Below are positions 1 to 64,000 of a DNA stretch of 64,000 bases, piece after piece. A model generated the notes under the pieces. The model was not told the origin of the DNA and made no database searches. It saw only the letters and a program-made list of their open reading frames with translations. The stretch is from NCBI GenBank assembly GCA_021791395.1, contig JAJYWR010000005.1, positions 21,259 through 85,258 on the forward strand. Direction: 5' to 3'. The DNA is from a bacterium (lineage in GTDB: Bacteria > Patescibacteriota > Minisyncoccia > UBA6257 > GWB1-50-10). A program made the position numbers and the translations under genes. How positions within the stretch are numbered: position 1 is the stretch's first letter; each line of letters starts with the position of its first letter.

Positions 1-1091
1 ATGCCGGCAAGGAGCGATAAAAGAGAAGCGAGAGCCCATCCGAGCACGATGCCGACCAAGCCGCCCGAAAACGTGATGGCGACTGATTCCATGAGAAATT
101 GATAAATGATGTCCTTCCGCTGCGCGCCGATCGCCTTCCGAAGACCGATTTCCCTTGTCCGTTCGGTGACCGTCGTTAACATCATATTCATAATGCTGAT
201 GCCGCCGACCAAAAGAGAGATCCCGGCGATTGAAGCCAAAAGCATCGTGAAGGTACTTGTTACTGTCGAAGCGGTTGCGACGATTTGCGCTTGATTGTAA
301 ACGCTGAAATCGGCGAGGGCTGGATTCGAAATTTTGTGCCGCTCTAAGAGTAGGTTCGTGATCCCCTGCTGGACGGCATCCATCGATTGCGAATCCGCCG
401 CCTCGACGCTGATTTGACTGATATAGGTATCCCCCGCAAGATATTGTTGCGCGGTCGTCAAGGGTACATAAATCATATCGTCAGCACTGTTGAATCCGCT
501 GCCGCCCTGCGAAACCGTGATGCCGATAATCCGAAATGGTACTTCGTTGATTTTAATGCTCTTCCCGACGGGATCCGTCCCCGTCGCAAAGAGATCGCTC
601 TCAACAGTCGGGCCGATAACCGCAACGCGTTCAAAAGACCGGAGATTCGCGCTCGAGATAAATGACCCTTCCGCCATTTGGACGTTTCGGACGCCTGCAT
701 AATCCGGCGTCGTTCCGACAACCTGCACATTCGTATTGGTGCCCGGCGCAGTCACCTGAAACCGAAGGTTCAGCGATGGCGCAACGGCCTGGACCAATGG
801 AACCTGCGACGCAATCGCGTTCGCGTCTGCTTCCGTCAGCGTTTGCGCGCTGCCTCGGCCGCCTGATACCTGGATACCAACGCCTCTTTGGGTACCCGGC
901 ACAACGAAAAGTAAATTGGCGCCCGCCGATTGGATGCTTGCTTGAATTTGAGCTTGCGTTCCCTGCCCGATTGCAATCATCGCAATCACGGACGCAATGC
1001 CGATCACAATACCGAGCATGGTAAGGAATGTCCGCGCCTTGTTCGCGGTCAAAGCCCAATACGTTTCCTCAATGAGATCAGTGGTTTTCAT
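1..1091 (-). CDS. MacB/FtsX-type ABC transporter permease (C-terminal end runs off the left edge of the window)
   Basis: This ORF is absent from the supplied track because it has no in-window stop. My minus-strand translation from the ATG at 1091..1089 gives MKTTDLIEETYWALTANKARTFLTMLGIVIGIASVIAMIAIGQG..., then a long extracytoplasmic domain, then ...TERTREIGLRKAIGAQRKDII.... The start overlaps the stop of the upstream ATPase gene. Confidence 0.85.
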   Translation of the reverse strand, partial: MKTTDLIEETYWALTANKARTFLTMLGIVIGIASVIAMIAIGQGTQAQIQASIQSAGANLLFVVPGTQRGVGIQVSGGRGSAQTLTEADANAIASQVPLVQAVAPSLNLRFQVTAPGTNTNVQVVGTTPDYAGVRNVQMAEGSFISSANLRSFERVAVIGPTVESDLFATGTDPVGKSIKINEVPFRIIGITVSQGGSGFNSADDMIYVPLTTAQQYLAGDTYISQISVEAADSQSMDAVQQGITNLLLERHKISNPALADFSVYNQAQIVATASTVTSTFTMLLASIAGISLLVGGISIMNMMLTTVTERTREIGLRKAIGAQRKDIIYQFLMESVAITFSGGLVGIVLGWALASLLSLLAG

Positions 1092-1773
1092 AATCTTTTG
1101 CCGGCGTATCACTTAAAATTTTTCCGTCCTTGATATGGATGATGCGCTTTGCATGTATGGCGACGTCTGGTTCGTGGGTAATAAGAACAATCGTTCGCCC
1201 TTCGTCGTTCAGCTTTTTGAACGTTCCAAGGACGATTTCTCCCGTTTGCGTGTCGAGGTTGCCGGTCGGCTCGTCCGCAAGGACGATGGTTGGATTATTC
1301 ACGAGTGCGCGTGCAATCGCGACCCGCTGCATCTGCCCGCCGGACAATTGGTTCGAGCGATAGTAAAGATGGGCTTCATCGAGTCCCGCGGCAAGAATTG
1401 CTCCCCTTGCCCGTTCCATCCGCTCTTCCTTGGGAACGCCGGCATACATCAGGGGCAGTGCGACGTTCCGGACGACGGTTGCGCGCGGCAGCAAGTTGAA
1501 GGCCTGGAACACAAAGCCGATCTTTTCTTTCCGGATGTCGGCGAGTTCCACTTCTGAGAACGACGATACATTCTTGCCGTCGAGAAGATACTGCCCCGAT
1601 GTCGGCGTATCGAGGCACCCTAAAATGTGCATTAGGGTCGATTTGCCTGATCCGGACGGTCCCATGATCGCGACATATTCACCGTCCTTAATAACGAAGG
1701 AAACTCCTTCCAGGGCCTGCGTTGAAATGTCGCCGTTCGAATATGTTTTCGTGATATTCCGAACTTCGATCAT
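1078..1773 (-). CDS. ABC transporter ATP-binding protein, MacB/LolD-like
   Basis: Walker A is GPSGSGKST, the signature is LSGGQMQR and Walker B is IVLADEPTGNLD. It overlaps both the membrane-fusion gene and the permease gene. Confidence 0.95.
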   Translation of the reverse strand: MIEVRNITKTYSNGDISTQALEGVSFVIKDGEYVAIMGPSGSGKSTLMHILGCLDTPTSGQYLLDGKNVSSFSEVELADIRKEKIGFVFQAFNLLPRATVVRNVALPLMYAGVPKEERMERARGAILAAGLDEAHLYYRSNQLSGGQMQRVAIARALVNNPTIVLADEPTGNLDTQTGEIVLGTFKKLNDEGRTIVLITHEPDVAIHAKRIIHIKDGKILSDTPAKDYENH

Positions 1774-3467
1774 CTGAGGAAGAGGGCTCCTCCGCCGAAC
1801 CGGCCCGCGCCTCCCGTTTGGGTCGCCGAGACCGTACTCGCAGAAGAACCATTGGTTTGCGTTACGACAATGTCCCCCTCCGAAAGTCCGCTTGTGATCT
1901 CGGTATTCGAATCATCCGTCGCTCCGGTTTGCACGATTATTTCTTTCGGAGCGATTGAAGAAACGACGAGGGAGCTTCCTGCGGCCGCGGGCGAAATCGC
2001 CGATTTCACGAGCGTCTCCACATAACTTACGGAGCCTTGCGACTTCACGGCGGCATTCGGGACAATTAAGACATTCTGGTGGACACCCGTTACGATATTC
2101 GCCGTCACACTCATGCCGGCACGGATGGAAGGATCCTGTGTTTCGAGCGATATCTTCACGTTGTAATTTACGACGCCTTGCGTGACGGCTCCCACGTTAT
2201 CGATCTCCGCCACCTTCCCCACGACGGTAAGATTGGGTAATGCATCAAACGTCACCGTTGCGAGGTCGCCGATCGCAATACTTGCCACGTCGGCCTCGTT
2301 CAACGTCACTTCGGCGATTTTTTGGTTCGCAACGATCGTCCCGATCTCAGTGGAACCGGTGGTTCCCGCAACCGTCGATCCGGTGATGAGATCGCCCACT
2401 TGAATGTTCAAGATGGCGACTTCGCCGGAAAAGGGCGCCGTAATGATATTGTTGTTGTAATTAGTCTGGGCGTTTTGAACCGACGCTTCCGCATTCAAAA
2501 CGGACGCTTGGGCCGCTTTAATGTCGGCATCCGTCGGCGGCGCCGTGAGCTGTGCTAGCGAGTTTTCGGCCGACGCAAGCGAGTTTTTGCCGCTTTGAAT
2601 GCTTTGCACATCCGAAATAATGGTCGAAATGTTCCCCTCGACGCTTGTGACAGCGGATGCGACGCTCGCCCGGTCGGACGCAATGGTCGTTGCGCTGAAC
2701 GAAGGGGAAGCAATCGCATTCACGAGCGAATTTTCCAAATCAAGGAAGAAGTTCTTGATCGCCGAAAGGTGGCTGAGCGACGCTTGGGCTTCTGCATCGA
2801 ATGCGCTTGAGGTCGCCGTCGGGCTCAATGCCTGGAGTTCATTTTGCCATGCGGCGAGTTCGCTGTTCACCGCAGCCCGGTCGTTTTGAGCGTTGATCTG
2901 GGATTGCATGTCGTTCGCCGAATAAATAAGCGTCGGGAGGGATGTATTGGGGTTATTGAAAAGGCCGTCCGTTGTATTATGGACGGAACTGTACGCGGTC
3001 GTATACACGGAATTCATGTCGTTGTACAAACTTACGTATGCGTGGCTCAGCGAGTTTTCTGCCGAATCGACGGAAAGCTGTGACGCTTGAATCTGCAAAT
3101 TGGTCGGCCCTGCAATGAGCTTTTCATAGTTCGCCTCTGCACTCGCAAGAGCCGCTTTTGCCTGCCCCACGGAAGACGATGCCGCCGATTCATCGAGGAC
3201 GGCAATTACCTGTCCAGCCCTCACATAATCCCCCTGCTTAACCTCGACCGCCGTCACTTTTCCGGACGCCAAGGGCGTGATATTCACCTGGTTCTCCCCC
3301 GAAACCTGCCCCGTACCGCTCACATAGGAAACGATGGTTCCCCGCGAGACGGCTGCCGTCGCGTACGTCGTGATAGCACCTTTTTTGAAGAAGATGAAAT
3401 AACCGGCGACTAAAACAATGACAACGACAACTGCAAGAATCCACTTCTTTTTGAAAATTTTCAACAT
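1770..3467 (-). CDS. HlyD/MacA-family membrane-fusion (periplasmic adaptor) protein
   Basis: The ORF 1770..3635 is trimmed to the internal start MLKIFKKKWILAVVVVIVLVAG (a TM anchor). It has biotinyl/lipoyl-like segments (GKVTAVEVKQGDYVRAGQVIAVLD, GEVAILNIQVGDLI) and a long Ala/Ser-rich coiled-coil region. Confidence 0.8.
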   Translation of the reverse strand: MLKIFKKKWILAVVVVIVLVAGYFIFFKKGAITTYATAAVSRGTIVSYVSGTGQVSGENQVNITPLASGKVTAVEVKQGDYVRAGQVIAVLDESAASSSVGQAKAALASAEANYEKLIAGPTNLQIQASQLSVDSAENSLSHAYVSLYNDMNSVYTTAYSSVHNTTDGLFNNPNTSLPTLIYSANDMQSQINAQNDRAAVNSELAAWQNELQALSPTATSSAFDAEAQASLSHLSAIKNFFLDLENSLVNAIASPSFSATTIASDRASVASAVTSVEGNISTIISDVQSIQSGKNSLASAENSLAQLTAPPTDADIKAAQASVLNAEASVQNAQTNYNNNIITAPFSGEVAILNIQVGDLITGSTVAGTTGSTEIGTIVANQKIAEVTLNEADVASIAIGDLATVTFDALPNLTVVGKVAEIDNVGAVTQGVVNYNVKISLETQDPSIRAGMSVTANIVTGVHQNVLIVPNAAVKSQGSVSYVETLVKSAISPAAAGSSLVVSSIAPKEIIVQTGATDDSNTEITSGLSEGDIVVTQTNGSSASTVSATQTGGAGRFGGGALFLR

Positions 3468-3474
3468 CTTGTTT

Positions 3475-3981
3475 TTATTGATTGGTCCCCGTTGCTCGGA
3501 AAAACATGGCCGGACCGCTCCCGGACGAAGGATTCGGCGGAAAGACCCGAATGAACGCGGCAATGATTTCACCATTCTCTCCCGGTTCGCCAATCGCGAC
3601 CAGGGGATCTCCCGGATGAAGATCGGCAATACCAATGGACGACATTCCCGCCTTCATGATGGTGCTGGTGCCGATGGCTATTGTTTTCTCATTATTATCA
3701 TTGCTCTTGATTACGATGGTATTCGTGCTCGTGCTGATGCTCATGACCACTCCGGCATTTCCGAAAGCGCTCCGCAAATCGTTCCCTCCCGGCCCCGGGA
3801 GAAAACCTGGACGCGGTTCCCCGAAGAATCGCCCGTAATTTCTTCCCCAAGCTTCGTTGAAATTCGCTTTCCTCACGCCCATCACGACGCCGAACCGAAA
3901 AACCAAAAGGAGGAGGATGATCTCGAGAATCCCTCCAACGACGAACCAGAACCATTTCAATTTAAGAATGTCGCGGTGCAT
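3475..3981 (-). CDS. hypothetical membrane-anchored protein
   Basis: It has an N-terminal TM helix (WFWFVVGGILEIILLLLVF), overlaps the upstream gene by 20 nt, and is co-oriented in the sigma/efflux operon. Confidence 0.5.
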   Translation of the reverse strand: MHRDILKLKWFWFVVGGILEIILLLLVFRFGVVMGVRKANFNEAWGRNYGRFFGEPRPGFLPGPGGNDLRSAFGNAGVVMSISTSTNTIVIKSNDNNEKTIAIGTSTIMKAGMSSIGIADLHPGDPLVAIGEPGENGEIIAAFIRVFPPNPSSGSGPAMFFRATGTNQ

Positions 3982-4393
3982 AGGTTAGTTTTGTTTTGAC
4001 GGCTTTCTTGAAATTATTCACGGCAAAAATGAACGAGACGAAAAGGATGAGCGCAAGGGAGAGAGCGCCGATCGTGGGAAGCACCGGGAGCGACTCCGCG
4101 ATCGACGCGAAGTAATCGCCGAAGTTCGCCACGACGATAGTGAAGTCTGAGAAGACGAGTGAGACGAGTTGCGGCGTTCCCGTCGCCGAAAACTGGGCGG
4201 CTGCCGCCTGGATCAGGAGATACAGCCCCGCAATCGAACCGACGGCAAGAGTGCCGAAAACTGCGGCTCTCATTTCCGCGAGCTTTTTTCTTTTTTTTTC
4301 AAGGGTGAAAATGATCCGGTCAGCAAGACCAGGAACGACTCGATAGTCCAAATCGGCAAGTATTTTTCCTAGGCGATCGACATACCTTTCCAT
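3962..4393 (-). CDS. hypothetical multi-pass membrane protein, positional candidate anti-sigma factor
   Basis: It lies directly downstream of the ECF sigma gene and has 2-3 predicted TM helices. There is no recognisable zinc anti-sigma motif. Confidence 0.4.
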   Translation of the reverse strand: MERYVDRLGKILADLDYRVVPGLADRIIFTLEKKRKKLAEMRAAVFGTLAVGSIAGLYLLIQAAAAQFSATGTPQLVSLVFSDFTIVVANFGDYFASIAESLPVLPTIGALSLALILFVSFIFAVNNFKKAVKTKLTYAPRHS

Positions 4394-4414
4394 TGGTGAT
4401 AGGTACGGGAAACC

Positions 4415-4984
4415 CTAGAGTTTCGGTGCATTTTCTGCCTCCAGCTTCGTTTTGAGCGTCGCAAGCGCCCGGCGGTGCCTGCTCCTCACGGTATTTTCCG
4501 AAGCACCTGTCACTTCCGCGATTTCCCGAAAGTTCAAATCGTCCTGGTAGTGGAGAATGAGGACCGACCGATGCGCAGGCGAAAGCTCCTGCAGGATTTT
4601 TTCCACCTCTTCCTTCGTCTCTTTGCGTTCCAGAGCGTCGTTCATGTTTTCGCCTTCATCCTTGATATCCATGATGGCATTTTCGCCGTCGTCGGTCTCA
4701 AGGTCGGAAAATTTCAATTCTTTCCGTTTGCGGAGATAATCAATAACTGCGTTCCGCGCGATTTGGAAAATCCAAACCTTGAACTTCCGCTTGGTGTCGA
4801 ACTTCTTCAAATGCTTCCAGACCCGGAAGAAGACATCTTGCGTCAGATCTTCCGCTTTTCCTTCGTCCTTAATGTATTGATGGATGAAATTGAAAATATG
4901 GTCGGCATACCGCTTCACAAGCACGTCGAAGAGATGCTCTTCCCCCTGAAGGCAGAGTTCCACCAGTTTTTCGTCCGACCCCAT
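4415..4984 (-). CDS. ECF-type RNA polymerase sigma-70 family factor
   Basis: The region 2 pattern is DLTQDVFFRVWKHL...WIFQIARNAVIDYLRKR. The region 4 HTH is LSPAHRSVLILHYQDDLNFREIAEVTGASENTVRSRHRRA. Confidence 0.9.
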   Translation of the reverse strand: MGSDEKLVELCLQGEEHLFDVLVKRYADHIFNFIHQYIKDEGKAEDLTQDVFFRVWKHLKKFDTKRKFKVWIFQIARNAVIDYLRKRKELKFSDLETDDGENAIMDIKDEGENMNDALERKETKEEVEKILQELSPAHRSVLILHYQDDLNFREIAEVTGASENTVRSRHRRALATLKTKLEAENAPKL

Positions 4985-4992
4985 GGAGGAGA

Positions 4993-5853
4993 TTATCGCA
5001 CGAATCGGAGATAAATACCCGACGGAACGATCCGGTTCGATGCTTGCTCACGGATCGCGATCTCACCGAATTCCGCGGACTTCGCTTCGGGGAATGATCC
5101 TTCGATCGCTTGAAGGAACGACTGCGGCGAGTACCCGGCGGCATACCCATTCAAGAGGAAGAATGATCCCGGTTTTTTCGAAAAGAGTTTCTGAAGGACG
5201 TCGAGAAGTTTCTGCATGTCCTCTTCGATCCGCCACACCTCATTTTCCGGCCCCCGGCCGAACGCCGGCGGATCGAGGATGATGCCTTCGTAGGCATGTC
5301 CGCGCCGCACTTCCCGCTCGGCGAACTTCAGAGCATCGTCGAGAAGCACGCGCATCGCGCCTTCCGGAACGCCGGAGAGTTTCGCGTTCTCTTTTGCCCA
5401 CGTATTCGATTGTTTCGATGCATCGATGTGCGTGACGTTCGCACCGTTTTTTGCCGCAACGATCGATGCGATGCCGGTATATCCGAAGAGATTCAGGACC
5501 TGCGGATCTTTGAGTCCGGCAACGCCCTCGGCAATCCATTCCCAATTCACCGCTTGCTCGGGAAAAATCCCGGTGTGCTTAAACGATGTAAGGCGCGCGG
5601 TGAATCGGACGTCCCGCCACTTCATTTCCCACGATTCCGGAATACCCTTGTTTTTCCACGCTCCCTTCCCACCGTTCCAGCTGAATTCCGCCTGCGCCTT
5701 TTTCCAGTCCGCTTCGCGGAGAAGTTTCCAGATCGCCTGCGTTTCCGGCCGTATCACGATATATTTGCCGTACCGCTCGAGTTTTTTATTGTCACCGGAA
5801 TCCAGGAGTTCGTAATCACTCCACGGCTCAGCGATGAGGTCAATGTTTTTCAT
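4993..5853 (-). CDS. class I SAM-dependent (rRNA) methyltransferase, RlmI/RlmK-like
   Basis: The ORF is trimmed to MKNIDLIAEPW, whose ATG overlaps the upstream stop (ATGA). The SAM motif is VLNLFGYTGIASIVAA and the catalytic motif is ILDPPAFGRG. Confidence 0.8.
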   Translation of the reverse strand: MKNIDLIAEPWSDYELLDSGDNKKLERYGKYIVIRPETQAIWKLLREADWKKAQAEFSWNGGKGAWKNKGIPESWEMKWRDVRFTARLTSFKHTGIFPEQAVNWEWIAEGVAGLKDPQVLNLFGYTGIASIVAAKNGANVTHIDASKQSNTWAKENAKLSGVPEGAMRVLLDDALKFAEREVRRGHAYEGIILDPPAFGRGPENEVWRIEEDMQKLLDVLQKLFSKKPGSFFLLNGYAAGYSPQSFLQAIEGSFPEAKSAEFGEIAIREQASNRIVPSGIYLRFVR

Positions 5854-6668
5854 TTTCGTTTCAAAACATTCTGATGCTTTGTGCTCCACGCATAGAGGAC
5901 GACGGCCGCGGAGACCGATGCGTTCAGCGATTCGCATTTCGGATCCATCGGGATCCTTAATTTCACATCGCAAAGCTCCAGGGTTTTCTCGCGGATCCCC
6001 CGCCCCTCGTTCCCGACGATGAAGAGCGTGGGGGCATCGAATACTTCATCCGCGATATTCGTGGAGCCATCCGCGACGAGGCCATAGGTTTTGAATCCCA
6101 TTTCCCTGAGGTCTTGGATCGCGTAGTTTACGTTGCCAATTGAGATCAAGGGTACCGAAAAGACCATGCCGGCCGAGACCTTCACCACGGCGCCCGTAAC
6201 CGGCGCTTGTCGATGCTCGGGGATCAGGACGCCCGACGCGCCGAAGGCGGCGGCCGACCGAATGATCGCCCCGACATTCTGCGGGTCGGTCAGTTCATCC
6301 AAGAGAACCAAAATCGTTTCTTCCGTCGGCTTCAAATTCTTTTTGAAAACGCTGAAATCAACGACGAGCGAAGAAGGGTCGACGAAGGCAATGACGCCTT
6401 GGTGCGACGCGTCTTTTCCGACGAGATGCGACGCGTCATTCGATTTCATGATGGAAAACGGAATCCCCCGTTTCGAGAGATTCTCCCGGAGTTCCCGCTC
6501 ATTCGCTTCGGGCGAGAGGAACACTTTCTTGACCGTGTGCGGCGCTTTGAGGAGCGCTTCTTCGAGCGCATGCCTGCCGTACATATAGATCTTTTCCTGA
6601 TTGTGCGAGGTATGCCCGTTGAATTTCTCCCGCCTTTCAAACTTTCTCGGCCTGAATTTCTTCTTCAT
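5850..6668 (-). CDS. rlmB: TrmH/SpoU-family RNA 2'-O-methyltransferase (RlmB-like)
   Basis: SpoU motifs are present: DELTDPQNVGAIIRSAAAFG, LFIVGNEGRGI and IPMDPKCESLNASVSAAVVLY. Confidence 0.8.
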   Translation of the reverse strand: MKKKFRPRKFERREKFNGHTSHNQEKIYMYGRHALEEALLKAPHTVKKVFLSPEANERELRENLSKRGIPFSIMKSNDASHLVGKDASHQGVIAFVDPSSLVVDFSVFKKNLKPTEETILVLLDELTDPQNVGAIIRSAAAFGASGVLIPEHRQAPVTGAVVKVSAGMVFSVPLISIGNVNYAIQDLREMGFKTYGLVADGSTNIADEVFDAPTLFIVGNEGRGIREKTLELCDVKLRIPMDPKCESLNASVSAAVVLYAWSTKHQNVLKRK

Positions 6669-6740
6669 ATATATGAAGTCCAGAATACTCTAAAGGTGTG
6701 CCAAATTCAATTTTCGCGCTGACCTCTCCGGACGCCGGAT

Positions 6741-6766
6741 TTGACAACATTCCGGTCATGTATAAT
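6741..6766 (+). promoter_or_regulatory. sigma-70-like promoter candidate (TTGACA ... TATAAT)
   Basis: TTGACA is at 6741..6746 and TATAAT at 6761..6766. The spacer is only 14 nt, which is shorter than optimal. Confidence 0.35.
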
Positions 6767-6876
6767 AGTTGAATCAATGAAACTGATGATAATGATAAGT
6801 TCCTGGCACCGCAATCACCTTTTCTGGCGAAGGGGTGCGCGATGCACTTGTTCTCGATAAACGATTTCCATTATTG

Positions 6877-6916
6877 AACACCCTCTCGCTAAGCAGGGTG
6901 TTTTTGTAATTTTTTC
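6877..6916 (+). terminator. intrinsic terminator-like hairpin just upstream of the HAD gene start
   Basis: The stem is AACACCCT (6877..6884) paired with AGGGTGTT (6895..6902), with a 10-nt loop, followed by TTTTTGTAATTTTTT. Confidence 0.6.
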
Positions 6917-6920
6917 TTCC

Positions 6921-7586
6921 ATGAAAATAAAACTTATACTTTTTGATATAGACAATACCCTCATATACGGCGAATCCGCTTCCCGGTATTATCGGCAATA
7001 CCCACCGCTCCTCGAGAAAACTCTCGCTTCCTGCCTCGGCATTTCCGTTCCCGAAGCGAAACGGATAGCCGACAAACACAGGAAGATTTTTAACGGGCGC
7101 GGAGAAAAATCATTCGAAACCTATGGCGTCGGCTTGTCGGAATGGTACGAGTCAATATGCAGCTTGGACCCTCGTGCATTCATAGGCGAAATGCCGCAGG
7201 TTCAATTTCTCCTCCGCTTCCTGAAGGAGTCGGGGTACGAACTGGGAGCTATAACCGACGGTCCAATCGAACAAGCGGCGAGGATTTTGTCTTGTGCCGG
7301 CATAGACGAAAGTATTTTCTCCCTCTTTATAGGCTGGACAAGGGGCGGAATAATGCCGAAAGGAGGCGAGGAACAAATCTTCAAGAAAATCATAGCCAAA
7401 AAGAAACTGAAGCCGGAGGAGATTCTCATGGTCGGAGATTCCATCAATACGGATATCCTCCCTGCACGGCAGTGCGGAATGAATGTTCTCCATGTGGGCG
7501 GAAACGGCACAAGCGAATTCCCTTACATACCATCAGTCGAGGAACTGCTAAAATATCTAGAAACACATGAACAAAACGAAAAATAG
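6921..7586 (+). CDS. HAD-superfamily hydrolase/phosphatase
   Basis: Motif I is LFDIDNTL (DxDxT). The C-terminal motif is MVGDSINTDI. Confidence 0.8.
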   Translation: MKIKLILFDIDNTLIYGESASRYYRQYPPLLEKTLASCLGISVPEAKRIADKHRKIFNGRGEKSFETYGVGLSEWYESICSLDPRAFIGEMPQVQFLLRFLKESGYELGAITDGPIEQAARILSCAGIDESIFSLFIGWTRGGIMPKGGEEQIFKKIIAKKKLKPEEILMVGDSINTDILPARQCGMNVLHVGGNGTSEFPYIPSVEELLKYLETHEQNEK

Positions 7587-8490
7587 GATGCCGGTCATCA
7601 TCGATACCGATCCGGGGCATGACGATGCCCTCGCCATCATGCTTCTCGAAAAATCCGGCGTGGCGGATATTAAGACCATCACCACGGTCGCCGGGAACAG
7701 TACAATCCAGAACGTGACCAATAATGCCCGGTACATACTCGATCTTTTAGATACTCCTACTCCTCTCTACTCGGGTTCTTCGGGACCGCTCAAGCGAAAA
7801 TTGGTACAGGCCGTTGTTCACGGCAAGAGTGGTCTCGATGGCGCCGAGATCAAAAAGCGTGAGAAATTGACGGGTGATGCCGTGGAGAAGATCGCATCGA
7901 TCATCCGGGAAAATCCCGGGAAGGTTTCGATTGTCGCCATTGGTCCGGAAACCAACTTAGCAAAAGCTTTCATCCGAGATCCGAAACTCCCCTCGCTCAT
8001 CAAACGACTGGTGATTATGGGCGGGGCAATTGACGTTCCCGGCAACAAAAACAGGGTCGCCGAATTCAATATCTTCGTCGACCCGGAAGCCGCGGATATT
8101 GTATGCAGGGCGGCAGTAAAAAAGGTGTTGATACCCCTCGACGTTTGCAACGATATCGTCTTACAAAGGACCGACTTTGAGAAATTGAGAAAAACTCCAC
8201 TCTCGGAATCCGTCTTAAAGATGATGGACAAATACATGTACGGACTGTCGGTCAACGAGAAAGTGAAGGGCGCATTGATGTACGATCCCCTCGCAGCCTA
8301 TTACCTCATCAATCCCTCAGCATACAAACTCCAATCCATGGATATTAAGATAGAAACGGATGGCGAGATCACGAGAGGAATGACCGTCGTGGAACGACGG
8401 ACATGGGCTCACAAGAACCCCAATGTATTGGTGGCGACCAAAATAGACGGGAGGGCATTCAAGAAAGATTTTCTAAAAATCCTTCAATAA
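7567..8490 (+). CDS. inosine/uridine-preferring nucleoside hydrolase family protein
   Basis: The N-terminal fingerprint is VIIDTDPGHDDALAI. It overlaps the HAD gene by 20 nt. Confidence 0.9.
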   Translation: MNKTKNRMPVIIDTDPGHDDALAIMLLEKSGVADIKTITTVAGNSTIQNVTNNARYILDLLDTPTPLYSGSSGPLKRKLVQAVVHGKSGLDGAEIKKREKLTGDAVEKIASIIRENPGKVSIVAIGPETNLAKAFIRDPKLPSLIKRLVIMGGAIDVPGNKNRVAEFNIFVDPEAADIVCRAAVKKVLIPLDVCNDIVLQRTDFEKLRKTPLSESVLKMMDKYMYGLSVNEKVKGALMYDPLAAYYLINPSAYKLQSMDIKIETDGEITRGMTVVERRTWAHKNPNVLVATKIDGRAFKKDFLKILQ

Positions 8491-9448
8491 CCCGGCGGAC
8501 GCCGGCGGCATCTTCCGCTTCCATGAGCTTCACGCGCAATTCTTTCGCGTCGTCGAAGCCGGAAACGTATGCCTTGAAGTGCTTCTTCATGACTTCGAAA
8601 TTCTTGATGCGGTTTTCCGTGTTGCTCTTATACAGTTTTTCGAAAAGCTCCGTATGCCGCACTAATCCTTCAAGCTTCTCCCGAAGATCGGGCACGCGGC
8701 CCGAGAAAAACCACGGATTCCCGAAAACGCCGCGCCCCACCATGACGCCGTCGAGGCCGGTTTCTTTCGCGCGCCGTTTCGCTTCGTCGAGCGATGCAAC
8801 GTCGCCGTTCCCCAAGAGGAGCGTCTTGGGCGCGATCCGGTCCCGCATCTCGACCAGCTTCGGCGCGAGGTCCCAGTGCGCCGGGACTTTCGACATTTCG
8901 CTCCGCGTCCGGAAGTGCATGGTCAAAGCCGCAATTCCCTCTTCGAGGAGCGCCGGCACCCACGTTTCAATCTCGTTCTTTCTGTATCCGATCCGGGTTT
9001 TGACCGAGATCGGCAGATCGGGAACGCTGCGCTTCGCGGCCCGGATGATTTCTTTCGCGAGCGCGGGATCTTTCATGAGTGCGGCTCCCCCGCCGGATTT
9101 TTCAACGCCCGCGTCAGGGCATCCCATGTTGATGTCCAAGCCGTCGAACCCGAGCTCCCGGATCAAGGGACTTATGCGCGCGAATAGTTCCGGCTTGCCG
9201 CCGAAGATCTGCGCAACAATCGGATGTTCCCGCTTGTCGTACCAGAGGTCGGGCAGAAGTTTTTCGCGGCCCTTCGAGAGGAGTCCCTCGGATGAAACGA
9301 ATTCAGTCCAGAAAACATCCGGTCTGCCCAAGTCCGCGAACATCTGCCGGAATGCCGCGTCCGTCACGTTCGCCATGGGTGCGATCGCCATAATCGGTTT
9401 CTTGAGTTTTTTCCAAAACCCCAAATTCGGTTCAGTGTCTCGCTTCAT
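8459..9448 (-). CDS. dus: tRNA-dihydrouridine synthase
   Basis: It carries MAIAPMANVTDAAFRQM and GFDGLDINMGCP (catalytic Cys). The ORF 8459..9490 is trimmed to MKRDTEPN, whose ATG lies inside a 16-bp palindrome. Confidence 0.85.
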   Translation of the reverse strand: MKRDTEPNLGFWKKLKKPIMAIAPMANVTDAAFRQMFADLGRPDVFWTEFVSSEGLLSKGREKLLPDLWYDKREHPIVAQIFGGKPELFARISPLIRELGFDGLDINMGCPDAGVEKSGGGAALMKDPALAKEIIRAAKRSVPDLPISVKTRIGYRKNEIETWVPALLEEGIAALTMHFRTRSEMSKVPAHWDLAPKLVEMRDRIAPKTLLLGNGDVASLDEAKRRAKETGLDGVMVGRGVFGNPWFFSGRVPDLREKLEGLVRHTELFEKLYKSNTENRIKNFEVMKKHFKAYVSGFDDAKELRVKLMEAEDAAGVRRVIEGFLENLS

Positions 9449-9553
9449 ATATATGAAGACAGCGTACCAGAGATGGTACGCTGAGTTCAAATCGCGGCAC
9501 GGATTTATATGGAGCCTTGCCTGTATAAAAATTGGTCAGAAAAAAAACTGCAA

Positions 9554-10621
9554 TTAAACTTGAGGTGCGTTTTCTTGGAAATATCTATTCAAAACCTTCA
9601 CAAATTCTCTCGTGTCCAAAAAATAATTTGGATAAGCCCTATGCAATTCTCTTGTTGTCTCCGCAGAAACGAGAACAATATCTCTATCCTCTTTGTTTTT
9701 TATCATTCTTTCTTCATACTTTGAATACTCAGAATTTGCCAGTTCTTCTTGTGATTTCTTATACGCCGTAATACTTAACTCTCTTGTTGTTAGATCCAGA
9801 TTTAAAAGATAAAAATCATACTTAGCACCCTTCTCTTTTTCGAAATCCTCAATAACCCTATGAATCTTTGTCCATTCGTTCATCTTTTTTACAACCTTTA
9901 ATTTTCTTGCCAGTACCCGTATCTGCTCTCGCAATTCTTGTTTATTTATAGGAGTTTCTGGGACTATAGGCGTTTCTTCCATATTCGCAAATGCAGAACT
10001 AACTAACTTAAAAAAATCCATCCAGTCTTTCTGCCCTTCATTCGATTTTATTGCCTGCCTAGTAAAATGATCCACTGTTTCCACTGCAGTCGCCCAATAA
10101 TGCTGCAACTTTGTCCTTATTTGTATCTCAATTAATAAACCATTATAATTCTCATTTTTATCGCTGAAGTATTTATAAACTAAGTGGACGCTTCTGTAAC
10201 CATCTCTCTTAGGACTTTGAATATGGTCATTTATTTTTGCCAATCCGTGTTTAATCCTGCTTTTTTTATATTTTTCAACAAGATTCTTTACATCACCAAC
10301 ACTTTGCAAAACTGCTCTGCATCCGCCAACATCTTGCATTTGAGACATCTTCATTGTACTGGTTTGTCCACGTCTAAGTTTTTTAATAATAGACGAGATG
10401 CGTTTAAGACGACGCACGACAAGGGCACTTGAATCAACTTGTTTGGATACGTGCTTAAGCCTCACGGCAAATATGTGGAGTGGAAAACTATGCGAAGATC
10501 TCCAATTACTCAAAACGTCCATTGCTTGCCCATACGATGACTGAGAATTATTTACTGCGACGAGAATTTTCCCCGCTTTATTTATCTGATTTTTTGTATA
10601 TTTTAATTTAGTCCATTCCAT
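9554..10621 (-). CDS. RelA/SpoT-homologue synthetase-domain protein (alarmone-synthetase fold only) with a ~150-aa C-terminal extension
   Basis: Synthetase motifs are RLKRISSIIKK, DVGGCR, GYRSVHLVY and EIQIRTKLQHYWA. There is no HD hydrolase, TGS or ACT region. GC is markedly lower than in the flanking genes. Confidence 0.85.
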   Translation of the reverse strand: MEWTKLKYTKNQINKAGKILVAVNNSQSSYGQAMDVLSNWRSSHSFPLHIFAVRLKHVSKQVDSSALVVRRLKRISSIIKKLRRGQTSTMKMSQMQDVGGCRAVLQSVGDVKNLVEKYKKSRIKHGLAKINDHIQSPKRDGYRSVHLVYKYFSDKNENYNGLLIEIQIRTKLQHYWATAVETVDHFTRQAIKSNEGQKDWMDFFKLVSSAFANMEETPIVPETPINKQELREQIRVLARKLKVVKKMNEWTKIHRVIEDFEKEKGAKYDFYLLNLDLTTRELSITAYKKSQEELANSEYSKYEERMIKNKEDRDIVLVSAETTRELHRAYPNYFLDTREFVKVLNRYFQENAPQV

Positions 10622-10777
10622 AACCGTTTCATTTACTATAGGAAGATTAGAACTTGTTGTCGGAGTTAATCTACCTCACCGCCCTCAATTCCGCTTTCTT
10701 GCCTTCCGGAGCTTTTGCGAAGGAGGGCGCACCGCTGGGGAGAGATCTTACCGTCACGGTCTTCCGTGGCGGGAAGA

Positions 10778-11227
10778 TCATTTTCCGATATACATCCGGA
10801 TCCCTTCCAGAATGCCGGATGTGAAATATTCAGCCGGATCAATTTTCGCCAAGTCCAACCATTGATAGCCGGCGTGCTCGCTGCTGATCTTCAATTCTCC
10901 GCCGCCATAGTGGGCCTCAAAGAAAAGATACAGCACATGGATGTCTTTCCCCGAGCTGGTCATCGAAGCCGGGATCAAATGCCTGCCCACGGCGACCGGG
11001 TTCTGCTGGATTTGGAACTCGACATTCCCAATTTCTTCGACTACTTCTCTCGCGATGATGTTTGAAAAATCGGTTTTAAATTCATCTGTATCGATCCGGC
11101 CGCCCGGCAGGTCATAGAAACCGGCATAGCTGCCATTATGAACGGCCTTCAAAGCGAGTATCTTGCCCTCGCTGTTTTTCAGTAAAAGCTTCAGCGATAC
11201 TTGATAAAAATCCTTTTCTTTTTTCAT
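10778..11227 (-). CDS. NUDIX hydrolase
   Basis: The NUDIX box is GGRIDTDEFKTDFSNIIAREVVEEIG. The ORF 10778..11347 is trimmed to MKKEKDFYQV because the extension would read through the tRNA-Ser gene. Confidence 0.85.
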   Translation of the reverse strand: MKKEKDFYQVSLKLLLKNSEGKILALKAVHNGSYAGFYDLPGGRIDTDEFKTDFSNIIAREVVEEIGNVEFQIQQNPVAVGRHLIPASMTSSGKDIHVLYLFFEAHYGGGELKISSEHAGYQWLDLAKIDPAEYFTSGILEGIRMYIGK

Positions 11228-11244
11228 GGCGATTCTCCTGTTTG

Positions 11245-11331
11245 CGGAGGCGGAAGGATTCGAACCTTCGATGCCCTTGCGGGCATAACGGTTTTCAAGA
11301 CCGTCCGTTTCAACCGCTCGCGCACGCCTCC
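11245..11331 (-). tRNA. tRNA-Ser (anticodon UGA)
   Basis: Hand-folded: acceptor GGAGGCG/CGCCTCC, anticodon arm ACGGT-CTTGAAA-ACCGT, long variable arm ATGCCC-GCAA-GGGCAT, T arm GAAGG-TTCGAAT-CCTTC. CCA is not encoded. Confidence 0.9.
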
Positions 11332-11378
11332 CAGTGCTGGGAATCATAAACCAGCACAGAGCTTATATCAAGGAATTT

Positions 11379-11762
11379 TTAGTAGGGCCGATGGAACCTG
11401 CTCCAGGCGCCGAAGCCGAAGAAACTTCCGGCGATACCCGCAACGCTCAAGATAGCGAAGACAAGGAGAATGATCACCACAACCACCACAAGGATTTTTC
11501 CGGCATGGTCGAACACCTTGAAGAAGCCGTCATATTCGGCTTGATGGCTGAACTGCGGGCTCTTTGCCGCAAGATCGTGGCCTTTCACGCCGAGATACAC
11601 CATGAAGACAATCCAGAACGCGATGTTCACGAACGGAACAAGCGCGAGGAGATACCACCAGAGCATCTTGTATTTCTTAATACCGACCAAAAAGGGCGCA
11701 CTGAAGAGGAACGCTCCCCACGACCACCCCGAAGCTGCGACGATATGTTTGTTTTCTTCCAT
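11379..11762 (-). CDS. hypothetical membrane protein (DUF2628-like pattern)
   Basis: It has three or more TM helices and the segment GWSWGAFLFSAPFLVGIKKYKMLWWY. Confidence 0.45.
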   Translation of the reverse strand: MEENKHIVAASGWSWGAFLFSAPFLVGIKKYKMLWWYLLALVPFVNIAFWIVFMVYLGVKGHDLAAKSPQFSHQAEYDGFFKVFDHAGKILVVVVVIILLVFAILSVAGIAGSFFGFGAWSRFHRPY

Positions 11763-11799
11763 AGATTGATTATACCAAATAAAGATGAATAATTGAGGT

Positions 11800-12417
11800 A
11801 TGCTGAAAATCTACCTCGCGCGTCACGGGCAGGACACAGATAATGCCGCGGGCATTTTGAACGGCCGGAGAGACGAACCCTTAACCGACCTTGGCAGGGA
11901 ACAAGCCCGCACGCTTGCGCGAGAGATCAAGGATGCCCACCTCACGTTCGATGCGGTATACACCTCGCCGCTCCAACGGGCGGAAGTAACTGCCAGAACC
12001 GTAACCGACGCGCTCGGCATCGCGCCGCCCGTCATTATGCCAAACCTCATCGAACGGGATTTCGGCATTATGACGGGGAAACTCACAAAAGACATCACGG
12101 CGCTCTGCGCGCCGGATGTCATCCAAGCCGACATTATCACCTATTTCCTTTCGCCCGAGGGAGCGGAAACGTTTCCCGATCTTGTCGAGCGAGGAAAGAA
12201 AGTAATCGGAGAGGTGCGGCGCCGACATCAAGACGGGAACATTCTCCTCGTCGGCCACGGCGACATGGGGAAAATGATCTATGCCGCCTACTACCACTTG
12301 GATTGGCAATCAGTCCTTACCATGTTCCACTTCGGCAATTCAGAACTCCTCCTCCTTTCGGAAGATTCTCCCGCTAAAGCCGCACACGTTTTCACATTCA
12401 AGCAGTTCAACCACTAG
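11800..12417 (+). CDS. histidine phosphatase family protein (phosphoglycerate-mutase-like)
   Basis: The N-terminal motif is LARHGQDTDN (RHG) and a distal LLVGHGDM motif is present. Confidence 0.85.
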   Translation: MLKIYLARHGQDTDNAAGILNGRRDEPLTDLGREQARTLAREIKDAHLTFDAVYTSPLQRAEVTARTVTDALGIAPPVIMPNLIERDFGIMTGKLTKDITALCAPDVIQADIITYFLSPEGAETFPDLVERGKKVIGEVRRRHQDGNILLVGHGDMGKMIYAAYYHLDWQSVLTMFHFGNSELLLLSEDSPAKAAHVFTFKQFNH

Positions 12418-12565
12418 ACACAAAACAACCTATCTGTAGCTTGCCACAAGTGGTTCTACCGTTGGGTATGCGAGTGGTGTTTGTTGGAACCTCTATCTGG
12501 AAGAAGATCAAAAATGACCGGTTGAGCAAATCGACCCAACTCCCCCCTCATGGTATCCTTATGGC

Positions 12566-13066
12566 ATGGGGAAAGAGGAAAATAACTACGCTTTCATCGA
12601 CAGCCAGAATGTCTATCAAGGCATTAAGAGCTTGGGCTGGAATCTTGATTGGGGAAGGTTCAGAAAATATCTCAAAGAGAAATACGCCGTTACGACCGCT
12701 TATCTCTTCATCGGCTTCATGCCGGAACATAACGATATCTATGACGATCTCCAGAAAGCTGGATTTGTTCTCAAATTCAAGCCGGTCCTTCCGAACAGTG
12801 ACGGCGGCGTAAAGGGCAACGTAGATGCCGATTTGGTCCTCCAAGCTATGCTGGACTACGGGAAGTATGATAAGGCAGTCATCATATCAAGCGACGGGGA
12901 TTTCTATTCCCTGGTGCGGCACCTGCACCAGAACGGTAAACTGAAACTCGTGATGAGCCCGTATGTAAAAACCTGCTCGACACTTCTCAAGAAATCAGCC
13001 AAGGAAAAGATCATCTATATGGACAATCTCAAGAAGAAGCTCGGTAAAAGAAAAAGCACCGCTTAG
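12566..13066 (+). CDS. NYN-domain (LabA/DUF88-like) predicted ribonuclease
   Basis: It carries YAFIDSQNV, GNVDADLV and VIISSDGDF acidic motifs. Confidence 0.75.
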   Translation: MGKEENNYAFIDSQNVYQGIKSLGWNLDWGRFRKYLKEKYAVTTAYLFIGFMPEHNDIYDDLQKAGFVLKFKPVLPNSDGGVKGNVDADLVLQAMLDYGKYDKAVIISSDGDFYSLVRHLHQNGKLKLVMSPYVKTCSTLLKKSAKEKIIYMDNLKKKLGKRKSTA

Positions 13067-13369
13067 GGACGGGACCCAAAGAGGTGCTCTTTCATGTGGA
13101 TGTTATTATAATACCCGCCGCTGCGGCGAAGTCAAGGAGCCGTGGATAATCGGGATAAATCGAATTGCGAGTCTCTCTTCATCAAGCATATCCAGCACTT
13201 TCCTGTGAAAGTACACAGGTGGGCTGGGGGGGAAGCGAACGTCGCTCGTCGCTTCCGCCGGCTGGCGGACAACAACTCGCTCCCTAACACCCCTCGGTTT
13301 TAGTATTTCCGCCAAGGGAGACCAGATGTTCTCCCTACCCCTCTCCGGTTCGATTCCCCTCTTAGCCGT

Positions 13370-13409
13370 AAAATATAAACACCCATCGTAAAGATGGGTG
13401 TTTATATTT
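13370..13409. terminator. bidirectional intrinsic terminator hairpin
   Basis: The stem is CACCCATC (13380..13387) paired with GATGGGTG (13393..13400). It is flanked by an A-run upstream and TTTATATTT downstream, and it abuts the 3' end of tRNA-Ala. Confidence 0.6.
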
Positions 13410-13410
13410 G

Positions 13411-13481
13411 TGGACCTACGGGGAATCGAACCCCGACCTCCTCCATGCCATGGAGGCGTAATACCATTTTACTATAAGCCC
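13411..13481 (-). tRNA. tRNA-Ala (anticodon GGC)
   Basis: Hand-folded: acceptor GGGCTTA/TAGGTCC with the G3:U70 Ala identity pair, anticodon arm CCTCC-ATGGCAT-GGAGG, T arm CGGGG-TTCGATT-CCCCG. Confidence 0.9.
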
Positions 13482-13484
13482 CTC

Positions 13485-13559
13485 TGGTGCACCCTGTAGG
13501 GATCGAACCTACGGTCTTTACAATGTCAATGTAACGCTTTACCACTAAGCTAAGGGTGC
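13485..13559 (-). tRNA. tRNA-Val (anticodon GAC), CCA encoded
   Basis: Hand-folded: acceptor GCACCCT/AGGGTGC, anticodon arm TTACA-TTGACAT-TGTAA, T arm GTAGG-TTCGATC-CCTAC, 3' ACCA. Confidence 0.9.
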
Positions 13560-13562
13560 GAC

Positions 13563-13916
13563 TTATTCCCTTTCTTCCTTCAATTTCCTAACAGCTATAT
13601 TAATATCATCGTCGGGATACCGCAAGCAGGCCTCAATGAATCCTTCAATGTCATACGAAGAATTTCCGGACGGCAATGTGCTACCCAGCTTCATGAGGTG
13701 AGTGCTCTTTTCCCTTCCATTCTCGTCCTTCGTCGTGACGATGTAAGTGTCCGGCGTTTCGTCGAAATCGAATTCAAATCCTTCATCCCGCAGCCGGGCG
13801 ATAATTCGCTTCACCTTTTCTTCGGTTTCCTGGGAGATCTTCAGCCCCTCCCGCTCCGGCATTTCCCGCTTGATGGCCATGGGACCATCATACCTCACCC
13901 TTGAAAAAACGACCAA
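13563..13916 (-). CDS. hypothetical small acidic protein
   Basis: The ORF has no recognisable motif and sits between two tRNA clusters. The true start may be MAIKREMPE at 13880. Confidence 0.35.
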   Translation of the reverse strand: MVVFSRVRYDGPMAIKREMPEREGLKISQETEEKVKRIIARLRDEGFEFDFDETPDTYIVTTKDENGREKSTHLMKLGSTLPSGNSSYDIEGFIEACLRYPDDDINIAVRKLKEERE

Positions 13917-13953
13917 TTTTCGGCAATACTTATCTGAGACCGATCAGAGGAGC

Positions 13954-14025
13954 GCCCTCATAGCTCAATGGATAGAGCAGATCCGTCCTAAGGATAAGAT
14001 GTGGGTTCGATTCCTGCTGAGGGCA
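13954..14025 (+). tRNA. tRNA-Arg (anticodon CCU)
   Basis: Hand-folded: acceptor GCCCTCA/TGAGGGC, D arm GCTC-AATGGATA-GAGC, anticodon loop GTCCTAA, T arm GTGGG-TTCGATT-CCTGC. Confidence 0.85.
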
Positions 14026-14037
14026 CCGGGGACGTTT

Positions 14038-14127
14038 GGAGGGTTCGCATAGTGGTCTAGTGCGGCGCACTCGAAATGCGCTTGGGGAGAGATCCCCTCA
14101 CAGGTTCGAATCCTGTACCCTCCGCCA
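14038..14127 (+). tRNA. tRNA-Ser (anticodon CGA), CCA encoded
   Basis: Hand-folded: acceptor GGAGGGT/ACCCTCC, anticodon arm GCGCA-CTCGAAA-TGCGC, long variable arm GGGGA-GAGA-TCCCC, T arm CAGG-TTCGAAT-CCTG, 3' GCCA. Confidence 0.9.
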
Positions 14128-14137
14128 GTTGGGAAAT

Positions 14138-14165
14138 AGCGCATCCAAAACGATGCGCTGTTTCT
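14138..14165 (+). terminator. intrinsic terminator after the tRNA-Arg/tRNA-Ser pair
   Basis: The stem is AGCGCATC (14138..14145) paired with GATGCGCT (14152..14159), followed by GTTTCT. Confidence 0.65.
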
Positions 14166-14198
14166 ATATCCGGCACAGGATTTGAACCTGAAACTTTC

Positions 14199-15632
14199 TT
14201 ACTGATACGTCGCCTTGATCCATGAGAGCAAATCTCGCGCGTCTTTCGCATAGTCATTCGATCCTAAAATAATCATAACGTACGGCCGCTCTTGAGTTGG
14301 GGTGGTGGATGTTGTCGTCGAGGTTGCCGGCGAAATTGATATTTCCGACGACGTTGCCGATGTCGCATCGAGGATCGGGAATTCTCCGTTGAATATTGAC
14401 ATGATGGTCCCGCTCGCCGCACCGTTCTGACCAACTTTCCCGCCCACAAAATCCGGGTTGCCGGCAAAAACGTTGAAATTTTGGAGATGCATAAAAACGC
14501 TCGGCCCATACGCATTCGGATCGTTATTATCTGTCGTCATCTTCAAAATGAAGCTCCGGTTGTTATAGAGGTAGCGCGCGAAGAGATAGAGGTCATGCGC
14601 CGTCGAAACGTCGCCCCAGTCGCTCCCCGATGCGTCCACGAAGTGCGTCTCCGCCATCCCGATTGATTGGGCGGTTTTATTCATCAAACTTACAAAATAC
14701 TTCGGTCCGAGGAAATACGATATGGCGACAGCCGCCTCATTCGACGACTCCTTGAGGAGCGGTTGCAAAAGATCATACAGAGAAAGTGTTTCTCCGGCTT
14801 TCAGCCGCGGAATGGATGTCGGGACAATCATTTGGGGCGTTATCGTGATGGTTCGTTCAATGTTTACATATTCCACCGCGACAAGCGCTGTCATGAGTTT
14901 CGTAAGTGATGCGACAGGAAGGACTTCGTCAGGATTTTTCTCCGCCATCACGAAATTGCTTTCGAGATCCGCGGCGAGATAGCTCCGCGCACCGATCGTC
15001 GGCTCCTGCACCGATTCTTGAAAACTGTCGCTCGTGAAATCATCACTCACGACCAGAACCGGCGTGCCGACGGGAACCGAGTCGTACAACGCTTTTGCAT
15101 CGGAAGTCGAAAGCCGGATGCATCCGCCGGAGTATGTGGAACCGACCGGCGTGCCGTCCGGATAGTACGGCCAGCCGTGGATCAAAAAGTTTCCCTGAAA
15201 GTCCAGCGCCCACGGACTATACACGTGCGCGATACTCGAGTAGTCACTCGGGATTTTTGATTCGACTTTGTAAAGTCCCGTCGGCGTCTCCCACCACGAC
15301 CCCGGCTTTCCCTTTGAAAGGACCGAGACATCTTCCGCAACGGCTCCTTTCTTGAAAAATTGCAGCCGCATCGTCGAGAGATTAACGTAAATGAATGTCG
15401 CTTTTTGCGACGTCAAGCTTGCGAGCACTTGCTCATAGAAATTTGCGTTTTGGAGCGCCGGCCAGGCGCCGTACTGAAACACAATGCCGCCGGGTGTTCC
15501 TGCCGGAAGATTAATCTCGTAGTTGTAGACAATCTCGCGGTAGAACGCGAACGCGCCGAATAAAATCCCCGCAACGATGACGAGGGTTATAATGGCTGCC
15601 CACAGTGGCACGGGGCGACGGAATATTTCCAT
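14199..15632 (-). CDS. membrane-anchored fusion protein: YkuD-type L,D-transpeptidase domain + PBP5/S11-type D-alanyl-D-alanine carboxypeptidase domain
   Basis: It has an N-terminal TM helix. The YkuD catalytic motif is LIHGWPYYPDGTPVGSTYSGGCIRL. The S11 motifs are SLTK (SxxK), SSN (SxN) and a GKVG (KTG-like) motif. Confidence 0.8.
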   Translation of the reverse strand: MEIFRRPVPLWAAIITLVIVAGILFGAFAFYREIVYNYEINLPAGTPGGIVFQYGAWPALQNANFYEQVLASLTSQKATFIYVNLSTMRLQFFKKGAVAEDVSVLSKGKPGSWWETPTGLYKVESKIPSDYSSIAHVYSPWALDFQGNFLIHGWPYYPDGTPVGSTYSGGCIRLSTSDAKALYDSVPVGTPVLVVSDDFTSDSFQESVQEPTIGARSYLAADLESNFVMAEKNPDEVLPVASLTKLMTALVAVEYVNIERTITITPQMIVPTSIPRLKAGETLSLYDLLQPLLKESSNEAAVAISYFLGPKYFVSLMNKTAQSIGMAETHFVDASGSDWGDVSTAHDLYLFARYLYNNRSFILKMTTDNNDPNAYGPSVFMHLQNFNVFAGNPDFVGGKVGQNGAASGTIMSIFNGEFPILDATSATSSEISISPATSTTTSTTPTQERPYVMIILGSNDYAKDARDLLSWIKATYQ

Positions 15633-15654
15633 AACGTTGATTCATTGTACCATC

Positions 15655-16041
15655 ATGCAATACAATGACCATATGTGGCATTTCATAAAAAGTTACGGGA
15701 TTTATTTCCTGACGGGCGGTCTATTCACAACTCTCATCGTCGCGCTTGAAGAGAACGGCGAGCGCCTCCTTTCTGGATTTGCGACGCTGATCCCCGTCTT
15801 CACTCTCGTCGCCTATTTTTTCATCGGCGAATCGAGGGGTGGCGCGGCCGTAGGGCAACATGCATGGTTCGTACTTATCGGCACTATCGTTTCCTGGGTC
15901 CCTTATATGGTTCTCGTCGCGATTCTCGCGCCGAAGATCGGATCGAAGGCCGCAATCGGCGTCGGCCTCCTCGCATTTTTCCTCTGCGCATTTGCGTACC
16001 TTGAGATTGTTTATCACTACCGTCTCTTCGGCGAAGCGTAG
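15655..16041 (+). CDS. small multi-pass membrane protein (GlpM-like pattern)
   Basis: It has four TM helices and the segment LIPVFTLVAYFFIGESRGG. The start is chosen at MQYNDHMW to avoid overlap with the divergent gene. Confidence 0.45.
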   Translation: MQYNDHMWHFIKSYGIYFLTGGLFTTLIVALEENGERLLSGFATLIPVFTLVAYFFIGESRGGAAVGQHAWFVLIGTIVSWVPYMVLVAILAPKIGSKAAIGVGLLAFFLCAFAYLEIVYHYRLFGEA

Positions 16042-16370
16042 ACCCCCTATCAATCCCATAAGCATCTTCCCGAATACCTGCGAGTGAATTTTATTGGGAG
16101 TGCTCTTAAAATTCCCACGATCGCCGCGCCGCCGAGCCAGGCTCTCCCGCCGAATGGCAAATCGGGCGGCGAGGAGCGGGCGAACGAGGAGAATTTTTTG
16201 CGCTCGAAATATTTTTGAACGAGCAAGCATTCGGAAAAATGCGCCGCACAAAAGTTATCCACAGATTTTCTCCACAAAAAACTCTATAATTAAAGAAGAA
16301 GAGGAATTTACTGCGATTGAGGAGTCGACAGTCCAACGGTAAATTTCGTAAAACGAAAAACAAAAAAACA

Positions 16371-16451
16371 ATGGCAGCAAAAAAGAAGGCAAAGAAGACG
16401 GCGAAGAAGTCTTCAAAAAAGGCCAAAAAGAGCGGCAAAAAAAGAAGATAA
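16371..16451 (+). CDS. candidate 26-aa Lys/Ala-rich basic micro-protein
   Basis: This ORF is too short to appear in the supplied track. It translates as MAAKKKAKKTAKKSSKKAKKSGKKRR* and is followed 12 nt later by a strong terminator. Confidence 0.4.
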   Translation: MAAKKKAKKTAKKSSKKAKKSGKKRR

Positions 16452-16462
16452 ATTGCTCTTAT

Positions 16463-16496
16463 AATCACCCCTCATGAGCGAGGGGTGATTATTTTT
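16463..16496 (+). terminator. intrinsic terminator
   Basis: The stem is AATCACCCCTC paired with GAGGGGTGATT, with loop ATGAGC, followed by ATTTTT. Confidence 0.75.
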
Positions 16497-16522
16497 ATGC
16501 CTGCTATAATAAATGAAATCCC

Positions 16523-17557
16523 ATGAGTGACCTCAAAACTGTACGAATCATCAAAAAAACCATGCCAGCAGTCGTTTCGATCGTCCTCTCAAAGAACGTC
16601 GATGACTTAAAAGCAGAACTTCAAAGAGAAGGGGGGCGGGGAAAAGCCATAAAAATCCCGGAAGATAAAATATCACCCGAAGGTACGGTTGAAATCGGCG
16701 GCGGTTCGGGATTCTTCGTTGACAAAAGCGGCATCGTTCTCACAAATAAGCATGTCATCGCCGAATCGAATGTACGCTACAAGATCACAACCGATGATGA
16801 ACGGACATTCGATGCGGAACTTTTGGCGCGCGATCCGATCAACGATATTGCCATACTAAAAACAAAGGACAGCGAAGGGAGAACGTTCCCCTTTTTGAAG
16901 CTCGGCGATTCTTCGAGCCTCGACTTGGGCCAAACGGTCCTCGCCATCGGAAACGCGCTTGGTATTTTTAAAAATACGGTTTCCCTCGGAATCATTTCCG
17001 GCCTCTCGCGTTCTGTAAAAGCGAAACCCGATCCCGAAAAACCGGTTCAAGAACTCCGGGGACTCATCCAAACCGATGCCGCCATCAACCCCGGGAATTC
17101 CGGAGGTCCCTTGGTTGACATGTCGGGTCGCGTCATTGGTATCAACGCAGCCGTCGTCGCCGGAGCGCAAAATATCAATTTCGCGATCCCCGTGAACACA
17201 GCGAAACGCGATATTCACGATCTCAAAAAATTCGGGAGGATCCGCCGGCCGCTCCTCGGCATCCGGTATGTGACGTTGGATAACGTGCTTTCCCGATCGA
17301 TGCACACCACCTTAACCCACGGCGCATATGTAACAAAAGAACATCCGCTGGACGACGCCGTCATCGTCGGAAGCCCTGCCGCGAAAGCGGGCATCAAGGA
17401 GAAGGACATCATCACGGAGTGGAACGGTAAGCCGATTATGGGTGGCTCAATCCAAGAGCTTTTGGAAAACTCGAACGTCGGCGATGAAATCAAATTGAAA
17501 GTAGTGAGGAACGGCAAAACATTTGAGACAAGTGTTATCCTCGCCGAACGAAAATAG
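16523..17557 (+). CDS. HtrA/DegP-family trypsin-like serine protease with C-terminal PDZ domain
   Basis: The catalytic triad context is TNKHV, NDIAILK and GNSGGPLVD. A PDZ-like C-terminus is present (GSPAAKAGIKEKDII). Confidence 0.9.
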   Translation: MSDLKTVRIIKKTMPAVVSIVLSKNVDDLKAELQREGGRGKAIKIPEDKISPEGTVEIGGGSGFFVDKSGIVLTNKHVIAESNVRYKITTDDERTFDAELLARDPINDIAILKTKDSEGRTFPFLKLGDSSSLDLGQTVLAIGNALGIFKNTVSLGIISGLSRSVKAKPDPEKPVQELRGLIQTDAAINPGNSGGPLVDMSGRVIGINAAVVAGAQNINFAIPVNTAKRDIHDLKKFGRIRRPLLGIRYVTLDNVLSRSMHTTLTHGAYVTKEHPLDDAVIVGSPAAKAGIKEKDIITEWNGKPIMGGSIQELLENSNVGDEIKLKVVRNGKTFETSVILAERK

Positions 17558-17561
17558 CCGG

Positions 17562-18500
17562 CTAGTACGTATATTCATTCACCAAGAGCCCGTTTTGATC
17601 GAGCAAGAGAACCCGGTCGTGTTTTGAGTTGAACAACCACATGCCGGGAATCCAAGCGATCCACTGGTTCGTCAAAAATCCGGTGGTATTGACGTTCTTG
17701 TCGTAGCACGATGCATAATTGAACCGATTGAGGAACTGGACGCACGCAGGTTCGCTGGAAAATGAATTGAGCGATGAAGCGCTCGGCGATTTGCACGACC
17801 CCAATGAAAGGATGTAGCTTTGGCAGTTGCCCGATAGGGTCGAAATGTCCGAACGATTGTACAGAGGAATGTAACTGCACTGGAGCTGCGGTGAAAATGC
17901 ATACGTGTTGTTGAGGTACCCCATGCACTTATTGATGCGCAAATTCTTCGCGATCGGACTTGTTGTATTATAAATATCCAAACGTCCGCCGGCCGGAAGT
18001 ACAATATCCGTCGACGGACTTAAGCCAGACGGATTGTAATCGTTGACCGCCTGCGGAATTTGCATTGAACCTTCATTTGATTTGACGGTCCAACCACTCA
18101 CGTCGATCGGCGACGCCGAACCGTATGCCGAAAGTGAAAGATGGCTGTTATACCAAACGTACGTATAAAGTGATGTTATCCTCACATCGCCGTAGAAGGG
18201 GGAGAGGTCTGCTGCCGTAAATCCCGGCGGAGGCGTAACCGTCGGCTTTGCAGGTGCAGTCGCTACGGGATGCGATGGCGAGGATAATCCTCCGCTCATC
18301 GCGCCCCCGTTTTTTACCGTGCTCGTTCCGATGGACACCGACGGTGTTCCGTTGTTTGCGGCCGACGGGGCCTGATAATTCAACTTCAAAAGCGAACTGA
18401 CGTTTTCGAATTTTATCGAACCCTTGAGCTGCGTCACCACATTCACAATGGCGACCGCAATCACGATGAGAACGATGATGAGAAAGATGTATTTCCCCAT
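17562..18500 (-). CDS. hypothetical secreted/anchored protein, possible lamin-tail-like domain plus Cys-containing C-terminal region
   Basis: It has an N-terminal TM helix and the segment IDVSGWTVKSNEGSMQIP...IVLPAGGRLDIY, which resembles the LTD pattern. Confidence 0.4.
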   Translation of the reverse strand: MGKYIFLIIVLIVIAVAIVNVVTQLKGSIKFENVSSLLKLNYQAPSAANNGTPSVSIGTSTVKNGGAMSGGLSSPSHPVATAPAKPTVTPPPGFTAADLSPFYGDVRITSLYTYVWYNSHLSLSAYGSASPIDVSGWTVKSNEGSMQIPQAVNDYNPSGLSPSTDIVLPAGGRLDIYNTTSPIAKNLRINKCMGYLNNTYAFSPQLQCSYIPLYNRSDISTLSGNCQSYILSLGSCKSPSASSLNSFSSEPACVQFLNRFNYASCYDKNVNTTGFLTNQWIAWIPGMWLFNSKHDRVLLLDQNGLLVNEYTY

Positions 18501-18503
18501 AGA

Positions 18504-20891
18504 TTAGATGACGAGGTTGATAATTCTCCCTTTCACATATACCACTTTTTTGATTTTGGCGCTTCCGAGGGCGGCAGAAACGGTCTCAAGTTTCATCGCT
18601 GCTTCCTTCACCGCTCCTTCTTCCGCGTTGGGGGGGACTATAATGCTCCCCCGCCGCTTGCCGTTCACCTGGGCGACAACCTCAACCACCTCTTCTTTCA
18701 AGAGCGACGGATCGTACGATGGCCACGATTCGAAGTGCACCGACTTCTTGTTCTTCAGAAGATACCACAATTCATCCGCGAGGTGCGGTGCGAACGGCGC
18801 GAGAATTTTCAAAAAATCGCTCCAGACGCCCGCCGGAATGATCACTTCGTCGCTTGCGGCATTCATAAAGATCATCATGGAGCTTATGGCTGTATGGAAC
18901 GCCATTTTTTCAATGTCTTCCCCGACTTTTTTCACCGTCGCTGCAAGAAGGCGCTCGAGCTTTTCGTTCTTCGTTTTTCCGATCTCCTTTTCGTGCGCGG
19001 TGTCCCACGTGCGCCGCAAGAACCGTTTTACTCCTTCGATCCCCTTTGCATCCCAGGCAATCGCCCGATCGAAAGGACCCATGAACATTTCATAGACCCG
19101 CGCAACATCGGCGCCGTATGCCCTGACGATGGTATCGGGATTCACGGCGTTGCCGCGCGACTTCGACATCTTGACACCCCTCTCTCCGAGGATCATTCCT
19201 TGCGCCGTCCGTTTCCGGTACGGTTCGCTTGTCGGAACCAATCCTTGATCGTGGAGAAAGATGTTCCAAAACCGCGAATAGAGCAAATGGAGCGTCACGT
19301 GCTCCATGCCGCCGTTGTACCAATCGATCGGCATCCAGTACTTCAATTTTTTCATCGAGGCGAACTCTTTCGCATTCTTCGGATCGGCATACCGCAAGAA
19401 GTACCAGCTCGATCCGGCCCAATTCGGCATCGTGTCCGTTTCGCGCTTCGCGACCCCTTTGCACTTCGGGCATTTGACGTTCACGAAACTCACGACGGAA
19501 GCCAAAGGCGACTCGCCGTCGTCGCGCGGCTTATAATTCTTGACGGGCGGGAGGACAACCGGCAGATCTTTTTCCGGCACGGGGACATAGCCGCATTTTT
19601 CGCAGTGAATGATCGGAATCGGCTCGCCCCAATACCTTTGGCGCGAAAAGACCCAGTCGCGCAGGTGGTAGTTCACCGTCTTCTTTCCGCCGACAAATTT
19701 TGTGATCTCCGCTTTCGCCCGCTCTGAATCCATCCCGTCAAACTTCCTGGAATTCACGAGGTTTCCCTTTCCTTCCCAAAGTTCGCCCGGCGTTCCTCCC
19801 GAAACAACGTGGATGATCGGCAGATTAAATTTCTTCGCGAACGAGAAGTCGCGCGCATCGTGCGCGGGAACCGCCATAATCGCTCCCGTGCCGTACTCGG
19901 CAAGGACGTAGTCCGCAATCCACACGGGAATTTCTTCGCCGGTCGCCGGATTCACTGCTTTCACGCCCTTGAGCTCCACACCAGTTTTTTCCCGATCCTC
20001 CGCCGTCCGTTCTTCCTCCGTTTCTTTCCGTGCTGTTTTTACATACGCCTCAACCTCATTGAAGTTCGAGATCTTATCCTTCAATTTCTCCACGAGCTCA
20101 TGTTCCGGCGCGAGGACCATATACGTTGCGCCAAATAATGTGTCGGGTCTGGTTGTAAATACCTTAATTCGAAATTCAGAATTCGAAATTCGAAATTCCA
20201 GTTCCGCCCCCTCCGATCGTCCGATCCAGTTCACCTGCTGTGCTTTGATTTCGTCCAGATAATCCACCTTCTCCAAACCCTTCAGGAGCTTGTCGGCGTA
20301 TGCGGTAATTTTGAGCATCCACTGCGCCTTCTTCCGCTTTTCGACTTCCGCGCCGCACCGCTCGCATTTTCCCGCAATCACTTCTTCGTTCGCGAGACCA
20401 ACTTTGTCATTCGGGCACCAGTTGATATCAATCTCCGCTTTATACGCCAAACCTTTTTTGAAAAATTGAAGGAAGAGCCACTGTGTCCATTTATAGTATT
20501 TCGGATCAGTCGTGTTCACTTCGCGGCTCCAATCGAACGAAAATCCCAAACCCTTGAGCTGCTTACGGAAGTTTTCGGTATTCTTCTTCGTCGCGACACG
20601 CGGATCGACGCCCGTTTTGATGGCATAGTTCTCCGTCGGGAGCCCAAACGCGTCCCATCCGATCGGATAGAGCACGTTATACCCTTCCATCCGCCGCTTG
20701 CGAGATACGATATCCATGGCCGTAAGGCTCCGGATATGGCCGATGTGGAGCCCCTGGCCGGACGGGTACGGGAATTCGATGAGCGAATACCACTTTTTCT
20801 TCTTGGAAAAATCGACGGCTTTCCCGATGTCTTGTTTTTCCCATTCTTTCTGCCACTTTTTCTCTATCTTTTTGAAATCGTACTTCGCCAT
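18504..20891 (-). CDS. leuS: leucine--tRNA ligase
   Basis: HIGH is present as PYPSGQGLHIGH, the editing motif is TTRPDTLFGATYMVLAPEH, and KMSKS is VKMSKSRGN. Confidence 0.97.
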   Translation of the reverse strand: MAKYDFKKIEKKWQKEWEKQDIGKAVDFSKKKKWYSLIEFPYPSGQGLHIGHIRSLTAMDIVSRKRRMEGYNVLYPIGWDAFGLPTENYAIKTGVDPRVATKKNTENFRKQLKGLGFSFDWSREVNTTDPKYYKWTQWLFLQFFKKGLAYKAEIDINWCPNDKVGLANEEVIAGKCERCGAEVEKRKKAQWMLKITAYADKLLKGLEKVDYLDEIKAQQVNWIGRSEGAELEFRISNSEFRIKVFTTRPDTLFGATYMVLAPEHELVEKLKDKISNFNEVEAYVKTARKETEEERTAEDREKTGVELKGVKAVNPATGEEIPVWIADYVLAEYGTGAIMAVPAHDARDFSFAKKFNLPIIHVVSGGTPGELWEGKGNLVNSRKFDGMDSERAKAEITKFVGGKKTVNYHLRDWVFSRQRYWGEPIPIIHCEKCGYVPVPEKDLPVVLPPVKNYKPRDDGESPLASVVSFVNVKCPKCKGVAKRETDTMPNWAGSSWYFLRYADPKNAKEFASMKKLKYWMPIDWYNGGMEHVTLHLLYSRFWNIFLHDQGLVPTSEPYRKRTAQGMILGERGVKMSKSRGNAVNPDTIVRAYGADVARVYEMFMGPFDRAIAWDAKGIEGVKRFLRRTWDTAHEKEIGKTKNEKLERLLAATVKKVGEDIEKMAFHTAISSMMIFMNAASDEVIIPAGVWSDFLKILAPFAPHLADELWYLLKNKKSVHFESWPSYDPSLLKEEVVEVVAQVNGKRRGSIIVPPNAEEGAVKEAAMKLETVSAALGSAKIKKVVYVKGRIINLVI
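20164..20198 (-). repeat. in-frame heptamer array (GAATTTC-type, 5 units) inside leuS
   Basis: The coding strand reads GAATTTC GAATTTC GAATTCT GAATTTC GAATTAA, translated as EFRISNSEFRIK. Confidence 0.9.
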
Positions 20892-21019
20892 TATCCAACT
20901 ATTCTAAACGAAAAGAACATTCCAAGAAAGACCAATAGGGGTAGCGAACCGAGCACCTCCGCGAAGGCTAAGACTTGGGCGTCGCCCCGGAGACAGCCTG
21001 AGAGGAGGCACTCGGCGAG

Positions 21020-21691
21020 CTAGAACGTGAGATCTTCCGGCGCGCTCACTTTCTTCCACCACGAAGCCTTCACAATCTTGACGCTCTTTCCGTCCCGCAC
21101 CATTTGCGCCATGGTCTGCGGCAAGCCGAACTCTTTCGAATCCGGCCCCGCGGGGCGCATGGGATAATCGAAATAACTCATGTCGAGGACGTAGGCGGCG
21201 GCGTTCTCGAGCATTCCCCTCCGTGCTTCCGCCTGTTCATCGATGTCGAGAACATTCCCCGATGCATCCGTTTTGATCTCCGCCCGATGCTCGCCCGGCG
21301 AAAATCGCTGGAGCTCGGCCGCGAGAATCGAAAGCGGATAGCGTACGAGTTCTTCAAGATCTTCCTTGGCGTACAAATCGTCTCCCATGAGAACGAGGAA
21401 TCGTCCCTTCAACACCGGCCGGCACAGTTCAAGTGCATGACCAGTTCCCCTGAGATCCTTCTGCTCGACATAGGTTATTTTTTTGCCGGCGTACGTTCCG
21501 TCGAAGGTCGATTTGATCTGATCGCCGAGATAACCAATAACCATGATCACTTCATCAATCTCGTCGGGAAGATTATTCAGTTTATATTCCAAGAGCGTCT
21601 TGTCACCGATTTTGAGGAGCGGCTTCGGCGTCCCCTTCGTGAGCTCGCGCATCCTCGTGCCGAGGCCGGCTGCTAGTATGACTGCTTGCAT
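21020..21691 (-). CDS. sugar-phosphate nucleotidyltransferase (NTP_transferase family)
   Basis: The N-terminal motif is ILAAGLGTRMRELTKGTPKPLL. Confidence 0.85.
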   Translation of the reverse strand: MQAVILAAGLGTRMRELTKGTPKPLLKIGDKTLLEYKLNNLPDEIDEVIMVIGYLGDQIKSTFDGTYAGKKITYVEQKDLRGTGHALELCRPVLKGRFLVLMGDDLYAKEDLEELVRYPLSILAAELQRFSPGEHRAEIKTDASGNVLDIDEQAEARRGMLENAAAYVLDMSYFDYPMRPAGPDSKEFGLPQTMAQMVRDGKSVKIVKASWWKKVSAPEDLTF

Positions 21692-21699
21692 GGTGATTA

Positions 21700-22560
21700 T
21701 TATATATGGAAAATCCTCGCCGCGTTTGCAACCGTCGCTTCCGCCATTTCGTCGGCGGGAATTCCCTTGATTTCCGCGAGCTTTTTCACGGTTTCCACGA
21801 CGTATGCCGGTTCATTCCGCTTGCCGCGGTACGGGACGGGGGCGACGTACGGCGCATCGGTTTCCGAGAGTATTCGGTCAAGGGGGAGAAACCTCACAAG
21901 TGCTGCATAATCGGGCATGCCAGCCTTCGGCGGATAGGTCACCGTACCGCCGAAGGTGAATCTGAATCCTAAATCCAAAAGTTTCTTCGCATCGTCTTTG
22001 GTACCGGTAAAAAAATGGATGATGCCAGGAATGGTATTCAGTATTTGGTGGTTAGTAGTCAGCATCTCGATCAGATCATCGAAAGCATCGCGGCAATGGA
22101 TCATCAAGGGCTTCTCAACGTCATGCGCAAGTTTGATTTGCCCGAGGAGCGCCTCCTTTTGCCGCCGCTTCAGTTTACCGACATCACCTTCCATATGAAA
22201 ATAATCCAATCCACATTCGCCGATCGCGACCGTTTTCGGGTCGAGCGCCAGCTTTTTGTAATATTCGTATTCGAATTCCTCACCACGGCTCGTAAACGCT
22301 TTCGCCGAATCACCTCCGCCGAGCTCGTTCTCATCATGATGCGACTTCGACGTATGGATCGGATGAAGGCCGATCGCCGCATACACCGGCTCGTTTTCAA
22401 ATTCATGCGCTACCTCGACGGCCCGGCGCGAGGTATCCTTCTGCGTCCCCACGTTCACCAAGCCGACACCCGCGGCGAGGGCCCGACGGATCGCATCGCG
22501 ATAGTCTTCTTTGAATGCCGCAAAGTGAGCGTGGGTATGAGCATCGAAAAATTTGTTCAT
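21700..22560 (-). CDS. TatD-family metal-dependent hydrolase/DNase
   Basis: The ORF is trimmed to MNKFFDAHTHAHF and carries GECGLDY and HCRDAFDD motifs. Confidence 0.85.
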   Translation of the reverse strand: MNKFFDAHTHAHFAAFKEDYRDAIRRALAAGVGLVNVGTQKDTSRRAVEVAHEFENEPVYAAIGLHPIHTSKSHHDENELGGGDSAKAFTSRGEEFEYEYYKKLALDPKTVAIGECGLDYFHMEGDVGKLKRRQKEALLGQIKLAHDVEKPLMIHCRDAFDDLIEMLTTNHQILNTIPGIIHFFTGTKDDAKKLLDLGFRFTFGGTVTYPPKAGMPDYAALVRFLPLDRILSETDAPYVAPVPYRGKRNEPAYVVETVKKLAEIKGIPADEMAEATVANAARIFHI

Positions 22561-22627
22561 GTATTGAATTATAAACGAAATAATTCTACTATAGGAACCA
22601 GTTTCTTTCACAATATAAGGAATCATC

Positions 22628-23260
22628 ATGTTCAAGATAGTCATCTCCGACCTCGACGGCACCCTCGTGGATTCCGCCGGCTTTTATTACCGATCGTCGG
22701 TAAGCATCTTCAAAACCTTCGGTGTTCAACCCCCGAGCTTCCAAGCCTTCCGCAGAGAAATAACGGGGAATATACCCGGTTTCTTCTACCGGCACGGCCT
22801 TAGCCGCTCGGTTACCCCCGAAGCCATAGATAAAATGACTTTTTCCTACGTTCGCGAGCATTGGCAGGAATACACCATACACCCCGGCGCACGAACTGCG
22901 CTTGCACTTTGCCGGGGGCTCAATATCCCCTTCTTCATTTTAAGTCATAATATCGACGGCGTGATCAAGAATGCCATCAAGAAATTCGAACTGGGGCTCT
23001 TCGTTACCGAAGCCATTTCTTCCGGCAATAAGAGCGAGTCCCTCTTTGCCATCGTGCGGAAATGCCGCGTTTCACCGCAGGATGTCCTATTTATGGACGA
23101 CACGGCAAGCGGAATACGGGACGGCAAGAACGCCGGTGTTGCAACATTGGGCTTTCTTGGTGGATACGAATCAAAATGGAAGATCAGCCGGGCCCGACCA
23201 GATTTCAAAACGGCCAGCTTTCAGGATGTCATGAGAGTGATCGTCCGACGTCGGATTTAG
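22628..23260 (+). CDS. HAD-superfamily hydrolase (phosphoglycolate-phosphatase-like)
   Basis: Motif I is ISDLDGTLVDS and the distal motif is FMDDTASGIRDGKNAG. Confidence 0.8.
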   Translation: MFKIVISDLDGTLVDSAGFYYRSSVSIFKTFGVQPPSFQAFRREITGNIPGFFYRHGLSRSVTPEAIDKMTFSYVREHWQEYTIHPGARTALALCRGLNIPFFILSHNIDGVIKNAIKKFELGLFVTEAISSGNKSESLFAIVRKCRVSPQDVLFMDDTASGIRDGKNAGVATLGFLGGYESKWKISRARPDFKTASFQDVMRVIVRRRI

Positions 23261-24744
23261 CGGAGGCGAGTAAACAACAGCTCGCCTCTTTTTGTTTTTA
23301 CGCTGCCGCCCTCCCAAATGATGCTCTTCGTGATCTTTTCCGCGGTACCAGGCAGGAACGACTCAATCATAACAGCGACATTGTCCAAAATAGCAACCAT
23401 GTCGAAAACCGCTTTTTCCTTTTCTTCGCGATCGGAAGCGGCCCACGGCTTTTTTTCGTTTACATACCCATCCCCGAAACCGATGAGGTTCCAAATGGCA
23501 CTGAGCGCTTCATGAAATTTGAACCCATCAAGGGCCGCCGCCATTTTTTTCTTCGTCTCTTCGATCTTTTCCGCAACATCTTTTGAAATTTCGCGGTTTT
23601 TCATTTCGTGGAGTCCTTCGCCAAGCGCGAGAACGCGCGCTGCAAAGTTGCCGAGACCATTTGCTAAATTCGCGTGGTAACTTTTATCGAACTTGTCCCA
23701 CGTAAAATCGCCGTCCTCAAAGGGAACCAAATCGTGGAGAAGCCAAAAACGGAGCGCATCCGTGCCGTATTTTTCGACGACCTCAAACGGGTCAACGACG
23801 TTCCCCAAACTCTTCGACATTTTTTGGCCGTTCGAGTTCACAAATCCATGAATCAGTATCTGCCGTGATGTCGGGAGGCCGGCCGACATAAGCATCGCTT
23901 GCCACATGGCCGATTGTTGGCGGAGATTGTCCTTGCCGGCGACTTGCAAAGCATTCGGATGCTCGTTTGTTCCCCAAAAACGTTCGAAGTTTTCTTGGTC
24001 CTCCGGCCAGCCGAGCGTCGAAACATAATTCACCAGAGCGTCGAACCAAACGTACATCACGTGATCGTCGTCCCCCGGCACCGGCACACCCCACGGCATT
24101 TTCAACTTGAGCCGTGAGACGCTGAAATCTTGGAGCCCCGCAGACACGAAATTCTTTATTTCCGTAAGGCGGTGGGAAGGCAGAACGAAATCGTGATATT
24201 TTTCATAAAGATCGAGAAGTGGCTTTTGATACTTTGAAAAACGGAAGAAATAATTTTCTTCTTCAATGACCTCGATTTTTAGATTGGGATGGATCGGACA
24301 CGTGCCGTCTATGAGTTCTGACTCCGTCTTTTCCAACTCGCAGCCGACGCAGTATTTAATTTGATAATTTTTTTTGTAAATATCACCCTTTGCATCACAT
24401 CGCCCCCAGAACTCCTCGACCGCACTTATGTGATGCATATCCGTCGTGCGGACGAAGTTCGTGTAACTCAAGTTGAGCGCCGAGCGGAGCTTGTCGAACT
24501 CGGCTGCTTTTTCGTCGACGTATACCTTCACCTCTTTCCCCGCTTCTCCGGCATTCCGGTATATTTTTTGCCCATGCTCATCCGTACCGGTATTGAAAAT
24601 GACACGCTCGCCCAAAAAATCCCTGTGATAGCGCGCAATGGCGTCCGCTTGAACGATCTCCAGAGCAAAGCCGATGTGCGGCGACGCATTCACATACGGC
24701 AAAGTGGTCGTGATATAAAAATTTTTCTTTTCCATCCTCTTCAA
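23257..24744 (-). CDS. metG: methionine--tRNA ligase
   Basis: It carries PYVNASPHIGF (a HIGH-like motif) and KMSKSLGN. Confidence 0.95.
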   Translation of the reverse strand: MKRMEKKNFYITTTLPYVNASPHIGFALEIVQADAIARYHRDFLGERVIFNTGTDEHGQKIYRNAGEAGKEVKVYVDEKAAEFDKLRSALNLSYTNFVRTTDMHHISAVEEFWGRCDAKGDIYKKNYQIKYCVGCELEKTESELIDGTCPIHPNLKIEVIEEENYFFRFSKYQKPLLDLYEKYHDFVLPSHRLTEIKNFVSAGLQDFSVSRLKLKMPWGVPVPGDDDHVMYVWFDALVNYVSTLGWPEDQENFERFWGTNEHPNALQVAGKDNLRQQSAMWQAMLMSAGLPTSRQILIHGFVNSNGQKMSKSLGNVVDPFEVVEKYGTDALRFWLLHDLVPFEDGDFTWDKFDKSYHANLANGLGNFAARVLALGEGLHEMKNREISKDVAEKIEETKKKMAAALDGFKFHEALSAIWNLIGFGDGYVNEKKPWAASDREEKEKAVFDMVAILDNVAVMIESFLPGTAEKITKSIIWEGGSVKTKRGELLFTRLR

Positions 24745-24747
24745 AAT

Positions 24748-25779
24748 CTATTCAAAATCGAGTTCCAGGCGCTTCGATTTTTTCTCCGCCAAGTAGTCAA
24801 AGATTTCCTGAACGAGAACCGCCACTGGCACCGAAAGAATGATGCCCGTGAATCCAGCAATCTCGCCTCCCGCGAGGACCGAAACGAGAACGATTACCGG
24901 GTGCACCCGCATGCTCTTGCCAACCAAGATTGGTATCAAAATGTGGTTTTCTACCTGCTGAATGACGACGAAGAAGATGACCGCATAGATCGCCAAACTC
25001 ACGGAATACGAGGCTGCAACGACGAACGCGATGAGCCCCGTAATGATCGGGCCGATGAGGGGGACGATTTCGAGGATTCCCGCGATGACACCAAGCAAAA
25101 TCGGGTACTTGACGCCGATAAGAAACATCCCGACAAAAACCGCCATGCCAACGAAGAGACTTAAGGCAAGCTGCGTTGCAAACCACCGCCGCATCTTCCG
25201 TTCATAATTTTTGAAAACGGTCATAACCGACCGCTCATATGAACCGGGAAGGATAACTTCGAGCATCCGCTCCGCCCCGTGCCGTTCCACTGAAAGATAG
25301 AGTGTTACGATGACGGCCGAGAAGACGAGAATAATATCCGTGATAAGCGACCAAAACGTCGCCGTGATTGAAAAATTAATGGTGGAAAGAAACGTCGAGA
25401 TTTGATTCAGGCCCGACTGGACATTTTGAACGGAGGGCAGCACGAATTTGATCCCCGGTATCGTCGGGATGATTTCATTCAGTCGGCCGACAAAACCGGA
25501 GAATTCAATAATGAGGATAGGTATAACAAGATATAGAAAAAGCCCAACGACCGTTATCGAAACGACAAAAACGGTGATTATCGCGAGGATCCTCCCAAAT
25601 TTCAATTTCTCACTCAAAAATCCGACAATCGGCTCGACTCCGAGGGATAAGACAACGCCGACCAAAAGCACCGCAAAAGCGTCCCGCGCAAAATACAAAA
25701 GGAGGGCGAATCCGATAAATATGAAGATACGCCACAGCGCCGTCCATCCTACCTCCAGCTTTTGAGATGATTGGCTCAC
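24748..25779 (-). CDS. AI-2E family (PerM/UPF0118) transporter
   Basis: It is a multi-pass membrane protein with the family-typical C-terminal helices (IPLIGPIITGL...VHPVIVLVSVLAGGEIAG). Confidence 0.8.
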   Translation of the reverse strand: MSQSSQKLEVGWTALWRIFIFIGFALLLYFARDAFAVLLVGVVLSLGVEPIVGFLSEKLKFGRILAIITVFVVSITVVGLFLYLVIPILIIEFSGFVGRLNEIIPTIPGIKFVLPSVQNVQSGLNQISTFLSTINFSITATFWSLITDIILVFSAVIVTLYLSVERHGAERMLEVILPGSYERSVMTVFKNYERKMRRWFATQLALSLFVGMAVFVGMFLIGVKYPILLGVIAGILEIVPLIGPIITGLIAFVVAASYSVSLAIYAVIFFVVIQQVENHILIPILVGKSMRVHPVIVLVSVLAGGEIAGFTGIILSVPVAVLVQEIFDYLAEKKSKRLELDFE

Positions 25780-27044
25780 ACCTTCAATATATCAAGAAAG
25801 CTCCGTTTCTTGAAGGGACCGATGACGGCCAAGTTCAACCGATCATTCTTGATGATTTGTCCCATGACGCTCCGGATTTGGTCCGCTGTCACGGCATTAA
25901 TGCTTCTCGCCACCTCCTGGGGGGTTGAGAGCTTCAAGCCGAAGATCTCCTGGGCCGCATAAAAAGATGCCAACTCATCGGATCCTTCAAGCGCCATGAA
26001 AAGATTTCCAATGAGGTGCTCCTTGGCGCGCTTCAACTCTTGGACGCCCACCGACTCTTTCGCGATCCGACTGAATTCTTTGAGCGCCGCCTTCAATACC
26101 ATATCGATCTTTTCGTGCTCGACGCCAGCCGACATTTCGAGAAGGCCGTGATCGACATACAAATCCGCGTCGGTCCGCACATAGTACGCTGCACCGAGTT
26201 CCTCGCGCACTTTTTGGAACAAGCGTGAGCTCATTCCTCCGCCCATGATGTCGGCGGCGACTTGGAGGGGGTATCGCCGCTTGTCGAATACGTCGAACGC
26301 CCGAAATCCCACGATCAAGTGCGATTGATCGACGTCCTTGAACGAAACGAGTTCTTTCGGCTTCTTTTGCGATTCTTTCGTTTTTGGTTTTGCACCCTTC
26401 TTGCCGGCCGACAATTCTTTGAAATAACCCTCGGTCTTCTTCAACAAGTCGCGCGTCGCATGCCCGCCGGAAATCGTCACGATCGTCGATTGCGGTAGGT
26501 AGTGCCGTCCGCGATAATCAACGAAGTCGTCGCGCGTAAGTCGCCTGATGATCTCTTTTTTCCCGCCGATATCCCAACCGGCCGGCTGATCACCATACAC
26601 CAGATTCATAAAAAGCTCCGCAACCCGCCGCATCGGCGTGTCTTCATACATATTAAGTTCTTGAATGATGACACCACGCTCTTTTTCAATTTCCTGATGC
26701 TCGAACGTCGGATCTAAATACATGTCTGCGACAACATCCAAGATCTCCGCAGCGTTCTCGTTTTTCGCTTTCGCGTAGTAACTCGTTGATTCCTGCGACG
26801 TAAACGCATTGTATTGGGCTCCCAACCCATCGAGTTCGGCGGCGATATCCATGGCCGTCGGTCGCTTATGTGTTCCCTTAAAACACATATGCTCCAAGAA
26901 ATGTGAAAGGCCATTGATGTTCTTTGTTTCGTATTCCGATCCGGCTTCGACGGAAACCATGACGGTCGTCGTTAAGTTTTGCGATTCCGGTACCAGGATC
27001 ACCCGGAGACCGTTTTTTAGTCTGAATCGTTGCGGTTTTGTCAT
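25776..27044 (-). CDS. M16 (pitrilysin/insulinase) family zinc peptidase
   Basis: The inverted zinc motif is HFLEHMCFKGT. The ORF is trimmed to MTKPQRFRLKNGLRV. Confidence 0.85.
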   Translation of the reverse strand: MTKPQRFRLKNGLRVILVPESQNLTTTVMVSVEAGSEYETKNINGLSHFLEHMCFKGTHKRPTAMDIAAELDGLGAQYNAFTSQESTSYYAKAKNENAAEILDVVADMYLDPTFEHQEIEKERGVIIQELNMYEDTPMRRVAELFMNLVYGDQPAGWDIGGKKEIIRRLTRDDFVDYRGRHYLPQSTIVTISGGHATRDLLKKTEGYFKELSAGKKGAKPKTKESQKKPKELVSFKDVDQSHLIVGFRAFDVFDKRRYPLQVAADIMGGGMSSRLFQKVREELGAAYYVRTDADLYVDHGLLEMSAGVEHEKIDMVLKAALKEFSRIAKESVGVQELKRAKEHLIGNLFMALEGSDELASFYAAQEIFGLKLSTPQEVARSINAVTADQIRSVMGQIIKNDRLNLAVIGPFKKRSFLDILKV

Positions 27045-27062
27045 TTGTTCATTATAACCGCT

Positions 27063-27099
27063 TAAAAAAGAAAACGACAGGCTATTCACCTGTCGTTTT
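27063..27099 (-). terminator. intrinsic terminator after the 27119..28033 gene
   Basis: The stem is AAAACGACAGG paired with CCTGTCGTTTT, with loop CTATTCA. On the minus strand it is followed by CTTTTTTA. Confidence 0.7.
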
Positions 27100-27118
27100 C
27101 GATCGGATGGCCGCCGAT

Positions 27119-28033
27119 TTATTGGAGCATGAACGGACCGCTCACGGCCGGTGTCCCACCCTTGCCGTCGATACCGATGGATATCTTATAATTTCCGTTC
27201 GATATAGACGGATCATATTTCCACGCATAGCTCCCCATATCGGGCAGGTTATTCGTGATAACCTTCACGATATTTCCCCGAGGATCCAGTAAAGTGATGC
27301 CGACTGTTTGGCCCGATACGCCCTTATCCTTCCACTGGATGTTCATAATTACATCCTTCCCGTCATTAGACCACACGCTGCCCGCCTGCGGACTAGTAAT
27401 AACGATTGGAGAAGCCGCGGAAGCTACCCCAACATCAATTCCCTCCTTATCGCTCCCCAGAACATTTCCAGTTGAGTTATAAGCAGTAAGACTCAGAGTT
27501 ACTGTCGCGGGCACATCCGAGTTGTTTATGACCGGTATGGTTAACGCAAGGTAGTCCAGCGTTGGATCATATAAGTCAATTGTATCGAACCTCAACGTCG
27601 TCCCGCAGATATTCTCGCCGTTTTTGCCAGACACCGTTACCCCATTGGGGCAACCAATGGAGAGATCCCAGTAAGAGATTGCTTTATTCTGGGGATATCC
27701 AGCAATAGAAACATTCGCGAAGGCGCCGTTTGAAGATTGGCCCTGAATATTTATTTTGAGAGTCACCGGAACCTGAGTCAATGGAGACGTTGAGGTAACC
27801 GAAACCGAAACTGAAGGATTTGTTTGATTTAATCCGCTTGTGGTACTTCCTTCTAGGGTAAGTTGAACCTTTGCTATCGTACCAGCGTCCGCGCCGAACG
27901 CCTGCAGGAGATTTACAATCGCCTGGACCTGCGACGAAGTGAGGCCACTTGCATACGCCTTAGCGCCCATAAAAGCGACCCCGAGAATCATAACGAACGA
28001 AAAAACTGCAATGACGAGCTTGTTGTGCTTCAT
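27119..28033 (-). CDS. hypothetical secreted protein
   Basis: It has a signal peptide (MKHNKLVIAVFSFVMILGVAFMGAKAYA) and no recognisable catalytic motif. Confidence 0.5.
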   Translation of the reverse strand: MKHNKLVIAVFSFVMILGVAFMGAKAYASGLTSSQVQAIVNLLQAFGADAGTIAKVQLTLEGSTTSGLNQTNPSVSVSVTSTSPLTQVPVTLKINIQGQSSNGAFANVSIAGYPQNKAISYWDLSIGCPNGVTVSGKNGENICGTTLRFDTIDLYDPTLDYLALTIPVINNSDVPATVTLSLTAYNSTGNVLGSDKEGIDVGVASAASPIVITSPQAGSVWSNDGKDVIMNIQWKDKGVSGQTVGITLLDPRGNIVKVITNNLPDMGSYAWKYDPSISNGNYKISIGIDGKGGTPAVSGPFMLQ

Positions 28034-28080
28034 ATTTTTTATTTTTAATGTTTTTACCTTTTAACTACCCCCGACCTTTC

Positions 28081-29391
28081 TTAGGATTGTTTCAAACGCT
28101 CTTCCAAATGTGTTCCCAACTCTCCGATCTTCACCCGTTCCTGTTTCATGGTGTCGCGATCGCGGACGGTTACGTCATCGTGCTCCAAGCTATCGAAGTC
28201 GACGGTGACACAGAAGGGCGTTCCCGCTTCGTCCTGCGCGCGGTATCGCTTGCCGATATTTCCCCGGTCGTCCCACGCGACCATCATGTTTTTTTTCAAA
28301 TCGTCGTAGATCTTCTTCGCGGTCTTCACGAGTTCCGGCTTATTCGCGAGAAGCGGAAAGACCGCGACTTTGTACGGCGCGAGGCGCGGATGCAAGCGGA
28401 GCACCGTCCTTATCTCACCATCTTTCACTTTCTCCTCTTTATAGGCGTTCATCAGGAAGAAAAGCGTTGCCCGATCCACACCACCGGACGTTTCAATGAT
28501 ATGCGGGAGGAATTTTTCTTTCGTTTCTTCGTCAAAGTACGTCATGTCCTCGCCCGAAAATTCCTGGTGCCTTCGCACATCCCAGTCGCCCCGGTGATGA
28601 ACACCCTCCATCTCTTTCCATTCGCCTTCCGCATTGTATTCAATATCGAACGCTGCCTTCGCATAGTGGGCTAGCTCGTCCTTTGCGTGCTCCTTGAACC
28701 GCAAATTTTCTTTTTTCATGCCGAGTGAGACATACCAGCCCATCCGCTCTTTCTTCCAATATTCAAATTGCTCCATCGATTCCTTCAGGTCGGGCTTTAC
28801 GTAATACTGGAGCTCCATCTGCTCGAATTCACGCGACCGGAAGGTGAAACCACCCGGCGTAATTTCATTCCGGAAGGCTTTGCCGATTTGCGCCACGCCA
28901 AACGGAATTTTGACGCGCGTCGAACTCAAGATATTTTTGAAATTGACGTGGACGCCTTGCGTGATCTCGCCCCGCAAATACGTTTTGAGTTTTTCTCCTT
29001 CGATGACCCCGAGGTAGGTTTCCACCATCAAGTTGAACTGCTTCGGCTCCGTGAGATCGCCGCCGCAATCCGGGCATTTCTTTTCCGTCAACTGATCAGC
29101 CCTGAATCGGTGGTGGCACTTTTTGCATTCGACGAGCGGATCGGAAAACGATGTCAAGTGTCCCGAAGCTTCCCACACCTTCGGATTCATAATGATCGCG
29201 GCATCCAATCCCGCAACGTCACTCCGTTCCTGAACCATCGACTTCCAAAATTCGTTCTTGATGTTGCGTTTCAGCTCCACCCCGAGAGGACCGTAATCCC
29301 AGGTACCCGCAAGGCCGCCGTAGATCTCGCTCCCGGGAAAAATGAATCCGCGCCGCTTCGCTAAGCTCGTTATTTTTTCCCACATATCCAT
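28081..29391 (-). CDS. glyQS: glycine--tRNA ligase (homodimeric GlyQS type)
   Basis: The N-terminus RRGFIFPGSEIYGGLAGTWDYGPLGVELKRNI is typical of class II GlyRS. Confidence 0.95.
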   Translation of the reverse strand: MDMWEKITSLAKRRGFIFPGSEIYGGLAGTWDYGPLGVELKRNIKNEFWKSMVQERSDVAGLDAAIIMNPKVWEASGHLTSFSDPLVECKKCHHRFRADQLTEKKCPDCGGDLTEPKQFNLMVETYLGVIEGEKLKTYLRGEITQGVHVNFKNILSSTRVKIPFGVAQIGKAFRNEITPGGFTFRSREFEQMELQYYVKPDLKESMEQFEYWKKERMGWYVSLGMKKENLRFKEHAKDELAHYAKAAFDIEYNAEGEWKEMEGVHHRGDWDVRRHQEFSGEDMTYFDEETKEKFLPHIIETSGGVDRATLFFLMNAYKEEKVKDGEIRTVLRLHPRLAPYKVAVFPLLANKPELVKTAKKIYDDLKKNMMVAWDDRGNIGKRYRAQDEAGTPFCVTVDFDSLEHDDVTVRDRDTMKQERVKIGELGTHLEERLKQS

Positions 29392-29454
29392 GTACCTTAT
29401 AGTATCTTAAAAATTTTCCGCTTTCCAGATTCCTAAACCTTCTTCATTTCCCGG

Positions 29455-29563
29455 ATCAAACCGTCTCGCAGGATGAGCGGGCATGGTTTTTGCGGAGCGA
29501 AAGAGCAAATCCGAGAGCGAGCGGCCAAACCACGCCGGGGTTCGGCATAGCGTGTTTGAGAAG
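29455..29563. repeat. GC-rich intergenic repeat, family 1 (short copy)
   Basis: Its left arm matches 58080..58112 at 28/33 positions. Its right arm aligns to part of 58267..58327 and contains a hairpin with compensatory changes. Confidence 0.8.
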
Positions 29564-29579
29564 AAAAATAAAGAAAGTC

Positions 29580-31373
29580 CTACTGGGTAACGACGCCAGA
29601 ACCCGGTGCAACGCTCGAATCGTCCGGCAACGCCGTCGTCACCGGCCCCGCGGAGATATTTACGGCTGCTCCCGTGAAATTATCCGTCGCTTGAAGATTA
29701 CTCGTGTTCAGAAGATCTTCATACGAACCAATAAAATCTGAGGCCGGTGTTGCCGAAACTTGGAACACAGCCTCGGCCGGACCACCGAGGAATCCGCTCC
29801 CAGCAAAGACGTTCCCAATGCTCCACACCATGCTCTCGGTCGATGTGTCGTACGAAATCGAGGATGATGCAACCGTCGTCGTCGCAAAACCAGTCCAGAT
29901 AACGCCCGTCGGAAGCGGAGCTGACACGACGACATTACTCAAGTCGTTCCCGAAATCGCTTATCCGCCAGTGAATCGAGTATTCGGTGGCGCTCCCGACG
30001 CGGGGCGGAAAGGGACCTGAGTTTTGTACGGCGGACGAAGGATCGTTTGTATACCCTTTTGCGCTGAAATAAACCAAGCTTGAAATCTTCGTTTCTTCCG
30101 TCGTCTCGGCGAACGTTTGATTGCCAGACACATAGTACGGCACCGACGGCGAAGAGAGTGTAACATCCGCCTTGACGTACAAATTCTTATTCGAAAGCCC
30201 CTGCAAGGAAACGGGCGCGGAGAGCGTCGTCGAAAGCGTAAGATTCAAATTCCCGACCGTGCCAGGTTCAACGAACGCCAAGGCGGGCGTCGTCGACGAA
30301 TTCCACGTTACGGTTCTCGTCGAAGGATTAAATATGCCGTCCGTTTTTACACTCGACCAGTCGGCAAAACCGGAAAGGATCGCCTTTACAACGACATCTT
30401 TCAAGGCGATTCCGCTTTGATTGTTGTATTGGATCGAATAGTTCAATGTATCCACCGGCTTTGCGACGTAGTTATTCGATCCGTTTACAGTGACGCTTAC
30501 GCCAATCGGCGATGGCGAAAGAGAAAACGTGGCTTGGTAGTCGGCAATGTCATAGTTTTGGCCGTTCAAAACGGCATAGAGCTTCAAGGGTATCGTAAAC
30601 GATGAGGCGCTTGAATCGGTGAATATCCCCTTGATGGTTACGGTGCCGGTCGCGTTCGCCGCAGCCGAACCGAGCGCGAAGGTATCGGCAAGAGTCGCAG
30701 CTGGAGCACTCGCTGATTCGAATTGGAACGAGTTGGGGAAATCCGCCTCGAGGATCATCGCGGGAAAATTGAACTGAGAACTGTTCGCGTAGTTGACGCT
30801 AAAAGAAAGTGCTGAGCCGTTCAATATTTGATCCGGCTTCGTGATACTCATGGTTACGGCGGAGTTGGACAAGAGAACCTTCACTTCTTGTTTTACTTCA
30901 AAACGGCTCCCCGTTTGATTGAAATAGAAGAACGAAACGTCCAGTGTCTGACTGGAATTCAAATCGCCGACCGGGATCACTTGATAGTTCTTTTTCACGA
31001 GATCTCCCACTCCCACGTCGCCCGTATTTTCCGAGTAAACGCTCCCACTCGTCGTCGAATTCCAAATCAGGAGTCCATTGGAAAGCGTTACGGCAATCGA
31101 CGAGTTCCTGATCGGATTGCCAGACACATTCATTATGTTGAGATCCAGCTCGAAAGGAACTCCCCGCGAGACATCGGTCGGCGCCGTAACTTCCAAATCG
31201 ACCCCCTTCGGCTGATTTAGATAGTATGCAATGAATGCAACGCCGGCGATGATGACGGCGAGGCCGACAAAGATCAGTCCCCAAAGAATCTTGGGAACCC
31301 AAGCTGAAACCGTCCTCTTAGTAGAGGACTTCCTGAACTTCTTCAACCTTTTTTCTATATCGGAGATTGCCAT
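29580..31373 (-). CDS. hypothetical large membrane-anchored surface protein
   Basis: It has an N-terminal TM helix followed by a ~540-aa Ser/Thr/Asn-rich region that looks beta-rich. No motif was recognised. Confidence 0.5.
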   Translation of the reverse strand: MAISDIEKRLKKFRKSSTKRTVSAWVPKILWGLIFVGLAVIIAGVAFIAYYLNQPKGVDLEVTAPTDVSRGVPFELDLNIMNVSGNPIRNSSIAVTLSNGLLIWNSTTSGSVYSENTGDVGVGDLVKKNYQVIPVGDLNSSQTLDVSFFYFNQTGSRFEVKQEVKVLLSNSAVTMSITKPDQILNGSALSFSVNYANSSQFNFPAMILEADFPNSFQFESASAPAATLADTFALGSAAANATGTVTIKGIFTDSSASSFTIPLKLYAVLNGQNYDIADYQATFSLSPSPIGVSVTVNGSNNYVAKPVDTLNYSIQYNNQSGIALKDVVVKAILSGFADWSSVKTDGIFNPSTRTVTWNSSTTPALAFVEPGTVGNLNLTLSTTLSAPVSLQGLSNKNLYVKADVTLSSPSVPYYVSGNQTFAETTEETKISSLVYFSAKGYTNDPSSAVQNSGPFPPRVGSATEYSIHWRISDFGNDLSNVVVSAPLPTGVIWTGFATTTVASSSISYDTSTESMVWSIGNVFAGSGFLGGPAEAVFQVSATPASDFIGSYEDLLNTSNLQATDNFTGAAVNISAGPVTTALPDDSSVAPGSGVVTQ

Positions 31374-31386
31374 ACAAGTGCGGTGG

Positions 31387-31923
31387 TCACTTCAAATATA
31401 GTAAATTATTTTCGTTTATTTTTGAACCACAGAATTCGCACAGAAATTCCTGGCTCCCCTCATTGAAGAACGCGATGTCCGATGCGCCGCACCAAGTGCA
31501 CGACGCATGACGTGGATCGTATCCCAAAACGGAGATGAGGGCAACGAAATTAAAGGCCCCGGATTGGAGCGAATAAATAAGAAAATCCCATAGCGCGGGA
31601 TCGGGAACCGCTTCTGGGGAAATCACCCGAAGGACGTTCGCCGCCCGCAAAGCCCTTGCAAAAAATCCCTCCTTCTCCCTCGAAACCTTAAAGTCATCTT
31701 CCACGACCGCGTCAGTCAGGGTAAGTGCATTCTTTTCCACAATCTTCACCGTCGCGAGATTACAAATATCCAAATGAGGGGAAAGTTTTGAAACAATTTT
31801 TCTCCCCCCCGGCGCTCTCACGCGGATTCTGCCGAGATCTTCCGTATAGAAATCGAAGATTTTGTCGTGTTCCTTGCTGTCTTTGAAACCGAGGACGATA
31901 GCCCTCGTGACATATTCGGACAT
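31387..31923 (-). CDS. recO: DNA repair protein RecO (short form)
   Basis: It has an N-terminal OB-fold pattern (RAIVLGFKDSKEHDKIFDFYTEDLGRIRVRA) and a C-terminal CxxC...CxxC zinc motif. Confidence 0.75.
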   Translation of the reverse strand: MSEYVTRAIVLGFKDSKEHDKIFDFYTEDLGRIRVRAPGGRKIVSKLSPHLDICNLATVKIVEKNALTLTDAVVEDDFKVSREKEGFFARALRAANVLRVISPEAVPDPALWDFLIYSLQSGAFNFVALISVLGYDPRHASCTWCGASDIAFFNEGSQEFLCEFCGSKINENNLLYLK

Positions 31924-31934
31924 AAATTTAGTTT

Positions 31935-31976
31935 AAAATGCAAAACCCAAATATTAAAACTGAAACGTAAAACCTT
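31935..31976. repeat. 7-nt-periodic A-tract array (6 units) in the recO upstream intergenic region
   Basis: The units are AAAATGC AAAACCC AAATATT AAAACTG AAACGTA AAACCTT. Confidence 0.8.
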
Positions 31977-32021
31977 TTAGCTTTAAACTTCACTTTTACG
32001 CTTTGGAATCTAAATTTTGCA

Positions 32022-33488
32022 TTATCTTTTGGGGGTTCGCCAGTATCCGAGACGTGCACGCCCGCCGATCATAAGCCTCGTTTGAGCATCAAGCGCCGGG
32101 ATGGCCCCGAAGAAAATAAAGACGAGCGGCATGAGCGCCCACTCGACGAAGTAATAAAAATAATATCTTTTCTTGAAACCTTTGATCCGGGGTGCCATGA
32201 GGATAAGACTCAAGACGGCCGAGACGATGATGCCAATCGTCGAAAGATTCAAAATGACGCCCGTCATCCGCGGCAGGTTATACGACAAGATTGAGCTTTT
32301 GAAATTTTCGTTTCCGAGGATATTCGGAAGGATACCGAACAAAAAAATGATGAACGAGCTCGTCGACCATGAAAAGAAGCCGTCAAATTCTGTCCACAGC
32401 CAAAATCGTCTGATCCTCTTCGGAATACCGCTTTCTTTTTTCGAATCTCTTGCAAGATATACGAAGTTTTCCGCCCCCCACGCCCACCGGCGCTGCTGCT
32501 TGTAAAGGTTCTTCATGGCCTCGAAGAAATTCTTTCCGACCACCGCATCCATGTATACCGGGTAGAAAAGAGGGACCGTCCGCCAATCGCCCTTGTAGCG
32601 CGCCAAGCATTGGAAGAATATCCGCGCATCCTCTGAAACGAGGTTGGTTTCCCAAAAACCCACATCGACGAGTGCTTTCAAAGGAAGGCTGTGCGAAGAG
32701 AAAGTGACCAACTGCTCGGGGCGCGAGGATTGCATTAAGTGCCAAAAGCTCGACGAAAACCCGACGAGTCGCGCGAAAAATTTTGCATCTCCGAGATTGT
32801 TTGTAAAAAGCGGAATGGGTTGGTAACTCGATCGGAGAGGGTTGGGTGCTTTGAGAAAATGGTATGCCAAAATGCCAAAGTAATCACTCTCCGTTCTCGT
32901 GTCACTGTCGAAAACGGAAACCAGAACATTTTCATACGGGATATGTCGCTCGTCGACGAGGACGGGTAAGGCATGTTTAATGGCCCACGTTTCATTGGAC
33001 CCTTTTCCCGGCAACTCACCGGGCAAACCGGCCGGGTGGAATGTCGTGGCAAATCCACCGAATACCGATCCGAACTTTTTTTCTATCTTTTCCGCCGTCT
33101 CGCGATCTGCTTCTCCTCCCCGCTCTTCGCAGGCGAGAAGAACGAATATCTTTTCCTTCGGATAATTCGCCTCGACTAAACTCTCCAGGCTTTGATCGAC
33201 GACGCCGTACGGCTCTTTGTACATCGGCAGTATGACGAGGTGGCGAATTTTTTCCCAATCCAGCTTTTCCGCCTTCAATTTTTCGAGCCAGTCAATGCGG
33301 AGATTTTTTCTCATGCGAGAGAGGGCAAATCTGAGATGCAAGAACAAATAAAAAAGCTTGAGGAGCCAGTAAAGATCGTAGAGTAAGATGAAAATAACGA
33401 CCACTTGGGGCAATTTCCAGGAGAGAAACGTAAGGCCAAGGAGAGTAACCCAAGCAGCCATGCCGGGGATTATTTCATACACCCGCAT
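32022..33488 (-). CDS. family 2 glycosyltransferase, processive (cellulose/chitin-synthase-like) membrane enzyme
   Basis: It has multiple TM helices, a DSD motif (VSVFDSDT) and a QxxRW motif (KQQRRWAWG). Confidence 0.8.
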   Translation of the reverse strand: MRVYEIIPGMAAWVTLLGLTFLSWKLPQVVVIFILLYDLYWLLKLFYLFLHLRFALSRMRKNLRIDWLEKLKAEKLDWEKIRHLVILPMYKEPYGVVDQSLESLVEANYPKEKIFVLLACEERGGEADRETAEKIEKKFGSVFGGFATTFHPAGLPGELPGKGSNETWAIKHALPVLVDERHIPYENVLVSVFDSDTRTESDYFGILAYHFLKAPNPLRSSYQPIPLFTNNLGDAKFFARLVGFSSSFWHLMQSSRPEQLVTFSSHSLPLKALVDVGFWETNLVSEDARIFFQCLARYKGDWRTVPLFYPVYMDAVVGKNFFEAMKNLYKQQRRWAWGAENFVYLARDSKKESGIPKRIRRFWLWTEFDGFFSWSTSSFIIFLFGILPNILGNENFKSSILSYNLPRMTGVILNLSTIGIIVSAVLSLILMAPRIKGFKKRYYFYYFVEWALMPLVFIFFGAIPALDAQTRLMIGGRARLGYWRTPKR

Positions 33489-33493
33489 AAAGA

Positions 33494-33898
33494 TTAATAA
33501 ATAAGAATACCGAGCAAGCGATCGATGCTGAGGGACCCGCCGCCAAGAAGTACGAGAAGCACGACCGATGCGAGGATTAAAAGATCGAATTCGTAACCGC
33601 CGACGAAACCGCTTTTCCGCTTCACGGCCGCAAGAATCACAATGAATTCAATGACGAAGAATGCTGCAATGATTTGAGTGAAAAACCCCGCAAAGAGTGC
33701 CAAGCCGCCGACGACCTCGAGAATCGCAATGAGCGTCCCCCACCAGCGCCCCGGCTTGAACCCCATGCCCGCGAAGCTCTCGCCCGTCGCCTTCAGATCC
33801 TTCATTTTGAGCAAACCGTGACGAATGAAGATAAGCCCCAAAACCACCCTCAAGAACAAGATCCCCCAATCACCCCAAATCAACAACAGTTGAATCAT
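33494..33898 (-). CDS. DoxX family membrane protein
   Basis: It has four TM helices and the segment LRVVLGLIFIRHGLLK. Confidence 0.75.
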   Translation of the reverse strand: MIQLLLIWGDWGILFLRVVLGLIFIRHGLLKMKDLKATGESFAGMGFKPGRWWGTLIAILEVVGGLALFAGFFTQIIAAFFVIEFIVILAAVKRKSGFVGGYEFDLLILASVVLLVLLGGGSLSIDRLLGILIY

Positions 33899-33966
33899 AG
33901 GGACAGTATACCCCTCCCCTTGAGCGATTTCCAGTTCCTTGATACCTTCTATACTACTGGCTTGCT

Positions 33967-35073
33967 ATGAAAATTCTATCGATAGAAACAAGCTGCGATG
34001 AGACGTCAATCGCCTCAGTGGAAGCTTCCGGCGGCATCAGAGCTCCCCGCTTTAAGGTGTTGCAGAACATCGTTTCGTCGCAAATAGCGCTTCACGCCCC
34101 TTTCGGCGGCGTGGTTCCCAACATTGCCAAGCGAGAGCACCTCAAAAATCTACCCATCATCTTTAGGCAAATTTTTGTAAATCCTAAATCAAAAATCCTC
34201 AATCCTAAACAAACACAAAATACTGAGTACAAAATACTAAGCACAAAAGTGGACGTGGTAGCAGTAACAGTGGGTCCGGGTCTTGAGCCGGCTCTTTGGA
34301 CCGGCGTCAATTTTGCAAAGGAAATCCATAAAAACCATTTCCCAAAAGCGAAGCTCATCGGTGTGAACCACATGGAGGGACACCTTTACAGCTTTCTATT
34401 GCCACAGAAAACTCAATTTCCAATTTCCAATTCTCAATTTTCAAAAACGAAAATTTTTCCGGCAGTCGGCCTCGTGGTCTCCGGGGGGCATACCATACTT
34501 CTCCTCATGAAATCCCTCACGGAGTGGAAAAAACTCGGCGAAACACGGGATGATGCCGTTGGAGAAGCATTCGATAAAGTGGCGCGAATGCTCGGTCTCC
34601 CCTATCCCGGCGGACCCGAGATCCAAAGAGCGGCCGCTCCCGGAGACCCGTCATCCGTGAATTTCCCCCGCCCGATGATGAAAGATAAAAACTATGACTT
34701 CAGCTTCTCTGGTCTCAAAACATCAGTACTCTACTATATAAGAGACCACAAAGAGCAATCAAAGAATAAAAATTTCATCGAGGACGTTGCAGCGAGCTTC
34801 CAGGCGGCGGCTGTTGAAACGCTCGTTTATAAAACGGCGCGCGCCGTGCAAGAATTCAAGGCAAAATCTATCATCCTTGCCGGCGGCGTAGCCGCAAACC
34901 AATCGCTCCGTGAGACGCTGGTAAAAACAAGCAAGGAGCTCGGCGTACACTTTTTTGCGCCGCCTATGGCATACAACACCGACAATGCCGCAATGATCGC
35001 CGCCGCCGCATATATTCAAACACTCAAGAAAAAGAACCGCCGTATCACGGCCCAAGCGAATTTGAATCTTTGA
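33967..35073 (+). CDS. tsaD: tRNA N6-adenosine threonylcarbamoyltransferase
   Basis: It carries ILSIETSCDETS, GGVVPNIAKREH, VTVGPGLEPAL, HMEGH and VVSGGHT. It also contains two AT-rich low-complexity inserts. Confidence 0.9.
   Translation: MKILSIETSCDETSIASVEASGGIRAPRFKVLQNIVSSQIALHAPFGGVVPNIAKREHLKNLPIIFRQIFVNPKSKILNPKQTQNTEYKILSTKVDVVAVTVGPGLEPALWTGVNFAKEIHKNHFPKAKLIGVNHMEGHLYSFLLPQKTQFPISNSQFSKTKIFPAVGLVVSGGHTILLLMKSLTEWKKLGETRDDAVGEAFDKVARMLGLPYPGGPEIQRAAAPGDPSSVNFPRPMMKDKNYDFSFSGLKTSVLYYIRDHKEQSKNKNFIEDVAASFQAAAVETLVYKTARAVQEFKAKSIILAGGVAANQSLRETLVKTSKELGVHFFAPPMAYNTDNAAMIAAAAYIQTLKKKNRRITAQANLNL
34178..34248 (+). repeat. in-frame AT-rich module pair inside tsaD (AAATCC-type heptamers, then an AAACAC..AAAATAC module)
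   Basis: The sequence is TAAATCC TAAATCA AAAATCC TCAATCC TAAACAA, then ACACAAAATACTGAGTACAAAATACTAAGCAC. It is translated as VNPKSKILNPKQTQNTEYKILSTK. Confidence 0.9.
34414..34455 (+). repeat. in-frame heptamer array (CAATTTC-type, 6 units) inside tsaD
   Basis: The units are CAATTTC CAATTTC CAATTCT CAATTTT CAAAAAC GAAAATT, translated as QFPISNSQFSKTKIF. Confidence 0.9.
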
Positions 35074-35110
35074 CCTGAAAAGCTTTATTTTAAGGGGAAA
35101 ATCGGCCATA

Positions 35111-37336
35111 ATGGAACACATGAACGCCGACTTTTCGAAGCCGTACGACCCGAAAGCGACCGAGTCCATGATCTACCAACAATGGCTCGATTCCGGCTAT
35201 TTCAATCCGGACAATTTAAAAATTAAAAATCCAAAAATCCAAAATTATGTAGTGTACATGCCCCTCCCGAACGTGACAGGAACACTCCACATGGGGCACG
35301 CTTTGGACAATACCGGATCGGATATTTTGGTCCGGTACTACCGCATGAAGGGCTTCCGGACACTCTGGCTTCCCGGAACCGATCATGCCGGCATCGCGAC
35401 GCAATACAAAGTTGAAAAAGAATTGCGCAAGGAGGGCGCCTCCCGGTTCGAGCTGGGACGAGAGAAATTTATCGAGCGCGTCTGGAAGTGGAAAGAAGAG
35501 TACGGCGGCATTATCATCGATCAACTCAAAAAACTGGGCGCCTCGGCCGATTGGTCGCGCCTTCGGTTCACGATGGACCCGGATTATACCAAGGATGTCC
35601 TCTCGGCTTTCGTTCATTACTACGAAAAAGGCCTCATTTATCGCGGCGAGCGCACGGTCAACTGGTGCCCGCGCTGTGGTACCAGCCTTTCCGAACTCGA
35701 GCTCGAGCATCAGGAAGAAAAAGGGTCACTGTGGTACATCAAATACCCGCTCATCGATACCAAACACGAAATACCTAATACAAAATACATTATTGTAGCC
35801 ACAACGCGCCCCGAGACCATGCTCGGCGACACTGCCGTCGCCGTGAATCCGAACGACAAGCGGTATGCGAAATTCATCGGGAAAACCATACGGCTCCCCC
35901 TCACCAATCGGGAGATACCGATCGTCGCCGACTTGAAGATAGATCCCGGATTCGGAACGGGGGCCGTGAAGGTCACGCCGGCGCACGATATCCTTGATTT
36001 TGAGATCGGCGGGCGGCACAAGCTCGCATCGATTCAAGTCATCGATGAACGGGGGAAAATGAACGCGAACGCCGGATCGTATGCCGGCATGAAAACGGAA
36101 GAGGCCCGGAAAGCGATCGTCGAACGACTGGCATCCGAGGGGCTGCTCGAAAAAGAGGAGTCTTATGTGCACAACATTACCATCTGCTATCGCTGCGGAC
36201 ACGTCATCGAGCCGATCCCCTCAATGCAATGGTTCCTTCAGATGGACAAGCTTGCCGCAAACGCCTTGAAGACGGTTCAATCTGGTAAAGTGGACATTCA
36301 GCCAGAAAATTTTCAAAAAATCTATTTCGATTGGTTAGAAAACATACGTGATTGGACGATCTCACGCCAATTGTGGTGGGGGCACCAGCTTCCTGTTTGG
36401 TTTTGTAAAAACCAAACAGGAAGCTCCAATTCTCAATTTCTAATTTCTAATAAAAATTTATCAGCCGAAGACTTCGTGGTATCCGTGGAAAAACCGGCAA
36501 CGTGTCCAATTTGTAAAAATTGCGACATGATCAAATCCCCCGACGTTCTCGATACCTGGTTCTCGTCGGCTCTGTGGCCCTTTGCCGGTCTTTCAGAATC
36601 CGACCGGAAAAATTATTATCCCGGCAACTTTGTTTCGAATGCACGCGACATTTTAAATCTCTGGGATGCCCGCATGATATTTTCCGGACTTGAATTTATG
36701 GGAAAGCCGCCTTTCCAAAATGTTTTCGTCCACGGTACCATCCTCACAAAAGACGGCAAGCGCATGTCGAAAAGCTTGGGAACCGGTATTGATCCGTTGA
36801 AATACATCGACCAATACGGCGCGGATGCGACGCGCTTCGCCGTCATCTGGCAGGCAAACGGTCAAGACATCCACTGGGACGAAGCGGCGGTCATGGCCGG
36901 CAGAAAATTTTGCAACAAGATATGGAACGCATCCCGCTTCGTCTTGGAACGAAGCGGAAACTCGAAATTCGACCTGCCTCTGCAGACAGAAACTCAAAAT
37001 TCATTGACCCCGCAGACCGAGGCCGATAAAAAAATACTGGCGAAACTCGCAGAAGTGAAAAAACAAACCGAGCGATACATTGAAACATTCGAATTTGCAA
37101 AGGCGCTCCAAAATCTTTACGACTTCTTTTGGCACGATTTCTGCGATATTTATCTCGAAGAATCAAAAGGACAGATCGCTGATGAGAAAACGGGGTCTTC
37201 CACGCAAGCGATTTTGCGGAATGCCCTTGTTGAGTCTCTTAAAATGCTCCATCCGTTCATGCCGTTCGTAACTGAAGCCGTCTATCAAAACCTCGACGAG
37301 CGGAGCAATCAATTCCTCATGACAACCGAATGGTGA
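35111..37336 (+). CDS. valS: valine--tRNA ligase (741 aa; appears to lack the long C-terminal coiled-coil of many bacterial ValRS)
   Basis: It carries PNVTGTLHMGHA, the editing motif ATTRPETMLGDTAVAVNP, and KMSKSLGT. Confidence 0.95.
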   Translation: MEHMNADFSKPYDPKATESMIYQQWLDSGYFNPDNLKIKNPKIQNYVVYMPLPNVTGTLHMGHALDNTGSDILVRYYRMKGFRTLWLPGTDHAGIATQYKVEKELRKEGASRFELGREKFIERVWKWKEEYGGIIIDQLKKLGASADWSRLRFTMDPDYTKDVLSAFVHYYEKGLIYRGERTVNWCPRCGTSLSELELEHQEEKGSLWYIKYPLIDTKHEIPNTKYIIVATTRPETMLGDTAVAVNPNDKRYAKFIGKTIRLPLTNREIPIVADLKIDPGFGTGAVKVTPAHDILDFEIGGRHKLASIQVIDERGKMNANAGSYAGMKTEEARKAIVERLASEGLLEKEESYVHNITICYRCGHVIEPIPSMQWFLQMDKLAANALKTVQSGKVDIQPENFQKIYFDWLENIRDWTISRQLWWGHQLPVWFCKNQTGSSNSQFLISNKNLSAEDFVVSVEKPATCPICKNCDMIKSPDVLDTWFSSALWPFAGLSESDRKNYYPGNFVSNARDILNLWDARMIFSGLEFMGKPPFQNVFVHGTILTKDGKRMSKSLGTGIDPLKYIDQYGADATRFAVIWQANGQDIHWDEAAVMAGRKFCNKIWNASRFVLERSGNSKFDLPLQTETQNSLTPQTEADKKILAKLAEVKKQTERYIETFEFAKALQNLYDFFWHDFCDIYLEESKGQIADEKTGSSTQAILRNALVESLKMLHPFMPFVTEAVYQNLDERSNQFLMTTEW
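35213..35247 (+). repeat. in-frame A-rich array inside valS (AAAAATCC x2 core)
   Basis: The sequence is AATTTAAAAATTAAAAATCCAAAAATCCAAAATTA, translated as NLKIKNPKIQNY. It lies just before the HIGH region. Confidence 0.85.
35761..35793 (+). repeat. in-frame AAACAC..AAATAC module inside valS
   Basis: The sequence CAAACACGAAATACCTAATACAAAATAC matches tsaD 34210..34237 at 24/28 positions. It is translated as TKHEIPNTKY, just before ATTRPET. Confidence 0.85.
36427..36461 (+). repeat. in-frame heptamer array (CAATTTC/TAATTTC-type) inside valS
   Basis: The units are CAATTCT CAATTTC TAATTTC TAATAAA AATTTAT, translated as SNSQFLISNKNL. It shares the 15-mer TCCAATTCTCAATTT with tsaD. Confidence 0.9.
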
Positions 37337-38031
37337 CCGACTACCTCAACCTGATCCCGGTATTCGTAATTGCCGCTATCCCGGCCCTCGTCTGGCTTCT
37401 CTTTTTTCTGAAAGAGGATTTGCATCCGGAGCCGAAAAAGATGCTCGCCATAACGTTCCTTGCGGGTATGGCATCGAGCATTCCCGTCCTCTTCATCGAG
37501 CTCGTGTTTCAAAAAATAGCCGTCACGCCGCTCCACAGCATTCTCCTCTTCATCATCGGCATCGCTATCATCGAAGAAGTTTTTAAATTCTTTGCGACCT
37601 ATCTCGTCAACGCAGAAAGCAAGTACCTCGACGAGCCCATTGATGCCATGATCTACATGATTACGGCCGCCTTGGGTTTCGCGACGATAGAAAATTTCTT
37701 CGTCGTACGGAACAGCCTCGACATCGTGAACCTGAAGACCATTTTCGACATGTTGAATGCAGTTTCCCTCCGCTTCGTCGGCGCTACGCTTCTCCACGCG
37801 CTTGCTTCTGGCATCGTCGGCTACTACTGGGCGCTCGACCGTTTCAAGAAAAAGCGCGGAGCGGTTTTGGTCGGCCTTTTTATAGCAGCTGCGGTCCATG
37901 CGATTTTCAACTTCTTCGTCGTACAATTCCAATCAAGTGATATTTTCTACCCGACGTTTTTTCTCGTCTTCATCGCATTTTGGGTCCTTGCCGACTTTGA
38001 GCGTACCAAAAGAATAAGCAACGGTGTATAA
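37330..38031 (+). CDS. PrsW-family intramembrane protease
   Basis: It is multi-pass and carries IIEEVFKFFA, ALGFATIENF and GATLLHALASG. It overlaps the valS stop. Confidence 0.75.
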   Translation: MVTDYLNLIPVFVIAAIPALVWLLFFLKEDLHPEPKKMLAITFLAGMASSIPVLFIELVFQKIAVTPLHSILLFIIGIAIIEEVFKFFATYLVNAESKYLDEPIDAMIYMITAALGFATIENFFVVRNSLDIVNLKTIFDMLNAVSLRFVGATLLHALASGIVGYYWALDRFKKKRGAVLVGLFIAAAVHAIFNFFVVQFQSSDIFYPTFFLVFIAFWVLADFERTKRISNGV

Positions 38032-38485
38032 TGGAAACATGGACGAAGAAAATAAAGGCAGCGATATTTTTGTGGAACTCGCCAAAGTGAAGAGCGATCC
38101 GGTTCCCATTACCATCGAGGATGATAAAACTCCCGCCCCTTCCGATGAGGGCGAAGGGACGCTGACCGTTGACGTATACGACGACGGAGATGATATTGTG
38201 GTTCAATCAACCGTTGCCGGCGTCGATGACGACGATCTTGAAATCAACATCACAACAGAATCGGTGACCGTGAAGGGCACCCGGAAACAGGAAAAGAAAA
38301 TCGAAGAAAAGAATTATTTTTACCAGGAACTTTTTTGGGGATCGTTTTCCCGATCAATCATCCTTCCGCAGGAAGTCGATCCGGACCACTCGACGGCAAA
38401 TCTTTCAAAGGGCATTTTGACCATCCGAATGCCGAAACTCACCCGCTCGAAGACGAAAAAATTGAAGGTGAAGGCGGCAGACTAA
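38024..38485 (+). CDS. Hsp20/alpha-crystallin family small heat-shock protein
   Basis: The alpha-crystallin core is LTVDVYDDGDDIVVQSTVAGVDDDDLEINI...GSFSRSIILPQEVD...GILTIRMPK. Confidence 0.85.
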   Translation: MYNGNMDEENKGSDIFVELAKVKSDPVPITIEDDKTPAPSDEGEGTLTVDVYDDGDDIVVQSTVAGVDDDDLEINITTESVTVKGTRKQEKKIEEKNYFYQELFWGSFSRSIILPQEVDPDHSTANLSKGILTIRMPKLTRSKTKKLKVKAAD

Positions 38486-38507
38486 AGCTCGCCAATCACT
38501 TTTCGGC

Positions 38508-39944
38508 TTACAAGTATTTCCGTATATATTCGTTGAATTTTTCTCCACGGTCGAATTCGTTCTTGAATTTTTCGAAGCTTGCGGCGCCGGGAGAAAAGAG
38601 AATCGTGCAGGGAAGGGCATAGAATTTGGGGAGCAAAGCTTTTATCTTTTCCACAATCAACTCAAGATCCTCGAAGGTTTGGGGTCTTTCTTTCTTAAAA
38701 TATTTCAACCGATCAAGCTCGGCGATCAATCTCTTCGTCGCACCGCCGCTCAAGAAAAAGACGTTTTCCGGCACAAGCGTATTCTGTATTTCTCTGGCAA
38801 GCGGCTTGAAATCGAGGTTCTTGTCGGTTCCGCCGGTCATTAAAATCAGCCGTCCGTCGCCGTGAAATCTTCGGATGGCGGCTACCACGGCGTCGGGTGA
38901 TGTTGCTGCTGAGTCATTGATCACCCTTAAGCCTTCTTTTTCTAAAATCGTTTCCTCCCGATACTTTATCTCCGGCAAACTCCTCACTGCCGCCGCGATC
39001 TCGAACCAAGAAATGCCGGCGAGGTGCGCAGCAAGGGCTGCAGCCATGAGATTCATCACATTATGCTCTCCCCTCTTTCGAGTCAACAAAACCGCACTTT
39101 CCGATATCACCTCTTCACTCCGTCCATTTTCTTGAAAAAACAAAGATCCCTTCTTTAGAAAAATCCCGTTCTTGCTTTTCGGCAAGTGTTTCAGGGAAAA
39201 GAAATAAATCTTCGCCTTCGGACGCAGCTTCAGAAAAAATCCGGTCCATCGGTTGTCATCATTCAAGATCAACCTTTGATCTCTCTTTTGTCCCTTGAAT
39301 ATGCCCGCTTTTGCGCGCGCATAGCTTTTCATTCCCTTATAGCGATTCAAATGGTCTGAATAGAGGTTCGTTATGACGGCGATTTCCGGCGCATACTTTG
39401 ACCCTGGCAAGCGCTCCAAGTGCCAGGACGAAAGTTCGACGACCACCGGCATTTTCTTGCTTTTCAGCCGATCCGCCAAATCGAGGAGCGCAAGATTCGA
39501 TGAATTTCCCGCAACGGCAACGCTTTTATTCCTCGTCCGCAAAAAATGGGCTATCCAATTCGTCGTGGTTGTTTTTCCCCGGGTTCCCGTGACGGCGATC
39601 ACCGGATTTTCCACGACGTCAAAGAATATCCGCGCGTCATTTATTAAAAGTCGCTTATGTTTCTTTGCAACCGCGAGATATTCGTTTTCGCGCCGCACGG
39701 CTGGGTTTACGATGATAACATCGTTCCGTTCGAAATCATCTTTCCGATGCTCGCCAAGGACGAACTTTATTTTCCTTGCCGAGCTTCCGAGCGATCGGAT
39801 CGAATCGGCAAGTTCACTTTTCGTCCGCACGTCAGTCACGGTAACGCGGGCGCCATGGCGCACGAGCCACTTGGCCGTCGCAACGCCACCGCCCAAGATC
39901 CCGAGCCCCATCACCAGAACTTTTTTACCCTTGAAATTCATCAT
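38508..39944 (-). CDS. murD: UDP-N-acetylmuramoylalanine--D-glutamate ligase
   Basis: It has an N-terminal Rossmann motif (VLVMGLGILGGG) and an ATP-binding loop (AVTGTRGKTTT). Confidence 0.9.
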   Translation of the reverse strand: MMNFKGKKVLVMGLGILGGGVATAKWLVRHGARVTVTDVRTKSELADSIRSLGSSARKIKFVLGEHRKDDFERNDVIIVNPAVRRENEYLAVAKKHKRLLINDARIFFDVVENPVIAVTGTRGKTTTTNWIAHFLRTRNKSVAVAGNSSNLALLDLADRLKSKKMPVVVELSSWHLERLPGSKYAPEIAVITNLYSDHLNRYKGMKSYARAKAGIFKGQKRDQRLILNDDNRWTGFFLKLRPKAKIYFFSLKHLPKSKNGIFLKKGSLFFQENGRSEEVISESAVLLTRKRGEHNVMNLMAAALAAHLAGISWFEIAAAVRSLPEIKYREETILEKEGLRVINDSAATSPDAVVAAIRRFHGDGRLILMTGGTDKNLDFKPLAREIQNTLVPENVFFLSGGATKRLIAELDRLKYFKKERPQTFEDLELIVEKIKALLPKFYALPCTILFSPGAASFEKFKNEFDRGEKFNEYIRKYL

Positions 39945-39957
39945 TGGTAATTATAAG

Positions 39958-40097
39958 CGAAAAGCCGCATTACTTCTCAGCACCGGGCGTTCATTGGCTC
40001 CAGCGGCCGATGCCGCCCTACGCCCTCGGCCCACAATCCCTTTCGGGGAACTAAACCCGCTCGCTTCCGGAAGCTGCTTCGAAATAATGCGGCTTTC
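39958..40097. repeat. GC-rich long-hairpin intergenic repeat, family 2
   Basis: Terminal inverted repeats are AAGCCGCATTA and TAATGCGGCTT. The core at 39978..40029 matches 58137..58188 at about 43/52 positions. Confidence 0.8.
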
Positions 40098-40119
40098 TCT
40101 TCCCTACTCCTATTTCTCC

Positions 40120-42087
40120 TTAAAGGAACGGAACAATGAGGAGGGCTACAATGTTGATAACCTTAATCAACGGATTGATCGCGGGACCTGCGGTATCCTT
40201 GTAAGGATCGCCGACGGTATCTCCGGTAACGGCGGCCTTGTGAGCATCCGATCCCTTGCCACCGAAGTTGCCCGATTCGATGTATTTCTTTGCATTATCC
40301 CACGCGGCTCCGCCAGAAGTCATGGAAATCGCGATAAAAAGTCCCGAGACGATTGTACCAATCAAGAACCCGCCGAGGGCCTCCTTTCCCAAAATGAATC
40401 CCACGAGGAGCACCATGACGACCGGCAAAAGCGCCGGGACAATCATTTCTCGGAGAGCCGACTTCGTCACGATGTCGACGGCCTTCTTGTAATCGGGTTT
40501 TGCCGAACCTTCGAGAAGCCCCTTGATTTCCCGAAACTGCCTTCGGATTTCTTCGACAATCGAGCCGGCCGCCTTGCCGACCGATTTCATGGCCATCGAT
40601 CCGAATAGGTAGGGGATCGAAGCTCCTAAAATGAGGCCGATTAAGACGTATGGGTTTTGGATGTCGAACGTGACATTCGAAGAGATCTTTTGAACCGCGT
40701 CCGTGTATGCGCTAAAGAGCACAAGTGCGGCGAGCCCGGCCGATGCGATGGCATATCCTTTCGTTACCGCTTTCGTGGTGTTCCCGACGGCATCCAAGGC
40801 GTCCGTGATCTTCCGGACCTCTTCCGGAGCACCGCTCATTTCGGCGATACCGCCGGCATTATCCGTGATTGGCCCAAATGAATCAATGGAAACAATGATG
40901 CCGGCAACGGAAAGCATCGAAACAGCGGCGATGGCGACGCCATAGATGCCCGCAAGCAAGTACGATCCAATAATGCCGGCAACGATGACAAGAATCGGCA
41001 AGAAGGTCGCTTCCATACCAACCGAAAGGCCAATAATGATGTTTGTTCCGTGTCCCGATTTCGAAGCATCGGCGATGTTCTTCACCGGCTTGTACTTTTT
41101 CGAAGTGTAATAATCCGTGATGATAACCATGAGCGCCGTCACGAGAAGACCGATGAGGCTCGAAAAGAATATATTCATAGCATTCCCTCCCATGAATGAC
41201 TGAGCGGCAAAATAGAACAAAATCGCTGCCACAATCAAGGCGACAGTGAGCCCTTTGTAGAGCGCGCCCATAATCGATTCGCTCTTGCCAAGTTTTACAA
41301 AGAAACTTCCGATGATTGAAGCAATAATCGCAAGGCCGCCCATGACGAGCGGAAAGATGAGTTGGGCGCCGGAAAGCGCAAGTGCGCTTCCGATCAAGAT
41401 CGAAGCGGTTAAAGTTACCGCATACGTCTCAAAAAGGTCGGCAGCCATGCCGGCGCAGTCGCCGACATTGTCGCCGACATTGTCGGCGATCACGCCCGGA
41501 TTCCGCGGATCATCTTCCGGAATCCCGGCTTCAACTTTCCCGACCAAATCGGTCCCGACATCCGCTGCTTTTGTAAAAATGCCGCCGCCAAGGCGGGCAA
41601 AAACCGAAATCAAACTTGCGCCGAATCCAAGGCCAATCAAACTCCGGATATCATGTGTTAAGAGAAAAAATCCCGAGACTGCAAGGAGACCGACGCCGAC
41701 AACAAGGAGTCCCGTGACCGATCCGGCCTTAAAGGCGAGCGAAAGCGCCGATTTCAACCCATGGCTTGCCGCATCCGTCGTTTTCGCGTTCGACCGGACG
41801 GCAACGCTCATACCGAGAAATCCAGCGAGAGCCGACGCGATGGCGCCGACCAAAAATCCGACGGCCGTAAGCCAGCCGAGTGCGAGATAAATTGCAACGA
41901 AAAGGACAACTGCAACAATGCCGACCGTCTTGTACTGCCGACCGAGATATGCGGACGACCCTTCTTGAATCGCTCTCGAAATCTCCTTCATTTTGTCGCT
42001 TCCCGAACTCTGCTTTTTGAGCCATAACGCGAGGTATGCAGTATAGAAAACCGCAAGAACTACAGGACCGAAAATCAAATAATTCAT
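40120..42087 (-). CDS. hppA: membrane-integral (H+/Na+)-translocating pyrophosphatase
   Basis: It is a 655-aa multi-pass protein with [38 protein letters not shown] and [15 protein letters not shown]. Confidence 0.95.
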
Positions 42088-42108
42088 GATTTTGATTAAT
42101 TATTGATA

Positions 42109-43401
42109 TTATTGTTTGACTTCTTTTTTATTTTCTTTGTTTTCATTTCCTAAAACATCAACGTCGAGCTTCGGATTGTCCTCGTCTTCATCGTCGACGG
42201 TCGCTTCTTCTACCACACTTGCTGTCACTTCACCGTCGTCGTCACCCATGCCGCCGCTCGCTGCAACGCCGCCTTCTTGAACTTCTTCCGGATTCGACTG
42301 CGACCGGACGTCGATCTTCCAACCCGTAAGCTTCGCCGCAAGACGGACATTTTGTCCGCCCTTGCCGATCGCGAGCGACAGCTGATCCTCGGGAACGAGG
42401 ACTTTTGCTTCGCGCCGCGGCAGAACATCGATTGATTTTACCTTCGCCGGTGAGAGTGCACTTGGAATGAATTTCGCCGGTTCGTCGGACCACTCGACAA
42501 CATCGACTTTTTCGTTGCCAAGCTCATTCGTCACCGCCATGACCCGCGTCCCCCGCTGACCGACGGCGGCGCCGACCGGATCAATACCTTCCTCATTCGA
42601 AGCGACAGCCACTTTCGTACGCGAACCTGCTTCGCGCGCGATGCTCTTAATCACGACCGTGCCGTCCGCAATCTCCGGCACTTCGAGTTCGAAGAGTTTC
42701 ATGACGAAGTTCGGATGCGAGCGCGAAAGAACGATGCCCGGACGGCGCGCATCGTCTTGAACCGCCAAAACATAGAATCGCATCCGGTCACCCACTCGGT
42801 AGTGCTCACCGGGGATACTTTCATTCGGATACATGATCCCCATTGCCCGGCCGAGGTTCACATACACGTTTCCACGCTCAAACCGCTGGATTTGCCCACT
42901 CATAATTTCCCCTTCCTTGCTTGCAAACTCCTCCTTGATGGATGAGCGTTCCGCCTCGCGGATGGATTGCAGAACCACTTGCTTTGCCGTCTGCGCCGCA
43001 ATGCGGCCGAAGTCACTCTTTCCTTCGAGCGGGAATTCCAGTTCGTCGCCGGATTTCACATCCGCCTTGACCTTCTTCGCGTCTTCGATGAGGATCTGCC
43101 GATCCGCATTAAACCGCGGAAGGGCTTCTTCTCCTTCTTGATGTTCGGGCCTTTCAACCTCTTCGGCTCCTCCCTCGACGATCGTAACCTCGGACGGATC
43201 AACGACCGTTTTTACTTGGAAAAATTCGAGGTCTCCGGTCTTCAAATTGAATTTGGCCCGGACAATCTCCGACTTCTTCCGATACTCCTTTTTGTACGCG
43301 GCAGCGATCGCCGCTTCAATCGCGCCGATGACTTTTTCCGGCGCTATCCCCTTTTCCGCAGCGATTTGTTCGACCGCGCTTGCTAATTGTTTTAAGTCCA
43401 T
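42109..43401 (-). CDS. nusA: transcription termination/antitermination factor NusA
   Basis: It has the N-terminal domain, an S1 domain (GQIQRFERGNVYVNLG), two KH domains (AVGQRGTRV, AIGKGGQNVRLA), and an acidic/Lys-rich tail. Confidence 0.95.
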   Translation of the reverse strand: MDLKQLASAVEQIAAEKGIAPEKVIGAIEAAIAAAYKKEYRKKSEIVRAKFNLKTGDLEFFQVKTVVDPSEVTIVEGGAEEVERPEHQEGEEALPRFNADRQILIEDAKKVKADVKSGDELEFPLEGKSDFGRIAAQTAKQVVLQSIREAERSSIKEEFASKEGEIMSGQIQRFERGNVYVNLGRAMGIMYPNESIPGEHYRVGDRMRFYVLAVQDDARRPGIVLSRSHPNFVMKLFELEVPEIADGTVVIKSIAREAGSRTKVAVASNEEGIDPVGAAVGQRGTRVMAVTNELGNEKVDVVEWSDEPAKFIPSALSPAKVKSIDVLPRREAKVLVPEDQLSLAIGKGGQNVRLAAKLTGWKIDVRSQSNPEEVQEGGVAASGGMGDDDGEVTASVVEEATVDDEDEDNPKLDVDVLGNENKENKKEVKQ

Positions 43402-43511
43402 AGGCGTATTTAAAATTTTGACCGCTCACTCGAGCGGCCTTTACGTCAATACTTTACCACAACCCCCCGAAAAAGACAAGCCGCTCTTTGAGTTTATACA
43501 ACACATTAAAT

Positions 43512-44150
43512 TTAAATATTTGTCAATATATCCTCTTTTGTAAATTCACCGACTCGCGTACGTACGAGTTCCGCGACATACCCGCCGACACCCAAAGTAT
43601 CCCCCACGTCCCGGGCAAGCGATCGGACGTATACGCCGGGGCCGGTTACAACTTTCAATTCCAGATACGGCGGATTATATGAAAGGATTTTGATCGAAAA
43701 AATTTTCACGCGGCGCGAATTCATCTCGGGTATTTTTCCGCGGCGCGCGAGCTTATATGCCGGCACGCCTTTTATTTTCAGGGCACTGTATACCGGCGGT
43801 ACTTGGTCGACGACGCCGACGAACGACGGTAAAATTTTTTCAATGCGCTCGATATCCGGAAAACGTTCCCGCTCGACAATTTCTTTTTCCCCTTCTTCAT
43901 CGCCCGTCGTGCTCCGCACGCCGAGCCTTATCTTTACGAGATATTCTTTTTCTTCCCCTGCCGCCATATTGAGTCGCTTCGTTGCTGCGCGCCCAACGCC
44001 GACGACGAGGATGCCCGACGCCAATGGATCGAGTGTCCCCGCGTGCCCGATCTTTCTTGTCCCCATTTTCTTTTTCAATCGATTGAGGAACTCAGCCGAT
44101 GTCGGTCCCTTCGGTTTCCACGCGGCGAATATTTCACCTCCCTCATTCAT
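43512..44150 (-). CDS. truB: tRNA pseudouridine(55) synthase
   Basis: The catalytic motif is GHAGTLDPLASGILVVGVG. Confidence 0.9.
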   Translation of the reverse strand: MNEGGEIFAAWKPKGPTSAEFLNRLKKKMGTRKIGHAGTLDPLASGILVVGVGRAATKRLNMAAGEEKEYLVKIRLGVRSTTGDEEGEKEIVERERFPDIERIEKILPSFVGVVDQVPPVYSALKIKGVPAYKLARRGKIPEMNSRRVKIFSIKILSYNPPYLELKVVTGPGVYVRSLARDVGDTLGVGGYVAELVRTRVGEFTKEDILTNI

Positions 44151-44153
44151 GTG

Positions 44154-44519
44154 TTAAATATTTTCGTAATGTTTCACGTCGAACCCATTTCCCCAATTCT
44201 TCGTGAGCGCAATGACGTCGAGTCGCCATCCTTTTTTGTCGTCGATTAATTCTTCATGGGCTCCCGCATATACTCGCGCCGCTCTCGTAAATTTCTCAAT
44301 CTTTGATTTTGTCATCTGCTCTTCCGCTTCGATGCCGGGACCGACAACCGTTTTTACTTCGACGAAGACCAGTACCTTGTCCGGCGCGACGGCAACGATA
44401 TCGAGTTCCCCCCATTTTTTTCTGTTATTTCTTTCAATGATACGCCAACCGATCTTTTGCAAATATCTCGAAGCAAAATTTTCTCCCCGTCTTCCCAATT
44501 CGGATCTTCCATCCCTCAT
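44154..44519 (-). CDS. YraN-family (UPF0102) predicted endonuclease
   Basis: It carries GENFASRYLQKIGWRIIERN...GELDIVA...VFVEVK. The ORF is trimmed to MRDGRSELG. Confidence 0.8.
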   Translation of the reverse strand: MRDGRSELGRRGENFASRYLQKIGWRIIERNNRKKWGELDIVAVAPDKVLVFVEVKTVVGPGIEAEEQMTKSKIEKFTRAARVYAGAHEELIDDKKGWRLDVIALTKNWGNGFDVKHYENI

Positions 44520-44620
44520 ATATAAACTATACATCGAAAGCGTTGACATCAAAAAGCTGCCGTAATAAAGTAATGAAAGTTTATAAAAATCAAAATCATC
44601 TCACGAAAGGTAGGTGCGAA

Positions 44621-45262
44621 ATGAGAATCATTTTCCTGGTAGCCGCATTGTTTTTATCGGGATGCGCTTCGTCATTCTTTTCGGGCAAAAATCATGAACC
44701 TCTTCCGGAAAAGTTCTATGCCACCATCACAACCAAGGACGGCTACGGTTCCTCAATAAATCTCGGGGAAGGATATTTTTTATCCTGCAGCCACGTCATC
44801 AGAAACGATGCCGGCAAATTCGATAAAAAAATATGCCTGATGGAAGAATTCAAAACCGGACCTAAAATAGATTCTTCGGTAACGATAATTTCTGTAGACA
44901 CCCTCAATGATCTGGTACTTCTCAAATCTTCGAAATTGATCAATAAAACGAACATCAGATTCGCTCACGATCCTGTCCTTGAAAGGGTATATTGGGTTCA
45001 GCCGGCATTCTATTCAGATGGCAATCTTTTCTTTTTTGTATCCGGCAGGATATCCGGCTTCAATCCCGGGAATGTATTCCTCGATAAACCTGTTTTCGAT
45101 GGAGCTTCCGGTACTGGCATATTTGATAGAAATGGCAATTTAGTTGGCATGGCCCAAAGTACATTCATATATAGTAAGAATCTTCTGTTTGGTTCTTTGG
45201 CTAGTCCCCAAAAAATAGAGAAATTTCTGATCAAAAATAGAATAAAAATCCCCAAAATATGA
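44621..45262 (+). CDS. trypsin-like serine protease family lipoprotein (candidate)
   Basis: The ORF is trimmed to MRIIFLVAALFLSGCAS (a lipobox). Candidate triad residues are CSHVIRN, NDLVLLK and FDGASGTGIFD. GC is lower than in neighbouring genes. Confidence 0.55.
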   Translation: MRIIFLVAALFLSGCASSFFSGKNHEPLPEKFYATITTKDGYGSSINLGEGYFLSCSHVIRNDAGKFDKKICLMEEFKTGPKIDSSVTIISVDTLNDLVLLKSSKLINKTNIRFAHDPVLERVYWVQPAFYSDGNLFFFVSGRISGFNPGNVFLDKPVFDGASGTGIFDRNGNLVGMAQSTFIYSKNLLFGSLASPQKIEKFLIKNRIKIPKI

Positions 45263-45278
45263 ATTTTGGGGATTTTTT
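45248..45278 (+). terminator. intrinsic terminator overlapping the stop codon of the protease gene
   Basis: The stem is ATCCCCAAAAT paired with ATTTTGGGGAT, with loop ATGA, followed by TTTTTT. Confidence 0.8.
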
Positions 45279-45540
45279 GCTCAAAATAAGTGTTTCAAAA
45301 TGTTTCACGCTAAACATTTTTTGCATCAAAAAATCAAAAGTGTAGGTTTCATCGCATTATCAGCCTGTTAAACATTTTGAATGTTTTACAGGCTGGTTTT
45401 TCAATTTACCAGGTTTTTTAACTTTTCTGTGTTTTTTGACTTTTTATATCTTGGCCCCCCGCTCTCCCTCAAAAATTCGAGGAGAGCGGGGGGCCTTAGA
45501 TTCTGTGGAAAACTTTTGTCCGATCTCTCCGATAATATGG

Positions 45541-45683
45541 AAACAAAAAAGCACGGACTATTTTTCAATAAATCCGTGCCAAAACTTCCTGGATACTCGA
45601 CTACGACCGGCCTTCCGATCGCCATTTCAGCAATCGTACCTTCGCCGTGTATTTCTTTTATTGTTTGTGTACTATAATCTTAA
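45541..45683 (-). ncRNA. candidate ~140-nt small RNA (promoter-to-terminator unit, no convincing ORF)
   Basis: It is bounded by the minus-strand promoter at 45690..45718 and by a minus-strand terminator (stem GCACGGA 45551..45557 / TCCGTGC 45573..45579, followed by TTTTTTGTTT). It has an internal stem CGATTGC/GCGATCG. Confidence 0.35.
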
Positions 45684-45689
45684 GTTACT

Positions 45690-45718
45690 ATAATATCACA
45701 TTTATTATCATTTGTCAA
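45690..45718 (-). promoter_or_regulatory. near-consensus sigma-70 promoter (TTGACA-N17-TATTAT) on the minus strand
   Basis: The minus strand reads TTGACAAATGATAATAAATGTGATATTAT. Confidence 0.5.
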
Positions 45719-45728
45719 TTTCTCCCAA

Positions 45729-45758
45729 TTGACCTTATCTGCCGTTGGTTGGTACAAT
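45729..45758 (+). promoter_or_regulatory. sigma-70-like promoter (TTGACC-N18-TACAAT) on the plus strand, divergent from the previous one
   Basis: TTGACC is at 45729..45734 and TACAAT at 45753..45758. Confidence 0.5.
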
Positions 45759-45804
45759 CCACACTACCAAAATCACAGACCTTAACATAACCAAGAGGCA
45801 TCAT

Positions 45805-45936
45805 ATGGATCATATGGAAGAAACCCGTGATTTTTCACTCTCGGAATGCACATGGTTCGTGCGCCCGAGCAATGGGGACAAGATCGCCGCAGCGGCACTC
45901 AACGAGAATTGCATCGAGGGAGTACGCCGGACATAG
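45805..45936 (+). CDS. candidate 43-aa small protein
   Basis: It translates as MDHMEETRDFSLSECTWFVRPSNGDKIAAAALNENCIEGVRRT. An AAGAGG Shine-Dalgarno sequence lies 6 nt upstream, one of the best in this window. No homology was recognised. Confidence 0.35.
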   Translation: MDHMEETRDFSLSECTWFVRPSNGDKIAAAALNENCIEGVRRT

Positions 45937-46133
45937 AAAAGGATCTCCGACGAAAACGGCGCCGTCCACAAATTTTGGCAGTGCGACGGAAAGGCGACCG
46001 AGATGTTTTTAAGCCCTCGAATTCCGCTCCGGGGGAAGTTCCTTCTCTACCGACTTTTCCCGAAGGGGGAACGTCCTTTCACCGCGGAATTATTCCTTGA
46101 AGTCGGATAACGATCCGCCGACATTCTACCACG

Positions 46134-46164
46134 GCCGCCGAGCTCGAATTTCGGCGGCTTTTTT
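46134..46164 (+). terminator. intrinsic terminator upstream of ftsK
   Basis: The stem is GCCGCCGA paired with TCGGCGGC, followed by TTTTTT. Confidence 0.75.
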
Positions 46165-46194
46165 ATTGAAGAGGGGAACAAAAGAGAGTAAAAT

Positions 46195-48318
46195 ATGGGT
46201 GTCATGGCGAAAAAACCCCAGAAGGAAATCAAGAAAAAAAAGCGAGATCAGCGAAATAATCGAGACGACAACGAAGGGCGCGGAGGATCATACATGAAGC
46301 AATCGCCGCTCCACCCGGAAACGAAACAAAGCATTTGGTCCATCGCCTTCATTGCGCTCACCGTCATCTTTCTCCTTTCAGCTCTCCATTTTGCGGGTCC
46401 GTGGGGCGACGGTATTTTTAACTTCTTCACGATGCTCTTCGGCGTTGGGTATTATCTCTTGCCAGCCTTAGCGCTCATCATCGCCCTCACACTCCTTTCC
46501 AAAGACAAACAGGAGGTCCTCGGATTCTCGCTCATCGGAGCGGGGCTTTTCATTCTTTCGGCGTTGGGATTTATCGATATCGTAAGCCCCAGAAACGGCG
46601 GAGTTATCGGAAGCATCGCAGGAGCAATTAAAACACCTTTCAGCATTCCCGGCGGCATCGTGATTACGATCGCCGTCATGGTGATCTCGTTCCTCATGAT
46701 CTTGAATAAGCCTCTGCGTCTCCCAAAACGAGAAGAAGCCGAAGAAGAGGAGCTGGAGGAAACGATCGTGACTGCTCCATCTGTTCCGGAACCTCAAAGA
46801 ATCGATGAAGAAAAACCGAAGAAGCAGAAAGAAAAGGAATTGGAAATCAAAACGCACGAAGACAAGATCCCCGAACTCAAAACTTCATCCGTCAAACAAT
46901 TCAAGAATTATGTTGCGCCCCCCTTGAACCTCCTCGCTTCACAAGTCGATAAACCGACGATTGGCGACCTCCGCGCGAACGCGAACGTCATCAAGCGAAC
47001 GCTTGAAAGTTTCGGCATCCCCGTCGAGATGGGAGAGATCAATGTGGGACCGACCGTTACGCGGTACACCTTGAAGCCGGCGGAGGGTATCAAGCTTTCA
47101 CGTATTACATCATTGAACCAGGATCTTGCGCTTTCGCTCGCAGCACACCCGATCCGCATCGAAGCGCCGATCCCCGGCAAATCGCTCGTCGGCATCGAGG
47201 TACCAAACAAATCGGCGGCCGTCGTGCGCCTCGGAAGCCTACTTCTCTATGAAGACTTCGGGAAGGCGGGACCCTTAGCTTTTGCACTCGGCAGAAACGT
47301 TTCCGGCGAGCCGATTTTCAAGGACGTCGCGAAGATGCCGCACCTTTTGATCGCCGGCGCGACCGGCAGTGGAAAGTCTATTATGATCCACTCACTTATC
47401 CTGTCGCTCCTTTTCAAAAATTCGCCCGAGACGCTCCGCCTCCTCATGATCGACCCGAAGCGCGTCGAGCTTTCCATCTACGACGGCATTCCGCACCTTT
47501 TGTCCCCGGTCATCACCGAAAACAAGAAATCGATCGGCGTCCTCCGATGGGCAATCCAGGAAATGGATCGGCGCTACCAAGTCCTCCTCGAGGCGGGATC
47601 CCGCGATATCAAGAGCTACAACAGTTCCGGCAAATCGATGCCATACATCGTAATCGTGATCGACGAGTTGGCCGACCTCATGACCTCGTACGGCAGGGAA
47701 GTTGAGGGATCAATCATCCGCCTTGCACAAATGGCGCGGGCGACCGGCATCCATCTCATCGTTTCGACTCAGCGGCCGTCGGTTGAAGTCATCACCGGCC
47801 TTATCAAGGCGAACATCACCTCGCGCATCGCGCTCCAAGTCGCGAGCCAAATCGACTCGCGGACGATCCTTGATACGCCGGGCGCTGAAAAATTGCTCGG
47901 CCACGGCGATGCGCTTTTCATTTCCGCGGAACTCTCAAAACCGCTCCGCATCCAAGGCGCTTTTGTTTCAGAAGAAGAAATCAAAAAGGTTTCGAGCTTC
48001 ATCGCTAAAAACAACGAAACATCCAGCGAAGAACTCGATTTCGGCAGCGGCTCGAAAGAAGAAGGGGAAGGCGGCCAACCGAATCTCGACTTCGACGCTT
48101 TGGGCAATGATAACGACAATGACGAACTTCTCGATGAAGCCATTGAGACGGTGCGATCCGCCAAAAAAGCATCAGCATCACTTCTCCAACGGCGACTCAA
48201 GGTCGGCTACGCGCGGGCGGCGCGCCTCCTCGACATGATGGAGGAGCGGGGAGTTATTGGCCCCGGCGACGGTGCAAAACCCCGGGAAGTATTCTTTACG
48301 AACGACAACAATGTCTGA
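46195..48318 (+). CDS. ftsK: DNA translocase FtsK/SpoIIIE
   Basis: It has N-terminal TM helices, Walker A (LIAGATGSGKS), Walker B (VIVIDELADL) and a C-terminal gamma winged helix (LLQRRLKVGYARAARLLDMMEERGVIG). Confidence 0.92.
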   Translation: MGVMAKKPQKEIKKKKRDQRNNRDDNEGRGGSYMKQSPLHPETKQSIWSIAFIALTVIFLLSALHFAGPWGDGIFNFFTMLFGVGYYLLPALALIIALTLLSKDKQEVLGFSLIGAGLFILSALGFIDIVSPRNGGVIGSIAGAIKTPFSIPGGIVITIAVMVISFLMILNKPLRLPKREEAEEEELEETIVTAPSVPEPQRIDEEKPKKQKEKELEIKTHEDKIPELKTSSVKQFKNYVAPPLNLLASQVDKPTIGDLRANANVIKRTLESFGIPVEMGEINVGPTVTRYTLKPAEGIKLSRITSLNQDLALSLAAHPIRIEAPIPGKSLVGIEVPNKSAAVVRLGSLLLYEDFGKAGPLAFALGRNVSGEPIFKDVAKMPHLLIAGATGSGKSIMIHSLILSLLFKNSPETLRLLMIDPKRVELSIYDGIPHLLSPVITENKKSIGVLRWAIQEMDRRYQVLLEAGSRDIKSYNSSGKSMPYIVIVIDELADLMTSYGREVEGSIIRLAQMARATGIHLIVSTQRPSVEVITGLIKANITSRIALQVASQIDSRTILDTPGAEKLLGHGDALFISAELSKPLRIQGAFVSEEEIKKVSSFIAKNNETSSEELDFGSGSKEEGEGGQPNLDFDALGNDNDNDELLDEAIETVRSAKKASASLLQRRLKVGYARAARLLDMMEERGVIGPGDGAKPREVFFTNDNNV

Positions 48319-49021
48319 AGAAGAACGGAAGAATTTTTCGAGCATTCTCATCGAGGCGATCAAAATGAAATCGACCTCGGTTGAAAAATTGTCGCAAGCG
48401 ACCGGCGTTCCCGAAAACGTGATCGGACTTCTTATCAACGAGAAATTTGACAAGCTTCCGGCCGCACCCTATCTCCATGGCTATCTCTTGAAGATAAGCG
48501 GCGCCTTGAATCTCGACGGCGAAAAGGTTTGGAAAGAATATTTAAGCACGAAAGACGAGATCAGGAAATCGGGCGCAGAAGACATTTTGCCGCCGAACCG
48601 CTTTGCAATACCGAAAGTGAATAAGAAAATCGTGGGTGTTATAATAGGAATAGTTTTGATCTTGATGTATGCCGCTTTCCGCCTCCCGAGCATTGTGGGA
48701 ACCCCCTTCATTTCATTCACCGATATGCCCAACAACATCACCGTGACCAAAGATCAAAATTTTGCCATCCAGGGGATTTTGAAGAATGGGGATACGCTCT
48801 CGATGAATGGGGAAGGCCTTCCCATCGATAAAAACGGAGATTTTCAAAAAACCGTCGTTTTAAACCCTGGATTCAATACCTTCAAATTCGAGGCTACAAA
48901 AATTCTCGGGAAGACATACTCGACGACCAAGCAGGTTTATTTCCAATTCGAAGGAAGCTCATCTGAAGCATTTTCGACTTCAACCTTGATTCATCCCGCC
49001 GCTACGTCGACCAATCAATAA
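48311..49021 (+). CDS. RodZ-like HTH + TM protein (candidate)
   Basis: The ORF is trimmed to MSEEERKNF. It has an HTH-like N-terminus ([23 protein letters not shown]), a single TM helix, and overlaps the ftsK stop. Confidence 0.5.
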
Positions 49022-49025
49022 AATT

Positions 49026-50060
49026 ATGGCACAAGCTAAAAAAACAAAAGAAGAAAAAGCGGAAAGTGTCGATTCACTGCTCGAATCGCTCCAGTCGCGG
49101 TTCGGCGAAGGTTCAGTCATGAAACTCGGCGAGGTAAAGAAAGCGAACGTGGATGTCATTCCATCCGGGTCATTCTCGCTTGATATCGCGCTCGGCGTCG
49201 GCGGTCTCCCCAAAGGAAGGATCGTTGAAATTTTCGGACCGGAAAGTTCGGGGAAAACAACCTTGGCGCTCCATGCCGTGGCGGAAACCCAAAAGAAGGG
49301 GGGAAAAGCCGCTTACATCGACGCCGAACATGCCCTCGATCCGGAGTATGCAGCGAGGATTGGCGTGAAAGTAAAAGACTTGATTATTTCCCAGCCGGAC
49401 AGCGGCGAGGAGGCCCTGAACATTATGGAAAGCTTGGTCCGATCGGGGATCATCGACATTGTCGTCATCGATTCGGTCGCGGCTCTTACGCCTCGCGCCG
49501 AAATAGAAGGAGAAATGGGTCAGCAGCAAATCGGCCTTCAAGCACGCTTGATGTCCCAAGCACTCCGAAAAATCACCGCCGTTGCCGCGCGATCCGGAAC
49601 GATTGTCATCTTCATCAACCAAACCAGGATGAAAATCGGCATTATGTTCGGGAATCCCGAAACAACGCCCGGAGGATTAGCGTTGAAATTTTACGCTTCA
49701 GTCCGAATCGACATCCGGCGCATCGCTCAAATCAAGAAAGGGGAGGAGTCGATTGGTAATCGGGTGAAAGCGAAGGTAGTTAAAAACAAGGTAGCCCCGC
49801 CCTTCAAAATCGCCGAATTTGATATCTTGTTCGGCGAAGGCATTTCCTACGAAGCTGACGTTTTAAATACGGCCGTAAAATACGGCGTAGTCTCAAAGAA
49901 CGGCGCAAGCTATGCATTCGGAGGAGAAAAACTCGGGAACGGCTTCGATAATATCCGCGAGAAACTCAAGGGAGACAAAAAACTTTTGAACACAATTGAA
50001 AAAGCGACGCTTCAAGCCGTCGCAAAGAAAGGGACGGTCAGCGAAGCAGAGGGGGAGTAG
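49026..50060 (+). CDS. recA: recombinase RecA
   Basis: It carries [23 protein letters not shown] and [22 protein letters not shown]. Confidence 0.97.
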
Positions 50061-50075
50061 AACGAGGGGACTAAT

Positions 50076-50885
50076 CTAGGATTGTTGGTTTAGTTTATAG
50101 AAATTCTCGAAGAGCTTGGCAATCAAAATCGGCCCGGCTCCTCCCGGAACGGGAGTGTAGAAAGACAAATGAGAAACCGATTCGGAGACATTAAGGTCTC
50201 CGGTTGTTTTTTCTCCAACCTTCCCATATCCGAAGTCGATTACTCCCGCACCCTCCTTCAACATGGACGGCTTCACGAGCGCTGGCTGGCCCGTCCCGAG
50301 AATCACAAGGTCCGCTTTTTTGAGAATCGAAAAATCGCTTCCCCGGTGGACGACGTAAATTTCTCCGACCTTGTTCATAAACCACGCGACGATCGGCCGA
50401 CCGATCAAAAATCCAGTTCCCACGACGCCGATCTTCTTCCCCTTCAACTCGAAACCGACCCTCTTTAAGATCTCAAGTGTCGTTTCCGCAACGGGCGGTA
50501 ATACGGGATTTCGGTTCACATAAAAAGCGCCGAGCGCACGCTCACCCAAAACATCGACATCTTTCTCGCGGGGAATGGCATTCAAAATGTAGTGCCGGTT
50601 CAAGGAGTCGGGGAGGGGAAGTTCAACGAGCGCACCGCCGCACGTTTTATGTTCGGCGATTTTTCTCACTTCCTCGCGCAAGCCGTCATTCCCGAGATCA
50701 GCGGCAAGTTTATAAATTCTGAAATCAACCCCGAGTTCTTCGGCAACCTTCTTTTTTTGTTCCAAGAAACTCAACGACGCCTGATTGCTGCCAATGAGTA
50801 TCCCCGCCAGAAACTTTTGGGGTCTTATCCTCTCCTTCAATCCACCGAGAATTTCCTCGGCTATTTTTTTTCCTTCGACAATCAT
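50076..50885 (-). CDS. folD: bifunctional methylenetetrahydrofolate dehydrogenase/cyclohydrolase
   Basis: It carries VVGTGFLIGRPI and YTPVPGGAGPILIA. Confidence 0.9.
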   Translation of the reverse strand: MIVEGKKIAEEILGGLKERIRPQKFLAGILIGSNQASLSFLEQKKKVAEELGVDFRIYKLAADLGNDGLREEVRKIAEHKTCGGALVELPLPDSLNRHYILNAIPREKDVDVLGERALGAFYVNRNPVLPPVAETTLEILKRVGFELKGKKIGVVGTGFLIGRPIVAWFMNKVGEIYVVHRGSDFSILKKADLVILGTGQPALVKPSMLKEGAGVIDFGYGKVGEKTTGDLNVSESVSHLSFYTPVPGGAGPILIAKLFENFYKLNQQS

Positions 50886-50890
50886 GGACC

Positions 50891-52072
50891 TTATTTATCC
50901 CCAAGCACTTTGTCGATTTTCGCCGCAAGTTTTTTCATATCTCCTTCTTTCATGCCACGGGTTGTCGCGGCGGGCGTACCGATCCGGATCCCGGAAGGAT
51001 CCGTCGGCTTTCGTATATCATAGGGGATCGTGTTTTTATTCACGATGATCCCCGCGCGTTCGAGTTTTTCCGCCGCTTCCTTGCCACCGATGCCGCGGGA
51101 CATCGTATCGACGAGTACAAGATGGGTATCGGTGCCGTCGGAAATGATCCGCCAGCCGAGTTTTTTCAATTCCTCCGCGAGCACTTTTGCGTTTTTTATA
51201 ACCTGCTTCGCATATCTTTTGAACTCCGGCTTCGCAGCTTCCCGAAGAGCAACACCGATAGCCGCTATGGCATTCAAATGTGGACCGCCTTGGAGGCCGG
51301 GAAATACGGCTTTATCGATCGCTTCCGCGATCGTCAATTTCGAATTCACTTTGATTTTTCGCGAGAATATCATGGCACCACGTGGTCCGCGGAGCGTCTT
51401 GTGCGTCGTTGTCATAACGACATCGGCGTACTTGAAAGGTGTCGGATATCCCCCTCCCGCGACGAGTCCCGCAAAATGGGACATATCAACCATAAGGATC
51501 GCCCCCACGCTGTCCGCTATTTTCCTGAACTTGCCGAAATCGATGATCCGGGGGTATGCGGTATATCCGGTAACGATGATTGCTGGCTTTTCTCTTTTTG
51601 CGATCTTTGCGATTTCCACGTAATCCAATGTTTCTGTTTTTTGAGAAACGCCGTATGGAATTTGGCTCCACAGCTTCCCCGTCACGCTCACTCTTTGGCC
51701 GTGCGTAAGGTGACCGCCCATTGCAAGACTCATCCCCATAATCTTTTCTCCCGGCGGGACAAGAGCAAGATAAATCGCGAAATTCGCGGGTGACCCCGAA
51801 TACGGCTGGACATTCACCGACCAATCGTCGGGTGAGAGATGAAAGAGCCTCAATGCGCGTCTCCTCACCGCATTTTCCAGCTTATCCGCAACTACGGTAC
51901 CGCCGTAATACCGGCTGCCGGGGTACCCTTCGGCATATTTATTGGTAAAAACGGAGCCGAGCGCTTCCAAAACGTCACTCGAAGCAAAATTCTCTGAGGC
52001 AATCAAATTGACGACTTTCTTTTCTCTTGCCGCTTCTTCCTGTATCAATTTTTCTATTTCCCTGTCCTTCAT
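50891..52072 (-). CDS. glyA: serine hydroxymethyltransferase
   Basis: It carries SENFASSDVLEALGS, and TTTHKTLRGPRG containing the PLP lysine. Confidence 0.95.
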   Translation of the reverse strand: MKDREIEKLIQEEAAREKKVVNLIASENFASSDVLEALGSVFTNKYAEGYPGSRYYGGTVVADKLENAVRRRALRLFHLSPDDWSVNVQPYSGSPANFAIYLALVPPGEKIMGMSLAMGGHLTHGQRVSVTGKLWSQIPYGVSQKTETLDYVEIAKIAKREKPAIIVTGYTAYPRIIDFGKFRKIADSVGAILMVDMSHFAGLVAGGGYPTPFKYADVVMTTTHKTLRGPRGAMIFSRKIKVNSKLTIAEAIDKAVFPGLQGGPHLNAIAAIGVALREAAKPEFKRYAKQVIKNAKVLAEELKKLGWRIISDGTDTHLVLVDTMSRGIGGKEAAEKLERAGIIVNKNTIPYDIRKPTDPSGIRIGTPAATTRGMKEGDMKKLAAKIDKVLGDK

Positions 52073-52398
52073 TATTTATTCAAACTGTTTTGTATTTGAT
52101 TCAACGCGTTTTCATCGCTCTGCAAATTTTGCAAGCTTGACGGCAAGCTCCTTGTGGACGTCGAGGGAGTGGTAACCTTTTCGTTCGGCGTCGTGGTAGC
52201 AGCTGTCGCGGTTGAAGATGTCGATACTCCGACAACCGTCGTCGTCGGCACCGTAAGACCGCTCACACCAACTGGCTGCTCTGCCGGGACTTGGTTTTGA
52301 GGAGGAAAGAGAAGGGGAATATAGATGGCGACAACCGAGAGAACCATGAGGACCGCGAATGCCACGACTACCGCCCGATTATTCTTCAACTTGAACAT
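52072..52398 (-). CDS. hypothetical membrane-anchored Thr/Ser-rich protein
   Basis: It has an N-terminal TM helix followed by a low-complexity region. Confidence 0.4.
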   Translation of the reverse strand: MFKLKNNRAVVVAFAVLMVLSVVAIYIPLLFPPQNQVPAEQPVGVSGLTVPTTTVVGVSTSSTATAATTTPNEKVTTPSTSTRSLPSSLQNLQSDENALNQIQNSLNK

Positions 52399-52411
52399 GA
52401 TTTGATTTGAT

Positions 52412-52975
52412 TTAAATTAATTGATTTTGACTCGACTCTTCCGCGGGAGCTAGGGCGACTTTCACCATCTCATTCGAATTTCGCTGAGGCACCCACACAT
52501 ATCCCTGCTTTTTAATGAGTTCATAGAGCTCCTTGGTTAATTTTACATCATTCAGGCAATAACTTTTAAGTTTCTCCATCTCGCCCCGCGCGTAGAGTTC
52601 GGCCGCCTCGAGGCCGTGGCCGGTTTTTCCGGCACCAATGTTTGCTTCGGCGAGAACACCAAGGCCAATGCGTCGGCCGTACTCTTCTTCTATTTCTTCC
52701 AAAATGTCGTAATGCCGAATGGATTGGATGTCAAAATTGAAATACTTTTCCATAACCGGCAGATCAAAGCGCTTGCCGGCGAATGTTACGATGAGTTGCG
52801 TTTTTTGCAGCATTTTCCCGAGATCGCCGAACTCCGATTCCTCAAATGCCCGGTACTCATCTCTTATATAGGAATAGACCCCAATGACGGAAATATCAAG
52901 ATCCTTCAGGTTATCGCGACCGCCTACATCCTGAAAAGTATTTTTAGTTTCGATGTCGATGACTAAAGTATCCAT
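52412..52975 (-). CDS. RNase H-like fold predicted 3'-5' exonuclease (YprB-like)
   Basis: It carries LVIDIETKN (the Exo I DxE motif) and SYCLNDVKLTKELY (Exo III-like). Confidence 0.65.
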   Translation of the reverse strand: MDTLVIDIETKNTFQDVGGRDNLKDLDISVIGVYSYIRDEYRAFEESEFGDLGKMLQKTQLIVTFAGKRFDLPVMEKYFNFDIQSIRHYDILEEIEEEYGRRIGLGVLAEANIGAGKTGHGLEAAELYARGEMEKLKSYCLNDVKLTKELYELIKKQGYVWVPQRNSNEMVKVALAPAEESSQNQLI

Positions 52976-52980
52976 GGTTA

Positions 52981-53043
52981 GTAGCTAGTATATGGTAGTT
53001 AGTGTATACAAATACCAACTACTTCATACTGAATACGAAATAT
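52981..53043. repeat. 7-nt-periodic array (9 units) filling the intergenic region upstream of the exonuclease gene
   Basis: The units are GTAGCTA GTATATG GTAGTTA GTGTATA CAAATAC CAACTAC TTCATAC TGAATAC GAAATAT. Confidence 0.8.
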
Positions 53044-53046
53044 TCG

Positions 53047-53550
53047 TTAGGCGTAAATATCTGCGACGTTCGAAGCGGCGTAACTTTCCGGTTTCGTTTT
53101 TGGTTCGAAATTATGAGCCCGAACCATGCCAACCACCTCTTGAATCAGCGTTTTCGTCGGACCGTTTTCGCCGACGTCGACGTGAATTTCGAAACTCCAG
53201 TTGAAATTCTCCCCTCCTTCCGCCTTGGCTTGGATTTTCGTTTTTAAAACGTTCAAAAACGCGCTTGATGCATCAATTGAAAGCATCACTTCCTGCACGA
53301 TCCGGTCGTGTAGGTTATAAAATTTTCCGAGTTTCACGCGCCGCCAAAAATATCTCCCGCCGTTCCCGATCCGATGAACCACAACAGCCGTTACAAAATC
53401 GGCCATTTTATCTTCTAAAAGTTCCGAGTCGCTGCCGATGGTCACCCGATACGACGCTTTCGGTTTTTTCTCCATGAACGCGACGATTTCGTCCGCGACG
53501 GAAGCGAGGTCCACCTGCAAACCATACGATGTGTTGAACTTCAAATCCAT
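53047..53550 (-). CDS. YkuK/DUF458-like RNase H-fold protein (candidate)
   Basis: The pattern VTIGSDSE...TAVVVHRIGNGGRYF resembles the YkuK family. This call is from memory only. Confidence 0.45.
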   Translation of the reverse strand: MDLKFNTSYGLQVDLASVADEIVAFMEKKPKASYRVTIGSDSELLEDKMADFVTAVVVHRIGNGGRYFWRRVKLGKFYNLHDRIVQEVMLSIDASSAFLNVLKTKIQAKAEGGENFNWSFEIHVDVGENGPTKTLIQEVVGMVRAHNFEPKTKPESYAASNVADIYA

Positions 53551-53620
53551 AAGTATCTTTCAAGGTAAATCCGGGGAGTACCTTTGTCAATAAAAATCAT
53601 CTCGTTCGATCTTTCTTGTA

Positions 53621-53649
53621 AAACGAAGCACCTCACCATAAAGGCGAGG
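53621..53649 (-). terminator. terminator-like hairpin after the tRNA-Ile/tRNA-Val pair
   Basis: The minus strand reads CCTCGCC-TTTAT-GGTGAGG followed by TGCTTCGTTTT. Confidence 0.5.
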
Positions 53650-53660
53650 TATTTTGTTTG

Positions 53661-53732
53661 TGGGCGATGAGGGGATCGAACCCCCGACCTTCTCGGTGTA
53701 AACGAGACGCTCTACCACTAAGCTAATCGCCC
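53661..53732 (-). tRNA. tRNA-Val (anticodon UAC)
   Basis: Hand-folded: acceptor GGGCGAT/ATCGCCC, anticodon arm TCTCG-TTTACAC-CGAGA, T arm GGGGG-TTCGATC-CCCTC. Confidence 0.9.
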
Positions 53733-53743
53733 GGGGAAGCCTG

Positions 53744-53816
53744 TCGGCACGGTAGGACTCGAACCTACGATCCACGAGGTATAAGCTCGTTGCATTAGCC
53801 GCTATGCTACGTGCCG
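53744..53816 (-). tRNA. tRNA with anticodon UAU (reads AUA; predicted tRNA-Ile)
   Basis: Hand-folded: acceptor CGGCACG/CGTGCCG, D arm GCAT-AGCGGCTA-ATGC, anticodon arm ACGAG-CTTATAC-CTCGT, T arm GTAGG-TTCGAGT-CCTAC, discriminator A. Confidence 0.85.
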
Positions 53817-53831
53817 CTCTCCGCAGGTATT

Positions 53832-55679
53832 CTATATCTTTACGGCAACGGGCTTCAAGTGGAAGCTTTCGATAATCGCGTAAAACTCCTCTCTTTCCAG
53901 GGTTTCTTTTTCAATAAGGACATGGGCGATCTTATCAAGCGCATTCCGGTTTTTTACCACGATGTTCTTCGCTGCATCGAGCGTTTTCTTAATAAAAGCA
54001 TTGACCGCCTCGTCAATCTTGTTCCCAACCTCTTCCGAATAATCCTTTTCCGTGGAAATTTCTCTTCCCAAGAAGACCATTTCTTCAGTCTTCCCAAATG
54101 TCCGCGGACCGAGGTCGCTCATGCCATAATTGGTGACCATGTCCTTTGCCATTTCGGTAGCGCTCCGGATATCCGACGACGAACCCGTTGAAACATCGCC
54201 GAAGACAGTTGTTTCCGCAACGTAGCCGCCGAAGGCGACTGCCAAGTCGGCCAAGAACTGAGACTTCGTCCGAAGGTGCCGTTCTTCGAGAGGAAGTTTT
54301 AAAGTGTATCCACCGGCAAGGCCGCGCGATATAATCGAGACCTTGTGGACAGGATCTGCATCCTTGAGCATCGCGGCGACCAAGGCGTGTCCCGCCTCGT
54401 GATATGCCGTCACTTCTTTTTCTTTTTGGGAAATCGCCCGGCTTCGCCGCTCGGGCCCCAGCATCACTTTTTCGATCGAATCGAGGATATCTTGTTGCAT
54501 GACCACCTTTTCATTCTTCCGTGCCGCGAGAATTGCCGCTTCATTCACCAAGTTCGCGAGATCAGCGCCGGAAAATCCCGGCGTCCGTACCGCAACCGTG
54601 CGGGCGTCGATATTCTTGTCGAGTTTCTTACCGGTTAAGTGTATCTTCAAAATTTCTTCGCGATCGTTGATGTCGGGAATATCCAAAATCACCCGCCGGT
54701 CGAATCTGCCGGGGCGGAGAAGCGCCGAATCCAAAATATCGGGCCGATTCGTCGCTGCCATTACGATCACGTTCGAATCGCGATCGAAGCCGTCCATTTC
54801 GACGAGAATTTGGTTCAACGTCTGTTCGCGTTCATCGTGGCCGCCGCCGAGGCCGGCACCACGCTCGCGGCCAACGGCATCGATTTCGTCGATGAAGATG
54901 ATTGAGGGGGCTGCTTTTTTGGCTGTTTGAAAAAGATCACGCACACGCGATGCTCCCACGCCCACGAACATTTCAACGAACTCGGATGCCGAAATGTGGA
55001 AGAAGGGGACATTCGATTCGCCCGCGACCGCACGCGCGAGAAGCGTTTTCCCCGTACCTGGCGGGCCGACGAGGAGTACACCCCGGGGAATCCGCGCGCC
55101 GATTTCCAGGAATTTTTGCGGATGTTTCAAAAAATCAACCACTTCCGTCAATTCCTCTTTTGCTTCCTTGAGTCCTGCAACATCCTGAAAGGTCACCTTA
55201 TCCTTGTCTGAAGAAAAGAGTCGGATGTTCACTTTGCCGAAGCTGAAGGCTTGATTCGCACCGCTCTTTGCTTGCCGAAAAATGAGCCAAAAGATAACGA
55301 GCATCGCGAGGGTCGGGAGAAGCGTCGGGAGGAGAAGACTCATCCAATACCCGAAACCGCTCTGGTTTTCGACGCTGACGTTCACCGCGGCGAGCGAAGT
55401 TGAAGAAACGCCGAAACTTCGGAGCGTCTCCACAATTCCCGTTTCGGCTTCTTTTTGGGAGATTGCCGAACTGCCATTCATCATCGTCACTTTCAAATCG
55501 TTCCCATTCACGACGATCGTTTTTATCTTCCCCGCATTCACGTCCGCCGCCAGTTCTCCAATCGAGAGAGCTTGGGGGTTCGAATTCGATCCAGAGAAAT
55601 TCGCGAAGAGCGAAAACACAAAAGACACCGTGAAGAGGATTGCGAGGGCAATGAGAAAACTTCTAACGAATTTATTCAT
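53832..55679 (-). CDS. ftsH: ATP-dependent zinc metalloprotease FtsH
   Basis: It carries Walker A ([11 protein letters not shown]), Walker B (IIFIDEIDA), the SRH ([18 protein letters not shown]) and the zinc site (HEAGHA). Confidence 0.97.
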
Positions 55680-56771
55680 CTACTTCTTGAGCTTGAGATT
55701 AATTCTCCGTTCAGTCGATTTTACGCTTTCTATTATAAAGGAATATTGTTCTCCTTGCGAGAGCTCTTTTTTCATTTCCGGTACACCGCCGAATTCAGTA
55801 ACCCTGATAATACCCTGGAAACCGTGATCCAGGTTCACGACGGCACCGAATTGATTCAAAGAATAAACCGTTCCCACAACTTCGTCTCCGTCCTTGAAAT
55901 ATTCTGAAACCTTCACCCACGGATCTTCTTTCAGAGCCTTGAGCGACAGCGAAATCCTGCCGTCTTTGATGTCGACAATTTTCGCCTTTACGACTTCATC
56001 AACCTTCAAAACTTCTTTGGGGTTTTCGATGATCCTCCAGTCGATTTCGGAAACGTGCACGAAACCTTCGACGGCCGGATTATCGGTAAACCGGAGGAAC
56101 GCGCCGAAATCAGCAACGCCCGAAATAATCCCCTCGATGACTTGCCCGACAGCGTAGTTCTTTGCGAGATCACGGGCAGAAAGTTCCTGCACCGCCTTCT
56201 CGGAAACGATGAGCTTCGAGGTTCGGGGGTTTACATCGATGATCTTTACTTCAAGCTCGGAGCCCACGAGGAGCTGGAGTGACTGGAAAATCTTCGATTT
56301 TTCCTCCTCGCTTACTTTCGGATAATGATCTTGTGAGAGCTGAGAAACCGGCAGGAATGCGGAGAGTCCTTTTATTTCCGCCATAAGCCCTCCCTTATTG
56401 AATCCGGTAATTTTTACTTTTAATATCTCTTCCTTTTCTTTCAATTCTTGGACTTCGGTCCACGATTTCTGTTTATCTGCTTCGGAAAGCGACAGTTCTA
56501 CGAGTCCTTCGTCGTTGTCGATATCAATGACTTTTGCATGAACTGCGTCTCCGGTATTCAAATTCTTTATATATTCCTTCGCATTTTGAAGTTCGCCGCG
56601 GTACACCGCGCCGGTCCCGTATTTCCCAAGATCAATGAAAAGCTTCGCTGATCCCTTTTCCAGGATTTTTCCTTCCACAAGATCGCCGACTCGGAGCGTC
56701 GGCAAAAACGAGTGGTTCGTCTTCAAAATTTGCCCGATAAGCCCTCCCCCGTTTTTTATATTGATCGTCAT
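55680..56771 (-). CDS. rpsA: 30S ribosomal protein S1-like protein (four S1 domains)
   Basis: It has four repeated S1 OB-fold motifs (GDLVEGKI.., GDAVHAKV.., GSELEVKI.., GQVIEGII.., GDEVVGTV..). Its stop abuts the ftsH start. Confidence 0.8.
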   Translation of the reverse strand: MTINIKNGGGLIGQILKTNHSFLPTLRVGDLVEGKILEKGSAKLFIDLGKYGTGAVYRGELQNAKEYIKNLNTGDAVHAKVIDIDNDEGLVELSLSEADKQKSWTEVQELKEKEEILKVKITGFNKGGLMAEIKGLSAFLPVSQLSQDHYPKVSEEEKSKIFQSLQLLVGSELEVKIIDVNPRTSKLIVSEKAVQELSARDLAKNYAVGQVIEGIISGVADFGAFLRFTDNPAVEGFVHVSEIDWRIIENPKEVLKVDEVVKAKIVDIKDGRISLSLKALKEDPWVKVSEYFKDGDEVVGTVYSLNQFGAVVNLDHGFQGIIRVTEFGGVPEMKKELSQGEQYSFIIESVKSTERRINLKLKK

Positions 56772-56853
56772 GATGATTGTTGCTCAAGCGCCGTTGATAG
56801 GGCCCCAAGCGAAGAAATGATAGCAGGAACGACCAAGGATGTCCACCTTGCAG

Positions 56854-56986
56854 AAAACCCAAAATCCAAATTCCAAATGCCACATCAGACTTCGATAATC
56901 AAACATCAAAGTGTCTTTCATTTTTTCATTCGGATTTTGATATTGATTGGGCATTTGTCATTTGAGCCTTGTCATTTTAAAATAGG
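56854..56986. repeat. paired 7-nt-periodic arrays in the divergent rpsA / 56990 promoter region
   Basis: The left array is AAAACCC AAAATCC AAATTCC AAATGCC. The right array has T-rich units of opposite polarity (..GATTTTG ATATTGA TTGGGCA TTTGTCA TTTGAGC CTTGTCA TTTT..). Confidence 0.75.
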
Positions 56987-56989
56987 GAC

Positions 56990-57562
56990 ATGGTAATCAC
57001 ACGCCAAGGAGACGGGTACTTCAAACTGCAATCCGGTGAAAAAGCGGTGCTTATCGACCCAGACAATCAGCGATCGTACAAGGGATCGATTCTCATCGTC
57101 GCAACAACGAAACCTTCCTTAACCGAGCCCGAGGATGGCGGACCGTTCTTTATCGATGGACAAGGAGAATATGACGTTTCCGAAATACGGATCGAGGGCA
57201 AAACCGCCGAGCACGAAGGGGAGGGGGTCGAAAAAACGGCCTACCGGATCGTTTTCGACGATATTGTGATCGGTGTTTTAGGTCCCGTTAAAAAGGAGCC
57301 GGACCCGAAGGTTGTGGAAGTTCTCCAAGACTGCGATATCCTCATTTTGCCGGGAGGAGAAAAACCATACCTCAATGCTTCTGCCGTCGCCAAGATGATA
57401 CGTCAAACCGAACCAGGCATCATCATTCCCTCTTTCACTAAAAACCCGAAAGAACTTTTAAAAGAGTTGGGCCAAGAAAACGGCAAACCGGAAGAAAAAT
57501 TGACCTTGAAGAAAAAAGATATTTCTCCCAAGGCAATGACCGTCGTGTGGCTTACCGCTTAA
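56990..57562 (+). CDS. hypothetical protein, possibly a degenerate MBL-fold (UPF0173-like) protein
   Basis: The overall pattern (KAVLIDP..., DILILPGG) resembles the family, but I saw no HxHxDH motif. Confidence 0.35.
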   Translation: MVITRQGDGYFKLQSGEKAVLIDPDNQRSYKGSILIVATTKPSLTEPEDGGPFFIDGQGEYDVSEIRIEGKTAEHEGEGVEKTAYRIVFDDIVIGVLGPVKKEPDPKVVEVLQDCDILILPGGEKPYLNASAVAKMIRQTEPGIIIPSFTKNPKELLKELGQENGKPEEKLTLKKKDISPKAMTVVWLTA

Positions 57563-57568
57563 CGGGCT

Positions 57569-58048
57569 ATGCCAAACAGAGAGAAGACAAAAGACTTCAT
57601 CAAAAAACTCCAAGAGAAGGACGAAAAAACGAAGCGCGTGTATCTTGCGGTCGCTTCATCGGTTTCCATGATCGTCATCGTTCTCCTTTGGATTCTCTAC
57701 CTCAACTTTACCGTCCCAATGGTCGGGCAAGGGAACGCGACCTCTACTGCGGCGCCCACGACGACCATCGATTATATTCCCCGACCAGCGGGAAACGCCT
57801 CCGGCAATTCATTTCTTAATACCCTCGGCAGAGGATTTTCCAATGTCTCAGACGGCCTCGTGAACGGGGTTGAAAACCTCACCAACCAAATAGGGTCTTT
57901 TGTTTCCCGCTTGGAGGAACAAATACGGGGTGAATTTCAAAAAACGAACACTTTCAACATCCAAGGAGGGACCCAAACTATAACGCCGACCTTCACGCCA
58001 CCCGCAACCACAACCCTTGAGACGATCCCCACGACGACACTTCCATAG
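57569..58048 (+). CDS. hypothetical membrane-anchored Thr-rich protein
   Basis: It has a single TM helix (VYLAVASSVSMIVIVLLWILYL) followed by a low-complexity region. Confidence 0.4.
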   Translation: MPNREKTKDFIKKLQEKDEKTKRVYLAVASSVSMIVIVLLWILYLNFTVPMVGQGNATSTAAPTTTIDYIPRPAGNASGNSFLNTLGRGFSNVSDGLVNGVENLTNQIGSFVSRLEEQIRGEFQKTNTFNIQGGTQTITPTFTPPATTTLETIPTTTLP

Positions 58049-58079
58049 AATTTTGAACGCTGATGATTTCCACTCTCGT

Positions 58080-58327
58080 ATCAAACCATCTCGGAGACCG
58101 AGCGGGCATGGTGGGAAGGAAAACAGCACCATCCTCTCGGCACCGAGTGTTCCTTGGCTCCAGCGGCCAAGGCCGCTCTGCGCTCTCGCTCTGGTTTCTG
58201 CCAAGAGCAGACCAAGTAAACCAGAGCTCCGAGAGCTGCCGTTCGGACAGTACTGTTTTCCTTCCCGAGTGAGGTTGAGAGCGAGCGCGAATTCCTCGCC
58301 GGGGAATTCGATAGCGTGTTTGAAGAG
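58080..58327. repeat. composite intergenic repeat: a family 1 element interrupted by a family 2 long-hairpin element (58113..58266)
   Basis: The outer arms (58080..58112 and 58267..58327) match 29455..29563. The inner element has perfect 14-bp terminal inverted repeats (GGGAAGGAAAACAG/CTGTTTTCCTTCCC) and a core homologous to 39978..40029. Confidence 0.8.
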
Positions 58328-58393
58328 AGGGCGGAAATCGTCAGCTCATTTGATTCTTGGTTCGTAATCGCCGATAATGAAGAGGCTTATATT

Positions 58394-60835
58394 ATGGAAG
58401 AACAGAGAGAGCAGGGAAAAATAGAAGAAAAAGAAATAACCGCTGAACTTTCGGAAAGCTATTTGGACTACGCGATGTCCGTCATTGTCTCGCGCGCCCT
58501 CCCGGATGTTCGGGACGGCCTAAAGCCAGTGCAACGGAGAATTTTGTGGGCGATGTGGGATACGGGACTCACCCACAGCGCGAAATTCAAGAAATCCGCG
58601 AACGTCGTGGGAGAAGTACTCGGCAAATATCATCCGCATGGCGATATGGCGGTTTACGATGCCTTGGCCCGCATGGCCCAGGACTTTTCGCTCCGATATC
58701 CCCTGATCGACGGGCAGGGAAACTGGGGGTCCGTCGACGGCGACAGTCCGGCCGCCATGCGGTACACCGAAGCGCGGCTTTCGAGGATCGCCGAAGAAAT
58801 GCTCATCGACATCGAGAAAGAAACGGTCAATTGGATTCCCAATTACGACTCGACGCGTGAAGAACCTCAATTCCTTCCCGCCAAACTCCCGAACTTACTT
58901 TTGAACGGCACAGTCGGCATCGCTGTCGGCATGGCCACATCCATTCCGCCCCATAACCTCGGGGAAGTGGCGGACGCGGTCGCTCACCTCGCAAAAAATC
59001 CTGACGCAACGGTAAAAGATCTCATGCAATTCATCCAAGGGCCCGATTTTCCGACGGGCGGTCTTGTATATGGTAAGAAATCGCTCGAAGAAGCGTACTC
59101 AACCGGCAAGGGCTCCATTACGATGCGCGCAAAAGCCGACATTGAAGAGCGAAAGAGCGGTAGTTTTCAAATCGTCATCACGGAAATCCCGTACCAAGTC
59201 AACAAAGCCGACCTCATCACGAAGATCGCGGAACTCGTCCAAGAAAAGAAAGTCGAGGGCATCAAGGATGTCCGCGACGAATCGGACCGCGAAGGTCTTC
59301 GGATCGCAATCGATCTCAAGACTGACGCGAATCCGCAAAAAATCTTGAATCAACTCTTCGAATACACCGAGCTCCAGAAAAATTTCTATTACAATATGCT
59401 CGCCTTGGTCGACGGCATCCAACCGCAAGTCCTTTCCCTGAAAGACGTCCTCTCACAATACCTTGAACATCGGAAAGTCATCATTCGCCGGCGAACCGAA
59501 TTCGACCTCAAGAAAGCCGAAGAACGGGCGCATATCCTAGAGGGATTGGTAACCGCGCTCGACGTCATCGACAAAATCATCGCGACCATCAAGAAATCGA
59601 AAGACAAGGAAACCGCGAAGGCAAACCTGATGAAGAATTTCAAACTCTCCGCGCTCCAAGCTGATGCGATTCTCGAAATGAAATTGCAATCCTTGGCCGC
59701 CCTCGAGCGGATTAAATTGGAGGACGAATTGAAGGAAAAGAAGAAAATGATCGCGGAGTTTAAGCTTATCCTAAAGGAACCGAAACGAATCCTTGCGATC
59801 ATCGAAGGGGATCTCGAGTATTTGAAAAAGACGTTCGATAATCCCCGAAAAACGAAAGTCGTTGCCGGCGGCCTCAAGGAATTCAACGAAGAGGATTTGA
59901 TACCGGAAGGGGATTCGATTATCGCAATTTCCGAAGACGGTTACATTAAACGGATGCCGCCCGACACGTTCCGCGCTCAAAAGCGCGGAGGAAAGGGATT
60001 GATCGGCGCAGAGCTCAAGGAGGAAGATAAGATCTCACAAATCATTTATGCTTCGACGCACGACAATATTCTCTTCTTTACCAACAAGGGGCGGGCATTC
60101 CAAACGAAGGCGTACGAAATACCCGAAGCGTCACGCACTTCGAAAGGAAAATCAATCTACAACTTCCTCGAGGTACCGGTAACGGAAAAGGTGAGCGCCG
60201 TCATTTCATATCCCAAGGATACGAAAGAGGGGTATCTCGTCATGATCACGAGAGGCGGCATCGTGAAAAAAACTCCACTCGAGGATTTTGAAAATGTCCG
60301 ACGGACCGGCATTATCGCCATCAAGCTTTCTCCCGATGACGCGCTTCTTTGGGTCAAACTTTCCGGGGGCAGCGATGAAGTAATCCTCGCGACAACAAGA
60401 GGCCAAGCCATTCGATTTAAAGAAAAAGATGTGCGAGAAATGGGACGAACCGCGGGAGGAGTGAAGGGCATCTCCCTTAAAAAGAATGATGTGGTTTCCG
60501 GAGCCGACATCGTGCCCACGAAGTCAGTCGGAAACTCGCGCCTCCTTGTTGTTATGGCGAACGGCTTCGGAAAGCAAACAAACCTTAAAGAATATAAAAT
60601 ACAAAGGAGAGGCGGCTCGGGGATCAAGACGGCAAACATCACCGACAAAACGGGAACCGTCATCGGCGCTCACGTCGTAGGAGATGAAATCACGGAACTG
60701 ATTGCTTTTTCCTCGAAGGGCCAAGCCATTAAGATACCCCTGAAAGACGTGCGAGTTCTCGGGAGAGCGACCCAAGGTGTTAAAATTATGAATGTAGATA
60801 AAGGAGATACTTTGGTCGGCATTGTTGCCTTATGA
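58394..60835 (+). CDS. gyrA: DNA gyrase subunit A
   Basis: It carries [11 protein letters not shown], and [10 protein letters not shown] containing the catalytic Tyr. The ORF 58316.. is trimmed to MEEQREQGK because the extension overlaps the repeat element. Confidence 0.97.
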
Positions 60836-62139
60836 ATTTTTCAAAACAACAACTCATCATCTTCGGAGGAATCGGCCTCTTGATCCTTGTCCTCATTCTC
60901 GTCTTCGCGGGAATTCTCCCCGGATCGAAGACCTCGACAAATAACCCGGCAAACACCCAGGGGGGTCTTACAATGTGGATCTACGGCGATCAACCTTCCT
61001 TTTACAATCAAGCTATCGCCGCATTCAACGCAACCTATCCGCACGTCAAGGTGGACGTTCGAGCATTCGGTAATTACGGAACCTATTCCCAAACGCTTCT
61101 CGAGGCCATGGCGTCCGGCCAAGCACCCGATATTTTCATGATCCCCTCAACCGAACTCCCAACGTACTTCAATAAGATCGTCCCCGTGAGCTCGGCGCTC
61201 TTCTCGCCGTTCAACTTGCAGCAAGATTTCCCCGCAGTCGTCTACCAAGATTTCGTATCCGGACAATACGTGTACGGACTCCCACTTTCCCTCGATACGA
61301 TGGCTCTTTTTTACAACAAAGATCTCTTTACAAAGGCGGGGATTGTGTATCCGCCCGCGACCTGGCAAGATTTCGACCGCATCGTTCCGTCCCTCACGCA
61401 AATTTCATCGACCGGCACCATCGATCAAGCAGCGGCAGCCATCGGCACGTCGAACGCAAATATCGACCACGCGACCGATCTCTTGTCGCTCCTTATGCTC
61501 CAAACGGGCACCACGATAACCAACGCAACAAAGAATCAGGCGACGTTTGCCGTCGACACCGGCTTCAACGCCTTCAAATTTTACACTCAATTTTCTGACC
61601 CCAAGAATAATCTGTATACGTGGAACGACAATATGCCCGATTCGCTCGATGCGTTTGCAACAAACAAAGTCGCCATGATCTTCGATTATGAATCGGCCGT
61701 GAACCAACTGAAGGCAAAAAATTCTTTCTTGAACTACGGTATTGCGCCCGTTCCCCAACCGGCTTCGTCAACGGCATACGTTTCCTACCCGGACTATGCC
61801 GGCTTCGTCGTTTCCAAGCAGTCGAGGTACCAGTCGCTTGCGTGGACGCTCATTCTCTCCATGACAACAAATGCCCAAAACGCCAATTCGTACGTCACCG
61901 CATCGGGCAACCCCCCGGCGCTCCTTTCACTTATTCAAAGCCGCCTCCAAGACCCGAATCTTTCGGTCTTCGCAAAACAAGCTCTCTACGCCCGGTCGTG
62001 GTATGGACCGAACCGGACTTCTATTGCAAGCGTCCTTTCGCAGATGATCGATGCATACGTGACCGGCCAAACAAGCCTTCAAACCGCCGTGAAAGAGGCG
62101 GCGAACCAAGTGACGAGTATAATGAATAGTGGACTCTGA
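60832..62139 (+). CDS. extracellular solute-binding protein (ABC-type, family 1-like), TM-anchored, with no adjacent permease or ATPase genes
   Basis: It has an N-terminal TM helix. The pattern is LTMWIYGD...[19 protein letters not shown]...[15 protein letters not shown]. Confidence 0.7.
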
Positions 62140-63695
62140 TGAAACGGGGGATTATCAAAAAATTGGCGATTACATCCGCTTTCGGGGCATTTATCGTCCT
62201 CTTTTTTGCGGCTCACGGATTCGCCCTTGCCCAAGGCACCGGCATCTGGGCTGATACGAGCTGCGCGGCGCGGAGTACGACGGGCGGTCCCGTCGGCCCC
62301 TGCGATTTCTGCGATGCAATCATCGTCACAAACAACATCATCCAGATGCTCTTTAAGTTCTCGCTTGGAATCGGAACGCTCATGATCGTCATCGGCGGCG
62401 TTGCCATGATCATTTCGGCGGGTAGTAAGGAAAAATTCGAAAAAGGAAAAAAAATTCTCGTGAAAGCGGTGACCGGCGTCGCTATTGCTCTCCTCTCGTG
62501 GATCATCGTCTCGACGGTCATCCGCGTCCTCACAGGGAGTTCCGCATTCCCCTGGAACCAAATTTCCTGCACCCACAACCCGCAATTGCAACCCTTGAAT
62601 TCGCTGCCGAATCTCGCAACCGCCTCAAGCACATATATGAAGGTTGCCTCGAACGGCTCGTATGCCTGCAGTGCGAGCGGCAATACCTGCAACAACTCTG
62701 ACTTCAGTGGTTCATTCTGCAGTACAGCAACATGCTATGCAGGCGACAAGACCGAATGCGGACAACCGGCCGTCGGAACCACTACCGTGTGGGCTCCGGC
62801 AAATTCGGCGACGACCTACGGCAGCGCGACGATCTACGATTGCTCCGCGGGGTATACTTCCCAATCGGCCTGTGAAAGCGGTTCCGGAACTTCCTGCACG
62901 CCCATTACGACAAATGGAGCAAACCCCCAAGATTCCCAGCCGACTCAAACGGCCGCAAGTCAATACATCATCCATGCGGCAATCGGGAACGATGGAACGT
63001 TCCACTGCGGCACGTCGACTATTCAAAATGTTCCCGCCAACGCACAAATTTACGAATTGGGGCAGATGCCGTTTTTAACCGATAAATGGACTAATCTCGG
63101 CGGCTTTACCGACGCCTGCAAATCCGAGATAATCAACGGCTCGATGCAGGACAACTGGTGCGGCGCGAACGTCGTCAACAATCTTGACGAAATGAACTGG
63201 ATAACGGGCTGCGTCCCGTTCGGAGTAAATCTCGGCACTGATTGGACATATTTCAAGTGGGCACTGAACGGCGGGGCACTTTGCAGCCCCTCCGGAAAGA
63301 GCTGCAATGACATCGTGGGGGCGGACCCCAACGATCCGTGTCTCGTAGGGCGCAAGTCCATCATTAAGTGCGGTGAAGGAGGAACGACGTACGCTAAAAT
63401 TTCCAACAACGGCGTGTGGGCCTGCGGATACCCGGCAAGCCAAATACAGGGGGCTCCCATCAACGCCACTACATATACCGTCGGGCAGGGTTACTTCATA
63501 AATACTTCGCTATGTGGTGAGAAGGTTTTGCCGAACTTTCCCACCACGCCCCCCAACGCCGTTTACGCCAAAAAACTGAGTGACGGTAAGTATACCTGCA
63601 GCTTTATTGACTGCAATATGCCGAATTCCGATCCGAATGCCGACTGCATCATCCTCCCTGGACTTGAGCAATGCGAAGGACAAGTCCTACACTGA
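62139..63695 (+). CDS. TrbC/VirB2-like (T4SS-pilin family) domain fused to a ~370-aa Cys-rich extracellular domain
   Basis: It has a signal peptide, a CDFCD pair, and two TM helices flanking the GGVAMIISAGSKEKFEKGKK loop. The C-terminal region then has about 23 Cys by my count and repeated x-SNG-x-Y/W-x-C modules. Confidence 0.6.
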   Translation: MKRGIIKKLAITSAFGAFIVLFFAAHGFALAQGTGIWADTSCAARSTTGGPVGPCDFCDAIIVTNNIIQMLFKFSLGIGTLMIVIGGVAMIISAGSKEKFEKGKKILVKAVTGVAIALLSWIIVSTVIRVLTGSSAFPWNQISCTHNPQLQPLNSLPNLATASSTYMKVASNGSYACSASGNTCNNSDFSGSFCSTATCYAGDKTECGQPAVGTTTVWAPANSATTYGSATIYDCSAGYTSQSACESGSGTSCTPITTNGANPQDSQPTQTAASQYIIHAAIGNDGTFHCGTSTIQNVPANAQIYELGQMPFLTDKWTNLGGFTDACKSEIINGSMQDNWCGANVVNNLDEMNWITGCVPFGVNLGTDWTYFKWALNGGALCSPSGKSCNDIVGADPNDPCLVGRKSIIKCGEGGTTYAKISNNGVWACGYPASQIQGAPINATTYTVGQGYFINTSLCGEKVLPNFPTTPPNAVYAKKLSDGKYTCSFIDCNMPNSDPNADCIILPGLEQCEGQVLH

Positions 63696-63710
63696 TCCGT
63701 TTTTGATATA

Positions 63711-64000
63711 ATGAAATCAATGAAAAAAATAGCGCTTCTCCTCGCCATCGTCTTTGCCTTTACCTCGGGCAGCATCGCTCTCGCCGATCTTAATCCGCCA
63801 AGCCCTTCAGCAACGAACATCACCCTCATCAACCCTTTGGGCGGCGGCAATAGCGACATTTCAAGCGTCATCAACAACGTCATGCAGTGGCTTATTATGG
63901 CGGGATCTCCCATTGCGGCGCTCATGGTCGTCGTCGGTGGCATCCAAATTCTTACCTCCGGCGGAGAGCCAGAAAAGTTCAAAAAAGGCAGACAGACAAT
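63711..64000 (+). CDS. TrbC/VirB2-like T4SS-pilin family protein (3' end beyond the window)
   Basis: This ORF is absent from the supplied track because it has no in-window stop. My translation is MKSMKKIALLLAIVFAFTSGSIALADLNPP...ISSVINNVMQWLIMAGSPIAALMVVVGGIQILTSGGEPEKFKKGRQT. Confidence 0.6.
   Translation, partial: MKSMKKIALLLAIVFAFTSGSIALADLNPPSPSATNITLINPLGGGNSDISSVINNVMQWLIMAGSPIAALMVVVGGIQILTSGGEPEKFKKGRQT

Follow-up and report, generated by a model that had tools for sequence, protein, structure and literature searches.

A fused CapRel-type toxin-antitoxin gene, probably encoding an anti-phage sensor-effector, in a variable tRNA-adjacent spot of a Patescibacteria genome

The window analyzed here, the whole 64-kb stretch of DNA from a CPR/Patescibacteria genome, encodes a full-length homologue of CapRelSJ46 with the same domain order. 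This protein is probably a fused, single-polypeptide toxin-antitoxin of the CapRel type that acts as an anti-phage sensor-effector; its toxicity and defense activity are predicted by analogy with the characterized protein. Few bacterial immune proteins have been shown to sense a phage protein directly, and CapRel is one of them; CPR bacteria, or Patescibacteria, have very small genomes and viruses that are largely unknown. We found no paper in the searchable literature in which CapRel and Patescibacteria appear together. The locus represents an incremental taxonomic extension of the known CapRel system, whose mechanism is not new: the family is extended to CPR/Patescibacteria, with the mechanistic residues intact and under strong purifying selection.

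The 355-aa RSH-type open reading frame (ORF) described in the first-pass annotation was recovered on the minus strand at 9554..10621, with an ATG start and a stop codon after the 355 codons. The locus is laid out as follows, with two related genomes, L006 and L094, used for comparison.

8459..9391, minus strand: dus, for tRNA-dihydrouridine synthase; native flanking gene on the downstream side of the islet (Pfam Dus; 83% identity to L006 and L094)
9500..10650, unstranded: low-GC block (100-nt windows of about 0.29-0.46) that spans a single gene and some 30-55 nt to either side (GC scans)
9554..10621, minus strand: fused CapRel-type gene, toxSYNTH toxin domain plus C-terminal antitoxin/sensor domain (Pfam, PADLOC, PDB, Foldseek, dN/dS)
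10635..10663, minus strand: candidate promoter-like site, CCGACA and TATAGT spaced by 17 nt, with 13 nt from its end to the ATG (sequence; chance-level count)
10778..11227, minus strand: NUDIX hydrolase gene, 149 aa, GC 0.478, between the tRNA-Ser and CapRel genes (Pfam NUDIX, E 1.5e-07)
11244..11331, minus strand: tRNA-Ser(UGA); the NUDIX + CapRel indel starts directly after the tRNA 3′ end (tRNA call, Rfam)

The tRNA gene, placed roughly 620 nt upstream by the first-pass annotation, lies 623 nt from the ATG, and the Rfam scan of the whole window returned seven tRNAs and nothing else. The low-GC islet is not directly tRNA-adjacent, as the NUDIX gene separates the RSH gene from the tRNA. No separate cognate antitoxin gene adjoins the CapRel-type gene, its neighbors being the NUDIX and dus genes in the window and unrelated genes elsewhere. 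Beside the islet in the window there is likewise no other recognizable defense, mobility, phage or prophage gene.

The protein was assigned to its family by end-to-end matches. A single-sequence phmmer search aligned aa 5-348 with CapRelSJ46 in the PDB (7ZTB/9ERV; E 1e-46), and a profile built from the clade retrieved 7ZTB at 226 bits (E 6e-66). CapRelSJ46 is the only characterized fused CapRel in the PDB; identity to it is only 35%, over 326 aligned residues, so the acceptor substrate of the window protein could differ. The PADLOC model PDC-S33 matched aa 1-349 (E 1.5e-121) and no other PADLOC model did; CapRelSJ46 itself matches PDC-S33 alone, at 289 bits. PDC-S33 is a candidate label, and no paper naming it was found in the searchable literature. 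This PADLOC candidate family is the family of the experimentally validated fused CapRel, through which the label becomes a mechanistic annotation. The PHROG family phrog_4773 was also matched over the full length (E 1e-100). Among GenBank phages, the best match was the gene of Salmonella phage SJ46 itself (97% coverage, 31.8% identity), and SJ46 was the sole phage with full-length coverage.

The polypeptide can be divided into the following parts, all encoded on the minus strand.

10436..10621, minus strand: N-terminal helical extension of three helices, aa 1-62 (predicted helices 10-21, 27-43 and 45-62)
10052..10435, minus strand: toxSYNTH catalytic core, aa 63-190, with R71, R102, Y142 and E165/Q167 (Pfam RelA_SpoT, aa 71-178)
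9836..10051, minus strand: anchor helices, aa 191-262, between toxSYNTH and the sensor domain (predicted helices 198-214, 227-241 and 243-262)
9662..9835, minus strand: pseudo-zinc-finger-like sensor/antitoxin domain (pseudo-ZFD), aa 263-320 (predicted strands 270-276, 281-287 and 313-319, helix 289-308)
9557..9661, minus strand: switch region and C-terminal helix, aa 321-355, including the YXXY neutralization motif (predicted helices 323-329 and 333-349)
9623..9634, minus strand: codons of the YXXY auto-inhibition motif, Y330-P331-N332-Y333 (reverse complement TAT CCA AAT TAT)

All four synthetase motifs reported at first pass are present, RLKRISSIIKK at aa 71, DVGGCR at aa 97, GYRSVHLVY at aa 141 and EIQIRTKLQHYWA at aa 165. 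The reported absence of HD, TGS and ACT domains agrees with the Pfam result, RelA_SpoT (PF04607) alone at aa 71-178 (E 5.9e-19). The N-terminal extension aligns with residues 12-70 of CapRelSJ46. In FaRel2 the equivalent ordered extension recognizes tRNA, and RelP and RelQ lack it (PMC11782079); by analogy, the extension of the window protein may bind tRNA. The anchor helices align with the α7-α9 anchor region of CapRelSJ46. The predicted sensor domain has three β-strands and a helix that connects the second to the third, which is the topology of the CapRelSJ46 pseudo-ZFD. It is the most variable part of the protein, with a mean column entropy of 1.56 in aa 263-320 versus 0.99 in the toxSYNTH core, the lowest value; between the window and L094 alone it is well conserved (dN 0.022).

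The AlphaFold model of the protein has a pLDDT of 85 and a pTM of 0.81, its lowest internal confidence falling in block 321-330 (pLDDT 56). The top three Foldseek hits were CapRelSJ46 chains, aligned over 354-357 columns (E 1.4e-25, TM 0.69-0.73), and comparison of the model with the open crystal form of CapRelSJ46 gave an rmsd of 9.3 Å at TM 0.71. Alignments with RelP and RelQ spanned only about 175-208 columns, with TM scores to the target of 0.58-0.80. Structure prediction for the C-terminal region, suggested earlier as a check on kinship with CapRel, thus returned anchor helices, a β-β-α-β pseudo-zinc-finger and a hinged C-terminal helix in a full-length match to CapRelSJ46.

The residues on which the CapRelSJ46 mechanism depends were mapped onto the window protein. 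R79, R116 and Y155 of SJ46 correspond to R71, R102 and Y142, all three invariant in 51 relatives; R71 and R102 make up the adenine clamp for the donor ATP, and Y142 belongs to the G-loop. The switch residues A329, Y330, P331, N332 and Y333, equivalent to A351-Y352-P-N-Y355, are invariant in the same 51 sequences, as are V316 and L317 (V338 and L339 in SJ46). Two positions of the motif scaffold differ from SJ46, A341 being replaced by S319 and, in the toxin part, A77 by V69, and both changes are conservative. The roles of the catalytic, scaffold and switch residues in CapRelSJ46 have been described (PMC9712102), as has the function of the YXXY motif in CapRelSJ46 and ATfaRel2 (PMC9712102, PMC11782079). 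The trigger-contact residues L280 and L307 of SJ46 are not conserved in the window protein.

CapRelSJ46, from Salmonella phage SJ46 (7ZTB, 9ERV), is a fused toxSAS toxin-antitoxin and tRNA pyrophosphokinase whose triggers are the phage capsid protein Gp57 and Bas11 Gp54. The window protein resembles it in length class (355 versus about 372 aa), domain order and full-length sequence and fold match, and the two share identical catalytic R, R and Y residues, an identical AYPNYF switch motif and the V-L scaffold. Both are monocistronic, have the sensor domain as their most variable part and fall into the same PADLOC and PHROG families. In contrast, the pseudo-ZFD of the window protein lacks the SJ46-specific insertion that bears L280 and has E281 in place of L307, so that its trigger must differ from that of SJ46. 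The setting differs as well, an ultra-small CPR host in which the gene lies in a chromosomal tRNA-adjacent indel with no recognizable prophage. CapRelEbc of Enterobacter chengduensis, which senses T7 Gp0.4 together with FtsZ, is by its description similar in its fused architecture and its catalytic G-loop tyrosine (Y153, needed for defense). This homologue indicates that triggers vary and that host factors may take part, and the trigger of the window protein is therefore not predictable.

Other toxSAS systems share parts of this design. CapRel:ATcapRel of Mycobacterium sp. AB308 and PhRel:ATphRel belong to the same toxSAS subfamily neighborhood, and the fused C-terminal domain has its homologue in the antitoxin of these bipartite systems (PMC7229694, PMC11782079). 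Unlike these two-gene operons, the window gene encodes toxin and antitoxin in one polypeptide. In FaRel2:ATfaRel2 of Coprobacillus sp. D7, whose toxSYNTH pyrophosphorylates tRNA-CCA, the toxin is neutralized as the YXXY 3-10 helix slots in between the pair of arginines that clamp the adenine (PMC11782079). The predicted logic of Y330/Y333 with R71/R102 is the same, but ATfaRel2 acts in trans, is circularly permuted and forms a heterotetramer with its toxin. Neither the window protein nor the clade profile gave a FaRel2 sequence match at E ≤ 10. RelQ and RelP have the synthetase fold and motifs in common with the window protein but lack the C-terminal anchor, the pseudo-ZFD, the YXXY module and the ordered N-terminal extension.

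By homology, the protein can be predicted to mediate abortive infection through phage-triggered pyrophosphorylation of tRNA. In the resting state it would be auto-inhibited, in line with the YXXY switch of CapRelSJ46. A phage protein, for instance the capsid protein of a CPR virus, would bind the variable pseudo-ZFD and keep the enzyme open, and the opened toxSYNTH would then move pyrophosphate from ATP onto the 3′-CCA ends of tRNAs. This modification would block aminoacylation and translation, aborting the infection. Neutralization by YXXY at the donor site goes with tRNA-targeting toxSAS (PMC11782079).

The CapRel-type gene is compositionally foreign and occupies a variable, tRNA-adjacent spot. 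Its GC content is 0.356 versus a window mean of 0.504, about 4.6 standard deviations below the mean (1,068-nt windows, SD 0.032), and no other 1,068-nt window of the whole 64 kb is as low. Its codon usage is likewise foreign: GC3 is 0.32 in this gene, while eight others in the window have values of 0.54-0.72. The foreign composition claimed at first pass is borne out by these values, and the hand-counted G+C on which it was based was reproduced exactly (21/60 at 9601-9660, 37/60 at 9001-9060). The edges of the low-GC block are sharp, at about 9500 and 10650, and homology with L006 picks up again at about 9510 on the dus side.

L094 carries an 85%-identical CapRel ortholog at the same site. In L006, tRNA-Ser(UGA) is followed directly by dus, both the RSH gene and the NUDIX gene being missing. 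The window genome, L006 and L094 are roughly equidistant (Dus 82-84% identical), and ancestral gain is therefore indistinguishable from loss in L006. However, as L094 is equally distant and yet has the ortholog in place, the islet did not arrive very recently. The horizontal acquisition proposed earlier thus agrees with the foreign GC and the variable site, but not in the form of a very recent event. The dN/dS ratio of 0.046 between the window gene and its L094 ortholog places the gene under strong purifying selection. We also considered a tRNA-targeted integrative island and rejected it, since there is no recombinase among the neighbors and no meaningful flanking repeat: a search for direct or inverted repeats around the islet (insertion cassette, att sites) gave only short, chance-level matches. 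Of the hallmarks of such an island, the site has tRNA adjacency and presence/absence polymorphism only.

The nearest relatives of the protein are found in CPR bacteria and DPANN-labeled archaea. The homologues lie in unrelated contexts, and in 9/9 homologue loci measured the GC content of the gene is below that of its own flanks. A module made up of methylase, GmrSD/HNH and CapRel genes is 73-81% identical in two MAGs labeled as different CPR phyla, and a serine recombinase adjoins one of the two copies. In another genome (L177), the CapRel-type gene is beside an N6_N4 methylase gene and KilA-N/Bro-N genes. Genes for restriction-modification and type IV restriction accompany close relatives of the CapRel-type gene. 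Full-length relatives were also present on 275 IMG/VR viral contigs, the best of them only 48% identical. A direct viral vector was considered and set aside, none being identified at 48% identity for the best IMG/VR relative and 32% for SJ46. The survey of the locus, another check suggested at first pass, came down to an L006 site without the RSH gene and homologues elsewhere in unrelated surroundings of higher GC. Together, the family assignment, the structure of the C-terminal region and this survey all favor the original reading of a CapRel-like protein rather than a housekeeping synthetase.

Four other explanations were weighed. A housekeeping role, as a RelQ/RelP/RelV-like small alarmone synthetase whose (p)ppGpp would serve a stringent-type response in a reduced genome, is very improbable. 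In favor of it, the protein has the RelA_SpoT domain and every synthetase motif, and YjbM/RelQ is its best, if weak, NCBIfam match. However, the score with this model (NF053588) is 69.4 bits, where the equivalog cutoff is 320. RelQ and RelP align with the synthetase core only, aa ~66-184, at ≤58 bits with the single sequence and ≤69 bits with the clade profile, whereas the CapRelSJ46 match is full length at 163-226 bits. The family classification called for at first pass yields PDC-S33 end to end and not RelQ/YjbM. A housekeeping enzyme would be expected to be a stand-alone domain of ~200-250 aa, whereas the protein has 355 aa with a structured C-terminal module, a 165-aa region with the invariant YXXY and the predicted pseudo-ZFD fold. 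Foreign GC3, absence from a close relative and varied contexts, including some linked to restriction-modification, also argue against this function. Another version would keep the fused CapRel-like switch but have (pp)pApp as the toxic product, as for FaRel/Tas1, so as to deplete ATP. It draws on the facts that toxSAS with similar cores take either acceptor (PMC11782079) and that the tRNA-targeting CapRelSJ46 is only 35% identical. We regard it as unlikely, since that closest characterized relative is a tRNA pyrophosphokinase (7ZTB title) and the C-terminal module, with its pZFD and YXXY, belongs to the donor-site type. A YXXY block of the donor site is reported for toxSAS that target tRNA; in those that make (pp)pApp, Tis1-like domains block the acceptor site instead (PMC11782079). 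The predicted ordered N-terminal helical extension is also like that of tRNA-binding toxSAS, and neither single-sequence nor profile searches of the PDB returned a Tas1 chain or (pp)pApp synthetase at E ≤ 10.

The remaining explanations concern the biological role of the gene and its partners. One polypeptide offers no differential stability of toxin and antitoxin, and hence no post-segregational killing, which speaks against a selfish, addictive module; fused toxin-antitoxin modules are nonetheless able to persist as selfish elements. A sensor responding to something other than a virus, for instance stress or contact between host and symbiont, is conceivable in that CPR bacteria are episymbionts, and in the window no phage, prophage or other defense gene adjoins the islet. 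On the other side, close homologues occur in restriction-modification/type IV restriction modules and prophage-like regions, relatives are present on the 275 viral contigs, the PADLOC defense-candidate family includes the experimentally proven CapRelSJ46, and the sensor domain is where most of the variability lies. A role without phage defense, whether selfish or non-viral, accordingly appears improbable. We give hardly any credence to a two-gene unit in which the NUDIX enzyme would remove the 3′-pyrophosphate or degrade a toxic nucleotide, in the manner of small alarmone hydrolase antitoxins. Such hydrolases do neutralize toxSAS (PMC7229694), and the two genes are both present in the window and L094 and both missing from L006. 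However, the NUDIX gene is host-like in composition (GC 0.478, GC3 0.59), unlike the CapRel gene, and less similar between the window and L094 (74% aa identity versus 85% for CapRel). The two genes of L094 have an additional 72-aa ORF between them, and in the other nine contexts surveyed no NUDIX gene adjoins, that of L091 being unrelated and about 2.3 kb upstream. The preferred reading remains the fused CapRel-type sensor-effector.

More tentatively, these sequences may represent a distinct, low-GC clade of fused CapRel proteins circulating among ultra-small episymbionts of two domains, CPR/Patescibacteria and DPANN archaea, at 48-85% identity, sometimes as a portable methylase-GmrSD/HNH-CapRel module. 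The variable pseudo-ZFD of the clade could serve as bait for structural proteins of CPR or DPANN viruses. If the clade is real, pyrophosphorylation of tRNA-CCA would be a means of abortive infection across the boundary between bacteria and archaea. It would also be a favored form of one-gene immunity in minimal genomes, sensing the structural proteins of poorly known viruses.

The gene was also said at first pass to have its own TATAGT box. The hexamer is indeed there, at 10640..10635 on the minus strand, 13 nt before the ATG, but promoter-like sites in the region are no more frequent than in shuffled sequence (5 versus an expectation of 3.7 ± 2.0), so that the box alone is no evidence of a promoter. 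No Shine-Dalgarno sequence was found upstream of the CapRel-type gene. In the L094 ortholog, the -10-like hexamer is kept at 5/6 positions (TATGGT).

The CapRel-type ORF has its four synthetase motifs beginning at residues 71, 97, 141 and 165. RelA_SpoT is the only Pfam domain in the product (aa 71-178, E 5.9e-19), and the Pfam search found no HD, TGS or ACT domain, bearing out the first-pass annotation of a 355-aa protein with four motifs and none of these domains. The local features are as follows.

9554..10621 (-): CapRel-type ORF, 355 aa, ATG start
10778..11227: NUDIX gene, 149 aa, between tRNA-Ser(UGA) and the CapRel gene
11244..11331: tRNA-Ser(UGA), 623 nt from the CapRel ATG (estimated earlier at about 620 nt)

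The composition is foreign, as had been proposed from hand counts of 21/60 and 37/60 G+C, which were reproduced exactly. The gene has a GC content of 35.6% versus 50.4% for the whole window, and no other 1068-nt segment falls as low (mean 0.504, sd 0.032). The edges of the low-GC block are sharp, at ~9500 and ~10650, and the contrast is greatest at third codon positions (GC3 0.32, versus 0.54-0.72 in eight other genes). The TATAGT box noted 13 nt ahead of the ATG is present, with CCGACA 17 nt upstream of it; promoter-like sites are no more common than in shuffled sequence (5 versus 3.7 ± 2.0). No Shine-Dalgarno sequence was found at the CapRel gene; NUDIX, next to it, does have one (AGGAGA).

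In PADLOC, the single match of the protein is the defence-candidate family PDC-S33, end to end (E 1.5e-121, 404 bits; aa 1-349 on profile positions 1-343 of 349), and phrog_4773 of PHROGs is matched at full length (E 1e-100). A PDB sequence search placed 7ZTB and 9ERV on top (E 1e-46; aa 5-348 versus chain residues 12-370). 7ZTB is CapRel^SJ46, the fused toxin-antitoxin of Salmonella phage SJ46, described in Foldseek as "Salmonella tRNA pyrophosphokinase CapRel"; among GenBank phages the SJ46 gene is likewise the top match (97% coverage, 31.8% identity). The 7ZTB sequence rebuilt from the alignment contains all the residues named in PMC9712102 (A77, R79, R116, Y155, L280, L307, V338, L339, A341, A351, Y352 and Y355). 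In PADLOC this sequence matched PDC-S33 alone, at full length (289 bits, a looser fit than that of the window protein); PDC-S33 is accordingly the family of fused CapRel proteins.

The rival assignment is a housekeeping small alarmone synthetase (SAS), such as RelQ or RelP. These did appear in the PDB search, at just 44-58 bits and over aa ~50-204, and the NCBIfam RelQ equivalog was far from reached (69 bits versus a cutoff of 320). A profile of 51 relatives gave 226 bits for CapRel (E 6e-66) and at most 69 bits for RelQ/RelP, with no other toxSAS structure at E ≤ 10. We therefore reject the housekeeping assignment; on every testable count the protein belongs to the fused CapRel family, and the earlier preference for a CapRel-like class is supported.

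A confident AlphaFold2 model built from the 51-sequence alignment (pLDDT 85, pTM 0.81) predicts the following elements.

N-terminal part: three helices, then a five-stranded synthetase core
aa 198-214, 227-241, 243-262: helices after the core
aa 270-276 (beta), 281-287 (beta), 289-308 (alpha), 313-319 (beta): beta-beta-alpha-beta unit
aa 323-329, 333-349: C-terminal helices

This predicted order agrees with the published description of CapRel^SJ46, which comprises the toxic synthetase domain (toxSYNTH), anchor helices, a pseudo-zinc-finger domain (pseudo-ZFD) whose helix separates strands two and three, and a helical extension at the C terminus (PMC9712102). The suggested resemblance of the C-terminal region to CapRel was upheld by Foldseek, in which the top three PDB matches of the model were CapRel^SJ46 chains along the full length (E 1.4e-25 to 9e-25, TM 0.69-0.73; 354-357 columns, 30-31% identity), followed by RelP/RelQ (~175-208 aligned columns, query TM 0.34-0.44). 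The high rmsd, 9.3 Å at TM 0.71, suggests that the inter-domain angle of the model differs from that of the open crystal form; we do not claim a closed state.

CapRel^SJ46 residues, their counterparts in the window protein and conservation
R79: R71, invariant in 51 relatives
R116: R102, invariant in 51 relatives
Y155: Y142, invariant in 51 relatives
V338/L339: V316/L317, invariant in 51 relatives
A351: A329, invariant in 51 relatives
Y352-P-N-Y355: Y330-P-N-Y333, invariant in 51 relatives
A77: V69, conservative change
A341: S319, conservative change
L280 (trigger contact): within an SJ46-specific insertion, not conserved
L307 (trigger contact): E281, not conserved

Across the 51 relatives, column entropy peaks in the pseudo-ZFD (1.56) and has its minimum in the catalytic core (0.99), a distribution also reported for CapRel.

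The analysis places the window protein in the family, with the matching architecture and with its catalytic and auto-inhibitory residues conserved; the gene is under purifying selection, is foreign in composition and is associated with defence genes and mobile elements. The overall reading as a fused CapRel-type protein is supported. By analogy with CapRel^SJ46 (PMC9712102) and FaRel2:ATfaRel2 (PMC11782079), the C-terminal module would at rest dock on toxSYNTH, placing the YPNY 3-10 helix between R71 and R102 and thereby blocking donor ATP. A viral protein bound to the variable pseudo-ZFD would hold the enzyme open, and the open toxSYNTH would pyrophosphorylate tRNA 3'-CCA ends, halting translation and aborting infection. 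Three points favour tRNA over a nucleotide as the probable acceptor: of the characterised homologues, the nearest one is a tRNA pyrophosphokinase; neutralisation follows the donor-site YXXY scheme; and the model predicts an ordered helical extension at the N terminus.

The identical protein was found on six metagenomic contigs, all with the same neighbours. Matches to the Dus protein encoded next to it put the host in the CPR bacteria of Paceibacterota/Parcubacteria type. The local gene order is common to two relatives (Dus 83% identical in L006; partial Dus, 83%, in L094).

L006: tRNA-Ser(CGA), tRNA-Arg, 107-aa gene, tRNA-Val, tRNA-Ala, 128-aa membrane protein gene, tRNA-Ser(UGA), dus, IUNH, HAD
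L094: tRNA-Ser(UGA), NUDIX (74% aa), 72-aa ORF, RSH (85% aa), dus

The locus is thus not syntenic in all relatives. As L006 lacks both NUDIX and the RSH gene, with dus directly after tRNA-Ser(UGA), and L094 has both, the NUDIX and CapRel segment is a presence/absence polymorphism starting at the 3' end of tRNA-Ser(UGA). Gain and loss are indistinguishable, since the three genomes are roughly equidistant (Dus 82-84%). Comparison of the CapRel gene with its L094 ortholog gives dN 0.076, dS ~1.6 and dN/dS 0.046, a tighter constraint than on Dus (0.17); the gene is functional and has been kept, and is neither a fresh arrival nor a remnant. The proposed horizontal acquisition stands as far as the foreign composition and the segment's absence from L006 go, but not as a very recent event, given the 85% identical, constrained L094 ortholog. 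A classical integrase-borne tRNA island was rejected, as neither an integrase among neighbouring genes nor flanking repeats were found at the islet.

The same tRNA-rich region has a second indel, a histidine-phosphatase gene (11800-12417, +) and an NYN-domain gene (12566-13066, +) between a 127-aa membrane-protein gene and tRNA-Ala, neither of which is there in L006. The 72-aa ORF of L094 (1026-1244) has two TM segments and is bounded by imperfect direct repeats of ~20 nt (GGGGAATTGAAAGCGGTGGG / GGGGAATTGAAGGTGGGGGG); the window has one repeat copy (10674-10697) and no ORF. The window tRNA-Ser(UGA) (11244-11331) is identical to its syntenic counterparts in L006 and L094 at just 58-61 of 88 nt, while these two share 80/88, which suggests that the gene was replaced or is diverging unusually fast.

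At E ≤ 1e-5 a word-indexed search returned 5,697 proteins. Where the sources of the best 120 (48-85% identity) supply a taxon name, it is always one of CPR/Patescibacteria (Parcubacteria, Niyogi-, Moran-, Sung-, Komeili- and Buchananbacteria), an archaeal bin label of DPANN (Woese-, Micr-, Nano- and Aenigmarchaeota) or an unclassified "bacterium". An exhaustive search gave 1,497 clusters (50% identity) at E ≤ 1e-30, the best 150 nearly all of ~330-390 aa with nearly the whole query matched; the family is therefore very large. The locus survey fits the earlier proposal of horizontal acquisition: ten other loci have contexts unrelated to that of the window, and homologue GC is below that of the flanks in 9/9 measured (0.30-0.40 versus 0.35-0.48). 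In 4/10 independent contexts there is a tRNA gene no more than 1.5 kb upstream, which is suggestive only (binomial P 0.004-0.05 by assumed tRNA density).

One module recurs in different neighbourhoods.

L089 (Sungbacteria), 3576-7059: EcoRI-type methylase, GmrSD_N/HNH and CapRel, with a large serine recombinase and an HTH gene
L179 (Buchananbacteria), 689-4078: the same trio, adjoining EF-G/S7/S12

Its three proteins are 73%, 81% and 78% identical, respectively, and both copies of the module are low in GC. In L177, an N6_N4 methylase and a DUF6997 gene precede the homologue, with KilA-N and Bro-N genes nearby. A convergent DUF1508 gene (59-62 aa) lies just downstream of the homologue in two different CPR contexts (L177 6188-6367; L180 6177-6365). 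Full-length relatives are encoded by 275 IMG/VR viral contigs (best identity 48%); the closest (L097 4508-5557) is on a contig with a GVMAG-prefixed name, IMGVR_UViG_GVMAG-S-1041346-124_000001.

The proposed mechanism is a known one; the host range and clade are new. Earlier subfamily surveys placed CapRel in Proteobacteria, Cyanobacteria and Actinobacteria, and our literature search found no paper pairing CapRel with Patescibacteria or naming PDC-S33. The window protein possibly forms a clade of its own within fused CapRel. We tentatively propose that these CapRel sensors make up a mobile clade spread across CPR and DPANN, and hence across domains, and hold this to be somewhat less than probable.

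The window has two further low-GC stretches.

44150-46190 (~0.38 GC): UPF0102/NERD nuclease-like gene (44154-44552, -) and trypsin-like putative lipoprotein gene (44543-45262, +); no convincing ORF or Rfam match in the ~900 nt at 45263-46194
16000-16750 (~0.40-0.44 GC): smaller dip with strong positive AT skew, within a largely non-coding stretch upstream of an HtrA-like protease gene (16523-17557)

Follow-up and report, generated by a model that had tools for sequence, protein, structure and literature searches.

Heptanucleotide arrays inside leuS, tsaD and valS of a Patescibacteria genome are probably microsatellites that arise and turn over in place

Heptanucleotides are reported to be the most abundant class of long simple sequence repeats (SSRs) in most prokaryotic genomes, and polymerase slippage has been proposed as their origin (Mrazek, Guo and Shah, 2007, as relayed in passages of PMC4679880 and PMC4692102). 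In the surveys of long SSRs (LSSRs) described in the same passages, units with a length that is a multiple of three are the likeliest to be found in coding regions, and SSRs are reported to be suppressed inside genes (Lin and Kussell, cited in PMC4692102). The TAACTGA repeats of Beggiatoaceae, cyanobacteria, and Bacteroidetes and the cyanobacterial STRR/GGGNATC-type repeats are heptamers with a scattered phylogeny and an unexplained origin; TAACTGA/STRR arrays are overwhelmingly intergenic, with one dominant heptamer per genome and related heptamers seldom repeated (PMC4679880, PMC4692102). In forward orientation TAACTGA contains stop codons, and in reverse orientation it is translatable, for example as LSVISYQ repeats that are predicted to be beta-rich (PMC4679880, PMC4692102). 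In Geobacter metallireducens, a family of 49 elements, each with four GGACCGG heptamers, is GC-rich, is built on one consensus unit, and has been proposed as regulatory RNA (PMC2700814).

The arrays analyzed here occur within genes of Patescibacteria (Paceibacteria). They resemble the prokaryotic LSSRs in having head-to-tail 7-nt units in few copies, an over-representation of period 7, diverse units, a patchy distribution among phyla, and slippage as the proposed cause (cf. the passages of PMC4679880 and PMC4692102). Unlike the surveyed LSSRs, they lie mid-gene and in frame in essential enzymes. They differ from TAACTGA/STRR arrays in being coding and in comprising several units, and from the Geobacter family in their AT-richness, in the several types of unit found in each genome, and in showing no sign of regulation. 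The repeat type is already known, and its location inside essential genes is what is unusual. The statement in a first-pass annotation of this DNA that no element of this kind had been described was overstated, as the bacterial excess of heptanucleotide SSRs has been reported since 2007 (via passages of PMC4679880 and PMC4692102).

Within the window (i.e., the whole 64-kb stretch of DNA analyzed), three arrays with an AATT core are located in leuS (795 aa; 18504..20891, minus strand), tsaD (368 aa; 33967..35073, plus strand), and valS (741 aa; 35111..37336, plus strand); the latter two genes hold three arrays each. The leuS array (20164..20198, minus strand) consists of five GAATTYY units (GAATTTC GAATTTC GAATTCT GAATTTC GAATTAA), and its in-frame translation, EFRISNSEFRIK, directly precedes VFTTRPDT. 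The array in loop 2 of tsaD (34414..34455, plus strand), which encodes QFPISNSQFSKTK, is CAATTTC-type and then continues with CAAAAAC GAAAATT; its first five units (34414-34448; CAATTTC CAATTTC CAATTCT CAATTTT CAAAAAC) give QFPISNSQFSK. The array at site 3 of valS (36427..36461, plus strand) reads CAATTCT CAATTTC TAATTTC TAATAAA over 36427-36454 and encodes SNSQFLISNK. The array ends annotated at first, 34455 and 36461, each take in one further degenerate unit. The identity of 23/28 given for the leuS and tsaD arrays is correct, and the peptide ISNS(Q/E)F described as common to all three proteins is shared only in part, with SNSQF rather than ISNSQF in ValRS.

The presence of these three arrays, described in the first-pass annotation, is confirmed; they are translated in frame and greatly exceed the chance expectation. 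The pattern (AATTNNN)x3 occurs in the window exactly at the leuS, tsaD, and valS sites, always in frame and free of stop codons. For AATTNNNAATTNNNAATT, all six overlapping matches in the window fall within these sites, compared with an expectation of 0.05 per window, and none of 100 dinucleotide-preserving shuffles reached six. A strict scan found three period-7 arrays, compared with 0.00 in 30 shuffles. Tandem Repeats Finder reported about 10 period-7 arrays in the window, including those starting at 20166, 34414, and 36430 with 3.0-4.7 copies. A test for period-7 autocorrelation, which the first-pass annotation had proposed for the full genome, gave a weak signal at lag 7 when run on all 93 AT-rich islands of the window (z = 1.7), indicating that the periodicity is limited to about 8-10 arrays. 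JGI, ENA, and Logan assemblies contain at least 24 contigs that encode LeuRS with the EFRIQNLEFRIK hairpin, and arrays at orthologous sites recur in independent NCBI, JGI, ENA, and Logan assemblies; these findings speak against the assembly artifact that had been considered.

The window contains at least three other unit types in addition to the AATT-core arrays, and nearly all of the arrays are coding. Those identified by Tandem Repeats Finder in the same genes, all on the plus strand, are the tsaD loop-1 arrays (34178..34248), with a TAAATCC-type unit (encoding NPKSKILNPK) followed by a 14-mer of AAAATAC-type; the valS site-1 array (35216..35247), with TTAAAAA / AAAATCC units that encode NLKIKNPKIQN; and the valS site-2 array (35757..35791), with five copies of ATACNNN that encode TKHEIPNTKYI. 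The site-2 array forms the hairpin just before ATTRPET, a position homologous to that of the leuS array.

The structural placement of these arrays differs among the host proteins. The leuS array corresponds to the beta-hairpin at the entry to the CP1 editing domain, before TTRPDT, and this segment aligns without gaps to the LeuRS structures 1H3N and 4AQ7 as well as to 60 relatives. AlphaFold2 predicted a confident hairpin for this segment (strands 225-235 and 241-246; pLDDT 87-90), and its alternating F-x-I-x-N-x-x-F-x-I pattern fits both strands. The period-7 score of the array (0.79) is in the top 0.13% of all 36-nt windows of leuS. These results indicate that the array replaced the hairpin sequence with its length unchanged, such that the region is variable among LeuRS proteins in sequence, as the first-pass annotation stated, but not in length. 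By comparison, the tsaD and valS arrays are true insertions. The tsaD loop-2 array makes a surface loop 12 residues longer than in Thermotoga maritima TsaD (6NAK), with residues 148-157 modeled as disordered by AlphaFold2 (pLDDT <50), and loop 1 is about 17 residues longer than in 6NAK (pLDDT 60-62). The TsaD model is otherwise confident, and none of its other long stretches scored as low as these array segments. Relative to ValRS 1GAX, valS site 3 is 10 residues longer and site 2 is seven residues longer (21 nt, or three units). The arrays in TsaD and ValRS therefore add disordered or extended loop residues. All of these arrays are translated as ordinary protein, for which a separate function is not required. 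The CP1-entry hairpin carries arrays in three class Ia synthetases, namely LeuRS, ValRS, and IleRS (the last in L202), and this recurrence could hint at a function.

Eight lineages encode the LeuRS hairpin by an array of five heptamers, with units that differ among the lineages. The unit is GAATTTC in the window, whereas the closest relative (L001) has two copies of GAATTTC followed by two of GAACTCC; the others have GAATTCA/GAATTTA (L003), CAATTCC in four copies (L005), AAGTTTC (L640), AAATTTC (L641), AAATACA (L642), and CAATTTC (L272). All eight arrays have a period-7 score within the top 0.4% of their own gene. Because L640-L642 were picked for peptides that looked heptamer-encodable, the unbiased figure is not 8/8 but 26/104, i.e., the fraction of distinct hairpin peptides among the best 120 LeuRS matches that can be encoded by an array with six or fewer mismatches in 36 nt. 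The corresponding controls were 0/120 for shuffled peptides and 1/70 for more distant LeuRS. In addition, residue identity at positions i/i+7 of the hairpin is in excess at variable positions (P ~0.003-0.011). Changes in the core affect every unit together; for example, the G of AAGTTTC produces both I->V and N->S. Such unit-wide changes are not predicted by point mutation or peptide selection, and the presence of different units by lineage at the same hairpin indicates concerted evolution at the DNA level with constant length. The arrays of the eight lineages may have independent origins or may descend from an ancestral array that was later homogenized. We know of no earlier description of a structural hairpin of fixed length at which repeat units turn over in concert.

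For tsaD and valS, the comparison with relatives at about 72-92% protein identity (L326, L327, and L328) revealed that every loop has a different heptamer array or none in close relatives. Loop 2 of tsaD is CAATTTC-type in the window, CAAATNN in L326, a diverged orthologue in L327, and GAATTTC/TAATTTC in L328. The loop-1 arrays are missing from L326, the closest relative, which is 19 codons shorter here; in L327 they are diverged, and in L328 they are different. In valS, L326 has (AAAAATT)x4 at site 1 and (AAATTCC)x3 at site 3, whereas L328 has no array at site 1, is shorter by exactly 21 nt at site 2, and has a repeat with a 14-nt period at site 3. Nucleotide identity is 58-61% in the arrays compared with 81-83% elsewhere, and 18 of the 19 tsaD gap codons are within arrays. 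The arrays are thus hot spots of divergence and indels, and they are in frame in all relatives examined. In one cluster of TsaD proteins with at least 90% identity, loop 2 has an indel with surrounding substitutions.

The arrays also form their own composition regime at the DNA level. They have 15-30% GC in a genome of about 50% GC, and GC3 is 0.18 in the arrays compared with 0.64 in the rest of leuS, tsaD, and valS. Synonymous codons ending in A/T and G/C are in a ratio of 70:12 in the arrays and 427:681 in the rest (Fisher P = 5e-17), and the arrays use CGA, CCT/CCA, CTA/TTA, AAT, and ATT, which are rare in these genes. Of the stop-free necklaces (a necklace being a set of 7-base units equivalent by rotation), 42 have six A/T, and the A-rich members among these are exactly the unit types of the window.

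Across genomes, period 7 is favored. In the 8-kb flanks from 80 genomes that hold one AATTTCN array, further heptamer arrays of many unit types occur at about 120 per Mb, whereas arrays with periods of 5, 6, and 8-12 are present at 0-14 per Mb. The AATT core has no privilege over composition-matched heptamers, as AATTTCN arrays had 62 matches in viral contigs, while composition-matched permutations had 53, 81, and at least 120. The matches listed for (AATTTCN)n span phyla and include genomes with 60-65% GC. In phage-like contigs, AATTTCN arrays occur between genes as repeated hairpin-forming units. For Patescibacteria loci, 67% of arrays are in open frames of at least 150 codons compared with 81% of random windows; the corresponding values for other phyla are 42% and 84%. 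Other Patescibacteria hosts include MnmA, UvrD/PcrA, DprA, Mur ligase, PGM/PMM, TatD, RluD-like, and MiaB-like proteins, and the link to tRNA-handling enzymes suggested by the first three genes was not borne out.

Taken together, these arrays are likely to be heptanucleotide microsatellites that arise and turn over in place within coding genes, rather than copies of a mobile or shared module. As in heptanucleotide SSRs generally, tandem copies exceed chance, relatives differ by unit-multiple instability and homogenization, and element boundaries are lacking; the concertedly evolving microsatellite listed as one option by the first-pass annotation fits the data. The molecular cause is probably slippage or templated misalignment, with the arrays being near-neutral. 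Slippage or misalignment with a strong 7-nt preference would make, expand, contract, and homogenize short arrays, and selection in essential genes would admit only outcomes that keep the frame, i.e., a net gain or loss of 21 nt (three units or seven codons) or of another multiple of 3 nt, or a templated conversion among adjacent units that leaves the length unchanged. Since a slip by one unit shifts the frame by 7 nt and should be lethal in leuS, valS, or tsaD, homogenization at constant length would have to proceed by steps of 21 nt, by paired events, or by templated conversion. As translation passes through all phases of a heptamer array, stop codons must be absent in all three; because the encoded peptide must be tolerated, arrays would be confined to surface loops or sequence-tolerant beta-hairpins. 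The low GC content may reflect AT-rich units that slip more readily, and homogenization may outpace amelioration. The AT-rich, A-rich, and stop-free heptamers are few (AAAAATC, AAAATAC, AAAATTC, AAATTTC, and similar), and all encode peptides rich in F/I/N/S/K/Q/E/P, such as xFxISN(F/S), such that independent arrays would converge on one look.

Other explanations account for parts of these patterns. That the likeness among the arrays is due to chance in low-complexity sequence or to an assembly artifact is hardly credible: although AT-richness inflates similarity and the lag-7 signal is weak, three sites were found against the 0.05 expected, independent assemblies have arrays at the orthologous sites, and all arrays are in frame without stop codons. 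It is also very improbable that the arrays represent copies of a small mobile element that inserts in frame, similar to Rickettsia palindromic elements, and that spread into leuS, tsaD, and valS. Such an element would explain the 23/28 identity, the TC-to-CT variant in common, the insertions in tsaD and valS relative to solved structures, and the recurrence of 24 nt of the window tsaD array in the leuS hairpin of the unrelated contig L272. However, the leuS array is not an insertion, and conserved ends, terminal inverted repeats, and target-site duplications are lacking at the arrays. When the three arrays were aligned with 30 nt on either side, the regularly spaced invariant columns were the AATT cores, and the flanks had no shared sequence but only scattered single invariant columns. 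The similarity is thus limited to the cores and stops at the array edges. RNA/hairpin folding of the arrays was not in excess of shuffles (z = -0.99, -1.8, and +0.85), which argues against hairpin potential in such an element. Moreover, the differing units at orthologous sites indicate a separate history for each site, arrays in the same genomes comprise dozens of further heptamer units, and convergence is predicted by the small stop-free AT-rich vocabulary. The earlier idea of one DNA module shared by descent or mobility is therefore not supported.

Selection on the peptide, with ISNS(Q/E)F or xFxIxN being a functional protein motif (for example, for interaction or for forming a hairpin) and codon choice producing the DNA periodicity as a side effect, is quite improbable. 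It is consistent with the invariant F233, the common occurrence of F-x-I-x-N-x-x-(F/Y/L)-x-I in Paceibacteria LeuRS, the confident hairpin model, and the recurrent N-S variant (TCT for TTC) that places a polar residue in the turn. Nonetheless, the perfect repeats CAATTCC x4 and (AAATTCC)x3 use a single synonymous codon set throughout, unit-wide changes alter the residues supposedly selected (I->V, N->S, and prolines in both strands), and synonymous sites are AT-biased against the codon usage of the genes. In addition, the TsaD peptides are modeled as disordered and are swapped wholesale in relatives, and the i/i+7 excess is at variable, non-structural positions. An unlikely explanation is that the arrays are functional DNA or RNA signals tolerated in loops, such as heptad iterons for a DNA-binding protein of the ribbon-helix-helix type, a nucleoid or replication signal, or clusters of rare AT-ending codons that slow the ribosome at domain boundaries and thereby aid co-translational folding. 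The LeuRS hairpin does stay periodic in many lineages despite changing units, arrays recur at the homologous domain boundary of ValRS and IleRS, rare AT-ending codons are used, and the phage-like intergenic units and the wide distribution of (AATTTCN)n among phyla point in the same direction. Yet a binding site should keep its unit sequence, whereas units differ among orthologues and among sites of one genome. The array has decayed in the closest relative, L001 (GAACTCC GAACTCC GGATGAA), arrays are missing in close relatives (tsaD loop 1 in L326; valS sites 1 and 2 in L328), RNA structure is not above shuffles, and composition-matched heptamers form arrays about equally often. Heptamer periodicity is unnecessary for pausing, and 7 bp is not a helical repeat. 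Nothing supports a role for the helical phasing that had been suggested. A combined explanation seems doubtful but deserves mention: a heptamer-specific repeat process in essential genes of Patescibacteria and some members of other phyla would be a main source of the lineage-specific loop insertions in their conserved proteins, and some arrays, in particular those behind the CP1-entry hairpins in LeuRS, ValRS, and IleRS, would be kept for a function of the AT-rich rare-codon cluster or of the array itself, for example as a translational pause at the catalytic/editing boundary or as a protein-binding heptad array. The retention of functional arrays would agree with the persistence of hairpin periodicity across lineages as units change, the low GC3, and the proportion (67%) of Patescibacteria arrays in long open frames.

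Three other known systems also place residues or repeats inside reading frames. Rickettsia palindromic elements are mobile, palindromic copies of about 100-150 bp with a family consensus. Like them, the arrays add in-frame residues to surface regions of conserved essential proteins while function is kept, but they are 28-42 nt of tandem heptamers with no ends and no palindrome. An insertion family of this type was rejected based on the lack of a consensus beyond the unit, the lack of palindromic potential, and the finding that leuS is not inserted. The low-complexity insertions of Plasmodium and other AT-rich eukaryotes arise by replication slippage, for the most part from triplets or homopolymers, in genomes that are AT-rich throughout (cf. 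PMC3140889). The arrays are similarly AT-rich, slippage-prone, and fast-evolving N/K/I/S-rich segments in loops of conserved housekeeping proteins, and differ in the 7-nt unit, which is not a multiple of three, and in the host genome of about 50% GC. The contingency loci of host-adapted bacteria have units of 1-5 nt (some 7), are located at surface or restriction-modification genes, close to the promoter or the 5' end, and turn these genes off by frameshift; they share with the arrays the presence of SSRs within reading frames that mutate by slippage. A phase-variable locus was rejected because leuS, tsaD, and valS are essential and because the arrays lie in the middle of these genes and keep the frame in all relatives analyzed. 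The arrays also do not fit the heptad iterons of ribbon-helix-helix proteins (omega/ParR-type operators and centromeres), which have a conserved unit in promoters or centromeres beside the gene of the cognate regulator, as the arrays are mid-gene coding sequences with units that are not conserved between orthologues.

Essential genes are expected to be purged of repeats with a unit length not divisible by three, yet here such repeats are common, translated, and quickly remodeled in aminoacyl-tRNA synthetases, in TsaD, and in numerous further core enzymes of Patescibacteria. If in-place turnover of heptanucleotide microsatellites is general, it would account for a large share of the low-complexity loops and of the differences in length that are puzzling in candidate phyla radiation proteins. 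The LeuRS CP1-entry hairpin, with its length kept and its units replaced, would then be a natural experiment on the limits of DNA-level rewriting of a structural hairpin. Similar short peptides in unrelated proteins (ISNSQF, NSKFEIR, and NPKSKI) would call for caution, as they would represent convergent translation of repeats rather than homologous motifs or mobile modules. Furthermore, the unexplained 7-nt preference of bacterial slippage would become testable in Patescibacteria, a clade with reduced DNA-repair capacity.

Finally, one array in the window lies between ORFs of at least 100 aa. This CCAAAWY-type period-7 array (56851..56886, no strand assigned), found by both Tandem Repeats Finder and the strict scan, is flanked by ORFs at 55680-56771 (minus strand) and 56990-57562 (plus strand).

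The LeuRS, TsaD, and ValRS proteins encoded in the window, whose contig has a GC content of roughly 50%, find their best matches among Patescibacteria/Paceibacteria (Minisyncoccia) metagenome-assembled genomes. All three genes contain heptamer arrays with an AATT core. In leuS (18504–20891, minus strand), the array at 20164–20198 reads GAATTTC GAATTTC GAATTCT GAATTTC GAATTAA on the minus strand and encodes the peptide EFRISNSEFRIK. The array of tsaD (33967–35073, plus strand; array at 34414–34455) reads CAATTTC CAATTTC CAATTCT CAATTTT CAAAAAC and encodes QFPISNSQFSK, and that of valS (35111–37336, plus strand; array at 36427–36461) reads CAATTCT CAATTTC TAATTTC TAATAAA and encodes SNSQFLISNK. 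These reads are exactly those reported by the first-pass annotation. Predicted array-derived peptides include the tryptic ISNSEFR from LeuRS and those spanning TQFPISNSQFSK from TsaD. AATTNNNAATTNNNAATT has six overlapping matches in the window, all within the array sites of these three genes, against an expectation of 0.05; none of 100 shuffles reached six. A period scan at 17 of 21 matches, a threshold at which the arrays were recovered and shuffles gave no false positives, yielded three period-7 arrays in the window and 0.00 in 30 dinucleotide-preserving shuffles. A stricter scan (at least 19 of 21 matches) recovered no arrays in the window. Tandem Repeats Finder reported about 10 period-7 arrays in the window, including three in tsaD and three in valS, where further unit types are present (TAAATCC, AAAATAC-type, AAAAATCC, and ATACNNN). 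The idea that period 7 is a property of all AT-rich islands was rejected, as the islands of the window gave a lag-7 z of 1.7.

The most notable point is that the hairpin leading into the CP1 editing domain of LeuRS, ValRS, and IleRS has been rewritten by heptamer arrays, at fixed length in LeuRS. The 36 nt that encode this hairpin in LeuRS, ahead of the VFTTRPDT motif, form a five-unit heptamer array in eight lineages, and the units differ among them. The unit is GAATTTC in the window, two copies of GAATTTC followed by two of GAACTCC in the closest relative (92% protein identity), and GAATTCA/GAATTTA, CAATTCC (four copies), AAGTTTC, AAATTTC, AAATACA, and CAATTTC in six further lineages. In all eight, the period-7 score of the segment ranks in the top 0.4% within its own gene. 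Changes in the unit core occur simultaneously in all units; for example, the G of AAGTTTC converts hairpin Ile to Val and Asn to Ser. Judged from these sequences, such all-unit changes are a signature of DNA-level homogenization rather than of peptide selection. Close-relative LeuRS sequences were obtained by exact-protein look-up, and three of the eight lineages were chosen for peptides that looked heptamer-encodable. The unbiased figure comes from the 120 best LeuRS matches, in which 26 of 104 distinct hairpin peptides are heptamer-encodable (no more than six mismatches over the 36 nt). The corresponding controls were 0 of 120 shuffled peptides and 1 of 70 more distant LeuRS, the latter from one metagenome scan in which the matches listed have mostly 44–59% identity and are probably non-Patescibacteria. 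Moreover, the identity between residues i and i+7 of the hairpin exceeds the expectation from column composition at variable positions (P = 0.003–0.011, with relatedness ignored).

The arrays are predicted to be translated as hairpins or loops, and their relation to the host protein differs among genes. The possibility of an in-frame insertion, raised in the first-pass annotation, does not hold for leuS. The length of the LeuRS segment is constant in an alignment of 60 relatives, except in a few lineages that have large insertions of unrelated sequence, and the segment aligns without gaps to Thermus thermophilus 1H3N (GAEILFPVEGKEVRIPVFTTRPDT) and Escherichia coli 4AQ7. In the AlphaFold2 model it forms a beta-hairpin whose strands span residues 225–235 and 241–246 (pLDDT 87–90). 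For tsaD and valS, insertion is confirmed by extra residues relative to 6NAK and 1GAX. The tsaD array (loop 2) adds 12 residues to the T. maritima TsaD structure 6NAK and another loop (loop 1; 34178–34248) adds about 17. Among long stretches, these two segments have the lowest confidence (pLDDT 60–62 in loop 1 and 45 in loop 2) in a TsaD model with a mean pLDDT of 89, in which residues 148–157 form the only segment below 50. Relative to 1GAX, the valS array at 36427–36461 (site 3) adds 10 residues and that at 35757–35791 (site 2) adds seven, which equals 21 nt or three units. Site 2 lies in the hairpin preceding ATTRPET, a position homologous to that of the leuS array.

In three genomes close to the window for tsaD and valS (L326, L327, and L328), every array-bearing loop of these genes is a heptamer hot spot with contents that vary by genome. 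Loop 2 of tsaD has CAATTTC-type units in the window, a diverged orthologue of these in L327, five CAAATNN units in L326, and GAATTTC/TAATTTC units in L328. Loop 1 of L326 has 19 fewer codons. In valS, site 1 (35216–35247) has four AAAAATT units in L326 and no array in L328, site 2 lacks exactly 21 nt in L328, and site 3 has three AAATTCC units in L326. When compared with the closest relative (L001 for leuS; L326 for tsaD and valS), the arrays have 58–61% nucleotide identity versus 81–83% for the remainder of tsaD and valS, and 18 of the 19 gap codons of tsaD fall inside arrays. Even within a TsaD cluster at 90% or higher identity, loop 2 exhibits an indel plus surrounding substitutions. These arrays are tandem, in-frame heptamers with quick unit-wise turnover at fixed sites.

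The first-pass annotation had treated the three arrays as one homologous, possibly mobile, module linked to tRNA-handling enzymes, and had listed a concertedly evolving microsatellite and a DNA-level signal as alternatives. The homology is not supported, as the similarity among the three arrays is confined to their AATT cores; an alignment that extended 30 nt beyond each array edge revealed no shared element with common flanks, ends, or inverted repeats. The microsatellite alternative gains support from the unit turnover at orthologous sites. As for a signal in the nucleic acid, the AATT core was rejected as a privileged motif since, in viral contigs, permuted heptamers matched for composition occur as arrays with similar frequency (62 matches for AATTTCN; 53, 81, and at least 120 for the permuted heptamers), and RNA secondary structure in the arrays gave no signal beyond shuffles. 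The link to tRNA-handling enzymes also dissolved, given that hosts in other lineages include enzymes of DNA repair, cell wall, and sugar metabolism. The host proteins in Patescibacteria include MnmA, UvrD/PcrA, MetRS, DprA, a Mur ligase, PGM/PMM, an IleRS-like class I synthetase, a pseudouridine synthase, a MiaB-like enzyme, and TatD.

A scan for 3.5 copies of AATTTCN in one genome per species returned at least 120 matches. Patescibacteria, which contribute an estimated few percent of the database bases, account for 31 of the 80 titled loci among the matches listed, a share that is indicative only. Other listed loci belong to Bacteroidota, Acidobacteriota, Gammaproteobacteria, Nitrospirae, Planctomycetota, and others, some with 60–65% GC. 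Many of the listed arrays are within long ORFs, in the frame that yields FQFPISN, FKFQISN, or FEFRISN. Arrays of TAATTTC, a unit that includes a stop codon, were never found in an ORF among the listed loci. The flanks of AATTTCN-array loci have about 120 other heptamer arrays per Mb, with many unit types, and 0–14 arrays per Mb for periods 5, 6, and 8–12. Period 7 is specifically favored in array-carrying genomes.

Translation passes through the unit of a heptamer array in all three phases, which requires each cyclic trinucleotide to specify an amino acid. Stop-free necklaces with six A/T number only 42, and the A-rich ones, namely AAAAATC (KNQKSKI), AAAATAC (KIQNTKY), AAAATTC (KIQNSKF), AAATTTC (KFQISNF), and a small number of others, match exactly the unit types found in the window. 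The three arrays in tsaD and the three in valS also follow the same order of types (AAATCC-type, AAAATAC/ATAC-type, and AATT-type). Because this vocabulary is small, the match (chance 1 in 6) is probably a coincidence. The recurrent TC-to-CT variant, which changes Phe to Ser beside the Asn of the turn, seems to reflect recurrent selection and not common ancestry, because it is present in some but not all orthologues. Furthermore, the xFxIxNx pattern, repeating every seven residues, fits the alternating hydrophobic pattern of both LeuRS hairpin strands, which plausibly explains the repeated hosting of arrays at this hairpin and at the homologous hairpins of ValRS and IleRS. The GC3 of the arrays is 0.18, compared to 0.64 in the rest of leuS, tsaD, and valS, and the ratio of A/T-ending to G/C-ending synonymous codons is 70:12 in the arrays versus 427:681 in the gene remainder (P = 5e-17). 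Together with a GC-ward decay of arrays in closely related genomes, this bias indicates that the AT-richness is not just a result of amino acid composition.

Among known systems, the prokaryotic heptanucleotide long SSR comes closest. Geobacter metallireducens has related elements, each built from four GGACCGG units, both inside genes and in intergenic stretches (PMC2700814), and TAACTGA arrays are known from Beggiatoaceae and cyanobacteria (PMC4679880). Unlike these, the window arrays are mostly coding and lie mid-gene in essential enzymes; they also differ in being AT-rich in a mid-GC genome and in having units that turn over in concert at a hairpin of fixed structure. The arrays were checked for the features that define Rickettsia palindromic elements, contingency loci, and heptad operator arrays and do not fit any of these classes. 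In the literature searched, neither Patescibacteria nor the candidate phyla radiation was described as having heptamer or low-complexity repeats. The arrays are a variant of a known repeat class, and the variant itself is new. The arrays probably arise through slippage during replication, or through transient misalignment, that favors 7-nt units and would also homogenize them; Mrazek et al. 2007, as summarized in PMC4679880 and PMC4692102, put forward slippage as the cause of heptanucleotide SSRs in bacteria. Purifying selection would then clear frameshifts, and the survivors would be net changes by 21 nt or another multiple of three, along with templated conversions that leave the length unchanged, limited to stop-free units in tolerant loops.

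Several additional observations concern the synthetases. An array hairpin precedes the threonine-rich editing motif in three class Ia enzymes: LeuRS (TTRPDT), the ValRS of the window (ATTRPET), and the IleRS of another Paceibacteria genome (L202), where KFPISNFQFSKK... lies ahead of WTTTPWT at about residue 214 of a 1236-codon ORF. Two separate AATTTCN-type arrays are located elsewhere in the LeuRS gene of a Saccharibacteria locus (L183; GISNFQFPISK and TISNFQFSISK) and of a Berkelbacteria locus (L192; KQISNFKFQISN and DKISNFKFS), showing several independent array sites within one gene family. Some Paceibacteria LeuRS (P0024, P0029, and P0042) have an insertion of about 170 residues exactly within the array hairpin (Pfam PF06821/PF12697/PF00561), which therefore tolerates very large insertions, and many other Paceibacteria LeuRS have a fused NUDIX domain (PF00293).

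Phage-like IMG/VR contigs (L011 3519–3766, L019, and L364; about 55% GC) carry four to five intergenic copies of an element in which a GGAAATT GGAAACT GGAAATT array stands opposite an inverted array, CCCAATTTC TAATTTC TAATTTC TAATTTC; in L011, the tandem unit is 78 nt. Given the stop in TAATTTC, the element cannot be coding; it has the potential to fold into a hairpin and may act in regulation or as a terminator. In the window, a period-7 array at 56851–56886 (AAAACCC AAAATCC AAATTCC AAATGCC) is located between the divergent ORFs 55680–56771 (minus strand) and 56990–57562 (plus strand), a probable promoter region. The 12-nt tandem repeat at 41458–41489 (GTCGCCGACATT, 2.7 copies, 95% match), within ORF 40120–42087 (minus strand), is in frame, a multiple of the triplet, and of ordinary GC, unlike the heptamer arrays. 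Finally, ORF 9554–10621 (minus strand) has dense AT-rich islands despite the 50% GC of the contig and may have been acquired horizontally.

Follow-up and report, generated by a model that had tools for sequence, protein, structure and literature searches.

AT-rich heptanucleotide arrays within tsaD of a Patescibacteria genome: probable in-frame members of a dispersed repeat family

Rickettsia palindromic elements (RPEs), which Ogata and co-workers are said to have found in 2000, reportedly lie in frame within protein-coding genes. They are palindromes of 100-150 bp that fall into defined consensus families and have no internal periodicity. Polymerase slippage or template switching favours 7-nt units, and the cyanobacterial STRR heptamers are comparable heptamer repeats. 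Among the long simple sequence repeats (LSSRs) of prokaryotes, heptanucleotides form the commonest class, which is ascribed to polymerase slippage (Mrazek 2007, via PMC4679880; PMC4692102). Repeats of the heptamer TAACTGA occur in Beggiatoaceae, Cyanobacteria and Bacteroidetes, and have been proposed to bind S1, Csp or CsrA (PMC4679880). Phase-variable heptanucleotide tracts include the AAGACTC repeats of neuO in E. coli K1 (PMC13001214) and those of the hmw promoters in H. influenzae (PMC8262952).

In this study, we compare two AT-rich inserts in a tsaD gene of Patescibacteria (CPR) with these systems. We consider, at a probability of roughly 55%, that the inserts are in-frame copies or derivatives of an AT-rich, heptanucleotide-iterated repeat family of Patescibacteria, selfish or neutral in character. 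The window, that is, the whole 64 kb stretch of DNA analysed, carries an ORF of 368 aa at 33967..35073 (+ strand) whose product is a TsaD/Kae1/Qri7 protein, with the match to the ASKHA-fold Pfam family PF00814, the HxxxH metal motif and the conserved Asp all present. It matches T. maritima TsaD (6nak) at 1.6e-72, its AF2 model aligns with E. coli and A. aeolicus TsaD at a TMt of 0.87-0.88 (Foldseek), and the catalytic H135 and H139 of the HMEGH motif, together with D339, are invariant in 120 homologues.

The initial annotation of this gene had claimed two AT-rich in-frame inserts, adding about 15 residues between the REH motif and VAVTxGPGL and about 11 between HMEGH and VVSGGHT. Both are confirmed by alignment, Tandem Repeats Finder and GC content. 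In a HMMER alignment with T. maritima TsaD, the gaps amount to 4+2+11 = 17 residues between REHLKNLP and VDVVAVT for insert 1, and to 8+4 = 12 residues for insert 2. Insert 1 begins with TAAATCC TAAATCA AAAATCC TCAATCC TAAA (34178..34209, + strand; termed module II), which encodes NPKSKILNPK and is called as 4.6 copies of the period-7 unit TAAATCC at 34178-34209; the heptamers and the peptide VNPKSKILNPKQ had been quoted exactly. This array reads AAA precisely at the unit where an in-frame TAA would fall. The second part (module III; 34210..34248, + strand) is a 14-nt (2x7) array, CACAAAATACTGAG/TACAAAATACTAAG, that encodes QTQNTEYKILSTK and is called at 34214-34248 as 2.5 copies of period 14 (2x7). 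Its 28-mer CAAACACAAAATACTGAGTACAAAATAC (34210-34237) does match valS 35761-35788 at 24/28 positions, as had been reported; for the neighbouring 28-mer that starts 4 nt further on (34214-34241), none of 100 Markov shuffles of the window gave a match above 20/28. Insert 2 (module I; 34414..34458, + strand) consists of CAATTTC CAATTTC CAATTCT CAATTTT, called as 4.4 copies of the period-7 unit CAATTTC (34414-34444), followed by CAAAAAC GAAAATT, which is a single inverted unit; it encodes QFPISNSQFSKTKIF. GC content is 0.268 in insert 1 and 0.238 in insert 2 against 0.511 in the remaining tsaD, G makes up only 2-4% of the inserts, and fewer than 1% of equal-length segments of the 64 kb are this AT-rich. 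A third AT-rich patch, which the initial annotation had not flagged (34747..34776, + strand; HKEQSKNKNF; GC 0.27; five residues longer than in T. maritima) coincides with the third hot spot of TsaD length variation, at which the relatives L087 (4745-4785) and L089 (4009-4040) have clear arrays.

The inserts are part of a wider pattern. Six period-7 arrays, located in tsaD, valS, leuS and one spacer, were observed in the window against 0.3 expected from shuffles (20-fold), with periods 5, 8, 10 and 11 at background; all told, the 64 kb contain at least eight arrays. They comprise at most five imperfect units, with 73-93% matches (one 8-nt overlap row, 100%). In valS (+ strand), an N-terminal array of AAAAATT/AAAATCC units (NLKIKNPKIQNY; 35213..35248) marks a site at which all of the seven aligned sequences except L084 have an array, each with a unit of its own. 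An array of module III type in the hairpin before ATTRPET (DTKHEIPNTKYI; 35756..35791) is missing from L083, L084, L086 and L087, and L089 has a 94-nt block there. The module I type array CAATTCT CAATTTC TAATTTC TAAT (SSNSQFLISNKNLS; 36422..36463) is the same in L083 valS, with 21 nt of inverted arm in addition, and a decayed array of (AAATTCG) type (GNSKFDLPLQTETQNS; 36956..37003) stands where relatives read NSKFEIRNSKL or NSKWEIRNLKL. The leuS gene (18504..20891, - strand) carries GAATTTC GAATTTC GAATTCT GAATTTC GAATT (20163..20207, - strand; EFRISNSEFRI), which has the architecture of insert 2 with G at every periodic position where insert 2 has C. This array overwrites the hairpin before TTRPDT, at a length unchanged relative to the solved sequences of T. 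thermophilus and E. coli LeuRS. Finally, AAAACCC AAAATCC AAATTCC AAATGCC (56849..56893, + strand) lies in the spacer upstream of rpsA (55680..56771, - strand), with an inverted partner at ~56931-56966. The initial annotation saw in tsaD a host of every module type; the modules are neither discrete nor private to tsaD, but grade into one another as variants of a single A/T-rich array family whose heptamer unit varies by lineage.

Short AT-rich repeats are error-prone in short-read assembly, and one array-bearing contig, L113, is a palindromic artefact. That the arrays of the window are chance low-complexity sequence or an assembly error is nevertheless barely credible, given the excess of period 7 over shuffles, the reading frame kept in every relative, and the identical 368-aa TsaD found on five contigs, with its cluster present in NCBI, JGI and ENA.

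The positions of the inserts are those at which TsaD tolerates change. Among 120 Patescibacteria homologues, length varies at only five intervals (s.d. 8.1, 6.5, 6.0, 2.6 and 2.2), both insert sites among them; of the remaining 19 intervals, 17 have an s.d. of 0.0 and two of 0.3-1.1. Site 1 measures 35 aa here against a median of 19, its lengths being bimodal (14-19 vs 24-43 aa). Site 2 measures 19 aa against a median of 17 (range 8-40), and insert 2 is hardly an insertion when judged against its own clade. The AlphaFold model of TsaD (pLDDT 85, pTM 0.85 overall) drops below a pLDDT of 50 internally only at residues 74-89 and 148-157, and both inserts are predicted as low-confidence loops on an otherwise confident fold. 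The earlier placement of the inserts in permissive loops is supported by both the length variation and the model.

Turnover is much more rapid at the array sites than in the remaining gene. At both TsaD insert sites, sister taxa alternate between array and short forms, and near-identical strains differ, in keeping with the presence/absence polymorphism that the initial annotation had suggested looking for. L085 and L082 are 97-99% identical across 4.3 kb outside three array sites (tsaD site 1, the valS N-terminal array and valS site 2), where identity is 63-84% with indels and every unit of an array differs together at the periodic position, although L085, a Logan contig, may have been assembled as a chimera. 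In the pair P0027 and P0037, TsaD differs by two residues outside site 2, and site 2 itself is unrelated in sequence, with a length difference of 20 aa. Turnover is not a matter of insertion alone: in tsaD, the array moves together with its flanking codons, as a swapped allele.

Could the loops be adaptive, their Lys/Asn/Ser-rich peptides strengthening substrate or partner binding or compensating for reduced CPR complexes? Most of the host proteins are enzymes that act on nucleic acids (TsaD, ValRS, LeuRS, GltX, CCA enzyme, LepA, LigA), a bias that is expected since CPR genomes consist largely of housekeeping genes of this kind. Insert 1 follows helix alpha1, which contributes to gripping the anticodon loop where TsaB meets TsaD, and the heptad x-F-x-I-x-N-S suits beta-hairpins, a real hairpin having been replaced in LeuRS. 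Yet strains of 97-99% identity have unrelated sequence or no insert at the same site, peptide identity of orthologous inserts falls far below that of the remaining protein, both inserts have a pLDDT below 50, and the same DNA occurs in spacers and in antisense. We therefore regard an adaptive role as improbable.

Insert 1 is inherited, not fresh: L001 has an orthologous copy that is GC-richer and decayed. The two share 10/24 residues, against 79% identity for the whole protein, and compare at a GC of 0.28 (insert 1) vs 0.43 and a period-7 self-identity of 0.60 vs 0.38; the GC and the drop in self-identity of the L001 copy fit decay after acquisition. The segments are not ancestral stretches of conserved length and sequence with ordinary composition in relatives. 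Of the repeated acquisition proposed earlier, turnover at permissive sites stands, but insert 1 is inherited, and allele swaps and overwriting operate besides insertion. The first 32 nt of insert 2 are identical in the relatives L088 and L089, and identity among these and the window extends over 32-36 nt even though the flanking codons differ at 50-80% of positions. Neutral drift would not be expected to leave such identity, so recent copying or a constraint at the nucleotide level is needed.

Related arrays are dispersed well beyond this locus. Per 100 kb, arrays number 47.6 in the eight relatives with conserved synteny, 13.5 in loci labelled as CPR and 2.6 elsewhere among bacteria. The valS gene of L089 has two 94-nt blocks, 93/94 identical, in frame and in different loops; blocks can thus be copied between coding sites. 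L117 has two identical 121-nt intergenic copies that begin exactly at the array and have unrelated left flanks. Both the 94-nt and the 121-nt blocks include non-repetitive spacer. The DNA of insert 2 (AATTTCCAATTTCCAATTCTCAATTT) is also present in genes for LeuRS, LepA, LigA, GltX and CCA/polyA-polymerase, on contigs with a GC of 0.30-0.57, a recurrence that was found with a pattern fixing 23 bases and is to that extent ascertained, so that independent evidence comes solely from the flanks and from those positions that the pattern left unforced. At the unforced positions, identical irregular arrays (unit 3 being AATTCT) have identical bases in unrelated genes and spacers. A related AAC-type array lies antisense in a PurL-type gene. 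In the T-type version, every frame contains stops and 39/39 hits are non-coding, with Candidatus Levybacteria as one host; its 31-mer is invariant over 36 loci, and a start codon often follows right after its inverted arm. In Levybacteria, among others, intergenic elements are dispersed whose conserved end is this stop-rich version. Other palindromes are nested within array-bearing intergenic elements. The family thus exists as dispersed intergenic copies bounded by the array and within many housekeeping genes, where the arrays examined are always in frame, stop-free and at permissive loops or hairpins (in frame in all 10 tsaD and 7 valS sequences). It is apparently undescribed: literature searches for in-frame repeats in CPR, for the peptides FPISNSQF and NSKFQI and for the array DNA strings found no description.

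The nucleotide identity of insert 2 would also be accounted for if the arrays were cis-acting signals, either iterated sites for a conserved DNA- or RNA-binding protein of CPR or an mRNA element, under purifying selection within coding sequence too, with the protein insert as a by-product. Further points in favour are the retention of a 26-31-mer with AT-rich codons in genomes of GC 0.30-0.57, the invariant T-type 31-mer near start codons, reminiscent of the TAACTGA repeats and their proposed binding partners, and the array upstream of rpsA. However, close relatives lack the array at a given site, have unrelated units in its place or carry a decayed copy, which makes a required signal at these positions unlikely; arrays are found in either orientation relative to the host gene, and have neither a promoter-like, terminator-like or Rfam match nor significant secondary structure. 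Taken together, a cis-acting function seems distinctly unlikely, if less so than an adaptive loop.

A more substantial competitor, still unlikely in our judgement, is that each site holds a purely local simple sequence repeat, grown in situ inside a tolerant loop as a 7-nt seed slipped during replication, and never copied between sites. Likeness between sites would then reflect only AT-biased mutation, avoidance of stops in three frames and hydrophilic or beta-hairpin-compatible peptides. The rank of heptanucleotides among long repeats speaks for it, as do the separate unit of each lineage at orthologous sites and the difference of exactly 21 nt, or three units, between window and L083 valS; concerted change at the periodic position could come from contraction followed by re-expansion. 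On unit copy number the alleles are divided: beside that three-unit difference, the two strain pairs (L085/L082 and P0027/P0037) differ by whole-array replacement or concerted base change. Against local slippage, single-unit steps are lethal in essential genes: because single-unit steps shift the frame, simple slippage hardly yields in-frame changes there, and a three-unit jump from a one-unit remnant would lack a repeat for misalignment. Arrays are capped at ~3-5 units instead of being open-ended. Local slippage is also at odds with the insert GC of 0.25 in a genome of 0.50, with the non-repetitive spacer in the duplicated 94-nt and 121-nt blocks, and with the same unforced bases in irregular arrays of unrelated genes and spacers.

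A further tentative and rather unlikely possibility is that a system not yet described, present throughout the superphylum Patescibacteria, produces the arrays or recognises them as its sites. A dedicated templated-synthesis or recombination activity might write ~30-nt, 7-nt-iterated cassettes into DNA, loops of essential genes included; alternatively, a conserved protein might recognise heptamer iterons embedded in spacers and coding sequence. Either would account for a fixed period with lineage-specific units, concerted unit change, capped arms and identity across GC 0.30-0.57.

The reading that we prefer, in-frame copies of a selfish or neutral repeat family, would work as follows. Element arms of ~3-5 units (28-33 nt), sometimes two inverted arms around a spacer, may arise and be homogenised by polymerase slippage or template switching. 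They could spread from site to site by ectopic copying or gene conversion, aided by the AATT-type core that recurs every 7 nt, and from strain to strain by homologous recombination of whole loop alleles. Selection would act only as a filter, for a length that is a multiple of 3, for the lack of in-frame TAA, TAG or TGA and for a solvent-exposed location, and fixed arrays would decay through point mutation towards host composition. The TsaD arrays would then be passenger loops with no required function, like RPEs in protein-coding genes.

Searches for a vehicle were negative. Neither the surroundings of the arrays nor the low-GC parts of the window yielded a transposase, a recombinase or a reverse transcriptase; the ORFs of those low-GC parts encode RelA/SpoT-domain, NUDIX, TruB, trypsin-like peptidase, FtsK, two RNase H-like, FtsH and S1 proteins, the ORF at 8403-9554 having no Pfam match. 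Neither target-site duplications nor fixed element ends were seen at the arrays, nor were sigma-70-like promoters or intrinsic terminators. The sole Rfam match in 33800-36600 was a sub-threshold miRNA at 36387-36425, with 22.6 bits where the gathering score is 75; it abuts the start of the module I array of valS. Carriage by phage is limited to one match among 2.9 million viral contigs. Window arrays and intergenic elements fold no better than shuffles into stable hairpins: fold z was -0.25 for insert 2, -3.2 for insert 1 (local stems only), -2.8 for the two-arm block of L089, and -1.4, -1.1 and +0.3 for intergenic elements, so dyads are at most marginally better. As the window copies are one-armed and form no stable hairpin, the palindromic-element label does not fit them. 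Several identities were rejected: L113 as a transposon with two inverted copies for termini, since the contig is a fully palindromic assembly artefact; an intein or intron-like excision, since the arrays are in frame, stop-free loops in AlphaFold without splicing motifs; PARCELs and TIGR arrays, on period and context; a MITE, since allele replacement between L085 and L082 has no clean ends or duplication and L117 no inverted right end; a phase-variable contingency locus, on the five or fewer imperfect units, the frame kept everywhere and the essential hosts; and TAACTGA-type repeats, the units being TAAATCC, CAATTTC and AAAATAC and intragenic. L082 and L089 each have additional ORFs in the interval from tsaD to valS, but those of one are unrelated to those of the other.

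If the preferred reading is correct, the arrays are the fastest-changing parts of the marker genes tsaD, valS, leuS, lepA, ligA and gltX. They could then distort alignments, phylogenies, ANI, strain tracking and CPR genome assembly, and could serve as natural strain markers and as a map of the loops of essential enzymes that tolerate arbitrary insertion. Why the period is 7, why units change in concert and why nucleotides are conserved is a puzzle for which existing metagenomes should suffice.

Set against the known systems, the arrays share with heptanucleotide LSSRs the tandem 7-nt units, their excess over other non-triplet periods and slippage as the cause proposed, and head-to-tail units above chance (6 vs 0.3 in shuffles) are what the window has. 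The heptamer LSSRs known so far lie mainly in intergenic DNA or contingency genes, non-triplet units being avoided in coding DNA, whereas the arrays are in frame in essential genes, short (3-5 units), imperfect and dispersed as near-identical copies. TAACTGA repeats have 2-6 copies and stops in all three frames, are mostly intergenic and often just upstream of a start codon, with occasional reverse copies in ORFs, and their phylogenetic distribution points to horizontal spread by a vehicle not yet known. In other CPR, the T-type relatives behave like them, and only these end just before ATG. The unit differs, however; in-ORF copies in Beggiatoa lie at protein termini or in hypothetical proteins, whereas the arrays occupy internal loops of conserved enzymes, and two-arm dyads are not described for TAACTGA. 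Phase-variable tracts likewise place a 7-nt unit in or beside a coding region, where the frame survives only if units come in threes, every triple adding a 7-residue heptad, but those tracts are long, perfect and switch on and off, while the arrays are short, imperfect and in frame throughout in essential genes. MITEs and REP-like elements resemble the arrays in being small, non-autonomous, dispersed, AT-rich and sometimes inverted-arm; unlike in MITEs, neither fixed-sequence terminal inverted repeats nor target-site duplication nor a cognate transposase was identified. PARCELs and Plasmodium inserts, too, are translated dyad repeat DNA or compositionally biased loop inserts in conserved proteins. 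PARCELs, however, are tandem 25-residue amphipathic repeats in surface or unknown ORFs, as opposed to single short arrays of 7 nt and 7 aa per site, and Plasmodium inserts track the AT bias of their own genome, in contrast to arrays of GC 0.25 in a genome of GC 0.50. The closest likeness is to RPEs: both are short repeats of non-coding type in a reduced genome, with dispersal within the genome likely for the arrays too, both lie in frame at surface-exposed, non-essential positions of conserved housekeeping or essential genes whose function is kept, and both are patchy among close relatives and decay after insertion. By the RPE descriptions, the arrays are set apart as 7-nt iterations with ~30-nt, often single arms, a lineage-varying unit, hairpin stability that is not significant, a superphylum-wide range and host phyla unrelated to that of Rickettsia, and the window inserts are not stable-hairpin palindromes of ~100-150 bp. 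If our reading is correct, they are the Patescibacteria counterpart of the in-frame selfish repeats of Rickettsia, built from heptanucleotides and spread across the superphylum.

The tsaD gene of the window (33967..35073, + strand) encodes a 368-aa protein that matches PF00814 and T. maritima TsaD (E = 1.6e-72), and its AlphaFold model resembles E. coli and A. aeolicus TsaD (TMt 0.87-0.88). This exact protein is present on five contigs, its cluster occurs in NCBI, JGI and ENA, and its closest named relatives are Patescibacteria/Parcubacteria. Aligned to T. maritima TsaD, it is longer by 17 residues from REHLKNLP... to VDVVAVT (insert 1) and by 12 from HMEGH... to VVSGGHT (insert 2), close to the 15 and 11 estimated in the initial annotation. 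The insert DNA is exactly as described there: insert 1 comprises 4.6 copies of TAAATCC (34178-34209, + strand) and 2.5 copies of a 14-mer, or 2x7 (34214-34248, +), and insert 2 comprises 4.4 copies of CAATTTC (34414-34444, +). Both are nearly G-free, with a GC content of 0.27 and 0.24 vs 0.51 in the remainder of tsaD, and in insert 1 AAA stands exactly where an in-frame TAA would fall. The proposed match of tsaD 34210-34237 to valS 35761-35788 (24/28) is genuine; for the neighbouring 28-mer, 4 bases downstream, the best match was at most 20/28 across 100 shuffles. A third AT-rich patch (34747-34776, +; HKEQSKNKNF, GC 0.27, +5 aa vs T. maritima), absent from the initial list, lies at the third length hot spot of TsaD, at which two relatives' loci carry clear heptamer arrays (L087 4745-4785, DSKFEIHNSKF; L089 4009-4040, DLKLEIQNSKF).

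The AlphaFold model (pLDDT 85, pTM 0.85) has a pLDDT under 50 in three places only, namely residues 74-89 (insert 1), residues 148-157 (insert 2) and the C-terminus, so both inserts look like flexible surface loops in this prediction, as had been anticipated. Insert 1 begins directly after helix 51-70 (alpha1); alpha1 and alpha2 make the TsaB-TsaD four-helix bundle (PMC6009658), and alpha1 contributes to trapping the anticodon loop of the tRNA (PMC13276492). Insert 2 comes after the helix bearing the metal-binding HMEGH.

Across 120 TsaD homologues, both sites proved variable in length rather than conserved. Length varies at five intervals only, the other 19 having zero variance (17) or an s.d. 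of 0.3-1.1 (2). Site 1 (P63..A99) is bimodal, with 14-19 aa or 24-43 aa, and lengths at site 2 span 8-40 aa. On a TsaD tree made from conserved columns, site-1 forms with an array and short ones (...SPKPHSLxPD...) interleave among sister taxa. We also compared nine syntenic loci (gene order recO-GT2-doxX / tsaD-valS-prsW). The inserts of relatives are heptamer arrays too, with a lineage-specific unit (AAAATTC, AAATTCG, AAAATCC or AAAATTA; ATTCGTA, AGTAGAC and AACCTAN in more distant CPR) and peptides such as NSKFEIRNSKF, NSKFQIPNSK and ISNDKFLISN. Arrays reach a density of 47.6 per 100 kb among the close relatives, against 13.5 for CPR-labelled loci and 2.6 for other bacteria. Since the related locus L001 has an orthologous, decayed insert 1 (identity of 46/72 nt and 10/24 aa, GC 0.43 vs 0.28 in the window, periodicity weaker), this insert has been inherited and is drifting. 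A second in-frame repeat family, seen as a palindromic, GC-richer module encoding PSFAKASEGKQ (CCCTCCTTCGCTAAAGCTTCGGAGGGCAAG), occupies the insert-2 site in two loci (L083; L087, about 4440-4500) and two TsaD homologues (P0013, P0019); AT-rich intergenic elements of L157/L169, L165 and L132 have GC-rich palindromes of a similar kind nested inside them.

Turnover is visible between strains. The loci L085 and L082 are 97-99% identical across 4.3 kb, and their differences cluster at tsaD site 1, the valS N-terminal array and valS site 2. At tsaD site 1 an array faces a short allele; the swapped stretch takes in flanking codons, and in L085 it shares ~90% identity with the allele of L089. This indicates a probable allele replacement by recombination, although the L085 Logan contig is possibly a chimeric assembly. 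The valS N-terminal arrays are equal in length, with the periodic dinucleotide changed in all four units (CGAAATT x4 vs AAAAATT-type x4). Two TsaD homologues, P0027 and P0037, differ at two residues outside site 2; within site 2 their sequences are unrelated and 20 aa apart. The tsaD-valS spacer is itself an insertion hot spot across relatives: L082 holds a 1.3-kb insert (5051-6345) with a 220-aa ORF that had no match in Pfam, L085 lacks it (3418-3457), and L089 holds an unrelated PaaX_M-like ORF (4425-4991).

Within the window, period-7 arrays number six vs 0.3 expected (~20-fold enrichment), and periods 5, 8, 10 and 11 stay at background level. The valS gene, which adjoins tsaD, has arrays on the + strand at 35213-35248 (N-terminal), 35756-35791 and 36422-36463, and a decayed one at 36956-37003. 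In leuS (18504..20891, - strand), the array at 20163-20207 (GAATTTC GAATTTC GAATTCT GAATTTC) is built like tsaD insert 2, except that G replaces C at each periodic position, a concerted change relative to the widespread C-type LeuRS array. It is not an insertion: EFRISNSEFRI aligns gap-free with LeuRS of T. thermophilus and of E. coli, at the hairpin that precedes TTRPDT. A further array (56849-56893; AAAACCC AAAATCC AAATTCC AAATGCC) is intergenic, upstream of both rpsA (ribosomal protein S1, 55680-56771, - strand) and a divergent ORF at 56990; it has an inverted partner, GGGCATTTG... GGATTTT, and the fold of the two (56849-56966) was without significance (z -0.9). Array flavours follow one 5'-to-3' order (TAAATCC/AAAATCC, AAAATAC, CAATTTC) in tsaD (34178-34458) and valS (35213-36463), which may be a coincidence of 1 in 6. 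Separately, a low-GC stretch (9557-11347, 0.43-0.46), which may be an acquired island, contains a NUDIX ORF and one with a RelA/SpoT domain that resembles small alarmone synthetases.

Arrays can also be copied. In L089, valS contains two 94-nt blocks (5776-5870 and 6499-6593), 93/94 identical and in frame at different loops, one in the hairpin that precedes ATTRPET and one in the CP-region insert. Each includes a non-repetitive spacer flanked by two inverted heptamer arms, with mutually inverted ends (AATTTTGAAT ... ATTCAAAATT). A metagenome scan with the pattern AATTTCNAATTTCNAATTCTNAATTT returned at least 120 stretches, 83 of which were analysed; as the pattern fixes 23 bases, independent evidence comes from the free positions, extensions and flanks only. 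C occupied all three free positions, as in tsaD insert 2, in 18 matches. Among the matches listed, arrays, mostly all-C, were hosted by LeuRS (in the same hairpin as the window leuS array), LepA, LigA, GltX and a CCA/polyA-polymerase gene, on contigs with a GC of 0.30-0.57, and a PurL-type gene contained a related AAC-type array read antisense. T occupied all three positions in 39 matches, every one non-coding; this version has stop codons in all three frames of both strands. Among the matches listed, it makes up the unvarying left end of intergenic, AT-rich elements roughly 110-120 nt long. Many of these have an inverted heptamer arm ending just before an ATG; in L092, L098, L107 and L108 this right arm stops at the start codon or a few bases from it (...GAAAATTATG), which suggests that T-type elements may make up 5' leaders, or take their place, in some CPR genomes. 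Two identical 121-nt copies in L117 have unrelated left flanks that stop exactly at the array. The family spans both Microgenomates and Parcubacteria, since Candidatus Levybacteria is one of the T-type hosts. Two inverted element copies in L113 were discarded as meaningless: all 4776 nt of this contig form a perfect palindrome around the midpoint, an artefact of hairpin assembly.

Taken together, we favour, with a probability of about 0.55, a reading in which the inserts are passengers, copies from a family of heptanucleotide-iterated repeats that are tolerated in frame at sites the protein permits. The family is present in spacers and many genes, occupies permissive loops, is filtered for frame and stops (AAA for TAA in insert 1), turns over faster than the surrounding sequence and can be copied between coding sites. 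Slippage or template switching would generate and homogenise arrays, heptamers being the favoured long-SSR class in prokaryotes (Mrazek 2007, as relayed in PMC4679880); ectopic conversion between arrays and exchange of alleles by homologous recombination may also contribute. The initial annotation had seen three modules (I CAATTTC, II TAAATCC, III AAAATAC) repeatedly acquired by permissive loops. Its observation is confirmed and its interpretation partly supported: permissive loops and repeated turnover stand, while the modules are one variable family, changed by allele swaps and overwriting besides insertion, and a position of the loops clear of the TsaB/TsaE interface, as it expected, is conjectural. 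Passenger status does not explain well why insert 2 is identical over 32-36 nt in three lineages despite differing flanking codons, why AT-rich codons are kept in GC-rich genomes (among the matches listed), why a change at the periodic position affects every unit of an array at once, or why arms are capped at about 3-5 units. These features would suit a dedicated writing or binding activity, which we consider doubtful, or a cis-acting signal, which seems quite improbable: a required signal sits poorly with arrays that are absent, replaced or decayed at a given site in close relatives, and none of the features sought on the arrays (promoter, terminator, Rfam family, stable fold) maps there.

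Among known systems, the arrays were tested against NeuO-type phase variation, MITEs and PARCELs and match none of them, and we found no description of such in-frame heptamer arrays in the literature on CPR. The TAACTGA repeats of Beggiatoaceae and cyanobacteria resemble the T-type intergenic elements in having stops in all frames and adjoining start codons, and both show a horizontal distribution without explanation. Formally, the arrays fit the heptanucleotide simple-sequence repeats, but they are atypical in lying inside essential genes, in being dispersed and in their short, capped length. In function the arrays come closest to the Rickettsia palindromic element, selfish DNA that sits in frame within essential genes; they lack the palindrome of 100-150 bp that defines it and so do not belong to it.
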